From Lepidodermella squamata (taxonomy: Eukaryota; Animalia; Gastrotricha), in NCBI GenBank assembly GCA_047495785.1, contig JBLDXI010000099.1, forward strand, positions 1 through 64,000: 64,000 bases of DNA, in the 5' to 3' direction. Of the stretch, positions 1 through 64,000 are shown piece by piece. The translations under genes were made by a program, and so were the position numbers. Under the pieces are notes generated by a model. The model had not been told where the DNA came from. It was given only the letters and a program-made list of their open reading frames with translations, and made no database searches. The first letter of the stretch is position 1. Each line of letters opens with the position of its first letter.

Positions 1-3000
1 GACGCTTGCTATGCGGCCGATGGTGCTCATTTCGCTGCTGATCTAGTGAATATCGGCTGAAATAGGCATTGCAGTGCTCATCGGCAACGATGTTCTGCAG
101 CTATGCGTTGCGGGCGTTGCAATAGCGCTAACCGCGTTTAATTCGACATCAGGCGACGATTTCGGGTTACTTCGCATGCGGGAATCGAACCCACGACCGT
201 GCCCACGTTCGTTGGTACGAAACGCTGCAGAATGCTGACATGTACGCGTTGTTGTCGCTGGCTGCCACAACGGGCGCAACTACCGGCGTAGCGATTAGAA
301 GCCAGCAGCCGCGGAATCAGGCAGGGGCGCTTGCTATGCGGCCGATGGTGCTCATTTCGCTGCTGATCTAGTGAATATCGGCTGAAATAGGCATTGCAGT
401 GCTCATCGGCAACGATGTTCTGCAGCTATGCGTTGCGGGCGGTGCAATAGCGCTAACCGCGTTTAATTCGACATCAGGCGACGATTTCGGGTTACTTCGC
501 ATGCGGGAATCGAACCCACGACCGTGCCCACGTTCGTTGGTACGAAACGCTGCAGAATGCTGACATGTACGCGTTGTTGTCACTGGCTGCCACAACGGGC
601 GCAACTACCGTCGTAGCGATTAGAAGCCAGAAGCCGCGGAATCAGGCAAGGACGCTTGCTATGCGGCCGATGGTGCTCATTTCGCTGCTGATCTAGTGAA
701 TATCGGCTGAAATAGGCATTGCAGTGCTCATCGGCAACGATGTTCTGCAGCTATGCGTTGCGGGCGTTGCAATAGCGCTAACCGCGTTTAATTCGACATC
801 AGGCGACGATTTCGGGTTACTTCGCATGCGGGAATCGAACCCACGACCGTGCCCACGTTCGTTGGTACGAAACGCTGCAGAATGCTGACATGTACGCGTT
901 GTTGTCGCTGGCTGCCACAACGGGCGCAACTACCGGCGTAGCGATTAGAAGCCAGCAGCCGCGGAATCAGGCAGGGGCGCTTGCTATGCGGCCGATGGTG
1001 CTCATTTCGCTGCTGATCTAGTGAATATCGGCTGAAATAGGCATTGCAGTGCTCATCGGCAACGATGTTCTGCAGCTATGCGTTGCGGGCGGTGCAATAG
1101 CGCTAACCGCGTTTAATTCGACATCAGGCGACGATTTCGGGTTACTTCGCATGCGGGAATCGAACCCACGACCGTGCCCACGTTCGTTGGTACGAAACGC
1201 TGCAGAATGCTGACATGTACGCGTTGTTGTCACTGGCTGCCACAACGGGCGCAACTACCGGCGTAGCGATTAGAAGCCAGCAGCCGCGGAATCAGGCAGG
1301 GGCGCTTGCTATGCGGCCGATGGTGCTCATTTCGCTGCTGATCTAGTGAATATCGGCTGAAATAAGCATTGCAGTGCTCATCGGCAACGATGTTCTGCAG
1401 CTATGCGTTGCGGGCGTTGCAATAGCGCTAACCGCGTTTAATTCGACATCAGGCGACGATTTCGGGTTACTTCGCATGCGGGAATCGAACCCACGACCGT
1501 GCCCACGTTCGTTGGTACGAATCGCTGCAGAATGCTGACATGTACGCGTTGTTGTCGCTGGCTGCCACAACGGGCGCAACTACCGGCGTAGCGATTAGAA
1601 GCCAGCAGCCGCGGAATCAGGCAAGGGCGCTTGCTATGCGGCCGATGGTGCTCATTTCGCTGCTGATCTAGTGAATATCGGCTGAAATAAGCATTGCAGT
1701 GCTCATCGGCAACGATGTTCTGCAGCTATGCGTTGCGGGCGTTGCAATAGCGCTAACCGCGTTTAATTCGACATCAGGCGACGATTTCGGGTTACTTCGC
1801 ATGCGGGAATCGAACCCACGACCGTGCCCACGTTCGTTGGTACGAAACGCTGCAGAATGCTGACATGTACGCGCTGTCGTCACTGGCTGCCACAACGGGC
1901 GCAACTACCGGCGTAGCGATTAGAAGCCAGCAGCCGCGGAATCAGGCAGGGGCGCTTGCTATGCGGCCGATGGTGCTCATTTCGCTGCTGATCTAGTGAA
2001 TATCGGCTGAAATAGGCATTGCAGTGCTCATCGGCAACGATGTTCTGCAGCTATGCGTTGCGGGCGGTGCAATAGCGCTAACCGCGTTTAATTCGACATC
2101 AGGCGACGATTTCGGGTTACTTCGCATGCGGGAATCGAACCCACGACCGTGCCCACGTTCGTTGGTACGAAACGCTGCAGAATGCTGACATGTACGCGTT
2201 GTTGTCACTGGCTGCCACAACGGGCGCAACTACCGTCGTAGCGATTAGAAGCCAGAAGCCGCGGAATCAGGCAAGGACGCTTGCTATGCGGCCGATGGTG
2301 CTCATTTCGCTGCTGATCTAGTGAATATCGGCTGAAATAGGCATTGCAGTGCTCATCGGCAACGATGTTCTGCAGCTATGCGTTGCGGGCGTTGCAATAG
2401 CGCTAACCGCGTTTAATTCGACATCAGGCGACGATTTCGGGTTACTTCGCATGCGGGAATCGAACCCACGACCGTGCCCACGTTCGTTGGTACGAAACGC
2501 TGCAGAATGCTGACATGTACGCGTTGTTGTCGCTGGCTGCCACAACGGGCGCAACTACCGGCGTAGCGATTAGAAGCCAGCAGCCGCGGAATCAGGCAGG
2601 GGCGCTTGCTATGCGGCCGATGGTGCTCATTTCGCTGCTGATCTAGTGAATATCGGCTGAAATAGGCATTGCAGTGCTCATCGGCAACGATGTTCTGCAG
2701 CTATGCGTTGCGGGCGGTGCAATAGCGCTAACCGCGTTTAATTCGACATCAGGCGACGATTTCGGGTTACTTCGCATGCGGGAATCGAACCCACGACCGT
2801 GCCCACGTTCGTTGGTACGAAACGCTGCAGAATGCTGACATGTACGCGTTGTTGTCACTGGCTGCCACAACGGGCGCAACTACCGTCGTAGCGATTAGAA
2901 GCCAGAAGCCGCGGAATCAGGCAAGGACGCTTGCTATGCGGCCGATGGTGCTCATTTCGCTGCTGATCTAGTGAATATCGGCTGAAATAGGCATTGCAGT

Positions 3001-4245
3001 GCTCATCGGCAACGATGTTCTGCAGCTATGCGTTGCGGGCGTTGCAATAGCGCTAACCGCGTTTAATTCGACATCAGGCGACGATTTCGGGTTACTTCGC
3101 ATGCGGGAATCGAACCCACGACCGTGCCCACGTTCGTTGGTACGAAACGCTGCAGAATGCTGACATGTACGCGTTGTTGTCGCTGGCTGCCACAACGGGC
3201 GCAACTACCGGCGTAGCGATTAGAAGCCAGCAGCCGCGGAATCAGGCAGGGGCGCTTGCTATGCGGCCGATGGTGCTCATTTCGCTGCTGATCTAGTGAA
3301 TATCGGCTGAAATAGGCATTGCAGTGCTCATCGGCAACGATGTTCTGCAGCTATGCGTTGCGGGCGGTGCAATAGCGCTAACCGCGTTTAATTCGACATC
3401 AGGCGACGATTTCGGGTTACTTCGCATGCGGGAATCGAACCCACGACCGTGCCCACGTTCGTTGGTACGAAACGCTGCAGAATGCTGACATGTACGCGTT
3501 GTTGTCACTGGCTGCCACAACGGGCGCAACTACCGTCGTAGCGATTAGAAGCCAGAAGCCGCGGAATCAGGCAAGGACGCTTGCTATGCGGCCGATGGTG
3601 CTCATTTCGCTGCTGATCTAGTGAATATCGGCTGAAATAGGCATTGCAGTGCTCATCGGCAACGATGTTCTGCAGCTATGCGTTGCGGGCGTTGCAATAG
3701 CGCTAACCGCGTTTAATTCGACATCAGGCGACGATTTCGGGTTACTTCGCATGCGGGAATCGAACCCACGACCGTGCCCACGTTCGTTGGTACGAAACGC
3801 TGCAGAATGCTGACATGTACGCGTTGTTGTCGCTGGCTGCCACAACGGGCGCAACTACCGGCGTAGCGATTAGAAGCCAGCAGCCGCGGAATCAGGCAGG
3901 GGCGCTTGCTATGCGGCCGATGGTGCTCATTTCGCTGCTGATCTAGTGAATATCGGCTGAAATAGGCATTGCAGTGCTCATCGGCAACGATGTTCTGCAG
4001 CTATGCGTTGCGGGCGGTGCAATAGCGCTAACCGCGTTTAATTCGACATCAGGCGACGATTTCGGGTTACTTCGCATGCGGGAATCGAACCCACGACCGT
4101 GCCCACGTTCGTTGGTACGAAACGCTGCAGAATGCTGACATGTACGCGTTGTTGTCACTGGCTGCCACAACGGGCGCAACTACCGTCGTAGCGATTAGAA
4201 GCCAGCAGCCGCGGAATCAGGCAAGGGCGCTTGCTATGCGGCCTA
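1..4245. repeat. 325-bp tandem satellite, ~13 copies (open at window start), with alternating variants forming a 650-bp higher-order repeat
   Basis: The same 78-aa ORF recurs every 325 bp (43, 368, 693 ... 3943). Diagnostic positions alternate (gcgttgc/gcggtgc, gtcgctg/gtcactg). Each unit carries GGTTCGATTCC on the minus strand. Confidence 0.98.
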
Positions 4246-4916
4246 TGGTGCTCGGCTATAGATTGCTATAGAACTACACGGCGACAAAAATTGCATAGCT
4301 TTTTTGGTGAAATTAAAAAATTGTTGATGACCATGATAGGTAGCTTGCTACCGGTCTACCTACGAGAGCTTACCGGAATTCAATTATCGTCCCGCCTTGC
4401 CTCACGGGTACTCCTGAGTGTCTTGCCTTTCTTCTTCTCATCTTTTGTTGAATATTGTTGGCTATTAGTATGAAGGCAATGATAACATAAAGATGATGTT
4501 AAAAATGCCATGTTATGATAGTTATAGGTAATTAAAACTCAGGTAAACAATCTATTTCTGAATAAATAATCTATTCTGGAATAGCATGCATTTATTAAAC
4601 CCCTCGACGTGATTTTCCTGTCTTTTCTCCTCGATTGTGTCTGCGTGGAAGGCAAGGTGGAAGACTCGCGTGCTCTGTACGTATTTACATCAAATTACAT
4701 TAAAAAAATAGCAAACACGAAAGCCATGTGCTACGACAATCGCAGAATTCTTTTATTCTTTTCTTTGTTTCGATCAGAAAATTAGTCAAAAATAGAATGG
4801 CTCAGGATGGGTTGTGGTCATTCATTTTCAATCTAACAGGCATAAAATACACGACGAGAGTGGGCTCGCGAGCGCGGGGAAGATTCGTCTCTAGATTAGC
4901 GAATAAATCATGGGGG

Positions 4917-5303
4917 TCACTTGGACTTGGTCGTCTTGGCCGCGCCTTGTTTCGGCGCCGACGGTGGCGGTGGTGGGAAGAAGATGGAGGCGCCGCCCGA
5001 GTTGACGGCGTCGATCTCGTCGGCGGCGAGCGGCGAGCGGCGGAGTCGCAGCGGCGCCAACCGCGCGTCGTCGTACGACAGCACGCGCGCCACCAGCCGG
5101 CCGCTCCTCGACGATGCCGATGTCGAAGAAGCTGCAGCCGACGCTGATGCGGAAGTCGCCATGGTGTTGCTGCTGCCGGCGCCGGGCGATGCGGCGGGGG
5201 CGGCGCCGGCGGCCTTGCGGAAGCGGATCATCGGCACGTGTTTGCGCACGGTTTTCGTCGTCGCCGTCAGCGTCGCCAACACACGTTGCTGCACCGCCAG
5301 CAT
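4917..5303 (-). CDS. KGD4: Alpha-ketoglutarate dehydrogenase component 4 / MRPS36-like (single coding exon)
   Basis: N-terminal HVPMIRFRK and C-terminal RRSPLAADEIDAVNSGGA match the two conserved KGD4/MRPS36 blocks, separated by an Ala/Ser linker. ATG at 5303; the track start at 5315 is a GTG. Confidence 0.8.
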   Translation of the reverse strand: MLAVQQRVLATLTATTKTVRKHVPMIRFRKAAGAAPAASPGAGSSNTMATSASASAAASSTSASSRSGRLVARVLSYDDARLAPLRLRRSPLAADEIDAVNSGGASIFFPPPPPSAPKQGAAKTTKSK

Positions 5304-6428
5304 TCTGATGTTCACTACTTATCGGATATAACGGCCTACAAAACAGAATCAGTAGTAACAAACGGCAATTCTGCAAGTCTGGACACACGTGCAATCGAAT
5401 GAAAATAGACTTTCTCATTTATTCAACTGCAGTTTTCCAATTCATCAGTAGGTAATTGTAACATTGACAATGATAACAGCAGCAGCAGCAGCGATAGTAA
5501 AATAATAGCAATCAATAAATTAATTATTAGAAAAGTTTGAAAACAACCGAAACAAAACAAATCGAGGCATGCATTAAAAATTGCCGTGCCATGTCAAACA
5601 ACCACTTCGCATAGCAAGTCGAATGTCGTGGTTTGCCTTAGAACCGGTTCTTTAGTCAATCAATCAATCAATCAATTGAAATGTAAACGAAGAACGACGA
5701 GTAAGTATGTATAAATAAAATACCGATATAACACGGTGAGATAATAACAATAATACTACTACTAAAAATAGCATTTCTTTGCAGCAGCCCGGCCAAGAAA
5801 AACCTCGCAAGCTAGTTACAAACATTGAACATGCGTTTAAAAGTAGAAAATTTGGCCTGCGTCTATAGCCGCTCATCGTCATGGCGATTGGAATTGATTG
5901 GAACCATAATAAAAGCAATAATAATAGTTGCATTTGATGATGAAAAACAGTTTGACACTCGTCGGTCAATGAAAGATACAGACGAACAAGTAAGAAGTCA
6001 TGTGGGCATGTCAGTAAATCACATCAGCGACAATGCTGGCCTTATCATCGTCATCAACTTGGTACTATTGGCCATCATTACCTCAAACACATGAAATAAT
6101 TGATTGTATATCATCACTCTCGGTATACGGAAATATCAACGTGTTGCTGGTATTGCAAGAGCTTGAATCATAAGTACACATTTTAAATCATATGAAATCA
6201 CCGTTGTTGTTGTTGTTGATGATGATGAAGAATCCTTGTAGTAAAGCGAATCAATAAAACACAAAAATTGCAATGGCATCATTTCAAAATACGCGTACAA
6301 GTTGCAACATCAAGAAATAATAATTGAACAAAATAGGTAGGTATTAAACAGGAATAGGAAGGCATTGTTGACTGCGATTGAGTGTGTTTGTGTTAGGTGA
6401 CTACTATAAGGTGACGTTGCATCATTCA

Positions 6429-9400
6429 TTACTCATCTGCGCTCAGCCGCTTGTGCACCTGCGTCGTCGTCGTCGTCGCACCTGCTGCTGCGGCTGCGGC
6501 GGAGGACGAGCGTGACGACGAAGCCGAGGCGGAGGCGAGCGGGGCGGCGAGGGCGGCGCCGACGTTGTCGCGCTCCTTCGACTGCCACAGGCCGTAGCCG
6601 AAGTAGATGACGAAGCCGAGCGCCATCCACACGCCGAACCGGATCCACGTGTCCACGTTGAGGCTGACCAGCAGGTAGAAGTTGACGCCGAGTGCCAGCA
6701 GCGGCAGCGCCGGCACCCACGGCACTTGGAACGTCGAGAAGCGGCGATTCTATACAATCAATCAATCAGTCAATCAATCACATCAGCTCAAAAATGCATG
6801 CATTCATACCTGAGGCAGACGGTACAACCGAATGCCGATGACGAGAGACATCAGGGCGAAGAGGATGATGAAGCCGAGCGGCCACAGGTTGCCGTGCGCC
6901 ATCGTCACGAGCACCATCGCGAAGAACACGGTGAAGAACATGGTGACGGTGCACGCGCAGCAGAGCAGGATGGCGAGGAACTCGGTGAACGCGTTCGGCG
7001 TCGGCGGGTTCGACCGCGCCGTGAAATCGAACGCCGCCCGCAGGTAGTCTTTCGCCGTCGCATCCGCCGCCGACGTCGGTGTGGCGACGACGCCGCCGCC
7101 GAGTGGCATCGTGTCCGAGTTGTTCGTCGCGCCGTACTCGCTCACCGCCTTGTCGTCGTCGTCGTCTTCGTCGTCGTCGTCGACGATGTCGAGGAACGTC
7201 TGCTTGTAACGCAGCACAAGGACGGAGGCGGCGACGAGCGAGTACGCCATCAGCGTGCCGATCGACAACATGTCGACGAGTTGGCCGACGTCGAATACGG
7301 ACGCGAAGCCGGCCGTTAGGAAGCCAGACAGGAAAGTGGCGATGAGCGGCGTCTTGAAGCGCGGGCTCACTTTGGCGAGGAATGAAAACAGCAGGCCGTC
7401 TTCCGCCATCGCGTAAATGACACGTGGCAGGGGGAACATGCCGCCCAACAGCGATGTCGACGCACACAGAATCGCACCGATCGACACGACAATCTAAAAG
7501 AATATCAACGAACAACAATTAGTCTGAATGATCGTGACGTAATCTAATATCTAATTTAGATTGCGACTAGCTGATGAAATGCACAATATCATCGATCCAA
7601 AATCAAACTTGGTCGAAAGTACCATCTTAAACCGCACGACTGTATTTTGCTTTTTTTCATTTTTAATTTAACTTTCAAACGTTTATCAGAAAATAAAGTT
7701 AAAATAGATGGCGGGTGCACCTTATTCATTAATTCATTAATAATGAATTTTTATACCGAAAAATGTGATTCTATAACAAATGTTGATTCATGTAGCTCGA
7801 AAATTGAATTCTTATTCCTCCTCTTTGTTATTGACGACTTATTGTTGCAGTATAACACATATTATATTAAAAAGATTTTTGGCGGGAAATAATACTACCA
7901 CTTATACAATACTGGAAATAATACTTGAAATAAAAGTTGGAAAGGCAATAAGACTTGTTTCAACTGTTTTGTGGGTTCAGATCAGGTTACAATTTTTTTT
8001 AACAATTTCTTTCATTTCGGTTAGATTTGACTAACGAAATGGAGTATCGTGACCCATCTGCTTTATTTGCTTTTTTCGAAGAGCATGATGTGCCTGCTGC
8101 CGCATAGGGGATGGACGCTGCGCCCGCCGAATTTAGACAGTTGACGGCGGAGCAAATTGCGTTTCTCACTGGTAAAAATCAAATTATCTCGGCTATATAT
8201 AAGTATGAGTGTTAAATCATTGCGGTAATTTTCAGCCGATGAGCCTGTGCCTCAGTTCAAACCAGTCACGCCCGAGCTTTTAGCCTTCCTAAACTCGGTG
8301 TTGCCGCACGCCGTCGATGGTGTGTTTTTATTTACTATACTTGATTTGCGAATTAAATGTGTGCTACATTAGACAACAGTGTGAACTTGTGATGGCATAC
8401 AGCTGGATGCCGGCGATGATGATGCCGATGATGTCCTGCCGTTCCCTGGCGGAGTTGCTGCTGCTGCCACAGCAGGTCAAGGTCGCCGCGCAGCCAAATT
8501 CGGCGACAAGCTGGTCCTCCTCGTGCTTGGGCATCACGGCCAAGTCCGCGGCGGATGACCCTGCGAGTTCTCTTATCCCAGGTTAGCGATGGACTTGGCT
8601 GCAGTCTGATCGCGTATTCAAAAACCTTAAAATTGGAACTGTAGTAATTCTTCATTTTCAATGAAATCCCCGCTCAGAATGAGCGCTTCTTTCCGGATGT
8701 GCGCTCTGCTTGCGTCCCTTCGACGTCTCCTACGGGCTTCACCGGCGAAATAGTGCCGCCGCACAATCGGCGCATGCTAGATTTCAAGGAGGCGTCGTCG
8801 ATCGCGATCGTCGCACAGCCGAAGGATGCGCTCAGTTTGCCTTCGCCGCCGCCATTCCGGTATTCTGACGATTATCATCGCTTCGTTCGGTCGTTGGACG
8901 GTTGCGACGGTGAGGTGAACTTGTCACTAGCTGGTGCCGTTGTCGGTTTCGAGCCGGCCGGCATTGTCCACACCCAAAAGGACAAACGTCCAGTCAGGCG
9001 CTGCTATTTGACACTCGAAAGCCCTACTAAGCAGCGCCTACACGTCATCATCTGGGGGCAGCAAGAGTTTGAATTGCTCGAAAAAGTAAATGAAGATTTT
9101 ATTCTAAAGCGCCGCTCAATCTGGTGCTATGCGTTCCAGCTTTTGTTTAAGGCTGATGGGCTCGTTCGCACTGGGGCTCGCACGCTGCTTTCTTTCCACC
9201 CGCAGCGCGTGCCTGCCCTCATCGGCAGCCGCCCGCTAAGCGCCTGTCGAACGAAGCGCCCCCGGACCAACCGTTCATCTGTTAACGACATCAACACACC
9301 CGGCGGTCGGTTAGCGCATATCCTCACCATCGGCGAGGACGCGCAGGACGCTCTCTTCATCAACTGTTGCGTTCATTAGAACATATTTTTTACTTTTAGT

Positions 9401-12400
9401 TTTGTTTCTAATTTTTGTACTTAGTTTTTGTCCATGCCTACTACCGTTTAAAGCTAGAGAGCTTGTTTGCTCTCACATCTTATGATGCCGTGATGTCAGC
9501 GTTGGCCTGGGCTGCCAAGGCCGCCTATGGCCCACAGTACCAACAAACCATCAACCAATGGTTCACCCAAAAAGCCGTAGGTGTTCATCTGCTTCCCCTA
9601 GAAGGGGAGTTGATCTCGAATGTCGAATGTCAAAATGTTGGTTATTAATTTGCCTGTGTGGGTTTCATGCTATATACATTTGTTATTTTTACAGATATAC
9701 GCTGCTGAACTAAGCGGTCTCAATTTGGCCGTTGAATAATCATCTTTATTCTTTAAGCAATCTTCCTCTACCCAGTCTTTCTCTTTCAGGGACACATTTT
9801 CGTCCAATTTGGCGTGGAATTCATGCCGATAATTGCAGCTTCCAGTTTTCAGCAGAACAACGGCCAATTTTCAGCAGTTCGCGGCACAATTCATTGGCCG
9901 CATAATTACTGTGGTGAGTGGTGGAAGTGTTTGATTTAGAAGGAACCTTCAGCCTCATTAGCTTTTCCTGTAAACTACCAGCCGGTGAAGATTGTGCTGG
10001 AGAAACTGGTTAGACCGCTATACCCCCAACTTGCAATAACGTAGTCCGGTTACTACCCTAACTCGAAACATTTTCTTTCTGCTCGCAAGTCCGGTCAAGT
10101 GATTCAATTTTGAAAATTCAATTATTTGCTGTTTGGACTGAATAAGAAGCAGTCAAATCAAACGCAGTGACTACCGAAACTGTTTGAAAGCCCTTCGGTG
10201 CGATCTATTCGTTGCTGCGATACCTAGTCGATTCCCCTGCGAAAATTGCCTACCGCTGCCGTGAGGTTACTATCAAATGGAATATTCGAATTAAGCTGTT
10301 CCTTCATATACCTAATAATATTCATCATAGCAGAAGTATAGGCGAATGGCATCACAATTCTTATATCATGACAAAATCTGAATTATTGAATCTCGTTGAG
10401 TGTGAAAATTTCAATGATTTTAAAGAAGAAATTCTTGATAATCTTGATGAGCCATCTTCGCAAAGCGTCAACGCAGTCAAATAAGTATTTTCGTTACTGA
10501 AGAAGCCTTAGCTTTATCTGAATGCAATAATTATTATTCTATGAAATCTATGAGACGACCAATGTTGATCAAGCGCCTAACATATAACGAAGGCTCGCGC
10601 GAGAAGGCTAACGAGCGAGGACGGTGGTGGTAGTGGCGGTACCCACATACGTCCTCCTTATATATCACTGGTGTACTTACTCCCAAGCTTCATCTCCTGT
10701 AGATCCAACTTCAACTGCAAACCGATTCTTCTTTTTTTTTGAATTTGGACTCAAGTTGTGCAAGTTCAAATTGCAAGTTCCAGCGGAATAAAACGAGCAA
10801 TTAGTTAACTTTTGGCTATATGTAATTTACATTCAAGATTATTGATGAGTACTCGAGCGGTTGTCAGAGTAATGTTAATAGAAAGATATTAGAAATGATA
10901 GCAGCGGCGGCAATAGACGACAATAGACTCATCATACCTTGCCATAGGGCACGGCGGGCAGCAGCGTTTTCGACGACAAGTTGTAGTAGGGCGTGTCGAG
11001 GGTGAAGACGACCGAGACGGCGAAGTAGGCGACGGCGCACACCGTCAGCGACAGCACAATCGAGAGGGGGATGTTGCGGCGCGGATTCGCCACCTCCTCG
11101 CCGGTTGTCGCGATGCAGTCGAAGCCGACGAACGAGTAGAAGGCAGCCGACGCAGCCGTCATGACCCCGCCAAAGCCGTACGGCATGAAGCCACCCGTGC
11201 CAAACTGTGTTCCATTCGTACCAGTCTCGTACTGAACCTGTTGTGCACATCATAATATTCAACAGTTAGGTATTACTAAATTTCTCTCAATTTTCATCAA
11301 TCATTCTCTCACACTGATCATTGATGATGTACTTAATTAAATGTTCGAACCTGTTCGAGGGTGAGCGCCCAGTTGGCGGGTTCAGCGTACACCAACCCAA
11401 CAACAATGACGTAGCCTGTATATTTTGTAATATTTCATTGTCATCATCATTGTTTTCTTCTCGTGTCTGATCTGTGCGTGAACTCACATAAAATGCCGGT
11501 GTTGATGATGACGAGCACGTTGTTAACGAACGTCGATTCACTGACACCCACCGCCAACAGCACTGTTTCAAAATAATAATGTGATAATAATAATAATAAG
11601 ATCAGGATCACCGCCGGAAACACAGCAAGTAGTACACAAAATTCAGACGCGGCTTCTAATTATTACTAATTACCGACTTGGTGATTTTATTATCACTCGT
11701 TTTTGTGGGTTTTATTAGGCAGCTTGCTGTTATAACAAACCAGCTAATCGATGGAAATTGTAAAAACGTACGCTTCTCTCGTTGATCTATCTATCAAACG
11801 CCGCGTGCCTTACAAGCAACAGCAGCAGCAGCAGTAGGAAATAGCCTGCAGCGCAGGAAGCGGGAATTCTGCCTAATTAAACGGAGACTTACACCTCCAA
11901 TAGGAGAACTATGCACGTGGCTCGTTATAATTTATCCCCGAAATCATCTAGCTTGCTATGTTAACTCCTAGTAATAGTTTTGTCAAGTTCAAGTATAGCC
12001 GCCTGCCGTCGATCACTAACTAATAAGCGCACCAATAAGCCAGCGGTAGATCGGCTATTCCAGTGCTAATTCAATCCGTCATTCATTCATTCATTTATGC
12101 ATTTGTTTTACTACTACTACGAGACTGTGAAACACGCGGCGGCACGTGCGCCTACCTAAACGAGATGATGACTCCTCGCGCCAACGCATGCCGTCCGTTC
12201 GTCTGTCTGTACACAGTTAGTTACTCGGTGGTTGGTATGTATGTACCAATTGGTGGTAACTCACCCTACCTACATCATCATCATCATCCCAAGTCAGTAG
12301 TATGTAGTTGGCCTTGAGGTATCCTTTGCGAGTCGGTATTATTATTATTATTACTAACAAGCAATAAGTAGTTATCTTTAGCAGCAGACGGCTATATGCG

Positions 12401-13526
12401 CTGGTACCAACCAACCAACCAACCAACCAACCTAGTAGGTACGTACTATTCAGTATCACAAGCAGCAGCAGCAGCATCTTTCTTTCTTATGAAGGTACCT
12501 ACTACGAGCAAACGTTCAATGTTCTATGATCGTTTCAGCGTACGCAAGGCGCATACACATACACAGCACAGCACAGCTAGGCATGAATCGGCAATGCGCA
12601 AGCGAGCGAGCGAGCGGCTGAAACAAAAGAGAAAAACGCAGCGCAGGAGGTACCTCTACTTATATAATAATATTATACATGCGAAATACTACACGGCCCC
12701 GCGTTAAAGCCCGCAGATGCCGAATTAGCCGGGCAATGTTCGACCACTTATATACTACACCAGTAGCAACAGCATTGCTAGTAAAGGTGTTCTCTCAAAT
12801 CACATTGCAAATCAAATAATACAAATTATTATTCCTAAAACACGGTGGACTTCGGTCGGTGGAAAAACAAACTTACCAGTAAGGAACATTGTGATGCCGA
12901 AAGCGAGCGGGTCGAAGTAGGCGCCCAAAAACGAAATGTTGATGGGGAAGGCGGATGAGAAGGCCGTTTTCAACGCGTCATTCGCCAGGACGTCCACGTA
13001 GGTGACACCGGCGCGGGCGACTGACGCCGTGCCGATGACGTACTCGAGAATCATGTTCCAGCCGACGACGAAAGCCCAGAATTCACCCACAGCCACATAA
13101 CTAGAATTTGAAAAAAAAATGAATGAACAGTTGTAAGGTTGATACGAATCAACGTACGAATAGACGTAGGCTGAGCCGGCACGAGGCACTCGAGCACCCA
13201 GTTCGGCGTAGCACAGGCCGGAGAGCACCGACGCGATGGCAGCGATCAGAAACGAAATGCACATGGCTGGACCGCCCTGTTTTCAAACCAAAAAGCGTAA
13301 TACATCTGCACCTCAATAGTACAATGTTGTTGCAGCTTACAGCTGTTCGCACAGAGTCGGGCGTGACGACGTAGATACCGGCTCCGAGCGTGGCGCCGAT
13401 GCCGAGGGCTGTCAACTCGATGAGGCCGAGGCACCGCGACAACTGGCTCGTCTCCATGTTCGTCAGATCGAACCGCTTCTTGCGGAACAGCCACTGCATC
13501 CGGAAAGACTTGACGTCGAACGACAT
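6429..13526 (-). CDS. Cationic amino acid transporter (SLC7A1-4/CAT family), 8 exons: 13341-13526, 13158-13276, 12877-13100, 11488-11562, 11351-11415, 10938-11237, 6810-7493, 6429-6749
   Basis: Motifs [82 protein letters not shown]...[12 protein letters not shown] junctions keep the frame. Confidence 0.95.
7543..10671 (+). mobile_element. Putative non-autonomous Helitron-like insertion in the large SLC7 intron
   Basis: Candidate 5' A|TCTAATATCTA at 7543. Candidate 3' hairpin gaggacg...cgtcctc (10617-10656) ends 11 nt before CTGG|T (10668-10672). Carries an antisense OB-fold gene. No second copy in the window confirms the ends. Confidence 0.4.
8699..9379 (+). CDS. RPA70-like OB-fold (ssDNA-binding) coding exon of a nested, probably degenerate, spliced gene (~8110-10484)
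   Basis: [50 protein letters not shown]...[13 protein letters not shown] follows the RPA1 DBD-B pattern (GVV...K.R.I.L.D.S...LTLWG). Flanking exon-like pieces do not join into one clean frame. Confidence 0.5.
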   Translation: MRSACVPSTSPTGFTGEIVPPHNRRMLDFKEASSIAIVAQPKDALSLPSPPPFRYSDDYHRFVRSLDGCDGEVNLSLAGAVVGFEPAGIVHTQKDKRPVRRCYLTLESPTKQRLHVIIWGQQEFELLEKVNEDFILKRRSIWCYAFQLLFKADGLVRTGARTLLSFHPQRVPALIGSRPLSACRTKRPRTNRSSVNDINTPGGRLAHILTIGEDAQDALFINCCVH

Positions 13527-13733
13527 ATCTGCGATTCGCCTTTTTTCTCTCTTTACTCTCCTCAAGTGTAATCAAGCGCCGATGCTCACACCTATCGAAA
13601 ACGAGCACGATATAGATCAATCAATCAGTCGATTCATTAAATCAGTCGCGCGTATAAAAAAGACGATTGCGTGGCAATAAATAGATTAAGCCGATGAAAG
13701 CAAGCAAGTGCATATTTTCTTCGTCATCTTCGG

Positions 13734-13961
13734 CTAGCGTTGCAAAGCCGATTGAGCCTTCTCGAGTTCTTGCAGCATGTGGTAGAACTGCGACACCGTC
13801 ATCTCCACCCAAAATGCCCGTTTTGCCGATGTCGCTGCTTCGGCGGCGAACTTCACGCGGACATACAGTTCGCGCTGCTGTTTGCGAGCGTGATCGGTGG
13901 CGCAAATCACACCGAGACGCCAGTCGACATCGAGCAGTTCGCCGTAAAACTCATTCACCAT
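13734..13961 (-). CDS. COMM-domain-only protein, COMMD7-like (75 aa)
   Basis: LLDVDWRLGV...LYVRVKF...VEMTVSQFYHMLQELEKA is a COMM domain closest by eye to COMMD7 (ELTLPQFYSFLHEME). An in-frame TAA lies 5 codons upstream of the ATG. Confidence 0.8.
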   Translation of the reverse strand: MVNEFYGELLDVDWRLGVICATDHARKQQRELYVRVKFAAEAATSAKRAFWVEMTVSQFYHMLQELEKAQSALQR

Positions 13962-14625
13962 TTCACACTTTACTTATTGCTTTTCTAATAGAAAAAAACA
14001 GAATAAAAACATTATCAAAGCTCGAGTTTGGCAGTAGTGTAAATATCAAGTTTATTAATAAATGCATAATAAATACGATAAATTGCATATTTTTCAACAA
14101 TTTCGGACATCGTCGCAATGACAGTTCCAAATAATAAAAATTCGACGAGGAAGCGCAGTCATTTCATGCTCTCTCTCTCTTTTTCAGTCAGCAGAAGTAG
14201 CAAACGAGGCACTTCGCAACTACTCGTACGTTAAAGCGTCGATATAAATAATAGTATTAGAATAGGTAATATTCAATAGCACAAGATTTGAGATGCAAAA
14301 AAATTAGCAGAACTTTGCAAAATACTCGATGTGAAATTCAACAATAGAGTCAGTCGTACATACAAGTAATTAGTAGAAAATTAGCAGTATCATCAGACAG
14401 AGGTGAAAAATGGGCACAGCAACACAGCAACACATTACAAAATGAAGATTCCTTTTCATCAATTCAATTACAGTACATTCAGATTAATCCACATAATAAT
14501 AATAGGTAATTCCAGAAGTGTAAAGCACCAATCAGCAGTTTATAATGATAAATAACACTTAGTTATAGAATGAGATTTTCTTCTGCGCACAATCAAGTCG
14601 AGACGCTCCCATCAGCAGCAGCAGC

Positions 14626-15696
14626 TTACGCTGTCGAAGACAACAGAGGCAGTCGTTCCGGCGGCAGAGGCCTGTTGCTCTGCGTCTGCACGTGAACAGC
14701 CGTTGATGCGCCAGTCATCGCCGAACCAGCCAGCCCGGCGGCAATTGACGTCGCGGTGACAGCCGGCGGGATCACGCCCACAACAACAGGGATCGTCAAA
14801 ATGTGACGCGACCGTCCGTTCGTCTGGATGACCAACACGCGCAGGCTGTACTGCAGCTCTATCACCGTGCAGCCGACGAGTTGCGGAACCGCCGTCCACG
14901 GCACTTCGATCGGCAGGTTACGGAACACATCGCGACAGCCGGCCTTGATTTCGCCACGAGTCGACGACGACAACACGTTCTGCAGCGTGTTCGTCAGCAT
15001 AATCGACCCGACGAGCTTGTCATATGCGACGAACACCACCTTCTCGCACAACGAGATCTGCAGTCCCTTCACCGTCTCCGACGTGTTGTTCACAAACTCG
15101 CCGTCGAGCACGATGTCCTCGCCAGGGTTGAAAGCTGTGCGTTTCATCCTCAGATTAATCGTCAAATTGTTGACCGAACAACAGTTGTCCGATCCGAGTT
15201 TGTTGCGGTACTCGATCGGCTTCAGCGCGAAGCCGAACTTGTTCAGATCGAGACAGCCGCATACGTAAAACGGCATCTCAAACAGTTTGTTATTCTCTGG
15301 CACGTTCTCGTCAATGTCGACGGTTACTTTCAGCGAGTAACGCACGTAACCGAATGTGCCAGGGTCACTTGTAATCTCAGCCGATTGCGGAATATCCTTC
15401 GGTAGAGTAAAACCGAACTGGAACGTGTGCGTTCCCGATGGCATGTGCAGAGGCTCATTCGGCCCTCCTGTCGCCAGCTTCAGCTCGCTGTTAATATAAT
15501 TTTCGGTGCGTTTGTAAACGACCTTCGAGTCGCCGTGCTTCTCCGTCCACTGGATGTAACCAGTCCCGACAGCAGCCAGTAGAATTTTGTTCACACGAGC
15601 AATATTAGCTGTGCGTAATACAACAGTTCCAACGACTTCATCTTCCGGCTTGTAAAATCCAAAGATGCAGTTGTCCAACCGAATGTCACAATCCAT
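14626..15696 (-). CDS. Alpha-arrestin (arrestin domain-containing protein), intronless CDS
   Basis: Arrestin_N motifs GTHTFQFGFTLPKDIPQS and GYVRYSLKV; Arrestin_C motifs AFNPGEDI, IELQYSLRV, LTIPVVVG. Likely ATG at 15696. Confidence 0.92.
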   Translation of the reverse strand: MDCDIRLDNCIFGFYKPEDEVVGTVVLRTANIARVNKILLAAVGTGYIQWTEKHGDSKVVYKRTENYINSELKLATGGPNEPLHMPSGTHTFQFGFTLPKDIPQSAEITSDPGTFGYVRYSLKVTVDIDENVPENNKLFEMPFYVCGCLDLNKFGFALKPIEYRNKLGSDNCCSVNNLTINLRMKRTAFNPGEDIVLDGEFVNNTSETVKGLQISLCEKVVFVAYDKLVGSIMLTNTLQNVLSSSTRGEIKAGCRDVFRNLPIEVPWTAVPQLVGCTVIELQYSLRVLVIQTNGRSRHILTIPVVVGVIPPAVTATSIAAGLAGSAMTGASTAVHVQTQSNRPLPPERLPLLSSTA

Positions 15697-15766
15697 TACT
15701 AGTGTGAATAAATATAAATCTATATCTGAATAATTCAAGCACTTTATTCTTTCAAGGTTTATCATT

Positions 15767-15897
15767 GATGGGTGTGATCGAAAGATAAACCGTAGCTAAC
15801 TATAAGTTTAACTAGTAGTTAGGCTATCTCTCACATACAAAAGTTCATAGTTAACTTATAGTAGTTAGCTACGGTTTACCTTTCGATCACACCCATC
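15767..15897. mobile_element. MITE-like 131-bp element with 36-bp terminal inverted repeats
   Basis: gatgggtgtgatcgaaagataaaccgtagctaacta ... tagttagctacggtttacctttcgatcacacccatc (1 mismatch). It interrupts a motif found uninterrupted at 29253-29314. Confidence 0.8.
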
Positions 15898-17122
15898 TTT
15901 CTCTTTCCCCTCTTTCCGTCTTTCTGGTCAGCCCTGCACGCAACTCTCTCGGGTCACGGTATTTAATTTGCAAAATTAAGAATCATATGTAATATTAGAT
16001 AAAAATAATTTACAAAATTCAGGTGAATAATTTATTTTAAAAATTAGCGGCACACACACGTGGCGGAGCAACGGAGCAACTTACAGGTTATGTATCAGTA
16101 CATGTGACGTCTCTGTCCTTTATGTTTTAGACCTGTGTCATATTTCCCTATTTCAAATCGATAATGGGGCTCTTAGAAAATGGAGAAGGTTTGCGCAGGC
16201 TGAAAAGTCTGTTACGGGCGTGGCGCCTTGGCTTCTCTCACACCGGTGAGAGAGGACTAGTAAACTCGCGGCTTTTTCTAGTTTCTCGCTCATCAGTTTG
16301 TTATATGGAAATCGTCCCATTAGCCTTAACTTATGTCCTCTATCTGTCCTACATGAGTGTTTTTACCTAAATCTCTATGTCTACTAAATTTACTATGTAT
16401 TACTAAATTCTACGCCAGCTGTGGCCAAATCTCCGCAACAGGAGCTAGTTTTTCTACTCTTTCTTCCTTTAAACTAACTGTAGGTGTGAGGTATGAATCT
16501 GGTTCTACGAAACCGCAATAAAATTTGATTTGATTTGATTTGACAGGTTTCCAGCGTTTGCGAAGTATTCGGTTATTCATGGACCCAAACTAGGATTATG
16601 ACCTTTACAACCCCCCTTCCACATTTCTTAAGACCTCTTCCGCTTCCTCCGCCGAGGGTTGTGAATCTCTATGTCTGCTCTAATGTAATCGCAGAGTGTG
16701 AATAATCTGCGACCGAATATTTCTCAATCAATATCATTTATTCTTGGACATCTGAATTTTAAAACACCTGCCACACAGGTAGTCAATGTAAACATCTTCT
16801 GTCATAGATTTCGTTCGTAGCTAATTGTTCCGCTGCAGTTCTATCGAAAGAGGGAGCTCGCAGTCCTGAAGACATGAAAAATGATGCAGGTTTTCGTGTA
16901 TTAAATATCTTCTCTAATACTTAGGTTAATACGTTCAGACACACTCAGTAATGAAATATCAATCGCCATTTTTATTTTTATTGTTCAGCTTGTCTATTAA
17001 TCTATCTACAGAGTTCTTCAATATATCTATGGTTTCAATTGTTTGAAAGGTTTATCATTTTACTACGATCGTTACGATTGTACTAATGTGTATATATGCT
17101 TGTTATAGCTGCCTTTGATTTC

Positions 17123-18626
17123 ATGATGGAAGACTCCTCGCAACATTCTCAGAAGCGACCAAGAAAAGATGACACAGCGACTGCAGGAACAAACAAGGAA
17201 TCGCCTCCCAGGAAAGCATCTCCGAGTCTAAAAGAAATAAAAGCACTGAAAGTGAAGTTGCGCGTTGAGCTGGAGCCACTGCTCGACAAGGACAGGGCAC
17301 TGAAGGAAAAACTTGGCGAAAAGCGGAGAGAAATTACTTCACTGCGTAAAGAGCTGAAGAAAACAACTGACAGTGGTGACAGAAACGACTTGCAGGAACA
17401 GATTGATACCGGCGTTGAAATAGTGGAGAATTTGAAGCTTTCTGTTGCAATGTCCAAAATTGGTATTACCGAAGTCCAAGATAAGTACAAGCCAGATATT
17501 CACGAATTGGAGCTTCAAGGTAGTTTTTTTTATATGCCCTTAGATTAATTTGCGCTATCTTTTTGTATTTCTCAGTTGAGGATAAAGTCAGAGGTAAGAA
17601 TCAAAACGTTTGTATTCTATATGTATTCTACTTGTTCCAACCCATTTTAGCGGGACTTAAACCTGAAGCCATTCCCAAGTATGATACGATCAGCAAACGA
17701 CTGAAGACTATTGCTGAAATATTGGAAACAAAGGATTTGAGCAAGTGCTTTCGTTCTCTCTGTGGCAGTATGAACTTACTCGACCTCTGCTATACAAAAT
17801 CGTGAGTAATTCCGGATATGCAATGCCAGCAAAATTTATTTTTATTTCTTAGCAATGAACTCTTCCGCCCTTTTGAATCGCCCGTTCCGGATACCGCTTT
17901 TAATGATTTTTGTAAAATTCTCGATGTTCGTTACAGTACTTTAATTCTAATGATCGCTTATGTAATGTTGTACTACATTGTAGCTCTTTCTGGAGCAAAT
18001 GCCTATTTCTTCTCGTGATCGTGAAGCCAAAAGGTCGTTTCTCAGCATGCCGTTTTTCCTCTGTGCTTTGCGTTAGTGTTGGCGTTCTCTTTAACATTGT
18101 TCGTAATATTGATTAACAAAATAGAAGGACTTGATCCTCAATTTTTGTTGGATCTCGAAGTGGGCATCAATGACAAGTACAGCAAGCTTAATGGTGATGC
18201 AGACATCGTTATGTTTTGCGGGAATGTCGAAATAGTAGTAGTTATTGAGGAAAAGCGAGGGGAGACTTCGAGTCAGGACAAGACAGAATCTGGAATACCT
18301 CAAGCCATAGTTGAAATGGATTGTCTTTCAAAGGTATGACCAGCGTAATTCCTACGATTCCATATTTTATCTGCATGTCTCTGTTTTAGAAACGATTGAC
18401 CGTTGAGCGACAAGGTTTTCAGTTTGGCAACCAATTTTCTTTCGGAATTGTGACCGACTGTACTCAGTGGTATTTCCTGAAGCTTCGTATGGATGGCGTC
18501 TATTTTGTTTCAGAATGTTACGATCTACCCGCTAATGTCGTTGGAGAACGCACGCCAGTTCACCTATCCCTGCTTCGTGGACTTTGCAGTCGAATTCGTG
18601 GAATGGTCGAAGAAGCCACTAAATAA
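17123..18626 (+). CDS. Coiled-coil plus PD-(D/E)xK restriction-endonuclease-fold protein (Crinkler REase-like), 7 exons: 17123-17519, 17576-17593, 17651-17801, 17853-17925, 17984-18071, 18125-18333, 18390-18626
   Basis: Spliced frame is open. It gives EAKRSFL, LE...LNGDADIV...VVVIEEK...GIPQAIVEM and FGIVTDCTQWYFL, i.e. an E-D-ExK-Q catalytic layout plus the GIVTD..W.F strand. Confidence 0.75.
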
Positions 18627-20441
18627 GCTAACCGTCTCGTTCCATCTATCGGTTTTTGATAATCTAACCCTAAAACAGCATGTTTTCACTTTGCACAACG
18701 AATTCGAATAAAAAGAATGACAAGTATTGAAGTCTCTTATCATTTTCCAATCATTTTCCATTCACCAAGCAAAGAACGAAGAGATAAGGATAATGCACCA
18801 ACGCAACGAAATAATAAAATGGAAACATGCGAATGGAAAGTGAAAGAAATATATAAGAAAATAATATAGGAAAATAAAAAGATAGCTTTCTGCTTCCTCG
18901 AATTTTTGTACCATCATATTTTTTTTCATGAATATATTTTTCGAAATAAAATAATAATAATAATAATAATAATAAATCGAATTCGCTCTCAAAGCGCTCT
19001 TAGCTTCAGAGTTGCGCTTGACATTCTCAAGTTTCTTGTAGGCACTCTGAGAGCTTACCGTATTTTCCGTAATAGCTTCAGGGGCATTGAAATTTCAAAG
19101 CTTCGAAAAGGGGGGTTGTAAACGGGACGTGTGACAATTGCTAGCATGCGAGTTTATTGTTTCAAAGCAAGTTTTCAAGTGTTAAAATTGAGTAAAAATG
19201 AGAATAAATCGATAATTTGTGAACCAAAGTCAAGAACTCTTCATCAAAATTCAAAACTTTATTGTTCGATAGCGAGTTCTCAGCCATTTTGATGCAAATT
19301 TTTGAAAATTACAAATTCTTGTTTTTTCAAATGATGGATGCTAGGAAATCGAACGCTACTTTAGCGCAATTTTCGTTGCCGAATTCTCTCACGCACCTAT
19401 GTTTCGCCATTTTTTATCAAACATGTCCATCAAACGCTTCAGAAATGAAATTTTGTAAAATTATGCGCAATTAATTTTAAATGCGATTTTCAAAAATTGA
19501 TTTAAAATTTAGATCGCGGGTTGCTATTGCGAGTATGAGGCTTTATTTTTTCAAAGGCCTTAAAAAGGGGGCTGTAAACGGGACGGGCGGTAAAAACGGG
19601 TATATGAAGCTATTACGGAATATATGAAAAATGCTAGGGACAGGTTCCTGTCAGAGCAGTACCTTCGCGCGTGGAATAATACAATCAATTTGGCGATTCC
19701 TCTTGTGTCATACTATGCTATGGTGGTTTGGGGTTCGATTCTGAGTTGAAAAACATCGTGTTAATAAATGTTGCCTTTGCGCTCTTTAAATTTTCGACAA
19801 TTAGAATAGCATATTAATTCGTAATTCATCCTTTTGTTTCTGTTGTGGAGTGCAATGTCGTCAACTAGGTCATTTAGACAACCACGTGGTCGCTACTCGC
19901 ACTCACCACGTGGCAGAAGTAGCCATCGTCATCGTCGTCGTCATTTCATGATTTTATTGTTGTCGATATTATTTGTTGTGAATTGATGATTTTAAACAAT
20001 TAATGTGTACTGATAGGGGATGTTTATTACGAATAAAATTTCGGGCTGAAAACCGACTGTCTTTGAATACAACAGTTTCAAATATTTCTCCACTTGAAGA
20101 CCTCTCTCGGACCCCCTACAGAATAAAAATGGAAGCTCGCTCGCTACGCTCGCTTCTCTTTGAAACCGCATGACATGTAGTTCAATAAAATGCATTTTTC
20201 TGAAAGTGATCCAGCACTAACGAAGCAGGCCTGAATGACGGAAAGATAGGAAAGAGAAAGGTGAAGTTGAAATAAAATAAAGAGTTTCTTCTTCGCTTTA
20301 TTCGTTATTTATTATCTTCATTTGCTTCCTTAACCTGATATAAAAATAACAAAAATACAGTTGATGTTGTTGCGGACATTGATTCATATTCAGTCAGAAA
20401 CAATCATGATGGCACAAGTGTATGAGAAAACATGAAATCAA

Positions 20442-22974
20442 TCAAACAACAGTTTCAAGCACAACTGGAACGATGGCGTTGTTGTTGGCAGCGTCACCGA
20501 TGCTAGAGCGATTTTTCGTCTTGCGACCCGCGTGCTCTTTATTCCTGACTAGCGTGTGCGATGCGAAACTGTTGGCTGAATGCGACGCCGAGAGAATAGC
20601 CGTGTTAGTGGATGTCGGCGAAATTGGTCGCGCCGGCAATGTCGGCGTTCGCACTTGCGCAGGCACAGAAGTTTTCGTTAGAAATCGGCTCCAATCCTAA
20701 GGTAAAATGCACTTGTAGTTTTGATTTTAAATAATTGAATTGGCATCAAACCTGCACGTTGTCCACGCTGATACCGGTGGTGTTACTGCTGAGGTAGCCA
20801 GAAGAGGAGTTTTCGTTGAAGTGTACGTAGCGCTGCTTTAATTGGCTACCACTTGGCCGGCCAGTGGTGGCACTGCGAGTGGAAGAATTGAAGCGTGACT
20901 GCGCACCTTCCAACAGCATGTACGACGGTTCGTCGACAACAATGTCACTGCTCTGCTTGCTATGCCGGTGCGAAATCGTCGCGCTGAATAGGGGGTGAAA
21001 ACGAACGACAGCAGGCGACTCTTTGTTCTTTCCATTTTCCTCTTTCCTGTCTTTCTCTTTCCCGCTTTTTATCTCCTTGCCAGCTTTATAAGGAAGATTC
21101 CTCACTGTTTTGCTAGTTATTTCTTCGTCGGAGGACGCTGATACCACGTTTTTAGCTGTTTTCCTACTGCGGCGCGTAGAGACAGACGAAGTTTGACGGG
21201 TAGCTGACTTGGATATGAGCCGAGCAGGCGCGTCGACGTCAGAATCGCTAACGGCCTTGAGCGTTTCATCGTAATGGTACGGCTGGTTTCTAAGCGGCGG
21301 CGCCGCCGTAGCGGGAGCATCAGTTGTCTTCTTCGGCGTCGACTCGGTAGAAGAAGAAGTTGTTGCGGAGACGTGATTGCTCGGCGAGCCGTTGCTGGCA
21401 CTAGCAGCAGCCGTAGCGAGGGCTTCGTTGAGCGTAGTACTGTGCAGACTGGCGCTGTTGAAGGGCGACGTGGGCGTGCGGTCACCGGCAGACGGCTTGT
21501 TGTACGACTCAGCCGTGTCGAGGCGTGGCCGAGACAACTCGAACTGCTTCGCGGCCTTCTTGCCGTCGCGGCGCATGCAGCACGCGGCGATGAGGTAGCG
21601 CACGAGGGCGATGGACAGCAGCGGCACCTGCACGAGCAGCGACGCGGCAGTCGGCAGCATCGCGGCGAGGTCGGTCGCCGGCGGTTCCAGGTTGGCTTGC
21701 AGCAGTTGCAGCGCGATCGTGACATTCGGCATGGCGACCACGACGGCGACGGCGATGACGACGGGCGCCCGTTGTCGCAGACACAGCGCCAAGACCGCGG
21801 CGGCTGCGGCGGATGCGAGGCAGAGACAGGCGCCGGCGAACAGCGTCGACCACGTCGCGTAAGCTAGCACGTGGCCGAGATTTGCCAACCCGTGGGCGAC
21901 GCACATGTGCACGAGGCCGACGGCAACAACAGCTAACAGGCAGCTAGAAAAATAAAATGTAGGTATATTAGAGAGAGCTGATTGCTGAGAGCCGACAAGA
22001 CTTACGCGTCTAGGCGGGCAGCTGCCTCGCGCCACCGATGGCGGATGACGGTGCCGACTGCGAACGGCAGCAGCAGGCAGCCGAGCGAGATGGCGAGCGC
22101 GGCGTAGGGCAGCACTTCAAAGCCGGGCGGTGCGGCTTCGAAGAATAGAAACTTGTCGCCGGCATCGTCGATCAGCGAAGCCGGCAGAGATGCGCCCCGT
22201 GCGACGTAGACGGCGAGTGGCAGACTGGCGAGAGCGGCGACGCCTAGACAGGCCGACGCAGCGACCGAGGCTGCGACGGCGAGCGCGTGGCCCAGCTCAG
22301 CCTCCGAGGCGGCTAGGCGCAGCGAGGCGATGCGTTGCAGGTGGTGGCGGGGCGGCCACGCCTGCGTCAGCGACTGCGACCGGCTCAGTGACTGCGCGGC
22401 TGATGACGACGACGAGGCGGTGGGCGCCGTCAGCAGGACGACGTGCAACACGGCTTCGAGGCCGGAGGGCGCGAACACGGCGGCGAAGAGCCCGGCCGCG
22501 GACAGGTCGGGCGCGAACTCGTGCCAGCGGAAGAGCGCGCCGACGACGAGCGGCGCGACGCCGAGTTTGGCGACGAGGGCGGCGAACACGCCGGCGCCGG
22601 TCGAGCGCAGCGCCGCGCGCAACAGAGCCGCGTCGGTGTGCAGGCCGGCGGCAAGGTTCGCCAGGAACAGCACGACTACGGTCGACTGGTGCAGAGCGAA
22701 ATGCGCCAGCGGTTGTACGCGAGCAACCTAGACAAATCATACAGAATCAGATGACAGCTGATAAATTGGCGGGAGATGAAACAATGAGCCTGAAACTTAC
22801 GGAGATGCGCAGGCGGTAGAGCTCGGCCCACGCGGTGGCGTTCTGCTGCAGCTGCAGGGCGACGGTGGCGTAGCCGAGAAAATCGCCGATGAGCTCGGCG
22901 CCGAACTCGAGCGCCTCGCCTGCCGTCAGGTTGAACATCACGCCGCGCTCCATCACCGGCGATGAGGCGCTGAT

Positions 22975-23020
<46 letters not shown>

Positions 23021-24573
23021 AACCAGATATCGCCGGGCACCTCAGCGTCCTCGACCATTGTTTCAGGTGCCTCCGCTGCTGATGGATAGTCAACGCCTGG
23101 CTCTGGCTGCTCTGGCGCAGCTGCTGCGGCGGCGCCTGCTGCCGGGGACGCGGGCCTCAGGTAAGCAATGGGCGGCCCTCCGCTCAGGATGTTCAATCGT
23201 ACGGATGGAAGCGGGGCGCCGGCGACGACGAGGCGCAGGCGGCAGAAGCCGGGCGCGGCTCGCACGCGCATCTGCACGCGCTGTTGGTCTATCATTAGCA
23301 CCTAAAATACAAGTGGACCGGTTCAAGTACATTCGGCAAAAAATGCGTCAGAATTAATCGCTTGGGTAGCTTCATTTTACTTGATTTGCAAAATGTTGCC
23401 TCCGCCCACTTGGCTTTAAACTGAACATTGAATACTGAATACTGCCCCGCATGAAATACCCGATAAGTCTTCGAAGGACGTACCTGCAGCGTGGAAAAAT
23501 TGGCGACGGGCCGGTTGTCGAGGCGCAGCGACAGCGCGTGGCACAACGACGACCCGTCCTCCGCGGTCGCCAGGAATCGCTCCACGGCTGTTCGCGTCCC
23601 ATTGAGCACCTGCGTAAAACAATGAAGGTAACTCGAATCCATTGGAGTAACAATTCTAGCATTTCGAATAATTATTTGTGAAAGCAATTCAGCCTATAGA
23701 GGGAACACCCGACGATGGGTTACGCCCCACATCGGAAGATCGATATCGATGGGAACGCAAAGCAAGTCCGATTTCTTTTATTCTGCAGACCATTTTTCTA
23801 GCTGCAAGTAATTGATGTTCGGAAAATATTACTTTGCATCGCAATATTTCATTTACTCCTCAAACATGCGGAATTTTAGAGGTTGTTTTCGCCATTCGAT
23901 AGATCTATAGTGTGTGGTGAACTTTCTCTTTAGAATCAGATTCGAGCGGAAAAATTGGTGGTGAAAATGCTTCTTGCGATTTTGGCAAAAAAATATTGTC
24001 CGTACGTGACTGTTGGCTTCGCATCATCAGTCAATACTTCTGGGAATCACAATGCGAATTCGCCTCAGCTGAAAAATGACCACTGGCAAATCTATCATTT
24101 ACAAATGTTGAAGAATACTCGAAATCCTACAATAAAACCTAAAATAAATGACCATTTTCTCGATAATTTTGTTCTATCTTGCTCGTGTAATTTTGCCAAT
24201 GAGAATATAAAGCTTTTTTTATGCTAAAAGGTAACAACTGAATGATTATGGTGTAGCGTGTGAGTGTAGCAAAAACGCGTCATCTAGTAAAAAGTACTTG
24301 TTCTTCCAGCATCGGTAAATAAACTCAGGAATGGGAATTGAAGTATGGCCTGCCGTTTGGCACTAAATTTAGGTAGACGCAAACTTGTTGAGAAATCATT
24401 GAGTTTGGACGTACCGCTTCGATGAAAAGAGATCCAAAATCCGGCGCCGGCGGCGGGGCGGCGGCGAGGAAAGCGAAGCGCGGCTGTTGCGATCCAGCCA
24501 GCGTCGCATCGAACAGCAGCAGTAGTAACAGCAGGCTGAAAAACAGGAGTAGCGAGGTTCCGAGCGGAGGCAT
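20442..24573 (-). CDS. Divergent SLC10 (sodium/bile-acid symporter, P3-like) protein with signal peptide, ectodomain and long disordered C-tail; exons ~24385-24573, 23484-23609, 22801-23301, 22006-22727, 20752-21943, 20442-20696
   Basis: Signal peptide MPPLGTSLLLFFSLLLLLLL. FLGYATV...RISVARV...LFLANLAAGLHTDAALLRAAL and LPYAALAISLGCLLLPFAVGTVIRHRW match the SBF-family layout. In-frame GT-AG junctions. Confidence 0.7.
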
Positions 24574-26982
24574 CAACACCTCTTCTCAACAGCCGATCGA
24601 GTCAAAGCATCGATGACTTGTGCATTTCTGTGCCAGCCAGCTCTGAAAGGCGCCATCAAACCAGGCGATTCATAACGCAAGCATACGTAAGCGTAAAAAA
24701 ATTATACAGATAAGTATATATGTACCTACTTGACGTAAAAATCGAGACAAATTATATGCTCTTCGGACACACAAGGACAAACAATAGCAAAAATATAGGC
24801 CAGATGATGGTAGTGTACGGCATGAGGACACCGGCCACGATCCGAAAAAAGCGATATTGAGAGGGTGGTTGCGGAAGCGCGATTGACCGGCGCTATTCGA
24901 TACACTGTAAACAAGGCAGTAGAAGATACATGATCGCCATGCGTAATGCGACCCAGCCGCAGAAATAGCATGACACAGCGTGAGAAGAGAGAAATAATGT
25001 CGCAATACGAAGGCGGAGCAGCCGAGAACAAGAAAGAACGTATAGAGTCGCGAAAATATAAAGTAAGCGGCGATATCGATATGGCTATCGGCTATCGGAA
25101 TGTCAAGCCAATTGGCTGGCTCGTTAGCGATCGCTTCACGCGTCGTTATTCCGCAATCACACTGTTTTACTTCGAGTCTCGCTATCACGGGCGTTATTCT
25201 TGCGTTATATTGGCCGCTACTGCTAATGGCCGGCGCTAACGACGCAAGCAGCGCCGTTTAACCGGCGAAAAACGAATACTACTACTACTACTAATGCTAC
25301 TACTACAACTGCCGCAGCTACAACGATATTTGGGCGACAACAGAAACAGTGATTGCGGCGAACACAAAGGCGAAAGCAGTAGTTGTATAGTATTTGCAAA
25401 CAAAAAACGCTCAAGTGCGAAGCGGCGAGGCGAACACGCGAACAGCGAGCAACTAATGCGATTATTACTAAATTCATGCCGGCGCCTTTCTGGTTAATCA
25501 AGAAATCGCGACCAAACACTCGAAGCAATGTCGCGAGGCGTTAATCGAATTGCTGCTGCTGCTGCTGCTGCTGATAACGGCGATGAATTTCGCGCAGAGT
25601 CGATTAGTCAACATATTCTTACCACATTCTTATATATGCTTACATGGCGCAACTACTTGCAACTTCGCGCACCACCGAGCGCACCCTCTCATAGTAATAA
25701 TTCAAAAATAAAACGAAGAAGCACGATCACCCATTCTTTTCGGTAATGGGTCAATCAGTGATCAGCAAGATCGCCTAACGCTGCTCATGCGTAATCGCGA
25801 GGCGCCGCACTTTTTTCAGTAGCGATTGCCGAGCGATTGGCACTACTATACGCTTGTTGATTAGCATGGTAGCCTGCGGTTATCACATCTCACTCGGCCG
25901 CAAAACATCTCACCGGTTGAGCAGAAAACAATAAGCATCGGGAGATAATTAAAACGAGCGGGCGTGTTTTTTGGCGGCTCATCAGCCGATAATGGCCGGC
26001 ACCTGGGGCGAGCCCACTGGCTTGTTGCCTTCGCTAGAGCTATAAGCAGTCTCCGTTTCTCCGCTATTCCCCTCTATAATCAATATGCTTCCAGTTGATG
26101 TTTGTTTTCGCGCTTGTTTTCGCCCCACCGTTTCTCCCTGAAGCTGGTAAGTAACAGTATTCGTTACATTTCGGAGCCACGCAGACAGCGCCCGCCTGCC
26201 GCGCATCATCATCCTCATAACGATCATACGCGATGATGATTTTACGGCCAGGCATAAACCAATCAACCCATAATATTTGTTGTTTCTGTAGGTTGCGCGC
26301 TCAGGTAAAGGTATGTATGTATCTGTATTGTTAGGCGCCAGCAACCTTTCGCCCGTCGTCTCTCTGCGCCCAGGCTTTTAGTGAGGGGTCGGCGCCCTCT
26401 TCGAATTTATGCATCTAATTATGTCTATTTCGAAAGCTATCTAACGATTCGCAACAACTTTTCAGGTTTGTTAAATTCAACCAATTCTGGGCCGAGTTGC
26501 CGTTCCTGTGATCAGAGGATTCTGCGGGCTCGTGCTCTCACGTCACATTGAAAGGGGATCATTCAGCGCAATCTCGCGTTACTTCATCAGATGACGTGGC
26601 ACGGCAGCACTAGATACTAGATGATAGTGTCAGCGACGGAGAATAAAGGACGGGGCTGGGAAGGTAACATTTTTTTAAAGTGATGCGTATCAACTCCTGC
26701 ATCATCATCAATATAGCCTTCCCGGCCGATTCGTCCTGAATCGGTTGTTGATCGATGAACCATAACAGCTACTGTTCAACCGCTGTCTCCCTTTCGCATT
26801 CGCCTGAATTAGGTCGCCGGCGTGAACAAACAGTAATCGGAAAAGCATAACAAAACACTCGTATTGAAATCGCACATGTTATTTTACAAAGTGACGATTT
26901 TTATTATTGTTCTAATCACCAAGAACAGTATTCGAATGTGTACATTGTTACGTGTATAAAAAGAAGCGAACTGACAGCTCGG

Positions 26983-27500
26983 CTAGATTTGCGGCGTCGC
27001 CAGGTTGAACTTGGCCTTGAGTTTCGTCAGCTCGGCCTGCTGCTTGTCGAGGTCGGCGGCCGCGTACCTGCAAAAAGCCACAGCCAGTCAAACATTGTAT
27101 CAAACACAGTGAATAAAAAGTGAAGCTGAAAAACAACTACTTACGCCTTGGTGGGTTGGTAGTAGAGCACGACGAGGTAGCGATCGCAGACGTTGAAGCC
27201 GGACAAGTGGTCGCACGCGTTCTTCGCGTCGAAAATGTCCTCGTAGACGACGAAGGCGGTGCCGCGCGTCTCCGGCGTCGCGCCCAGCCGGATCTGCCGG
27301 ATCGCGCCGTACTTGCCGAAAATGTCGTACATTTCGTCCGCCGTGATCTTGAACGGCAGGTTCTTCACGTACAAAATGCGGTTCACTTCCGGCGGCAGGC
27401 GAATCTGTCAAATAAGCACACACACGTTATATAACTTTTATTGAACTTGATTAAACGCAAAACTTACATTCGCCTTCTTGTTCTGATTCGCAAACGCCAT
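26983..27500 (-). CDS. SF3B6: Splicing factor 3B subunit 6 (p14); exons 27468-27500, 27145-27404, 26983-27067
   Basis: [41 protein letters not shown]...[24 protein letters not shown] is nearly identical to p14. Confidence 0.98.
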
Positions 27501-28260
27501 CCAACAACTAACTCTCTAACAAATTTATCTAAATAAAAACAAACACATCGTAATCGTTAGAAACAAGTTTTTCTTGCGCTTTCTAATAATCAATCGATTG
27601 AAACGGAAAAAATTCAATGGAGAGTGAAAAAAATGAAAGGTCGTCGACAATTCGTTTACAATAATAATCATCATCATCCGCGTCGCATGAGCATCACAAC
27701 TTTTTGGGAAAATAATAGTAACATGATGCAGTTTTTTTTGCTGAATAACGGCACAATAATAAGACTAACAATAGCAATAAAGATAATATCAACTCTGCAG
27801 TGGTAAGAAAATTAACAGGGCAGCATTATGATGGTTAAATAAAACATATACATAATATATAGAAAATGGTAAAATTCATCATTCGACGTCTGTAAAACTG
27901 TGCGACTAGACACATTTGCGGGAACAAAAATCAACAGCAAAAATGGAAAGTAGCAGCCGATGACATTTCAATGATTTGTAATACAAACTACGCTATGCAC
28001 CTTTTTCGAACGATATATTATAATACGGGTATGATAATATCAATAAATGAGAAAGAAAATCAAGCAGGGCAACAAAGTCGGTTGAGCATCTTCATATTGA
28101 CAATGGGTCAAAAGAACAACGCTGAGATTTCAAAATGATTTTTTTCACAAACATAGTCAACAACAAGAATAACCATGAAAAATGAGAGCCGAAATGTTCG
28201 CAAGAGCAATTGAGAATACATTCGTAAAAGAATGTTGATAACAGGCAGGAAATCATGAGC

Positions 28261-29247
28261 TTATTCGCGTTGATAGTAACGAGCGCCTGATATCGCTGAA
28301 ATCTGACCATTCGAGATCAATGGTGCGTTGGCCTCGACATTCCCCACAGCATTATTCAAGGCTGGTTCCGAGTTTTGCCGCCGTGAAGCAGTGTTGTTAT
28401 TGCTCACTAGCGCTGCATCTTCGTCACTGCTATTTCGCCTGAATGCGGCTCGTCTCGATAGCTGCCTAGCTAGCATTCGAACTAATACGAATACGATGAA
28501 CAGCGACAAGGCTTGAAGACCCACTAGCGAGCCAAACACGCCCATGAGAATGTGGTACCGATCGACGAATAGCATTTTCACAAAAGTGTCGTAACATCCA
28601 GCGGCGTACGCGCTATCCATCGGGCATTCCTCCGTAGGCTCTCGGCAACACGATGCTGGAATCGAATCCGAACTGCCGCCCTCAGCCGTCGAAGACTGCC
28701 AATCACGAGGCGACTGCACGCCACAGCACATCATGCTCGATTGCAGACGATCCCACGCTTTAGCCACTCGCACATCAGCTCGGTAGCGTTGAATGATATC
28801 TCGGCTAATTTCGCGTCGCAAAAACGCGTCAATGTCCTTGCGGAAAATTGCGCCCAGACCTAGCAAGATCAGCTGAGCTGCGACTATCGACGACAGAATA
28901 GCAGCATAGGCAAGAAGCATTCCGCGAGACGACGTCGCAGCACCACAGCAACCGAGAAAGGAAACAAGGCTGGCGCACGAGCCAGCGGCTATTAAGCAAA
29001 CCGCGAATGTTGATATCAGTTCAGATTGTGGGGCTTTTTCAATCGTTCGCGTGTAAATATCTAGATCTCGCAGACCTCCGAGGAGGACGTATACTCCTAG
29101 CGCGATAAGCCCGCATCCGATCGAGAACGTCAAGGTGCTAACGACATAACAAAATTATTTGAATTTTTTTAAATTCAATAAGCGAATGACCTACCTGAAA
29201 AAGGAAAAGGACAAACGCAAACATGACAGCGACGATAACTTTGCCAT
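28261..29247 (-). CDS. Tetraspanin; exons 29195-29247 and 28261-29137
   Basis: Four hydrophobic segments, FLGCCGA, and large-loop CCG, PASCC and GC motifs. Confidence 0.93.
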
Positions 29248-29545
29248 GTCTCACTTATTTATTCTTTCAACTTAATCTTTCTCTTTCCTATCTTTCCGTC
29301 TTTCAAGGCCCTGCTGCTCGCAAGTCGCGTCACGTGATTTAATTTGAGCGAACCGCGAATGTTGATATCAGTTCAGATTGCGGCGCTTTTTCGCTCGTGT
29401 GTAAATATCATTAAGTTACACCTAAAATTGGAAACATGAGAAAAAAACAAGGTTGGTTACGATTGGCAAGCCATTGTAATCAACTGCGTAAAAAGCCTAT
29501 AATTTAGAGCGTAATTTAGGCGTTTAACAGCGACGATGCAATGTA

Positions 29546-29797
29546 TCAACCGGCTAATGTATCAAGTTGTTGTTGAATAGCCTCCATTTCGTTGTACAGT
29601 TTCACAAGGGAATCGTGGTTCAATTCCATTTGAAGCTGTTTTTCTCCCGAGCAACAATCAGAACTCAGCTTTAATTGTAAAACGCTGAATGGCTCGGCGT
29701 ATTTCGCTTGATTGGAAGCAGCCGCAGATATGCCCAACTGCCAACCGACACTTTGCAAATTTAAAGTTTGATCCAATGTTTCGTTCTCTGATGGCAT
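29546..29797 (-). CDS. COMM-domain-only protein, COMMD10-like (83 aa)
   Basis: LQSVGWQLGI...QAKYAEPFSVLQL...LYNEMEAIQQQLDTL matches the COMMD10 COMM domain (LETVGWQLNL...FYNKLETIQAQLDSL). An in-frame TGA lies 2 codons upstream of the ATG. Confidence 0.82.
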   Translation of the reverse strand: MPSENETLDQTLNLQSVGWQLGISAAASNQAKYAEPFSVLQLKLSSDCCSGEKQLQMELNHDSLVKLYNEMEAIQQQLDTLAG

Positions 29798-30061
29798 TAT
29801 TCAAACACTTTTTAGCAAATGCACTAAAAGCAGATTAGAATATTTGGGTATTGGTAAATGTGGCCAACTCGACGGACTCTGTGAGATAGGCGATACGATT
29901 GAAAATGGGCGCTTTACACCAACATGCTCGGTCTTCCTTCTCTTTTTCTTTCAATTAAGGCTGCTTGCTGATGCAGCAAATAATAAATACAGTGTTTTCA
30001 AGAAATAAGAAAGAGTTATACCTAAATAGCTCATCTCTCTCTCATCTCTCCCGCTTGACGT

Positions 30062-30089
30062 CTTGAGACTAAAAAGTTTTAGTCTCAAG
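30062..30089. mobile_element. 28-bp TIR-only transposon relic with 8-bp target site duplication
   Basis: cttgagactaaaa-ag-ttttagtctcaag is flanked by cttgacgt at 30054-30061 and 30090-30097. Confidence 0.65.
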
Positions 30090-30996
30090 CTTGACGTGGG
30101 ATATGAGTACGCAGTTGCTCCGGGCAAGTCAGCGCCATGATAAGCGTACTAGGTACTAGGTAGTCAAGAAAAATGTAGAATGTAGTTTGACAATCCTTTT
30201 GGCTGGAACTCGTAGCTTTATTGGGATTTAGGATTTCGATCGCACCCAACAACTCTGTCGCCTGACAACAACAGTAAACTTAATTTATTCATTAATTATT
30301 GACACCAAAAGTTTTGCAAATTATAGCTTTTGCTTTACTTATATTTCAATAAACATTCTAGGTGGTTGTTAGAAATATTTTACGAATGATTTATTGCACG
30401 AAATGGAGGGTCCTTGTCCAGAATCAAGTCCGCGGGAACTTCAATTTTGTTGCATTTTTTTCATGCATCTTTTCTTCATCCAACGAAGTCAGGAGTCATG
30501 ATCTCCTCACTACTTATCCCTTGACTTGTGTTAATGCCCATGTTAAATGCCTAGCGATGTGTGTTGGAGAGGCGACAGAGATGATCGAGAGCCATCGATA
30601 CGGATGCACCCACACCAGCCTTTGCTGTTTTCTATTTGAAAAGATTTTCTATTTCCAAGGCTTCTCATAATCGCTGTTTTCCCATGCCATGCCAACTGTT
30701 ATGCAGAATAAAATTGGCCCAATGGCGTTTATCGTTTATCCATGTCTTGTTGCTGCTGCTGCTGCTGCTGTAAATGGAGTTATGGCATAACTTGATACAT
30801 GCTGGTTCTAGTTCATATGAATTTAAGCCAAACCGCTTAAACAAATGTTTATAAATGCCGAAGGACATTTATGCAGATTTCTAGATTTACCGCATAAGTC
30901 AAGATCTTTTTAATGCTTACAAGTCACAATACTAGTTTCTTCCTCCTCTGATTGAGACATAAAACGATACAGGAAAAGCGTTACTGTATGCTTGGG

Positions 30997-31107
30997 AAAT
31001 AAGGTAATACTCTATGGCAAACCATGGAGAAATATGACTTCCCCTCGATTCGTTTGGCTGAGCTGAAGAGAGGGGGAAATTCTCTCCATGGAGTATTTCC
31101 TTATTTA
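30997..31107. mobile_element. MITE-like element with imperfect ~21-bp TIRs; a related left end lies in WAPL intron 1 (~32856-32910)
   Basis: aaataaggtaatactctatgg ... ccatggagtatttccttattt. Second copy aaataagggaatactctatggcaaaccatg near 32856. Confidence 0.55.
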
Positions 31108-31348
31108 TCCATGGCAAAATTTAACCATGCGTATGTGGGAATACAGAACACTTTATAGCTGACAATATAAGGTGGAATTTTATTTTCGACTTTCCCTTTA
31201 TAAAATTTGTACTTTATCAGTTTTTCTTGTCCTTTTCAGCTGCGTAGCTCTGTGTTCACAGCAGATGCTTGATGCTTATTGGGAGGCCTATATAGTTGGC
31301 AGTTGAATATGTTGGTTACGTAGGTTTTTATGTCAAATATTGATATGA

Positions 31349-34300
31349 ATGGAAAGTCGACGAAGTGCTAAGGCGCCCATAAAAACTTACGGCCGGTCGG
31401 CAAAATCAACCGCGGAAACAGTTGCCGACTCGGGCGGATCGACCTTTAATAGAGCTCAGCGGAAACCCGACTCGTTTGACATGCTTTTCGGCAACAAGCA
31501 TAAGACAGAGTCGTTTGCGGCTGGCGACCCATTCGAATTTTCCTCAAACGATCGACCGCCGCCGCAGAAGCATGCAAAACCTGACCCATTTGCCTTTGAC
31601 GAAGAGTTTAGCGACAGTAAACCTCAGCAACCAACAAGGCGGCAAGCTGAACCAAAGATGAGTGCGAAACCTGTTGCGAAAAGCACGACTCGCAAAAACA
31701 GTAGCAAGTCGACGCCGTTATTTGAAGAAACTGACACGTTGCTGAAAGCTGATAATCAAATGAAAATCGACTCATTTACCGTGTCTTTGCCTCGGCTGAA
31801 AGCATCTTCAGTAAGCAAAGCTGCTGCTGCTGCTGCTCCGCCGGTAGTGGAACCGGTGGTTTCGACATCACCACCGCTTGTTGAGAAGCAACCGTCACCA
31901 AAAGAGTTACCCAACATCGAGGAAGAGTCGTCAAAAGACGACGACGTTGACGAGCAAGAAGAGAAAATTGCACCACAAGCTGCGAAGAAGCAAAAACTGG
32001 ACAGTGAAGCAACAACGGCAGCTGTGGTGAGGCAGCCCGCCGCACCTCAGCCGCGAATTTTTACGACAGTGCGAGGAGAGCGGAAAAAAGTGGCTAATCC
32101 GAAATCGTGGTTCGCCGTGGACGACGACGACGATGACGACGAAGGCGAAGCTGCTGATGCTTATCGTTTACCGGAGAAGAAGGAAGCATCGGTCGCGATG
32201 TCGTCGGTGAGTACGAGTCAAGCAGATTTGCATAATTCGCGGATCGACCGGCCACGACGCCATGCATCCGGCTCCGGCTCGGACAAATCAGTGGCAGCGG
32301 GCGGCGGCGGCGGCGTGTCGACGGTGGTCGACGCGGCGACAGGCAAGCGGGTGGTGCGGGTCGCCCGGTCGGAGCGCGACAAGTACGCGGTGGTGCGGCA
32401 CGTGCGGGGCGTGAGCGAGCTGCAGGCCGAGTCGACGTCGCTCGAGTTCGACGGCGACTACACGTACCTGATCGAGTGCGTGGGGCCGACGGCGCAGTTG
32501 TCGTCGCGCTGCCTGTCCGCCTTCCAGCTCGCGTCCAAGTGCGCCGACTCGTCCGAGTTCAGGCTCTACCTGAAGTCGACGGGCAAGCTGCCGGAGCTGT
32601 TTTCGAAGCTGCACGACGCAGACCAGCACGACGTAAATTTTGCATTGGCTCATTTTCAGTATTGCAAGGTTCATGATATATCAGAGGTGATGCTTCATTT
32701 CAAGACACTTGATCGATTGAAACCTACTGGCATTCGAATTTGCTTCGAACCTGGAAAACGGGATAAAGATCATTAGAAATTCTGAATAATCATCCTACTG
32801 CGATGTATCGATGTAACCTTTGCAAATTTTTGTCCGATTTTCTGTTGTTGGCGCAAAATAAGGGAATACTCTATGGCAAACCATGAAGAAATATAAAATT
32901 CCCCCCTGATCTGGAACCCGAAATTTCGTTTTCCGAACCCGAAAAGTAGTGAAAAAATTCGGGCAATTATTCGAGGGGGCCTTTATTCAAGGCAGGCTAT
33001 TATTTATCCTAAAGCGTGAAATCATCACTTGAACCGACATTTTTAGTCATCAGCTTGAATATTCTATTCCTATTTCTAGCCACCTTTCCTATTCTTTCCA
33101 TGAGCTGATCATACCAGACCTATTATTATTACCACGTGGCTATTATTCGAGGTGGGCTATTATTAACCTATGGACCCAATATTTGGATGGATTTTTGGGG
33201 CTATTATTTGAGGTTGGATACTATTCGATAAAATACGTAATAATACCAACCCGTCGAAACTGTCTTATTTTCAAGAATGCCTTGATCAATTTTCGCAAAC
33301 TTCCTTCTAATGAGCAACTTTTTCGATAATGCTTTTCCGACAGTTGCTGGCGCTGTGCGCGGCGGCAATGTTCGTGGTGCTGTCGGCGGACCGGTCGCAG
33401 GTCGACCTGGACACGCCGGCCATGGCGCTGCTCGTGCGCCTCGTTCGCCTCGACTCAGCTTCATCAGCTTCATCGCCTTCGAATGCGAAGCCGCCTAGCA
33501 GCAGCAGCAGCAACAGCAGTGGTGGCGGCGGGTGGTCGACGGCGGTGCCTGCGCCGATCGTGGAGCGCGTGACGAGCGGCGTGGCGGCCCTGCTGAAGAC
33601 GCTGGTGCGCAAGTACGGCGCCGAGCTGTTGCACTCGTCGTCGTCGGGCGTGAGCGTCGACTCGCCGGCGGTGGTGCGTGATTTGGCGCTGTCGGCGCTG
33701 CACACGCTGTGCCAGCGGTGCTCGTCGGAAGCGGCGCAGGCGCAGTTCCGCGACTCGCACGCCCTCGACGTGCTCGTCGACGACTGCGCGCGCACGCTCG
33801 CCTCGGCGACCACCGCAACCGCCTCGAATGTCGCACTTGGACAGCAGACATCGCAGACATCGCAGTCTCTGGACGCTCGTCGCCTCAAACACGTGCTGTC
33901 GGGCATTGGCAAACTGGTGGCGAAGAACAAGGAGTCGAAGCGCGTGGCGGGCGAGCGCGACAACTCGCTGCTGCCGCGCGCCCTCGCCAACTACGCCACG
34001 CAGTTGCTGCCTCCTCTGCAGTTGCAGCAGCCATCGTCATCGACTTCATGTGAAAACTCAACGCAGCAGTGGTCGGTGAGTGAAGCCGACTCGCGCCTGC
34101 TGTCGCAGATCTACAACCTGCTGATGACGCTGTGCTGTGACACCAGTGAGTTTCTGTTCCTGTGTTTTTTTGATATCCCTTTTTCAATCGTAGGTGAATT
34201 GCAATTTGGGAATTTATAACAAAAGCGTAGAACTGTGATAACTGCTCATTATTTGTTTTTTTGGGCATACGTGAAATCCCAATGATGTCTAGTTAAGTAT

Positions 34301-36066
34301 TTCTGAATTGCTGGCGGAAATCGTTTGGTTGGTTGTTCCATGTGCTTTGTGTTAGCCATCAGGTAAACGAAATGGACCCAGAGTTTCATTGCTACGATGA
34401 ATTGAAGTTAACTTGGGCAGCTTGGTTTAGTTAACTTGCATTGATTGTACTCTAAAGTTTGGGGTTTGCCGGGCTAGCATACTTAACCGACTTAACTGCG
34501 ACCTGCGACTCTTTTGTACTCTAATTAATGACTGTGTTTTCATCTGCTCGACCAGAAACGACGTGCGGCGTGTTGGCGAGCGAGTGCCCGGACTTTGTGG
34601 CGGCGTCGCTGCGGCTCGCCATCGTCGGCCGCGCCTCCATCGACCAGGTGCACGCGCACTTTGACCTGAGCATCCTCGTAAGTTGTTGTTGCCTGCCTTG
34701 CCTTGCCTTGCCTTGGTTTCATTTGACTTGTATTGCTGCTTAGAGCTTCTTCGTACTCGTGAACATTGCCGAGTTCTCGCCGGTGGCGGCGGCTGTCTCG
34801 CGGCCGTACGGCGTCGACGGGCCCGCGCTCCCGCAACTCCTCATCGACTTTTTCAACCAACTGTGCGCCGCCGCCGCCGAGTGCGAGCGCGAGGCCGACG
34901 AACACATCTCGTCATCGCAACAGCAACAACAACAACAACAACAGCAGCAGCTACAACAACGCACTGCCGCCTCGGCGTCGTCCTCGCAAACTTCGACGGC
35001 GACGTCCGGCATCGGCGGCGGTCTCGACGATACTCTGCGACCGTCGTCTTCATCGACAGCGGCTGCTGCTGCGTCTTCGAGCAACCCTCGCCGCCCCTCC
35101 TCAACGTCTGCCACAGCAGCAGCAGACACCCCATTGGCGCGTGGTGGTGGCGGCGGCGCGAGTAGCAGCGGCTTCGGCCTCGGCGGCGATGACGAGGCGC
35201 TCGATGCTAGTAAGTCATTTACTTACTGTACCGAACATAGGAAGACATGGCGGCATATAATCTTAGAATTTGGACAATTTTAGCTCTGCTTGCAAGTGAA
35301 TAGCCTGTCGAAAATGAAGCATTGGGTCCCTCAGTTGGGTTGACGTGTTTGTTAATCAGATGAAAAAAATTCTAAAATGGGTTGGAATGTCACCAGTGAC
35401 CATTTTTAATGGGAAGTTGGGAATTTCCTGTCAGCTGGTTTTCTACGTTCAAAATCATTATTATTTCGCTGATGCTAATTGTTGACAATTGATGTCATGC
35501 CATTGCATTTTGCAGTGTTGCACGCGGCTGGCACGCGGCACATGGAGCTCAACTTCCTGGCGGCGTGCTGCGTCATCATCGTGTTCTACGCGAGCGAGGC
35601 GCTCGAGGCGAAGCGCGGCGGCGTCGAAGCGGTGCGGCGCCTCTTCGCTGGTGCGTCCTTCGACGCCGCCGTCGACGTGCTCAAGAAGTTCCTCACGTTC
35701 ATGGCGCTGGTCAACGGCATGGACGACCGCACGCTCGAGACGGTGTCGCGCATCCTCGAGCGCTACGACGCCGCCAATCGCATGCACAACAACAGCAACA
35801 ACAACAAGCCAGCTGCGGCTGCGACTCAGAGTCTAGCCACCCCACCAGGAACATCATCATCGTCTTCATCAGGCGAAGACAACGACAACAACATGGCGAT
35901 TAGCGGCAACAAAAGGGCGAACAAGCAGCCATCAGTCGCTACGGCTGCTGCTGGTCTTCGGCCGGCTGTGCGGCAAACGTACGGCCGCCGGGCCAAGGCA
36001 GGCACGGCTGGCAGCGGCAGCAGCAGCAGCAGCAGCACGACAGCCACCAACAGCGATTCAGACTAG
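31349..36066 (+). CDS. WAPL: Wings apart-like cohesin release factor; exons 31349-32632, 33344-34145, 34556-34677, 34744-35209, 35516-36066
   Basis: N-terminal KTYGR (YSR-like) and FxF motifs. YAVVRHVR...EFDGDYTYL...RCLSAFQLASKC...FRLYLK, FDLSIL..LVNIAEFS and RHME match the WAPL domain. Confidence 0.9.
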
Positions 36067-36815
36067 ATACGGCTTGTCTTTTCGTCGCCGTCGTCTTGGT
36101 GAATTTTCTGAAATCTAAGCGTAATTTTTGTTATAGTAATACATCGGTGCCTCTTTATGTTTTTTTTTCTCCCGTCGAGACTCGCAGTTCTTACGTAATC
36201 AGTAATCATGCGTAACTTTTTTTCTTGTTTTTTTGTACGTGCGTGCGGCAGTCGTCTTTTATGGCTGTGTTCTAACTAATTGTGCGCGTCGCTTTTCGGC
36301 GCCTAAATACTACGATGATACGATGATACTGATGCATTGTCATTATGCTTTTTTTGAATCGATGATTGTTTACTTCTACCTATATGTTCGAATGAACGAA
36401 TGACGATGATGATATCTGCAAATTAGAAGCTAACAAATTAAAATCACAATGATGATGCATTTTTTTTACGAATCGACAATGCGCCTTGCCAATGATGATG
36501 ATGATGCTTATTTCGGGATAATAATAATGATCAAGTGTTGAAATCATCATCTTTAATGGTCTTACCTATATGAAAAAAAAGATCTCGCAGCTGCTGCTTC
36601 AAGATATACAAAACTAACTTGTATGAGAGAGAGAGCAGGGCAGCTGCTTTGAAAAATGACAAGAAGAAAAAACACAATTCTCAATAAAGGTTGATCATTC
36701 ATGACGTTATTGTAGAGATTTTACGCCAGAATCTCTGTAGTGTGTCTGTCATACGACTGTTATTGCAACAAGCAAAAGGCTGTGAAATTGGCGAGCATAG
36801 CCACTTACTAAATAG

Positions 36816-37934
36816 ATGACGCACAATGAACCGCGGAGGTGAGTAGACACACGCGATTGAATGTAAATGTCATGATCATTGATTGCATCGTAGCCACTGG
36901 ATCCGCGAGGGTGCCATCTCACTGGCGGCCGGCGTGCTCTACGGCTCCAGCTACGTCATCGTCGCGCACCCGTTCGACACGCTGAAGACGAAAATGCAGG
37001 CGCAGGCTGGCTTCGAGAAGCTCGGCATCGTCCAGGCACTCGGCCGCACCGTCAAACAGGACGGCTTCATCGGCCTGTACCGCGGCTGCATCCCACCGCT
37101 GTGGGGCTCCGCCATCTACCGGTCTGTGCAGTTTGCCGCATTCGAAGCCACTTACACGCTGCTGGACAACGACGCGTGCCGCACCGAAATTCCATATACT
37201 GGTGGGCTGCAGTTGCGCGTTCTCGCCGGCGGCGTCGTCTCCGGCTGCCTGCGCTCCATCGTCGAGTGCCCGCTGGAATACGCGAAAATCAAGCGGCAAA
37301 TCGGCGAAACGTGGCACTTCCGCGAGTTGTTCCACGGCTACGGCTCGCTGCTTATCCGCTCGGCGCCCCTCCTCACGTCGTACTTTGTCATTGTCGACAC
37401 GATGCGCCGCAACTGCCCCGACGCCTTCACGTACCCGTTCTTCGGCCCGCTCTTCACGTCAGGCTTCGCCGCCACCTCAGCATGGTGAGGAGTCTATATT
37501 TTTGGTCGATTTTGTGAGAAAAACTGAAATTATTGGGTTGGAAAGCTTTCTGGAGAAAAGGTTTCTATCGTTACCTCTCTTATTATATAAATGGCCGATC
37601 GATTCACAGGGTGTTTGTGTTTGTGTTGTGTCTCTTGTTTCACCAGGTGGACGGTGTGGCCGCTGGAGTACGTGCGAACGCAGATCCAGGCCGGTTATGG
37701 CTCGCCGAACGACTCGACGTGGCGGCGGCTGTCGAAGCTGTTCCGCGAAGTGGGCTTCTTCGGGCTGTATCGCGGCATGCTGCCCGGCTCGCTGCGGGCT
37801 TTCACCGGCGCCGGTAAGTACTTTACTCAGTTTTCGCCAGGCTGATGACTGACTGACTGTGACTTTCAGGCGTGGCTATGGTTGTGATGCAGGAGGCGCA
37901 GAAGAAGGCGACGCAGTGGGGCTGGCGAGACTGA
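36816..37934 (+). CDS. Mitochondrial carrier (SLC25 family); exons 36816-36838, 36894-37484, 37647-37813, 37870-37934
   Basis: Three Px[DE]xx[KR] signatures (PFDTLKTK, PLEYAKIK, PLEYVRTQ) and GLYRG motifs. The spliced frame is open. Confidence 0.95.
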
Positions 37935-39460
37935 ACAGCTGAACTCCCTTTAGATGATGATAGTAGTTTTACGAATTGTGTTGCTATAGTTTCTCGAAAT
38001 GCCTCCTCCTCCTCCTATCTCTCTGTGTCTCTGTGTCTCTCTCGAATAACAAATCATCAATACTTGATCAGTAATTATTAATAACCAGTTGAGATAAGTA
38101 CTTACTGCGGATGATATATACGAATAATACCTAATAATAATAATATTATCAACCCGGCTGTTATTATTCTTATTTATTATGCGATGAAAATACTGATGAA
38201 GATGTGTTCTCGCTCGCTTTCTCTCGCTCATGTCTCGGTCTACGGTCTAAGATGTATGACTCGGTTGGTGAGAAAATGCACCAGTGAAAATCAACTCTAT
38301 GATGTATAAAAAATGATACATGCAAAACAAGTCTTCTCAATAATCGGGCGGGCTTCTTGTTCGTGTATTATACTGCATTGAATAAGAACAAGTTCAGAAA
38401 ACGTATTATTTGTCGAGTTATTTTGCGGAATGTTGTTGAGTTCATTTATATTAATACTACTAGTAGATTATAATTATATTCTTAATTTGACTATTTTTAC
38501 GATTCGCCATTCGGTCTATTGCTGTGACGACTTTGAACAGTAAATAAAAACACAATCAGTTGCAAGTTCATTTGTTCATTTGTTCATTGGCACTTTGCAC
38601 CGGTGCTGCAACGGTTTGCATATAGGTTCATATGTTCGCTAAGTAGCAGCTAATTGATGCGCACTTGACGTTGCGCACTCGGTTATTGCTGTTACTGCTG
38701 TCACGGTGGCTTTGGTTGCTTTTTCGAGTTGCACAGTTCTCCGTCACCCAATTCAACATCGGCTGGCGCTGTTACACACACAATTTTGTATAATTTTGCA
38801 TATTATGCAACAAAATCTTACAGTCTCAACTAAAAGCACTGCGCAAAAAAGTCTCGTCCACCGTACATCAGAATGGTCATTTTTCGTCGTGAATAATCTG
38901 TGGTAGTGAAATTTTGTAAACATTTACCGGGTTCTTTGAGGTCAAGACACTCCATTTTGCTAAATTTCACGGCCAATCCGATGCCAAAATGTCTCAAAAT
39001 AAATCACAGTGGTCTACGATCTACGAGAATATGAAAAATGACACACCAGGTAAGAGAAAGACCAACTTTGAGAGAATAAAGAGACTTTTTTGCGCAGTCT
39101 AGTGCAAAAGCAGCCAGCCGTTTTCGATCCGCGTTTTAATCGCATTTAATCGCATGTAATAATTCGAGAAAAAGCGTACATTTTTTACTGGCCGTTAGCG
39201 ATGCCATCAGTAGCTTAGTAGCGATGTTGGCCAACGCAACACTCGGCTGCACATCTCGTTGAGAGGCAGCTGAGGTGAGCATCGCGGCACAGGCAGCAGC
39301 AAACATTCGTGTAGCTATTGAATGGTCGACAACGCTGACGGCAGCGCACAGCTCGGCGACCATGTTTGAGCTGTTTGAGGCTTCCCTTTCGGCCGTAACT
39401 ATATTGAAAATTATAATACTATTATAAGAGTATTATTCGCTTTCATTTTATTTTTACGCA

Positions 39461-42400
39461 AGAATTTAAAAGAATTTAAATACCTAGGCGTCTATTTCAC
39501 GCATAATTTGAATTTCGACAAAATGGTGGAGGTTATCAATGCGAATACAAAACGTATAACCGCACTGATCCCGAACATGATAGAGAATTTTACTACTTAT
39601 CTTCCACCGAAAACATTTAATATTTTACACAACTCATACGTCATCGGCAACTACACTTATGCCAGTGGCCTCTGGGGCCAGACAAAAAAGAATAAAGTTT
39701 TCTCATTTAACACCCATTTCGTGAAACAAATTTGTCGAATTCCAACCTCTGCTAGGAATGAACTAGTAAATCGCGAATTCTACCTCGACCCACCTGAACT
39801 TGTCCTCACAAAATCAGCCGTCAGGTACTTTCTACGACTCAAGTTTGAGAACGAGCATGTGCTTATCAAAACTGCCTTTGACGTTATTGACGCAAATAAA
39901 AATCTATATCGCCATATTTTCAAACATTTACAAAGTAATAATAATAATAATAATGTTTTTATTTATCCTCTTCGGGACTGAGCGTCGTGTACCGTTTCCG
40001 GTTTTGAAGAGGGCGAAGGCAGGCGAAGAATGATCCTCACCCACGAACCATGTTTTTTCCCGTTCAATTCCAATTCGTAATTTTGAGTGGCTGACTCGTC
40101 CCTAGAAATAATCATATATTGAGTTTTTGCCGCGTTAATTTTCAGACCCAATTCGGTGCAAGCCAAATCGAAAATGTGAAGTAGTCGTGAAATTTCGTCG
40201 TGGTTCATGCCTAAAAGTGTTCCGTCGTCAGCAAACGCTAGTAAATTTAGGAAATCAGTCTCGCTCATAGCGGTCTCGCTGTTTGCGGTCTCGCTAATAG
40301 GAAAGCCTAATTTTTCAGCAGATATTTTTTCGCAAATTTTGTTGAAGGTCGCTATGAATAGCAAAGGAGACAACGGGCAACCCTGTCTTAGTCCCCTGGT
40401 AACATAGAAGAAATCTGAGAGCTCAGAATCGACTCTAACAGCAACTTTATTTACTTTATATAGACTTTGAATAGCTTCAATTAAGCTGGGTTCTACACCC
40501 ATATTTTGGAGGGCGGCCCATACTTTTTCCCTGTCCACCAGATCATAGGCTTTTTCGAGATCGATGAAGACTAGGTGGAGTTCCTTCTTAAAGAATATAA
40601 TTTTCTCAATAATTTGTCGGAGAACGTAAATGCAGTCTCTGGTGCCCTTGAGGGGTTGAAAACCAAATTGCAGTTTAGAAATTTTTGACCCAATTAATGC
40701 TCTCAATTTTCGTTCGAGAATAATGGCATAGAGTTTTCCTACAACACTTAAGAGGCTGATGCCTCTGTAATTTTGGCATTTTGATTTCTCACCTTTATTT
40801 TTATAAATTGGGGTAATTATAGCCGTTGACCATTCTTCTGGGACCCTCTTATCTATCCAAGCTCGATTCAAAATTTCCCTGAGCCATTCAATATTGGCCT
40901 CGCTCAGAGCTTTGATCATTTCGGGTCTTACTTCATCTATACCCGGGGCTTTACCGTTTTTCATGTGGTCGATGGCATTTTTAATTTCGGTGAGAGTAAT
41001 TTCCGTTAAATTTGGATTTTTATCTAATAGAATTTCATCGTCGGGGTTATTGGGTTCCTTTTCAAGTCCTTGTAGAAGATCAATGAAATACTTTTTCATA
41101 ACTTCTAATATTTCGTCAATTCCGCTGGTAAGTGAGCCGTCTTCTTTTTCAAGAGGATTGGGTTCGCTTCTCTCTCTATTTTCTCCCCTCAATTTTTTTA
41201 TTTCCAGCCAGAATTTTTTGATATTATCATAATCAGTCGGATTTTCAAGTAATTTGTCCAATTCAGAAAATTCAGTTTGATCCTTAATAATTTTCAAGCG
41301 TTCAAGGGCCTGGTTTTTCTCATTTCTAGCTATTGTATAATTCTCTCGGTCTATGTGGCCCTTGGTGTAGTTTTTAAAATTTTCTTTACCTTTTTGAATG
41401 ATTTTGTTGGCTAATGGTGTCCACCAGAGCGGTTTTTCGCTAATTTTGCCTACTTTTCGTTCACCGCAGGAGGATCTGGCAGCATCCAGTAGGTTAGATT
41501 TAGTGTTCACCCACTTCTCTTCTATTGAGACAGGGTTTTCGTTTTCATTTGCGATGTTGCTAGCTAAAATTTCATTAAACTTGGAACTGTGTTCCTCATT
41601 CCTAAGCAAATGATGTTTAATTGATTTTTTAATGTCAACCTTTTTCCGTTGAAAGTTTGGGCACTTACACCACTTATATAACACCACGAACTAGCCTATG
41701 ATCTGATTCGAGTATGGGTTCTTCCTGAACGTCGCAAACATCAAATTTATCTTTTTCGCTTTTATCGACCAAGATGTAGTCTAAGAAGGATCTACGAAGG
41801 GTTTTTCCGTTGCCCCTTTGCCATGTGTACCCAATGTTGGGGAAAAACGTATTAATAAAACACAGATTGTTGCTGTTTGCAAATTCAATCCATAAATCTC
41901 CTTTATCATTTCTAATGTTATCACCATAAGGGCCTACAGTTTTTGATTTTTGTGCACTCATCATCCGGCCGTTCAAATCTCCCATTACAATTGTAGTGCC
42001 TGTTTTTGAGTTCAAACGCGCATATTCTTGTTGCAGTACTTGAAGAAAGGCGTCTAATGTTTTGGTGCAATTATTTGCTGGTGCGTAGTCACATTTACAA
42101 AGTGATGTCGAAAAACTTGGGGGCACCAACATCTTCACCGCCACTTCTCAATTTGAGGGTTTGGCTCATCTTGGAAAGTGGTACGAAGTGTGGATAACAA
42201 ACAACAAAAAATCTATAGCTAATGATTTAAAAACTATATACCAAAATCCTGTTTTTACAGACGAAAATTTCGACAAATTGCTGCTATATTCTAATGCTCA
42301 TAATGCTTTTTGTCGGTGAAAAATATTAGGATACTCAGTATGATTAGGACAAACTCTCTCCATAAACCCTTTTGCTATATCAATAACTTAGGATTAAAAT

Positions 42401-42949
42401 GCATTTTCTGTCTTAAACATGGTGATTCGCTTGCTACGCCTATTAGAAATTTCCAAGATACTATAGATCTAATATGCCACCTCTATATTGAATGTAAATT
42501 TATCCCGAACCACACTCCTCTAACACAACTAGCCTCGATCGATAGTATCAATCATAATGCTAATAATTTTGTCAATTCAATTATCGAATCCATAGTAACT
42601 TGCAAATCCGTCAACAATATCGCACTGTCACACATCTTAACTATAGCTTCTAACTACCGACTCGCTCTTAAATTACACGTTTACCCTAACAGTAATAACA
42701 ATTAATGCGTAATTCTCCTGTCCTCTCTTTTCTGTCTTCGCCAATTTATTTAAATAATTCCCACGTCATGATCAGAACTACATGTATTATAACTTATATT
42801 ATAACTATATGTTATGCACGTGTATGTATAGATAATATGTATTTTGTCTGTATTTATTGTGTTGATTCGAAAATATTCCAGGACGCGCCCAAAGCCCACC
42901 CGTGGCCGGTGCTAGTTAATTTGTTTTGATCGAATAAAACATTGCTTGC
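39461..42949 (+). mobile_element. 5'-truncated non-LTR retrotransposon (RT thumb to C-terminal Cys/His knuckle, 3' UTR), interrupted by a second LINE
   Basis: Starts just before KEFKYLGV. The frame continues across the nested insertion (HLQS|DVEK), then a frameshift near 42310 leads to CIFC...HLYIEC. AATAAA and a ttgcttgc tail follow. 13-bp TSD ttatttttacgca at 39448-39460 and 42950-42962. Confidence 0.9.
39937..42090 (-). mobile_element. Nested antisense non-LTR retrotransposon (APE endonuclease + RT, RTE/L2-like), 5'-truncated, internally deleted, frameshifted
   Basis: APE motifs GDLN, LDYI, SDHRLV; RT motifs YRGISLL, QFGF, FIDLEKAYD, GLRQGCPLSP, FADD. (ATT)n tail at 39937-39953. 13-bp TSD acatttacaaagt at 39924-39936 and 42091-42103. 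Confidence 0.93.
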
Positions 42950-44279
42950 TTATTTTTACGCACATTTTGACAGGCGTAAAGCTGGGCTCATGCTAATAAT
43001 AATAATACGGCCAATTTCGCCGGATTTTCCCTTCTGCTCTTTTTTCTTTGTCGTTCAGTCTAATAGGAATTAGTAGACAAAATGCTGGGGTATGAATGGC
43101 GAAATTGTGGCGCTTTTTTACACTGTCACAGAAAGAGCCATTGGCGGTTTTTGAAAAATTCTTTATATCCAAATCAAGCCCAAATCAACCCCTGCTCCCG
43201 GTGTCGTTAATTTTTCAGAATTTTCTTTACAAAGTTGCGTTGGAAATGGACAAAATTGTACTCATATACGCTTGAAGGAAAGCAAACCAACCATGCGGTA
43301 AAACAGAGTTGAAAAACGCCTCATGCTCTGCGGTGTCCACTTTCTGTAAGGCAACGTTTCTTCATCAACGCCATCTTCAGCCATATTTCAAAACTAGGCA
43401 ATCAAAGCTCTAAAAGTAACACACAAAATAATGATTGGGTTTTACAGTCTAGAAACAAAGAAAATAATGCAACACTTTTTTATTTCAGTTCTGATGCGAT
43501 ATATAGGTAACCCTAGAGAAAATAATTCCCCCATGCCATTGCCATTGTAAGAGCAAAATAAAAAAATTAGGTTTACTGAAAGGTTTATCTACAGTTTGAA
43601 GAGTTTCATGTTCGCAAAAATTTCTAACATTCCTCCGAAATCTACCTTGAATTGAATCTATATTGTTGGGATTGTTTAAATATATCGATAGAGTTTTTAT
43701 GTTAATTTCACTTTTAATAATAATAATATTAATATTATTAATAATAATAATAATTTAATTTCGAAATTACTTACAGGATTAGAAGGGCAGGCCACTAACA
43801 CCAACCTGATTACAATAATAGTTTGCATTTTATATCGGATTTAAAAAAGAATGATTAGCAAATGAAAATGCATAGCAGATTATATGATGCTCCGCGCATG
43901 AAATGAAGAGTCATTTACGAAATTAATTACGTGGCTTTGGCCAAATGACTAACGGTCGGCCTGGAGAAAGTTACGTTTTTGTAGGGTAGAACCGGTAAAA
44001 CGAAAGCAGAAACTTGCTTTAAAACCTTGTTTTAAAAAATTGCCAGTTAAGCCCGTTGCTCACAGCCGTCGAAATGGCATTAATGACGCGGCGCGGTGTT
44101 CGGCACAACTTGTGACGCGCCGCCACCATCAACGGCTGCTTCTGCGAGGCAAGTCGCGCGGCACACACACACACACAAATAACCACAAATTATAGCCCAA
44201 AGGCTTTTGCATTCAGTACGTAGCTTTTGCGACGCGGTTTACGTCATATTGACCGCGCAAACTAAATCGCATGAGCAGC

Positions 44280-44351
44280 TCCGTGATGGTCTAGTGGTTA
44301 GGATTCCGCGCTTTCACCGCGGCGGCCCGGGTTCGATTCCCGGTCAGGGAA
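44280..44351 (+). tRNA. tRNA-Glu-TTC: tRNA-Glu(TTC); one G-G mismatch in the acceptor stem
   Basis: Cloverleaf, anticodon arm ccgcg-CT TTC AC-cgcgg, GGTTCGATTCC, downstream T run. Confidence 0.9.
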
Positions 44352-44425
44352 AGTTTTTGAGCTTTGCAATGTCAATTGTAGGTTTTGGTACGAAAAAGAG
44401 AGCTTGCCGCCGAAAAAGTCAAGCA

Positions 44426-44497
44426 AGGCTCAGGGGGGGATCGAACCCTCGATCTTCTGCTTACTAGGCAGACGCTCTACCACTAAGCTACTGAGCC
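44426..44497 (-). tRNA. tRNA-Thr-AGT: tRNA-Thr(AGT)
   Basis: rc ggctcagtagcttagtggtagagcg tctgc CT AGT AA gcaga ... ggttcgatcc. Confidence 0.95.
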
Positions 44498-44573
44498 GAG
44501 GCTGGGTATTTTTGCAGCAGTAGCATTATTTGTAGAGAAGTCTAGCCAGGTTATGAAATTCAGCGAGAAAAAT

Positions 44574-44646
44574 TGGAGGATACGGGCGTCGATCCCGTTA
44601 CCTCTCGCATGCTAAGCGAGCGCTCTACCATTTGAGCTAATCCCCC
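44574..44646 (-). tRNA. tRNA-Ala-AGC: tRNA-Ala(AGC)
   Basis: rc gggggattagctcaaatggtagagcg ctcgc TT AGC AT gcgag. Confidence 0.95.
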
Positions 44647-44717
44647 GTGGTATTAACTAGACAATTTATTGCTATGATTAAAACTGTGGCTTCGTTAAAT
44701 TGCTTTGAAAAAGCTTG

Positions 44718-44790
44718 CGCCCTCCGGGGGACTCGAACCCCCGACCCTGTGATTAAAAGTCACATGCTCTACCGACTGAGCTAGGAAGGC
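44718..44790 (-). tRNA. tRNA-Lys-TTT: tRNA-Lys(TTT)
   Basis: rc gccttcctagctcagtcggtagagca tgtga CT TTT AA tcaca. Confidence 0.95.
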
Positions 44791-44861
44791 CATTGCAAAT
44801 GGCGGCTATTCTCAGAGCGTCATTACATTTAGCCGGCACTTTCACCTGTTGCAAAAGTAAT

Positions 44862-44934
44862 CGACGCTGATGGGACTCGAACCCACAATCTTCGGATCCG
44901 AAGTCCGACGCGATAGCCATTTCGCCACAGCGCC
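44862..44934 (-). tRNA. tRNA-Arg-TCG: tRNA-Arg(TCG)
   Basis: rc ggcgctgtggcgaaatggctatcgcg tcgga CT TCG GA tccga. Confidence 0.93.
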
Positions 44935-45087
44935 TATCGATAGATGTGGCAATGCAATGCGCTCATCCTGTCAACGGCAGCTTCCACGTGGAGGAGAGGT
45001 TTTCTACGCGGAAATGAGCGGCCTAATTTCTCATATTTTCCCAAATTGCGGGTGGATTACAAAAACCTCCTTGTGAAGCTACATCTC

Positions 45088-45171
45088 GTCAGGATGGCCG
45101 AGCGGTCTAAGGCGCCAGACTCAAGATCTGGTCCTCGAAAGAGGGCGTGGGTTCGAACCCCACTTCTGACA
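45088..45171 (+). tRNA. tRNA-Leu-CAA: tRNA-Leu(CAA), intronless
   Basis: gtcaggatggccgagcggtctaaggcg ccaga CT CAA GA tctgg, long variable arm. Confidence 0.96.
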
Positions 45172-45269
45172 CTATTTTTCACATTTTTAGAGCAATTTCC
45201 AGTCACTTTCACCACCGATAAGTATAGCAACTAAGCTTCGTGAGGATGTTACGCGAAAAAATTGCCAAC

Positions 45270-45341
45270 TGGAGGCATCGGGGATTGAACCCGAGACCTT
45301 CACAATGCGAATGAGACGCTCTACCACTGAGCTATGCCCCC
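45270..45341 (-). tRNA. tRNA-Ala-CGC: tRNA-Ala(CGC); T-T mismatch in the anticodon stem
   Basis: rc gggggcatagctcagtggtagagcg tctca TT CGC AT tgtga. Confidence 0.88.
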
Positions 45342-45429
45342 TAGGCTAGTGCAAGAAAATCTTCATAAACTGGTGACTACAACGATCGCAGCAGTGGAGT
45401 GCAACGTTTGCTTGAAAAAAATGTTGCCA

Positions 45430-45501
45430 AGGTCCCATCGAGAATCGAACTCGAGTCGCTGGATTCAGAGTCCAGAGTGCTAACCGCTACACCATGGAAC
45501 C
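45430..45501 (-). tRNA. tRNA-Gln-CTG: tRNA-Gln(CTG)
   Basis: rc ggttccatggtgtagcggttagcact ctgga CT CTG AA tccag. Confidence 0.96.
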
Positions 45502-45569
45502 TCTCGAAAACTGGTTCTGGAAAGGTCAGCTTTAATTCTGTTACTAGCAGCAATGTTGCTAAAAACGTG

Positions 45570-45641
45570 TGCGTCAGCCGGGAGTCGAACCCGGATCGGC
45601 TGCTTGGAAGGCAACCATGCTGACCGTTACACCACTGACGC
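45570..45641 (-). tRNA. tRNA-Gly-TCC: tRNA-Gly(TCC)
   Basis: rc gcgtcagtggtgtaacggtcagcatg gttgc CT TCC AA gcagc. Confidence 0.95.
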
Positions 45642-45717
45642 CTCACGAATGTGAGATGAGAGGACTGTTCTGGAGGCTAACTGCAGAATAGAGTGTCAGT
45701 CGTTATGCAAAAACTGT

Positions 45718-45790
45718 CGTCGCCAGTACCTACGCGCGGAGACCGCATCTGATTTCTAGTCAGACCCCTTAACCACTCGGGCATAGCGAC
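45718..45790 (-). pseudogene. tRNA-Ser(AGA) with a 9-nt deletion removing the T-loop/B-box
   Basis: Near-identical to Ser(CGA) at 46970-47051 but lacks ggattcgaa. Anticodon loop CT AGA AA. Confidence 0.9.
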
Positions 45791-45947
45791 TTGAGTGGCC
45801 CTTCAGCAGTTTCAGAAACGATACACCCGAACGACGTTACTGGCTAGTTTTATATTGGCAACTGTTAAACTATTTTGCTAGGCTCGCTTGCGATATGCTA
45901 GCTTGGCAAGATGTCGTCTGCGGGATATCAATACATTCCAACATCCC

Positions 45948-46031
45948 GTCAGGATGGCCGAGCGGTCCAAGGCGCTGCGTTCAGGTCGCAGTCAGTTTCT
46001 ACTGGCGTGGGTTCGAATCCCACTTCTGACA
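45948..46031 (+). tRNA. tRNA-Leu-CAG: tRNA-Leu(CAG)
   Basis: ctgcg TT CAG GT cgcag, long variable arm, GGTTCGAATCC. Confidence 0.96.
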
Positions 46032-46122
46032 TGACAGTTTTTTAGGCGTATCCACCCAGTACGTAAGTAGCACAGAGACCTGAAGACTTGAAGATTGCTG
46101 ATCAAAGCTGTGCTAATGTGCC

Positions 46123-46195
46123 GGTTCGGTGGTGTAGTGGTTATCACATCTGCCTAACACGCAGAAGGTCGCCGGTTCAATCCCGGCCCGAATCA
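46123..46195 (+). tRNA. tRNA-Val-AAC: tRNA-Val(AAC)
   Basis: tctgc CT AAC AC gcaga, GGTTCAATCC. Confidence 0.95.
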
Positions 46196-46296
46196 GCTGT
46201 AAGCTTTTTGGCTATAACAAAAACCAGCTAAACTGTCTCAATGATAAATTCAAAAAAATTGAACCGCCTGCCACTGTCTCGAGTTCTGTGTGACTC

Positions 46297-46368
46297 TGCC
46301 ACGGCCTGGAGTCGAACCAGGGTCACCTCGGCCACAACGAGGAATACTAACCACTATACTACCGTGGC
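46297..46368 (-). tRNA. tRNA-His-GTG: tRNA-His(GTG)
   Basis: rc gccacggtagtatagtggttagtatt cctcg TT GTG GC cgagg. Confidence 0.95.
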
Positions 46369-46480
46369 TGATTTCGCGGTTAAACACAAAATTCGACAGC
46401 GGTCTATTATCAACATCTAGCTGACCATCATCATCTGCAAAACATCAGGCAGCACTTGTCAGATGGCTTTTACCTGAGAA

Positions 46481-46562
46481 GACGCGGTGGCCGAGTGGTT
46501 AAGGCGATGGACTGCTAATCCATTGGGCTCTGCCCGCGAGGGTTCGAATCCCTTCTGCGTCG
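46481..46562 (+). tRNA. tRNA-Ser-GCT: tRNA-Ser(GCT)
   Basis: atgga CT GCT AA tccat, long variable arm. Confidence 0.96.
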
Positions 46563-46647
46563 TGAATAATTTTGCCGACAAGTTCAAAGCCGACGCTAGT
46601 TTTTCTGGCTTTAAACATGATGACATAAATTTCTTTAAAAATTAATG

Positions 46648-46719
46648 CTCCTTGGCAGGGAATCGAACCCTGGTCTCCCGCGTGACAGGCGGGGATACTA
46701 ACCACTATACTACCAAGGA
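46648..46719 (-). tRNA. tRNA-Asp-GTC: tRNA-Asp(GTC)
   Basis: rc tccttggtagtatagtggttagtatc cccgc CT GTC AC gcggg. Confidence 0.96.
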
Positions 46720-46809
46720 TTGCACGAATGTTGATGGTCTTCGAATAGCTTCTCCCTCGCTTCCACGCCAACAGAAGGCCATTCCGTCAAAAATGTGACT
46801 TGGCGCAGA

Positions 46810-46880
46810 TGCATCGGCCGGGAATCGAACCCGGGCCTCCCGCGTGGCAGGCGAGAATTCTACCACTGAACCACCGATGC
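46810..46880 (-). tRNA. tRNA-Gly-GCC: tRNA-Gly(GCC)
   Basis: rc gcatcggtggttcagtggtagaatt ctcgc CT GCC AC gcggg. Confidence 0.97.
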
Positions 46881-46969
46881 GCTGCTTGATGACTAGCTCA
46901 TGGGCGCCATGTAGAGGCGTTCAAATCATAATGTCGAGCCGCAATTGAGGCCGAACGCCAAAAACTAAG

Positions 46970-47051
46970 CGTCGCCAGTAGGATTCGAACCTACGCGCGG
47001 AAACCGCATCTGATTTCGAGTCAGACCCCTTAACCACTCGGGCATAGCGAC
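46970..47051 (-). tRNA. tRNA-Ser-CGA: tRNA-Ser(CGA)
   Basis: rc tctga CT CGA AA tcaga, long variable arm, GGTTCGAATCC. Confidence 0.95.
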
Positions 47052-47185
47052 TGTTCTAAGATACAATGATACGCCTTTTCAGGCATATCCCAAATTCGAG
47101 CAGTCGCGTATTTCAGACGAGCTAACTCTGACAAGGATATTACTACAGTTTGCAACCATCACCACGGGTAATGCTATTTTGTCAA

Positions 47186-47258
47186 GCCGAGATAGCTCAG
47201 TTGGGAGAGCGTTAGACTGAAGATCTAAAGGTCCCTGGTTCGATCCCGGGTCTCGGCG
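47186..47258 (+). tRNA. tRNA-Phe-GAA: tRNA-Phe(GAA)
   Basis: gccgagatagctcagttgggagagcg ttaga CT GAA GA tctaa. Confidence 0.97.
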
Positions 47259-47310
47259 ACTTCAAACCTTTTTCCCAATAAGCAGAACGTATAGCCAAAA
47301 ATGTTACAAC

Positions 47311-47396
47311 TCCCGCGAGGCGGACTTGAACCACCGACCTAAGGATTGCTGCCTTTCATCTACAGTCCTCCGCTCTACCAGCTGAGCTATCGCGGG
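47311..47396 (-). tRNA. tRNA-Tyr-GTA: tRNA-Tyr(GTA) with a 13-nt intron (47347-47359)
   Basis: rc ...gagga CT GTA G [atgaaaggcagca] A tcctt; intron at the canonical 37/38 position. Confidence 0.95.
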
Positions 47397-47488
47397 TTAG
47401 TTACGCTTACATTGGGTGTATACTATTATAATTCTGTGGAGCGGAGATTGCTCGTAATTCTATTACGGCTGGGCTTTGCAAAAACATG

Positions 47489-47562
47489 TGGCCACTGGGA
47501 GGATCGAACTCACGACCTTCGCGTTATTAGCACGACGCTCTAACCAACTGAGCTAAGCGGCC
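47489..47562 (-). tRNA. tRNA-Ile-AAT: tRNA-Ile(AAT)
   Basis: rc ggccgcttagctcagttggttagagcg tcgtg CT AAT AA cgcga. Confidence 0.96.
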
Positions 47563-47669
47563 AGTTGAACTTGTACGTCGAAACCTTCAACTTGCTTGCC
47601 GGTGATGGTCTGAACGTCGCCGTGAAGTGAAAAATGATCACAATCAACAATTGAAACTCGCAAAAAGAA

Positions 47670-47742
47670 TGGAGGATACGGGCGTCGATCCCGTTACCTC
47701 TCGCATGCTAAGCGAGCGCTCTACCATTTGAGCTAATCCCCC
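47670..47742 (-). tRNA. tRNA-Ala-AGC: tRNA-Ala(AGC), identical body to 44574-44646
   Basis: Same 73-nt sequence with different flanks. Confidence 0.95.
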
Positions 47743-47821
47743 GATGTTGATGCTATGCCATTGTGTATACCCTTTTGACAGCGTCTCACATTGTGCAGTA
47801 TAGCTTGAATGCCAAAACAGA

Positions 47822-47894
47822 TGACCCCGACGTGACTTGAACACGCAACCTTCTGATCTGGAGTCAGACGCTCTGCCAATTGAGCTACGGAGTC
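47822..47894 (-). tRNA. tRNA-Trp-CCA: tRNA-Trp(CCA)
   Basis: rc gactccgtagctcaattggcagagcg tctga CT CCA GA tcaga. Confidence 0.96.
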
Positions 47895-47972
47895 GATATT
47901 TTTAATTTCGGCTTAGACACCCCTTGCGAGCCATTTTTGGCTAACGAACTCCAACCATTGACAAAAACGCAA

Positions 47973-48044
47973 GGGCCTGTCCGGGAATTGAACCCGGGAC
48001 CTCTCGCACCCTAAGCGAGAATCATACCACTAGACCAACAGGCC
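47973..48044 (-). tRNA. tRNA-Pro-AGG: tRNA-Pro(AGG)
   Basis: rc ggcctgttggtctagtggtatgatt ctcgc TT AGG GT gcgag. Confidence 0.96.
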
Positions 48045-48127
48045 AAGTTAAATTCCCAGTCTGGTACCTGAAATCCACTGGAATGAGTAAGGAACGAGTG
48101 AGCCTGTAAATTTATCAAAAACTAACT

Positions 48128-48162
48128 AGGTCCTGCCGAGAGTCGAACTCGGGTCGCTGGAT
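48128..48162 (-). pseudogene. 3' half of a tRNA-Gln, cut in the anticodon loop
   Basis: aggtcctgccgagagtcgaactcgggtcgctggat aligns with the first 35 nt of the Gln gene at 45430 and then switches abruptly to the 4803-bp repeat. Confidence 0.88.
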
Positions 48163-51100
48163 GGGGGCGCGATATGAGAGTTCCGAAGGAACGTAGTTCC
48201 TTACAAGTGTTTTACACATACGCCGTAGATTACCACGAACGAAGTGAGATACCTTCCGAAAGGCACCCCCCGGGAACGAGTTGGTTAATAGGACATACTC
48301 AGATCAACTTACCCGATTTATGGTGGTATCCTGGACCCCTCAGGACCTCCCAGAAGTTTTTTCAGCTCAATCGGAGCTTCCGTTGATTTTCTAGAAATTA
48401 GGACGGTTTTTTCTTATTTTACCGTATTTTTTGGTCACGTGACCTGAAATGGGTAGTATATGAGGGGACAGTAGGAGGATATGATAGGTACACCAAAAAA
48501 CAAACCACGCTGACCAAAGCTTCCCAGCCAGCTGACAGGCTGGCCCCTCGCCCCTGGGGGAGAGGGGCCCACAATAGATCAACAATGCAAGCTCGCGACT
48601 AAAGAGCAAACGACAAAAAGGCAATATAAATAAAATGCAAGGTCAATTGAAAAGACGTGAGGCAAATAAATTGTGAATTATGCATTTAAAGCAACAGAAT
48701 TACCCGTAATCGACTACGGAGAATCCGAATACGACATTCATTTTGTTAAAGCAATGATAATCCAATGATAATCACTTCAACAAATTTCGCGCTCGAGCAG
48801 CTGCGTTACGGACTACGGAGAATCCGAATATGACATTTATTTCATTATCGAAATATGATAACCCATGATAACCCTTCAAACCATTTTCGCCCTCCTTTTA
48901 CCCACTTTCGCCGCGCCACTTGCGTATTTTCACCACGAGTTGCGTATCTTTCACCACCTAACAACTTACGACGCATCACTGTTGAGGTAAGAAACTTCGA
49001 ACAAGCACTTCAAATTATGCGCCACATCGACCCATCGACATCGAGCTGCGTATCGCTGAGGACCATCTCATCATTGTTGTAAATTCAGTCATTCATGTAC
49101 ACTGATGATTGTTATACGTTATACGTATGTGTTCCTTGTGATATGAGTTCTTTGAGAACCTTGTGGAATATGTGTTAAACGTGATTCACCACAAAAGATC
49201 CGCCTTGAAACACAGCTAACTTACACTGCCTTTTTGTGTCCATTGCCATAGAAGGTGCATTTTGCACATTAATCTATGGGTTTACCCGTAATCGACTACG
49301 GAGAATCCGAATATGACATCCATTTTATTATAAAGCAATCCTAACCCCATGATAATCCTTCCAATAATTTTCCAAAAATGTTCCGGCTCGCGCGGCTGCG
49401 CCGCACTCGCTGAAAGAGTTGCGTAACTTTAACCACCTTACAACTTAACGAATCCTCACCGATGAGGTAAGAAACTTGCAAGTGTGAATATGCACAGTTT
49501 CACATAGCAAAAACCAGCAAGTTGGACATGGCACCCCATTAAAAAACCAAATTAGCCAAATTAGCTGAACATGTTCTTTACGAAGAAATGTTTCATATTT
49601 CGACGTTTTCGTCATCAACAATTTTTTATATTATTTAATTCAACCCTGCTTGATATTTTACAAACATTATTCGAAACTTCTAAGAAAGGTCCATAAAGTT
49701 TCACATTTCACAAAATGCATTTTTATTTTTCATTCATGCTACTACGAAGTACTAATGATAGCGCGGTACAATAACAAACACGTTGACATATGATATCTCA
49801 ACGAAGCCGTCATTCACCAGATCTGGATACGGAATCCTCGCCACTTAATTCAACGTTGATTAATATTTTGCAAACATTTTTCGAAACTTTTAAGTATCCC
49901 AGTAGGGTCCAAAAAGTTCAACATTTCCCTTGACAATACCCTCGGGAAGTAGCTGTAGCGCCAGTTTTTTCGAGCTGTACGGCTCTGTGATGCATTACTC
50001 AAATTTCGAACTCGTAAATGGGAGGGAAACCAGATCCTTCACAACTTCACTGGTCTTCTTTTTATAACAAAATCATTCCATCCCATATCTTGCGTCACAC
50101 GCCGCGTTCGCACGCGCATGATTGAGGTTGGAGGTCTTCGACTTTAAAATGATAACCCTACCAGCAATCCGTGCTAACGATTACGTCAGCCGGGAAAGTT
50201 CATCTTTTTCGGACCTTCATCAGCGGGAACGATTACGTCTCATAAAAAAACTAGTTGTTCCCTTCCACGGTCCCGTATATTTCGCGTTGCAGAGATTGTG
50301 GATGTTCCCCAGGCAAAATTGAACTTTAAAGTACAAGTTCCCAACTGCCGTATCGCGCGGAATAATTACTGCAAAGGTTTACCTGCCATTCTCGTTATCA
50401 CTTCTAAATAACGTAAAACAGTCTCGTATCAATTTCGTTGATTTTCGATTTTCACTACATTTAAGGAAAATATATAGTTGGTGCTTGACGTACCGAAAAA
50501 TGAGTGTGTAGTCTGATTCAATGTTAGGGTTCGTATTGTTCGCTTTTAGAGCGGCGTCCTTTTCAAGCTTCACTTTCCGCCCCGTTCACTTTCAAAGGAA
50601 GGTCGAGGGTTCGAACCCAAGCTTTCGTTGAACTGCTCTCTAATGATTTCTGTCAACATGCTCTCGCTGTTGGCGATATTTGGTCATCGACTTCAATTCA
50701 ACTTCAATTCAATCCTTGTCATTCAATTGTAACCTCAACAATTTGTTTTTCAAGAAATTACCGAAACTTCGGATAGTCGTTGGTTCGAACCCAAACCCTC
50801 GTTCAACTGCTCAGCAACGATTTCTTTCATCCGTATGCTCTCAATCTTGGCGTTAACGTCGTTACCGAAATCGATTTACCTTGTACATGTTATTCAATCG
50901 CACCCTGCTTGAATTAGTATGCCAATTTTTTGAAAATTTAAAAGTTAAAAGGTCGAGGTTTCGAACCCAAGCTTTCGTTGAACTGCTTTGTGATGATTTC
51001 GTTCTCCTTCATGCAGCCAGAAGCTCTTGACGTCTAAATGCTCTCGTTTTCGGCGTCAACGTCATTACCGAGATCGATTCAGTTTGTACATTCAATCGCT

Positions 51101-54100
51101 CCCTCCTTCAATTTTTATAACAATCTCGTCATCAGTGACATGGATTCTACCAATTCATGTCATTCAATTGTTACCCCGATTAATTTTTACAACAAACCTA
51201 TCGAAACTTCGAAACTTAACTTAAATTATATTATCCAACCTTCATGTTTTGTTATTTGCGTTCTCGTCATCAGTGTCATCGATTCTCCCAATTCATGTCA
51301 TTCAGTTGTTACCCCGATTAATTTTTACAACAACCTCTCGAAACTTCGAAACTTTAGCTCAAACCTTCTTGTTTTGTTCTTTTTGCGTTCTCGTCATCAG
51401 TGACATGGATTCTACCAATTCATGTCATTCAATTGTTACCCTGATTGTTTTTTTACAACAAACTCTCGAAACTTCGAAACTTCAAAACATGGTCGTGGGT
51501 TCGAACCAGATTTCTCCTTTTTCTACTCATCAATTTGTTCTTTAACCTTCACGCATTCGTTGTTGGCGTTTTCGTCATCAGCTACATCGATTCTACCAAT
51601 TCATGTCATTCAATAGTTCTTTTGTTTGTTTTTCACAACAAAGTCTCACTTCAAAACATGGTCGTGGTTTCGAATCCGATCTCTGGTCGTTCCGCTCTCA
51701 AATTTTATTCTTCAACCTTCCTGTTTTGTTATGTGCGTACTCGTCATCAGTGACATCGATTCTCCCAATTCATGTCATTCAGTTGTTACCCCGATTAATT
51801 TTTACAACAAATTCTCGGAACTTCGAAACTTGACTTAAATTATATTATCCAACCTTCATGTTTTGTTATTTGCGTTCTCGTCATCAGTGACATCGATTCT
51901 CCCAATTCATGTCATTCAATTGTTACCCCGATTAATTTTTACAACAAACTCTCGAAACTTCGAAACTTCAAAACATGGTCGTGGGTTCGAACCAGATTTC
52001 TCCTTTTTCTACTCATCAATTTGTTCTTTAACCTTCACGCATTCGTTGTTGGCGTTTTCGTCATCAGCTACATCGATTCTACCAATTCATGTCATTCAAT
52101 AGTTCTTTTGTTTGTTTTTCACAACAAAGTCTCACTTCAAAACATGGTCGTGGTTTCGAATCCGATCTCTGGTCGTTCCGCTCTCAAATTTTATTCTTGA
52201 ACCTTCCTGTTTTGTTATGTGCGTACTCGTCATCAGTGACATCGATTCTCCCAATTCATGTCATTCAGTTGTTACCCCGATTAATTTTTACAACAACCTC
52301 TCGAAACTTCGAAACTTTAGCTCAAACCTTCTTGTTTTGTTCTTTTTGCGTTCTCGTCATCAGTGACATGGATTCTACCAATTCATGTCATTCAATTGTT
52401 ACCCTGATTGTTTTTTTACAACAAACTCTCGAAACTTCGAAACTTCAAAACATGGTCGTGGGTTCGAACCAGATCTCTCCTTTTTCTACTCATCAATTTG
52501 TTCTTCAACCTGCACGCATTCGTTGTTGGCGTTTTCGTCATCAGCTACATCGATTCTACCAATTCATGTCATTCAATTGTTAACTCGATTTTACAACATC
52601 TTCTCGAAATTTTATGAAAGCGAATAAATGTTCAACTACTCTTTAACGTGCATTCTTCTCTAAATATTTCCAAGCCATTCAAAAATACGTTGGACGGTTC
52701 CTGAGCGAACCCGAAATTACTACTTATCTATAAACACCTAATCCGGAGAACATTCAAATTTACAATTCAATTTCATGTTTCATCAACATTGGGGTGAGGG
52801 GGAAGCACCGTCCCCTCCAACGACGTGGAGGGGATCTCGTAGGGGTGGTTCGAGTCCGTACCCATTACCCAGGAGAGTAGAGAAAAAGAAAGAAAAGGCT
52901 AGCGCAGCGTAAGCCTTGTCGAACTCTCCTGGATGGGGGCGCGACTCTGGGAGTTCCGAAGGAATGGGGGCGCGATATGAGAGTTCCGAAGGAACGTAGT
53001 TCCTTACAAGTGTTTTACACATACGCCGTAGATTACCACGAACGAAGTGAGATACCTTCCGAAAGGCACCCCCCGGGAACGAGTTGGTTAATAGGACATA
53101 CTCAGATCAACTTACCCGATTTATGGTGGTATCCTGGACCCCTCAGGACCTCCCAGAAGTTTTTTCAGCTCAATCGGAGCTTCCGTTGATTTTCTAGAAA
53201 TTAGGACGGTTTTTTCTTATTTTACCGTATTTTTTGGTCACGTGACCTGAAATGGGTAGTATATGAGGGGACAGTAGGAGGATATGATAGGTACACCAAA
53301 AAACAAACCACGCTGACCAAAGCTTCCCAGCCAGCTGACAGGCTGGCCCCTCGCCCCTGGGGGAGAGGGGCCCACAATAGATCAACAATGCAAGCTCGCG
53401 ACTAAAGAGCAAACGACAAAAAGGCAATATAAATAAAATGCAAGGTCAATTGAAAAGACGTGAGGCAAATAAATTGTGAATTATGCATTTAAAGCAACAG
53501 AATTACCCGTAATCGACTACGGAGAATCCGAATACGACATTCATTTTGTTAAAGCAATGATAATCCAATGATAATCACTTCAACAAATTTCGCGCTCGAG
53601 CAGCTGCGTTACGGACTACGGAGAATCCGAATATGACATTTATTTCATTATCGAAATATGATAACCCATGATAACCCTTCAAACCATTTTCGCCCTCCTT
53701 TTACCCACTTTCGCCGCGCCACTTGCGTATTTTCACCACGAGTTGCGTATCTTTCACCACCTAACAACTTACGACGCATCACTGTTGAGGTAAGAAACTT
53801 CGAACAAGCACTTCAAATTATGCGCCACATCGACCCATCGACATCGAGCTGCGTATCGCTGAGGACCATCTCATCATTGTTGTAAATTCAGTCATTCATG
53901 TACACTGATGATTGTTATACGTTATACGTATGTGTTCCTTGTGATATGAGTTCTTTGAGAACCTTGTGGAATATGTGTTAAACGTGATTCACCACAAAAG
54001 ATCCGCCTTGAAACACAGCTAACTTACACTGCCTTTTTGTGTCCATTGCCATAGAAGGTGCATTTTGCACATTAATCTATGGGTTTACCCGTAATCGACT

Positions 54101-57100
54101 ACGGAGAATCCGAATATGACATCCATTTTATTATAAAGCAATCCTAACCCCATGATAATCCTTCCAATAATTTTCCAAAAATGTTCCGGCTCGCGCGGCT
54201 GCGCCGCACTCGCTGAAAGAGTTGCGTAACTTTAACCACCTTACAACTTAACGAATCCTCACCGATGAGGTAAGAAACTTGCAAGTGTGAATATGCACAG
54301 TTTCACATAGCAAAAACCAGCAAGTTGGACATGGCACCCCATTAAAAAACCAAATTAGCCAAATTAGCTGAACATGTTCTTTACGAAGAAATGTTTCATA
54401 TTTCGACGTTTTCGTCATCAACAATTTTTTATATTATTTAATTCAACCCTGCTTGATATTTTACAAACATTATTCGAAACTTCTAAGAAAGGTCCATAAA
54501 GTTTCACATTTCACAAAATGCATTTTTATTTTTCATTCATGCTACTACGAAGTACTAATGATAGCGCGGTACAATAACAAACACGTTGACATATGATATC
54601 TCAACGAAGCCGTCATTCACCAGATCTGGATACGGAATCCTCGCCACTTAATTCAACGTTGATTAATATTTTGCAAACATTTTTCGAAACTTTTAAGTAT
54701 CCCAGTAGGGTCCAAAAAGTTCAACATTTCCCTTGACAATACCCTCGGGAAGTAGCTGTAGCGCCAGTTTTTTCGAGCTGTACGGCTCTGTGATGCATTA
54801 CTCAAATTTCGAACTCGTAAATGGGAGGGAAACCAGATCCTTCACAACTTCACTGGTCTTCTTTTTATAACAAAATCATTCCATCCCATATCTTGCGTCA
54901 CACGCCGCGTTCGCACGCGCATGATTGAGGTTGGAGGTCTTCGACTTTAAAATGATAACCCTACCAGCAATCCGTGCTAACGATTACGTCAGCCGGGAAA
55001 GTTCATCTTTTTCGGACCTTCATCAGCGGGAACGATTACGTCTCATAAAAAAACTAGTTGTTCCCTTCCACGGTCCCGTATATTTCGCGTTGCAGAGATT
55101 GTGGATGTTCCCCAGGCAAAATTGAACTTTAAAGTACAAGTTCCCAACTGCCGTATCGCGCGGAATAATTACTGCAAAGGTTTACCTGCCATTCTCGTTA
55201 TCACTTCTAAATAACGTAAAACAGTCTCGTATCAATTTCGTTGATTTTCGATTTTCACTACATTTAAGGAAAATATATAGTTGGTGCTTGACGTACCGAA
55301 AAATGAGTGTGTAGTCTGATTCAATGTTAGGGTTCGTATTGTTCGCTTTTAGAGCGGCGTCCTTTTCAAGCTTCACTTTCCGCCCCGTTCACTTTCAAAG
55401 GAAGGTCGAGGGTTCGAACCCAAGCTTTCGTTGAACTGCTCTCTAATGATTTCTGTCAACATGCTCTCGCTGTTGGCGATATTTGGTCATCGACTTCAAT
55501 TCAACTTCAATTCAATCCTTGTCATTCAATTGTAACCTCAACAATTTGTTTTTCAAGAAATTACCGAAACTTCGGATAGTCGTTGGTTCGAACCCAAACC
55601 CTCGTTCAACTGCTCAGCAACGATTTCTTTCATCCGTATGCTCTCAATCTTGGCGTTAACGTCGTTACCGAAATCGATTTACCTTGTACATGTTATTCAA
55701 TCGCACCCTGCTTGAATTAGTATGCCAATTTTTTGAAAATTTAAAAGTTAAAAGGTCGAGGTTTCGAACCCAAGCTTTCGTTGAACTGCTTTGTGATGAT
55801 TTCGTTCTCCTTCATGCAGCCAGAAGCTCTTGACGTCTAAATGCTCTCGTTTTCGGCGTCAACGTCATTACCGAGATCGATTCAGTTTGTACATTCAATC
55901 GCTCCCTCCTTCAATTTTTATAACAATCTCGTCATCAGTGACATGGATTCTACCAATTCATGTCATTCAATTGTTACCCCGATTAATTTTTACAACAAAC
56001 CTATCGAAACTTCGAAACTTAACTTAAATTATATTATCCAACCTTCATGTTTTGTTATTTGCGTTCTCGTCATCAGTGTCATCGATTCTCCCAATTCATG
56101 TCATTCAGTTGTTACCCCGATTAATTTTTACAACAACCTCTCGAAACTTCGAAACTTTAGCTCAAACCTTCTTGTTTTGTTCTTTTTGCGTTCTCGTCAT
56201 CAGTGACATGGATTCTACCAATTCATGTCATTCAATTGTTACCCTGATTGTTTTTTTACAACAAACTCTCGAAACTTCGAAACTTCAAAACATGGTCGTG
56301 GGTTCGAACCAGATTTCTCCTTTTTCTACTCATCAATTTGTTCTTTAACCTTCACGCATTCGTTGTTGGCGTTTTCGTCATCAGCTACATCGATTCTACC
56401 AATTCATGTCATTCAATAGTTCTTTTGTTTGTTTTTCACAACAAAGTCTCACTTCAAAACATGGTCGTGGTTTCGAATCCGATCTCTGGTCGTTCCGCTC
56501 TCAAATTTTATTCTTCAACCTTCCTGTTTTGTTATGTGCGTACTCGTCATCAGTGACATCGATTCTCCCAATTCATGTCATTCAGTTGTTACCCCGATTA
56601 ATTTTTACAACAAATTCTCGGAACTTCGAAACTTGACTTAAATTATATTATCCAACCTTCATGTTTTGTTATTTGCGTTCTCGTCATCAGTGACATCGAT
56701 TCTCCCAATTCATGTCATTCAATTGTTACCCCGATTAATTTTTACAACAAACTCTCGAAACTTCGAAACTTCAAAACATGGTCGTGGGTTCGAACCAGAT
56801 TTCTCCTTTTTCTACTCATCAATTTGTTCTTTAACCTTCACGCATTCGTTGTTGGCGTTTTCGTCATCAGCTACATCGATTCTACCAATTCATGTCATTC
56901 AATAGTTCTTTTGTTTGTTTTTCACAACAAAGTCTCACTTCAAAACATGGTCGTGGTTTCGAATCCGATCTCTGGTCGTTCCGCTCTCAAATTTTATTCT
57001 TGAACCTTCCTGTTTTGTTATGTGCGTACTCGTCATCAGTGACATCGATTCTCCCAATTCATGTCATTCAGTTGTTACCCCGATTAATTTTTACAACAAC

Positions 57101-57767
57101 CTCTCGAAACTTCGAAACTTTAGCTCAAACCTTCTTGTTTTGTTCTTTTTGCGTTCTCGTCATCAGTGACATGGATTCTACCAATTCATGTCATTCAATT
57201 GTTACCCTGATTGTTTTTTTACAACAAACTCTCGAAACTTCGAAACTTCAAAACATGGTCGTGGGTTCGAACCAGATCTCTCCTTTTTCTACTCATCAAT
57301 TTGTTCTTCAACCTGCACGCATTCGTTGTTGGCGTTTTCGTCATCAGCTACATCGATTCTACCAATTCATGTCATTCAATTGTTAACTCGATTTTACAAC
57401 ATCTTCTCGAAATTTTATGAAAGCGAATAAATGTTCAACTACTCTTTAACGTGCATTCTTCTCTAAATATTTCCAAGCCATTCAAAAATACGTTGGACGG
57501 TTCCTGAGCGAACCCGAAATTACTACTTATCTATAAACACCTAATCCGGAGAACATTCAAATTTACAATTCAATTTCATGTTTCATCAACATTGGGGTGA
57601 GGGGGAAGCACCGTCCCCTCCAACGACGTGGAGGGGATCTCGTAGGGGTGGTTCGAGTCCGTACCCATTACCCAGGAGAGTAGAGAAAAAGAAAGAAAAG
57701 GCTAGCGCAGCGTAAGCCTTGTCGAACTCTCCTGGATGGGGGCGCGACTCTGGGAGTTCCGAAGGAA
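48162..57767. repeat. Two apparently identical head-to-tail 4803-bp units (48162-52964, 52965-57767)
   Basis: ORF-track entries recur with a constant 4803 offset and identical translations (48174/52977, 50122/54925, 52089/56892). Both units begin a|tgggggcgcgatatgagag. Confidence 0.97.
50590..52615. repeat. Complex minisatellite of ~130-180-bp related subunits with B-box-like ggtcg(t/a)gggttcgaacc; repeated at ~55393-57418
   Basis: Recurrent tcgtcatcag(tg/ct)acatcgattct(c/a)ccaattcatgtcattca. Internal 486-bp repeat (51603/52089). Confidence 0.92.
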
Positions 57768-58370
57768 CGCCAGTTCCTTTACACGTGTTTTACACATACG
57801 CCGTAGATTACCACGAACGAAGTGAGATTTCATCCCAACAGGGGGGCCCGAGAACGCGTTGGTTAACAGGACATTCTCCGATGAAGCCGCCCGATTTATG
57901 GTAGTATCCTGGACCCCTCAGGACCTCCCAGAAACTTTTTCAGCTCTAACGGACCTTCCGTTGATTTTCTAGAAATTAGGACGGTTTTTTCCTATTTTAC
58001 CGTATTTTTTGGTCACGTGACCCGGAATGGGTAGTATATGAGGGGACAGTAGGAGGATATGATAAGGACACCAAAAAACTAACCACGCTAACCAGAGTAT
58101 CCAAGCCAGCTGACAGGCTGGCCCCTCGCCCCTGGGGGAGAGGGGCCTACAATAAATCAACAATGCTAGCTGGCGACCAAAGAGCAAACGACGAAAAGGC
58201 AATATACGTAAAAGTCAAGGTCAATTGAACAATTCTGCGGCGAATAAATTGTGCATTTTCCATATACAACAATAGGTTTACATGTAATCGACAACGGAGA
58301 ATCCGAATATGACGTTCATTTTGTTATGAAGCAATTATAACCCAATGATAGCCCCTCCAACTAATTTTTC
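57737..58370. repeat. Diverged third copy of the first ~630 bp of the 4803-bp unit
   Basis: Colinear with 48162-48790 with scattered substitutions (compare ORFs 48391 and 57969). Confidence 0.92.
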
Positions 58371-58562
58371 TGTTCACTGCTATGGAGTTGGCATGGTTAT
58401 ATTTTTTATTAAATAACATAATGCAGTTCAAGTTTCAGGGCTCGAAGTTTTAAAGCACATTTTCAAGTGAGCGGTTCAATAACGCACTGTCTTATTTCCA
58501 TATTCATATGCATGCGCAGAAACAAAAAAAAATAATAATAACAATAAAAAATTAAAAGAAAA

Positions 58563-58640
58563 TGTGTCGCGGCCGGGACTCGAACCCTCCATTAACTGCA
58601 TTTCACAACGTTACACTGAAACCACTCGGCCACAACACAT
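58563..58640 (-). other. tRNA-derived Pol III promoter-like element (pseudo-tRNA or SINE head)
   Basis: rc has A-box TGGCCGAGTGG, B-box GGTTCGAGTCC, an acceptor-like stem and a downstream T run, but no canonical anticodon arm. Confidence 0.6.
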
Positions 58641-59371
58641 CTGACATATCCATCGCAAATTAAATTTCAATTAAATATTCAACGAAATTATCAAAACAGT
58701 TTCCAGCGCCTTCCGGGAATCGGACGCGTCTCTATATAATTTATTCACTATATAATTCGCTACGCAGTGGTTCGGAAGGCAGTGGTTCGATTGCTGCTCA
58801 CATCACATTTTTCCTTCTCATTTTTTCTTCTTAAAATCAGATTTATTTCTGTTTAATTTTTTTGCAGAGTGAGCAATAAAAAATAAACGTTTACCATTCA
58901 CGTGAATCTTCATGAGTACAAAGTGCATGCCTGTCATATGGCCGACACGCGATTCAGCATCAGCTGTTTCACGGCGCAGCGGCGGCAACAGCAAGCAGAC
59001 GGTTCGATCCGGTATTCAACCATCATTCACAACGATTTATTTCTCTTCAAAACAACCTCTATTTCCCTAATCATTAGAATTACTTATGCTGCCAGCTCCT
59101 ATCAATCTATCTTCCGCTCGAATCGATAACATTGTGACAATGTTGCTCTCTCAGGTTTGCTAGTATATTATTCCCAGTTCATATCACCATTCCCACTATA
59201 ATTACAGCTACTGGATGAAATGGCGATTTCAACACTGTTGTCCACTTTGGTTTTCCATGGTCACTACTCCCTACCAGAAAGCGGTGAGTACATTATTTTC
59301 CTCATTCATTTTTTTTACTATTGTAAAATTTATTGATTTTTTCATTCATTAACACGTTTTTTTTGCTCCCC

Positions 59372-61314
59372 AATATTTTCTTTCGTCGTTATGCTCCCGT
59401 ATTCGACGTTTTCGCCATCAGCAACGTCGATTCCACTAATTCATGTCATTTAATTTTACCCTGATTTACTTTTTTCAAGAATTTTTTCAAACTTTGAAAT
59501 TCCAAACCAAGGTCGTAGGTTGGTGCCCGACCTCTCATTTTTTCGCCCTCAAATATTTTCTTTCATCGATATGCTCCCGTTCTCGACGTTTTCGCCATCA
59601 GCAACGTCGATTCCACTAATTCATGTCAATTAATTTTACCCTGATTTACTTTTTTCAAGAATTTTTTCAAACTTTGAAATTCCAAACCAAGGTCGTAGGT
59701 TGGTGCCCGACCTCTCATTTTTTCGCCCTCAAATATTTTCTTTCATCGATATGCTCCCGTTCTCGACGTTTTCGCCATCAGCAACGTCGATTCCACTAAT
59801 TCATGTCAATTAATTTTACCCTGATTTACTTTTTTCAAGAATTTTTTCAAACTTTGAAATTCCAAACCAAGGTCGTAGGTTGGTGCCCGACCTCTCATTT
59901 TTTCGCCCTCAAATATTTTCTTTCATCGATATGCTCCCGTTCTCGACGTTTTCGCCATCAGCAACGTCGATTCCACTAATTCATGTCAATTAATTTTACC
60001 CTGATTTACTTTTTTCAAGAATTTTTTCAAACTTTGAAATTCCAAACCAAGGTCGTAGGTTGGTGCCCGACCTCTCATTTTTTCGCCCTCAAATATTTTC
60101 TTTCATCGATATGCTCCCGTTCTCGACGTTTTCGCCATCAGCAACGTCGATTCCACTAATTCATGTCAATTAATTTTACCCTGATTTACTTTTTTCAAGA
60201 ATTTTTTCTAACTTTGAAATTCCAAACCAAGGTCGTAGGTTGGTGCCCGACCTCTCATTTTTTCGCCCTCAAATATTTTCTTTCATCGATATGCTCCCGT
60301 TCTCGACGTTTTCGCCATCAGCAACGTCGATTCCACTAATTCATGTCAATTAATTTTACCCTGATTTACTTTTTTCAAGAATTTTTTCAAACTTTGAAAT
60401 TCCAAACCAAGGTCGTAGGTTGGTGCCCGACCTCTCATTTTTTCGCCCTCAAATATTTTCTTTCATCGATATGCTCCCGTTCTCGACGTTTTCGCCATCA
60501 GCAACGTCGATTCCACTAATTCATGTCAATTAATTTTACCCTGATTAACTTTTTTCAAGAATTTTTTCAAACTTTGAAATCCCAAACCAAGGTCGTAGGT
60601 TGGTGCCCGACCTCTCATTTTTTCGCCCTCAAATATTTTCTTTCATCGATATGCTCCCGTTCTCGACGTTTTCGCCATCAGCAACGTCGATTCCACTAAT
60701 TCATGTCAATTAATTTTACCCTGATTTACTTTTTTCAAGAATTTTTTCAAACTTTGAAATTCCAAACCAAGGTCGTAGGTTGGTGCCCGACCTCTCATTT
60801 TTTCGCCCTCAAATATTTTCTTTCATCGATATGCTCCCGTTCTCGACGTTTTCGCCATCAGCAACGTCGATTCCACTAATTCATGTAAATTAATTCTACC
60901 CTGATTTACTTTTTTCAAGAATTTTTTCAAACTTTGAAATCCCAAACCAAGGTCGTAGGTTGGTGCCCGACCTCTCATTTTTTCGCCCTCAAATATTTTC
61001 TTTCATCGATATGCTCCCGTTCTCGACGTTTTCGCCATCAGCAACGTCGATTCCACTAATTCATGTCAATTAATTTTACCCTGATTTACTTTTTTCAAGA
61101 ATTTTTTCAAACTTTGAAATCCCAAACCAAGGTCGTAGGTTGGTGCCCGACCTCTCATTTTTTCGCCCTCAAATATTTTCTTTCATCGATATGCTCCCGT
61201 TCTCGAAGTTTTCGCCATCAGCAACGTCGATTCCACTAATTCATGTCAATTAATTTTACCCTGATTTACTTTTTTCAAGAATTTTTTCAAACTTTGAAAT
61301 TCCAAACGAAGGTC
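59372..61314. repeat. 180-bp tandem satellite, ~10.8 near-identical copies
   Basis: atgctcccgt recurs at 59391, 59571 ... 61191, every 180 bp. Confidence 0.98.
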
Positions 61315-61560
61315 ATTTTTTTGAATTTTAGAATTTCGGAAATTTATATTAGCATTTCATTTTTTTTTATTTTTTCTCTTTTTTACCAGTTTGCGAATCG
61401 AATGACCGATGTTGCACATGCTGTAATCAAATGGCTGAAAACGATTTCAAGACGAAGTGATTTGTGATTTTTCAAACGTGCTACTTCATTTGAACGTTGT
61501 TTACCAGCTTTGCTGTATGATGCTTTTTAAATTATATTGTTCCAAACCCCATTTTCGCTG

Positions 61561-61845
61561 ACCCAGGCAGTAATAGGGTAGAGATGCCGTCTCAATGCCC
61601 GGCTATGCAGTTAAATAGCCAACCGACGTTGGAATAGTCGGTATAAACTTCCACCGTCCCGGCTCAGACGGCGAAAACGACCACGTCTTGGTGAGACGGT
61701 AAAAAAAACTCCGACAAGGCAAGGTCGGTAAAAAACTTCCAAAATGTCCGCAGGGCTGAGCGACCAGCGCCCTCACTGTGATTCGTCACAAATACTAAGC
61801 TGGAAGGGAACCTATGACGATCTGTCAGGCATCTTCGGATCCGAG
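61561..61845. other. GC-richer multi-hairpin island (candidate structured RNA or ssDNA element)
   Basis: About ten short inverted repeats plus long-range pairings gagatgcc/ggcatctt, ccgtctca/tgagacgg and cttcca/tggaag, within AT-rich flanks. Confidence 0.55.
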
Positions 61846-62014
61846 GTTTCTCCCCGATATTTCAATTATTGATGTGCATTGGTAATTTCAATAAAATATG
61901 TTTTTCATTTCAATATATTTTTTTTAATTGATGTTCTTCATTCCATTCGCATATGGTGTTATTTTTTATTTATCTAGTTTTATGATGACAATTTTGTGAT
62001 TATGAACTGGAATC

Positions 62015-64000
62015 ATGGTGAAACCGCCTAATTGGAAGCCAAAATCGAAGGGATCGCGTAAGTGTTCCTTTTGCAAACGGAAAGGTGTTCGAATCTCAAC
62101 CCACTGCGGACTACTCAATTGCTCTAAAGCTAAAGGGCAACACCATCCCAAGCCGTGCATTAAGGTTCAACCTCCACAGTCCGCTTCTCAGTCCAATTGT
62201 ATGTTTTCCTAATCAATCAGTTATATATGTTTCATCTGTTTTTACACAGCCACGTCGTGTTCGCATGTTGGCGAATCTTTATCGGTAGCTCCATCCTCAC
62301 TCACTGTTCAGAATACGTCTCAGCAGTCGTTGATATCTCAAGGCTTGTTCTTGTTATTCATCCTCAAATTGTATAAATTTGCGATAAAATTTCCCCATAG
62401 GTAGCGGCGCTGTTCTGACTGCTTCGGAGCAATTGTTGGATTCTCAAGGTCAGTAATTTTTATTTCTCAACTATAACTTGACATGTGGCTGTGCCGTTCC
62501 AGCTGTTCCGGCTACCCGGGAAGATCCGCTGCCACCTCCGGGTTAGTTGTTAGATTGAGATTTATTTCATGTCTTGAGCGAATACCACTAAGCTCTTTTA
62601 AGAATTATAAGAATTGAAGAGGTGTTAACATATGATTGTTATGTCATTTAGTCTTGTCAAATAATATTTTCAGGCGCTTCTTTGAACGAACGGCAGGAAT
62701 CTAGCGCGCCTGCAACACGTCAGCCAGTAACTCAGCCATCTTGTCCAGTATGCGGCGCAAAAGGCAGGAAGTATCTGACCCACTGCGACAATGAGGAATG
62801 CCGGATTAGTGGCCGCGGGCATCACGCTAATCCCTGTTTCCAGTTGGAACGACCCGGGCTACAGGCCGGTGTAAATCTTGAGCAGCAACGTAAGTATTAT
62901 CCACCGGGTAACAACCTTTCATAAATAATGATTCATTTAGCTGTGGCGTCCTCTGGAGCTGTTGCTGCTACGTCACAACGGTCGCTGCCATCTATAGGTT
63001 AGTTATTTAATCAAGAATTGTGCTGCCTGGTGTTAACTAAAACTGCTGTTTGTTGCAGCTAGTGGTGGTTCTTCTAATGCACCTATTCTATGTGACAACT
63101 GCAGAAGACGATCGGTGCCCTTTTTCGACATCGACATTGCTGTCGTGGAAGAGCCGGTATCTGGACGCAGCTATGGTGCTCTAGGACTAAGGAAAGTCTA
63201 TGAAAACTGCTCGTTATGCCGTTGTTGCCGTCACTATTTGCGCAACGGCGATGCTCGTTTTCCCGCCGGATGGCCAGCCCTTGTTTATAGCCTTTTCTTC
63301 AAAGCAGCGAATAGGCACCTAGCAGAGGCCCTCTCTAACTACATATCGCCGCTCATGAAAATGATGTGGAGCGAGGTCGACGGCTCAAATGTTATGCGGG
63401 ACTCGCAGCCGTGTTTCGTTGACAAGACACGTGATCTGGCTGATTTCATGGCCAATATCTACAAAGACGCAGGTATTCTATCAACCTACTAAATGAGTAT
63501 ACGAATGCAGTTTTTTTTTTAATTGCAGGAGGATTCAGTTACGCGCTAAACATGTACCCAGTGCCCGACGTGATATGTCCGCAAGGTTGCCTCGCTTTCA
63601 TGGAGAAGTGCCAGCTAATCCCGTACCATCATTTGATCCAACATGTCACTGGCAGCAATTTCTTCGATTCCGACTTGCGCTGGTTCGAGTCAAGGAGACC
63701 CGACTGGCCGTGCAACCCAGTGCCTTTCCTCGCTTGGGATTTCGCTGCTGCAATGGTCATGGACGAGACAAAGGGCCTATGCATCCTTGCCTGCATTGAC
63801 CACAGCAAGCCGGACCTGTTTTCCATGTACCTGCATCTCCCTGCGAATCCCGAGTTCGACCGGTTCCACGATCCGCAGCAGACCGAAATCTATGCACCCG
63901 TGCACGTGCAGCCCAATTTCGTCAGAGGCGGGCGAGTCGGTCAGTCGAACGCATCAGTGCCAGTGACAAAAACTCTGGGTGATCAATTAGGTGTCGGCAG
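62015..64000 (+). CDS. 5' part of a multi-exon Cys/His-rich gene, probably the large protein of a mobile element (Helitron-like); open at the window end
   Basis: Short introns join two copies of CxxC-x7/8-THC-x4-C-x6/7-HH-x2-PC, then CDNCRR, LCRCC..YL, GWPALVYSL, CFVDKT, ICPQGC, GLCILACIDH, HLPANP. The last exon (~63529-64000) is open but missing from the ORF track. One junction (~62343) appears to need a GC donor. Confidence 0.7.

Follow-up and report, generated by a model that had tools for sequence, protein, structure and literature searches.

Putative Helitron-like elements stacked in a tRNA-Gln gene of Lepidodermella squamata: a five-nucleotide target that copies the element's own 3' end

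Introduction

Why should the same short motif stand in front of a repeat unit both within a tRNA gene and within the repeat array itself? The question is raised by a 64,000-nt stretch of DNA from the gastrotrich Lepidodermella squamata (contig JBLDXI010000099.1, positions 1 to 64,000 of the forward strand; 'the window' below), in which half a tRNA-Gln(TTG) gene borders directly on a repeat array. At this first junction, GTCGAACTC (48142-48150) and gggtcg (48151-48156) are followed by CTGGA (48157-48161), and the T at 48162 opens the first head. At the third head, GTCGAACTC (57721-57729), tc (57730-57731) and CTGGA (57732-57736) precede the T at 57737, and identical letters stand before 52934. 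A preliminary description of the window gave the letters and coordinates of the motif before 48162, 52934 and 57737 correctly and took the copies inside the array for a mimic of the tRNA target.

It is probable, with a good measure of confidence, that the array in the window consists of Helitron-like rolling-circle transposons stacked head to tail and lodged in a single tRNA-Gln(TTG) gene, within its anticodon arm, with CTNGA as the presumed site of cleavage by a Rep protein. Two kinds of element are stacked: a non-autonomous one of 4,772 nt, and an autonomous one of ~15 kb that carries a putative Rep/PIF1 gene.

Layout of the locus

The array is laid out in Table 1. It is preceded by a block of 21-22 tRNA genes packed into 44280-48044, with A34 anticodons, and the contig itself starts with a 325-bp satellite (window 3-4253; 13 copies, 98% identity, GC 56%). 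The A34 anticodons, the dense packing of the tRNA genes and the short GT..AG introns of the gene downstream are eukaryotic traits.

Table 1. Coordinates of the features at the tRNA-Gln locus and in the adjoining array
Feature	Position	Strand	Remarks
3' half of tRNA-Gln(TTG) gene, host flank	48128-48161	-	aligned with intact tRNA-Gln; cut at the anticodon loop/stem boundary
CTGGA, host copy of the CTNGA target pentamer	48157-48161	+	insertion point directly 3'; 9/9 independent 5' flanks end in CTNGA
Non-autonomous unit 1, A-type head TGGGGGCGCGATATGAG..., 4,772 nt, without long ORF	48162-52933	+	
Terminal hairpin of unit 1 and unpaired 3' A	52869-52933	+	flagged motif 52918-52933 is internal loop and 3' arm
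31-nt stub, the first 31 nt of a B-type head	52934-52964	+	inside the duplicated 4,803-nt period
Non-autonomous unit 2, identical to unit 1	52965-57736	+	
Terminal hairpin of unit 2	57672-57736	+	identical to 52869-52933; motif 57721-57736 is loop, 3' arm and CTGGA
B-type head and 5' part of autonomous unit, ~15 kb	57737-64000	+	continues to the contig end at 72,530

The stretches 48162-52964 and 52965-57767 are 100% identical, with 0 mismatches over 4,803 nt, and represent one duplication. The junctions before 52934 and 57737 are thus one copied junction and not independent witnesses, so that the two diverged heads of the preliminary description do have the same letters upstream, but one of these junctions is a copy of the other. 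The first head, at 48162, reads TGGGGGCGCG, and the B-type head is 88% identical to the A-type head. Both kinds of unit recur elsewhere: the 4,772-nt spacing of the A-type unit is found again on contig C42, and B-type heads lie 14,992-15,179 nt apart on C42 and C20.

The 4.8-kb units are made up largely of sub-repeats of 127-486 nt, and none of their ORFs exceeds 164 aa. Between the B-type head and the gene of the autonomous unit lies a 180-bp tandem array (59358-61314; 10.9 copies, 98% identity), which is ~64% related to sub-repeats of the 4.8-kb units. The sub-repeats also carry GGTTCGAR, a motif like the B box or T arm, at 50599-52503 and 55402-57306, and further copies lie at 52847 and 57650, with spacings of ~170-540 nt; the window has 35 matches where 4.6 are expected. 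These motifs are possibly Pol III/TFIIIC sites or tRNA-derived modules. A search of the whole window against Rfam returned tRNAs only, and no RNA family within the units.

Among the 27 tail junctions described below, the 31-nt stub of a B-type head occurs only in the window. The joint that follows it, GAAGGAA|TGGGGG (52964/52965), departs from the CTNGA rule set out below. Read-through with a stop at the GTTCC-GAA-GGAAC hairpin of the head may have produced it, or it may mark a chimeric element with two 5' termini, as in FoHeli (PMC5148889).

The tail and its terminal hairpin

The flagged motif makes up the final 16 nt of the repeat unit, its ordinary 3' end, and it stands upstream of a head because the next unit begins right after the tail. 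The last 65 nt fold as a hairpin with an outer stem CCAGGAGAGT/ACTCTCCTGG of 10 bp, followed by one unpaired A; the DNA fold has a z of -4.4, and 0/200 shuffles fold as well. The flagged GTCGAACTCTCCTGGA supplies the internal loop and the 3' arm of this terminal stem.

Across the genome (121 Mb), all 27/27 family-1 tails end in the hairpin arm and CTGGA. No fewer than 26 of the 27 abut another head, of types A, B, B', C, D and others, with beginnings that include TGGGGGCGCGA.., ..CGCGCGACAG.., TGAGAGGCGCG.. and TGAGTGGCGCC... The one remaining tail closes an array and reads CTGGA|GAGTTG, which assigns CTGGA to the tail and T to the head. It had been suggested that the element carries an internal copy of its target, acting as a guide, an attP-like core or a site of self-insertion. 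The last of these roles is borne out by the 26/27 tails that abut heads, the 3' end being the self-insertion site, but nothing suggests either of the other two.

The 9-mer within the motif is variable, reading GTCGAACTC in 13 family-1 tails, GTGGAACTC in 9 and G--GAACTC in 5, so that GTCGAACTC, for which a fixed place in all copies had been raised as a question, is not fixed even within family 1; ACTCTCCTGGA, by contrast with the 9-mer, is invariant (27/27). Diverged families keep the terminal hairpin with changed stems (CCAGAA/TTCTGG-A in one case, CCAGTAAA/TTTAC.TTGA in another), and the C15 lineage keeps CCTTGTCGAAC-gtt-CTGGA|TGATAGACGCG. Terminal inverted repeats are absent: the best match between the head and the reverse-complemented tail is 8 nt long (p 0.16).

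Insertion sites across the genome

Heads are found at 29 loci genome-wide, on contigs C13, C20, C33, C42, C43 and C99, the last being the contig of the window. A family-1 tail precedes 24 of them, and 4 are array starts preceded by unrelated DNA. The flanks of the array starts end in CTGGA (the tRNA), CTTGA (C42), CTTGA (C43) and CTCGA (C20), the flank of a diverged head on C13 ends in CTCGA, and those of four independent D-type heads end in CTAGA, CTAGA, CTGGA and CTCGA; two further D-type flanks are homologous to each other and were entered as one in the count. CTNGA|T is therefore the reading at 9/9 independent flanks of array starts or solo heads, with all four bases occurring at N and nothing conserved further upstream among the nine. 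Once the first CTNGA site is given, eight more would arise by chance with a probability of about (1/256)^8. The element begins 5'-TGRG.GGCGC at its 5' end. The base on the 3' side of the element is known for three ends, where it is T (tRNA), G (C43) and A (C7), so that in this small sample the 3' flank is not constrained.

The insertion rule is a 5-nt target, CTNGA, that copies the element's own 3' end, with neither GTCGAACTC-dependent nor tRNA-specific targeting. Repeated insertion at GTCGAACTC-N2-6-CTGGA|T, as previously proposed, was right in that insertion is sequence-specific, but the site shrinks to CTNGA|T, and the predicted enrichment of GTCGAACTC upstream of independent insertions is not seen in any of the eight non-tRNA flanks. 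The supposed mimicry also runs in the opposite direction: it is the antisense strand of the tRNA that happens to resemble the tail.

How the arrays grow can be read in part from their composition, which for C20, C33, C42 and C43 was taken from match coordinates only. The arrays at C42:1225759-1347348 and C20:3092456-3189061 contain recurring multi-unit blocks, with spacings of 2,469, 4,772, 5,871 and ~15,173 nt, and blocks similar to those of C42 are present on C20 and C33. That unit types are mixed within arrays argues for successive insertion. The repeated blocks, together with the perfect 4,803-nt duplication in the window, indicate that blocks have also been duplicated or mobilised together. 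No homology to contig C99 is seen in the flanks of the other arrays.

The tRNA-Gln gene as a target

The tRNA-Gln(TTG) gene that received the array has many intact relatives. An identical 33-mer occurs ~170 times in the genome, within large tandem tRNA arrays, and the intact copies always continue as CTGGA|TTCAAAGTCC. The gene order in intact arrays is ..Ile-Ala-Trp-Pro-Gln-Glu-Leu-Asn-Cys, and the window has Ile-Ala-Trp-Pro followed by the half Gln gene. A paralogous empty site, CTGGA|TTCAAAG, lies in a closely related block: the 3.97 kb of 44195-48162 match C20:3191571-3195525, in which the Gln gene is intact, at 99.5% identity, and up to CTGGAT the window agrees with the intact paralog at 99.8%. 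Giant tandem tRNA arrays with periods of ~3.5, 4.5 and 6 kb occur across the genome, for example at C1:4.93-5.18 Mb, C9:5.49-5.65 Mb, C10:2.43-2.73 Mb, C20:3.19-3.26 Mb and C31:1.78-1.87 Mb. On the left, the tRNA block in the window begins (44195) precisely where a tRNA-Pro(cgg) has its 3' end, beside a (CA)n tract. Capture of the 3.97-kb block through read-through by an upstream element was considered and rejected, as the edge at 44195 has no tail and shows only (CA)n and the tRNA-Pro 3' end.

The break at the boundary of anticodon loop and stem invites the idea that the elements integrate specifically into tRNA genes, with tRNA-Gln as an att-like site, in the manner of integrases or Pol III-directed retroelements, and with the element carrying a copy of that site. 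The C20 array likewise borders a tRNA array, and the units are rich in the B-box-like GGTTCGAR. Against this, only 1 of the ~170 identical tRNA-Gln(TTG) sites is occupied, which is far from recurrent insertion at a defined tRNA position. Nor is there a tRNA gene within ~1.5 kb on either side of the other array starts, of one array end or of the diverged tails, and the flanks of solo heads are unrelated sequence. The encoded protein is moreover of putative Rep/helicase type, and no integrase is present. Integration specific to tRNA genes is thereby largely refuted and hardly credible, and with it goes the earlier view of the tRNA as a recurrent target.

The first junction might also have no connection with transposition, and instead result from a microhomology-mediated deletion or recombination that joined a tRNA array to an existing repeat array at CTGGAT, as the preliminary description had allowed for a one-off event. 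CTGGAT is indeed common to both partners, the left edge of the tRNA block also lies at a tRNA end, and the right junction on C20 (described below) resembles a homology joint. The break, on the other hand, falls at the same nucleotide of the element, the T of TGGGGG, as in eight other independent flanks that all end in CTNGA, and a complementary tRNA half continues elsewhere with no tRNA bases lost or gained. A rearrangement of this kind is highly improbable, and insertion at CTNGA is the better account of the junction.

A candidate right junction on C20

The only clear orphan 5' half of tRNA-Gln in the assembly is at C20:3189057; it is picked up only by a looser pattern, which has a second match, on C48. 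Before the C20 half stands ...cggtacgCTGGA, and after it come Glu-Leu-Asn-Cys, exactly the continuation absent after the Gln half in the window. A mixed array (...B, B', A, ..., C, D) has its right edge at this half gene, and the last tail|head joint of that array is at 3183711/3183712. When both contigs are aligned with the intact paralog, the match of C99 ends at CTGGAT and that of C20 begins 14 nt ahead of it, with 12/14 of these positions in agreement. As the complementary halves neither lose nor double any tRNA bases, they point to precise insertion without target duplication. The arrangement fits such an insertion, with its two sides now on different contigs and the array split between C99 and C20.

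Other features of this end complicate the picture. What borders the tRNA half is not a standard tail: it is a piece of ~470-490 nt present in two copies, one here (C20:3188589-3189077, L080) and one on the minus strand of C42 (~1,894,356-1,894,842, L081), where it carries 21 nt like the tRNA-Gln 5' half with two small deletions. Within the piece, a core of 90 nt belongs to a dispersed repeat. On its left side the C20 array borders on an unrelated flank of its own. Patterns that combine a standard tail with the 5' half of the tRNA (CTCCTGGA..TCARAGTCC; H-CTGGATTCAAAG) have no match in the assembly. Given the different contig, the non-canonical end and the 12/14 tRNA match, the right junction could be a recombination joint or a chimeric assembly. 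The possible readings of the C20 end are accordingly three: a bypassed terminator with a surrogate stop at CTGGA, a recombination joint, or an assembly chimera.

Resemblance between tRNA and tail beyond the pentamer

The tRNA flank and the tail share more than CTGGA, and this longer resemblance, which is non-trivial but modest and of borderline significance, can be read in two further ways. To weigh it, the 25 nt upstream of the pentamer were compared with the corresponding 25 nt of the tail and scored against a background of 20,000-30,000 random 25-mers from the window.

In the first reading, the nuclease or a partner recognises sequence beyond the pentamer (for example GTCG(A)AC, 6-12 nt upstream), so that tail-like sites are favoured as targets or serve as surrogate terminators. 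The 9-nt local match in the tRNA flank has a p of ~0.005, and among the single flanks L025 agrees with the tail at 10/15 anchored positions (p ~0.002) and L097 gives p 0.016. Deeply diverged tails on C3 and C15 keep CCTTGTCGAAC, the C20 right end of the insert matches the tRNA at 12/14 nt, and a hit in one of ~170 tRNA sites is unlikely against the ~2x10^5 CTNGAT sites expected genome-wide on a rough estimate. Yet the eight flanks outside the tRNA do not reach significance when combined (Fisher p 0.12 local, 0.07 anchored), and 169 of the ~170 identical tRNA sites carry no insertion. D-type tails lack the 9-mer, and tails that look intact differ in it; its distance to CTGGA is 2 nt in the tail and 6 nt in the tRNA, and all of these tests were chosen post hoc. 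Tail-like sequence may be preferred more widely, but we consider such extended recognition unlikely.

The second reading turns resemblance into homology: an ancestral element would have read through into a tRNA-Gln gene and so acquired its present 3' end. When the tail is read in the orientation of the tRNA, ATCCAG, GA and GAGTTCGAC are common to both, with a single gap of 4 nt, the tail domain contains a T-arm-like GGTGGTTCGAGTCC, and Helitrons are able to make new 3' ends by bypass (PMC4778049). The similarity is nevertheless confined to 17 nt, the hairpin partner of the motif has no counterpart in the tRNA, and the 9-mer is missing from D-type tails, all of which makes a tRNA origin of the tail quite improbable. 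Insertion at CTNGA, with the tRNA as one host site among others, is retained here as the preferred reading.

The encoded protein

The putative Rep/PIF1 gene of the B-type unit starts at ~62015 and has several exons separated by short GT..AG introns. One ORF matches AAA_30 (3e-8) and PIF1 (6e-5), and the preceding ORFs show ..TITCND.., ..SHLHMG.. and tyrosine motifs (HLH, TITCN). Searches of the Rep ORF against Pfam and against PDB sequences gave no match, and 21/30 of its language-model neighbours (Atlas) carry PF14214, Helitron_like_N, at 0.92-0.93. The identification of the domain as Rep is thus putative and draws on the motifs together with the language-model neighbours.

Relation to known systems

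The closest known system is that of the canonical Helitrons (HLE1, Helraiser/Helibat). Like the elements described here, in which the Rep part is putative, these have a Rep-helicase gene and neither terminal inverted repeats nor target duplication, their 3' hairpin is subterminal and near a short CT-rich end (CTRR, compared with CTGG-A here), the 5' flank is A, and head-to-tail joints, stacks and 3' bypass products occur (PMC4778049, PMC11417382). For Helraiser, the 3' hairpin acts as a terminator, circles with precise head-to-tail junctions are formed, and bypass creates new 3' ends (PMC4778049). The Helitron-like features at the present locus are the subterminal 3' hairpin, with its 10-bp stem 1 nt from the end, and an apparently precise insertion without duplication, whose sides are on different contigs. 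The differences concern the termini and the target. An HLE1 element is delimited by 5'-TC ... CTRR-3' and inserts between A and T; here the element opens with TG(G/A)G and closes with CTGGA, and the flanking A is part of the target pentamer CTNGA, not of a dinucleotide A|T. In addition, the base on the 3' flank varies, a single nucleotide separates the hairpin from the end, and the putative Rep is too diverged for Pfam.

HLE2 elements (Helitron2/Helentron) share with the present ones long non-coding arrays of tandem repeats inside the element and a 3' stem-loop (PMC11417382). They are defined by short terminal inverted repeats, of 12-16 nt, and by T|T insertion, whereas here no inverted repeat is found and the 5' flank is A in 9/9 cases. 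Some HLE2 members have an extra nuclease domain, with GIY-YIG mentioned once, for HelenSM92 (PMC11417382). The non-canonical FoHeli Helitrons of Fusarium have a target longer than a dinucleotide, TNAT|T, and some copies carry short 5' termini in duplicate, one of them of 31 nt, comparable to the stub at 52934-52964 (PMC5148889); self-insertion has been given as their explanation (PMC5148889). FoHeli is of the HLE2 type with inverted repeats, however, and its target and termini differ from those described here.

In bacteria, the IS91 family offers a parallel: its target tetranucleotide is nearly the same as the cleavage site at terIS, and one-ended transposition follows when termination fails (PMC13181058). 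IS91, IS801 and IS1294 resemble the present elements in that the target next to the origin end is like the terminator cleavage site, in having a subterminal palindrome and in the lack of target duplication (PMC13181058). These elements are bacterial and differ in protein architecture, so the likeness is an analogy of logic and not membership. Bypass of the terminator with use of a surrogate stop is described both for Helraiser (PMC4778049) and for the IS91 family (PMC13181058).

Described targets of Helitron-like elements are the dinucleotides A|T or T|T (PMC11417382), with short extensions to TNAT|T or TTTT|T (PMC5148889). Neither a CTNGA target nor a target equal to the element's own 3' end is described in the Helitron literature as far as it was searched.

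Proposed mechanism and significance

Termini, hairpin, CTNGA rule, empty paralogous site and stacking are observed directly, and from them a mechanism can be sketched in which cleavage by the encoded Rep and the order of events are inferred. An HUH nuclease would cut single-stranded DNA just 3' of CTNGA. A cut at the flank|head junction would start transposition, a cut after the tail hairpin would stop it, and a cut in target DNA would lead to integration; circles or read-through products would be expected to carry a CTGGA|TG joint. Since the tail itself ends in the target pentamer, each resident copy would be a preferred landing site, and mixed-type stacks would build up. The antisense strand of tRNA-Gln, which offers CTGGA and, partly by chance, the tail-like GTCGAACTC, would have been struck once.

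What looked like a mimic is in fact the normal tail of the unit, and the tRNA was an incidental site of insertion. The target, as delimited by nine independent junctions and one empty site, is 5 nt long and identical to the 3' terminus of the element itself. This identity of target and terminus offers a simple and testable reason for the head-to-tail pile-up, parallel to that of the bacterial IS91 family. It also provides exact termini for annotating a lineage that would probably be missed by standard Helitron finders, which rely on TC/CTRR or on inverted repeats.

A bolder version, which we hold to be doubtful, would have the single pentamer CTNGA serve as start context, stop signal and target, with tail-like host sites, such as those on the antisense strands of the ~170 tRNA-Gln genes, acting as preferred targets or surrogate terminators. 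If it were true, the element's own 3' end would be its best landing pad, giving self-stacking arrays of 30-100 kb, and the growth of Helitron arrays would be tied to the giant tRNA arrays of this genome.
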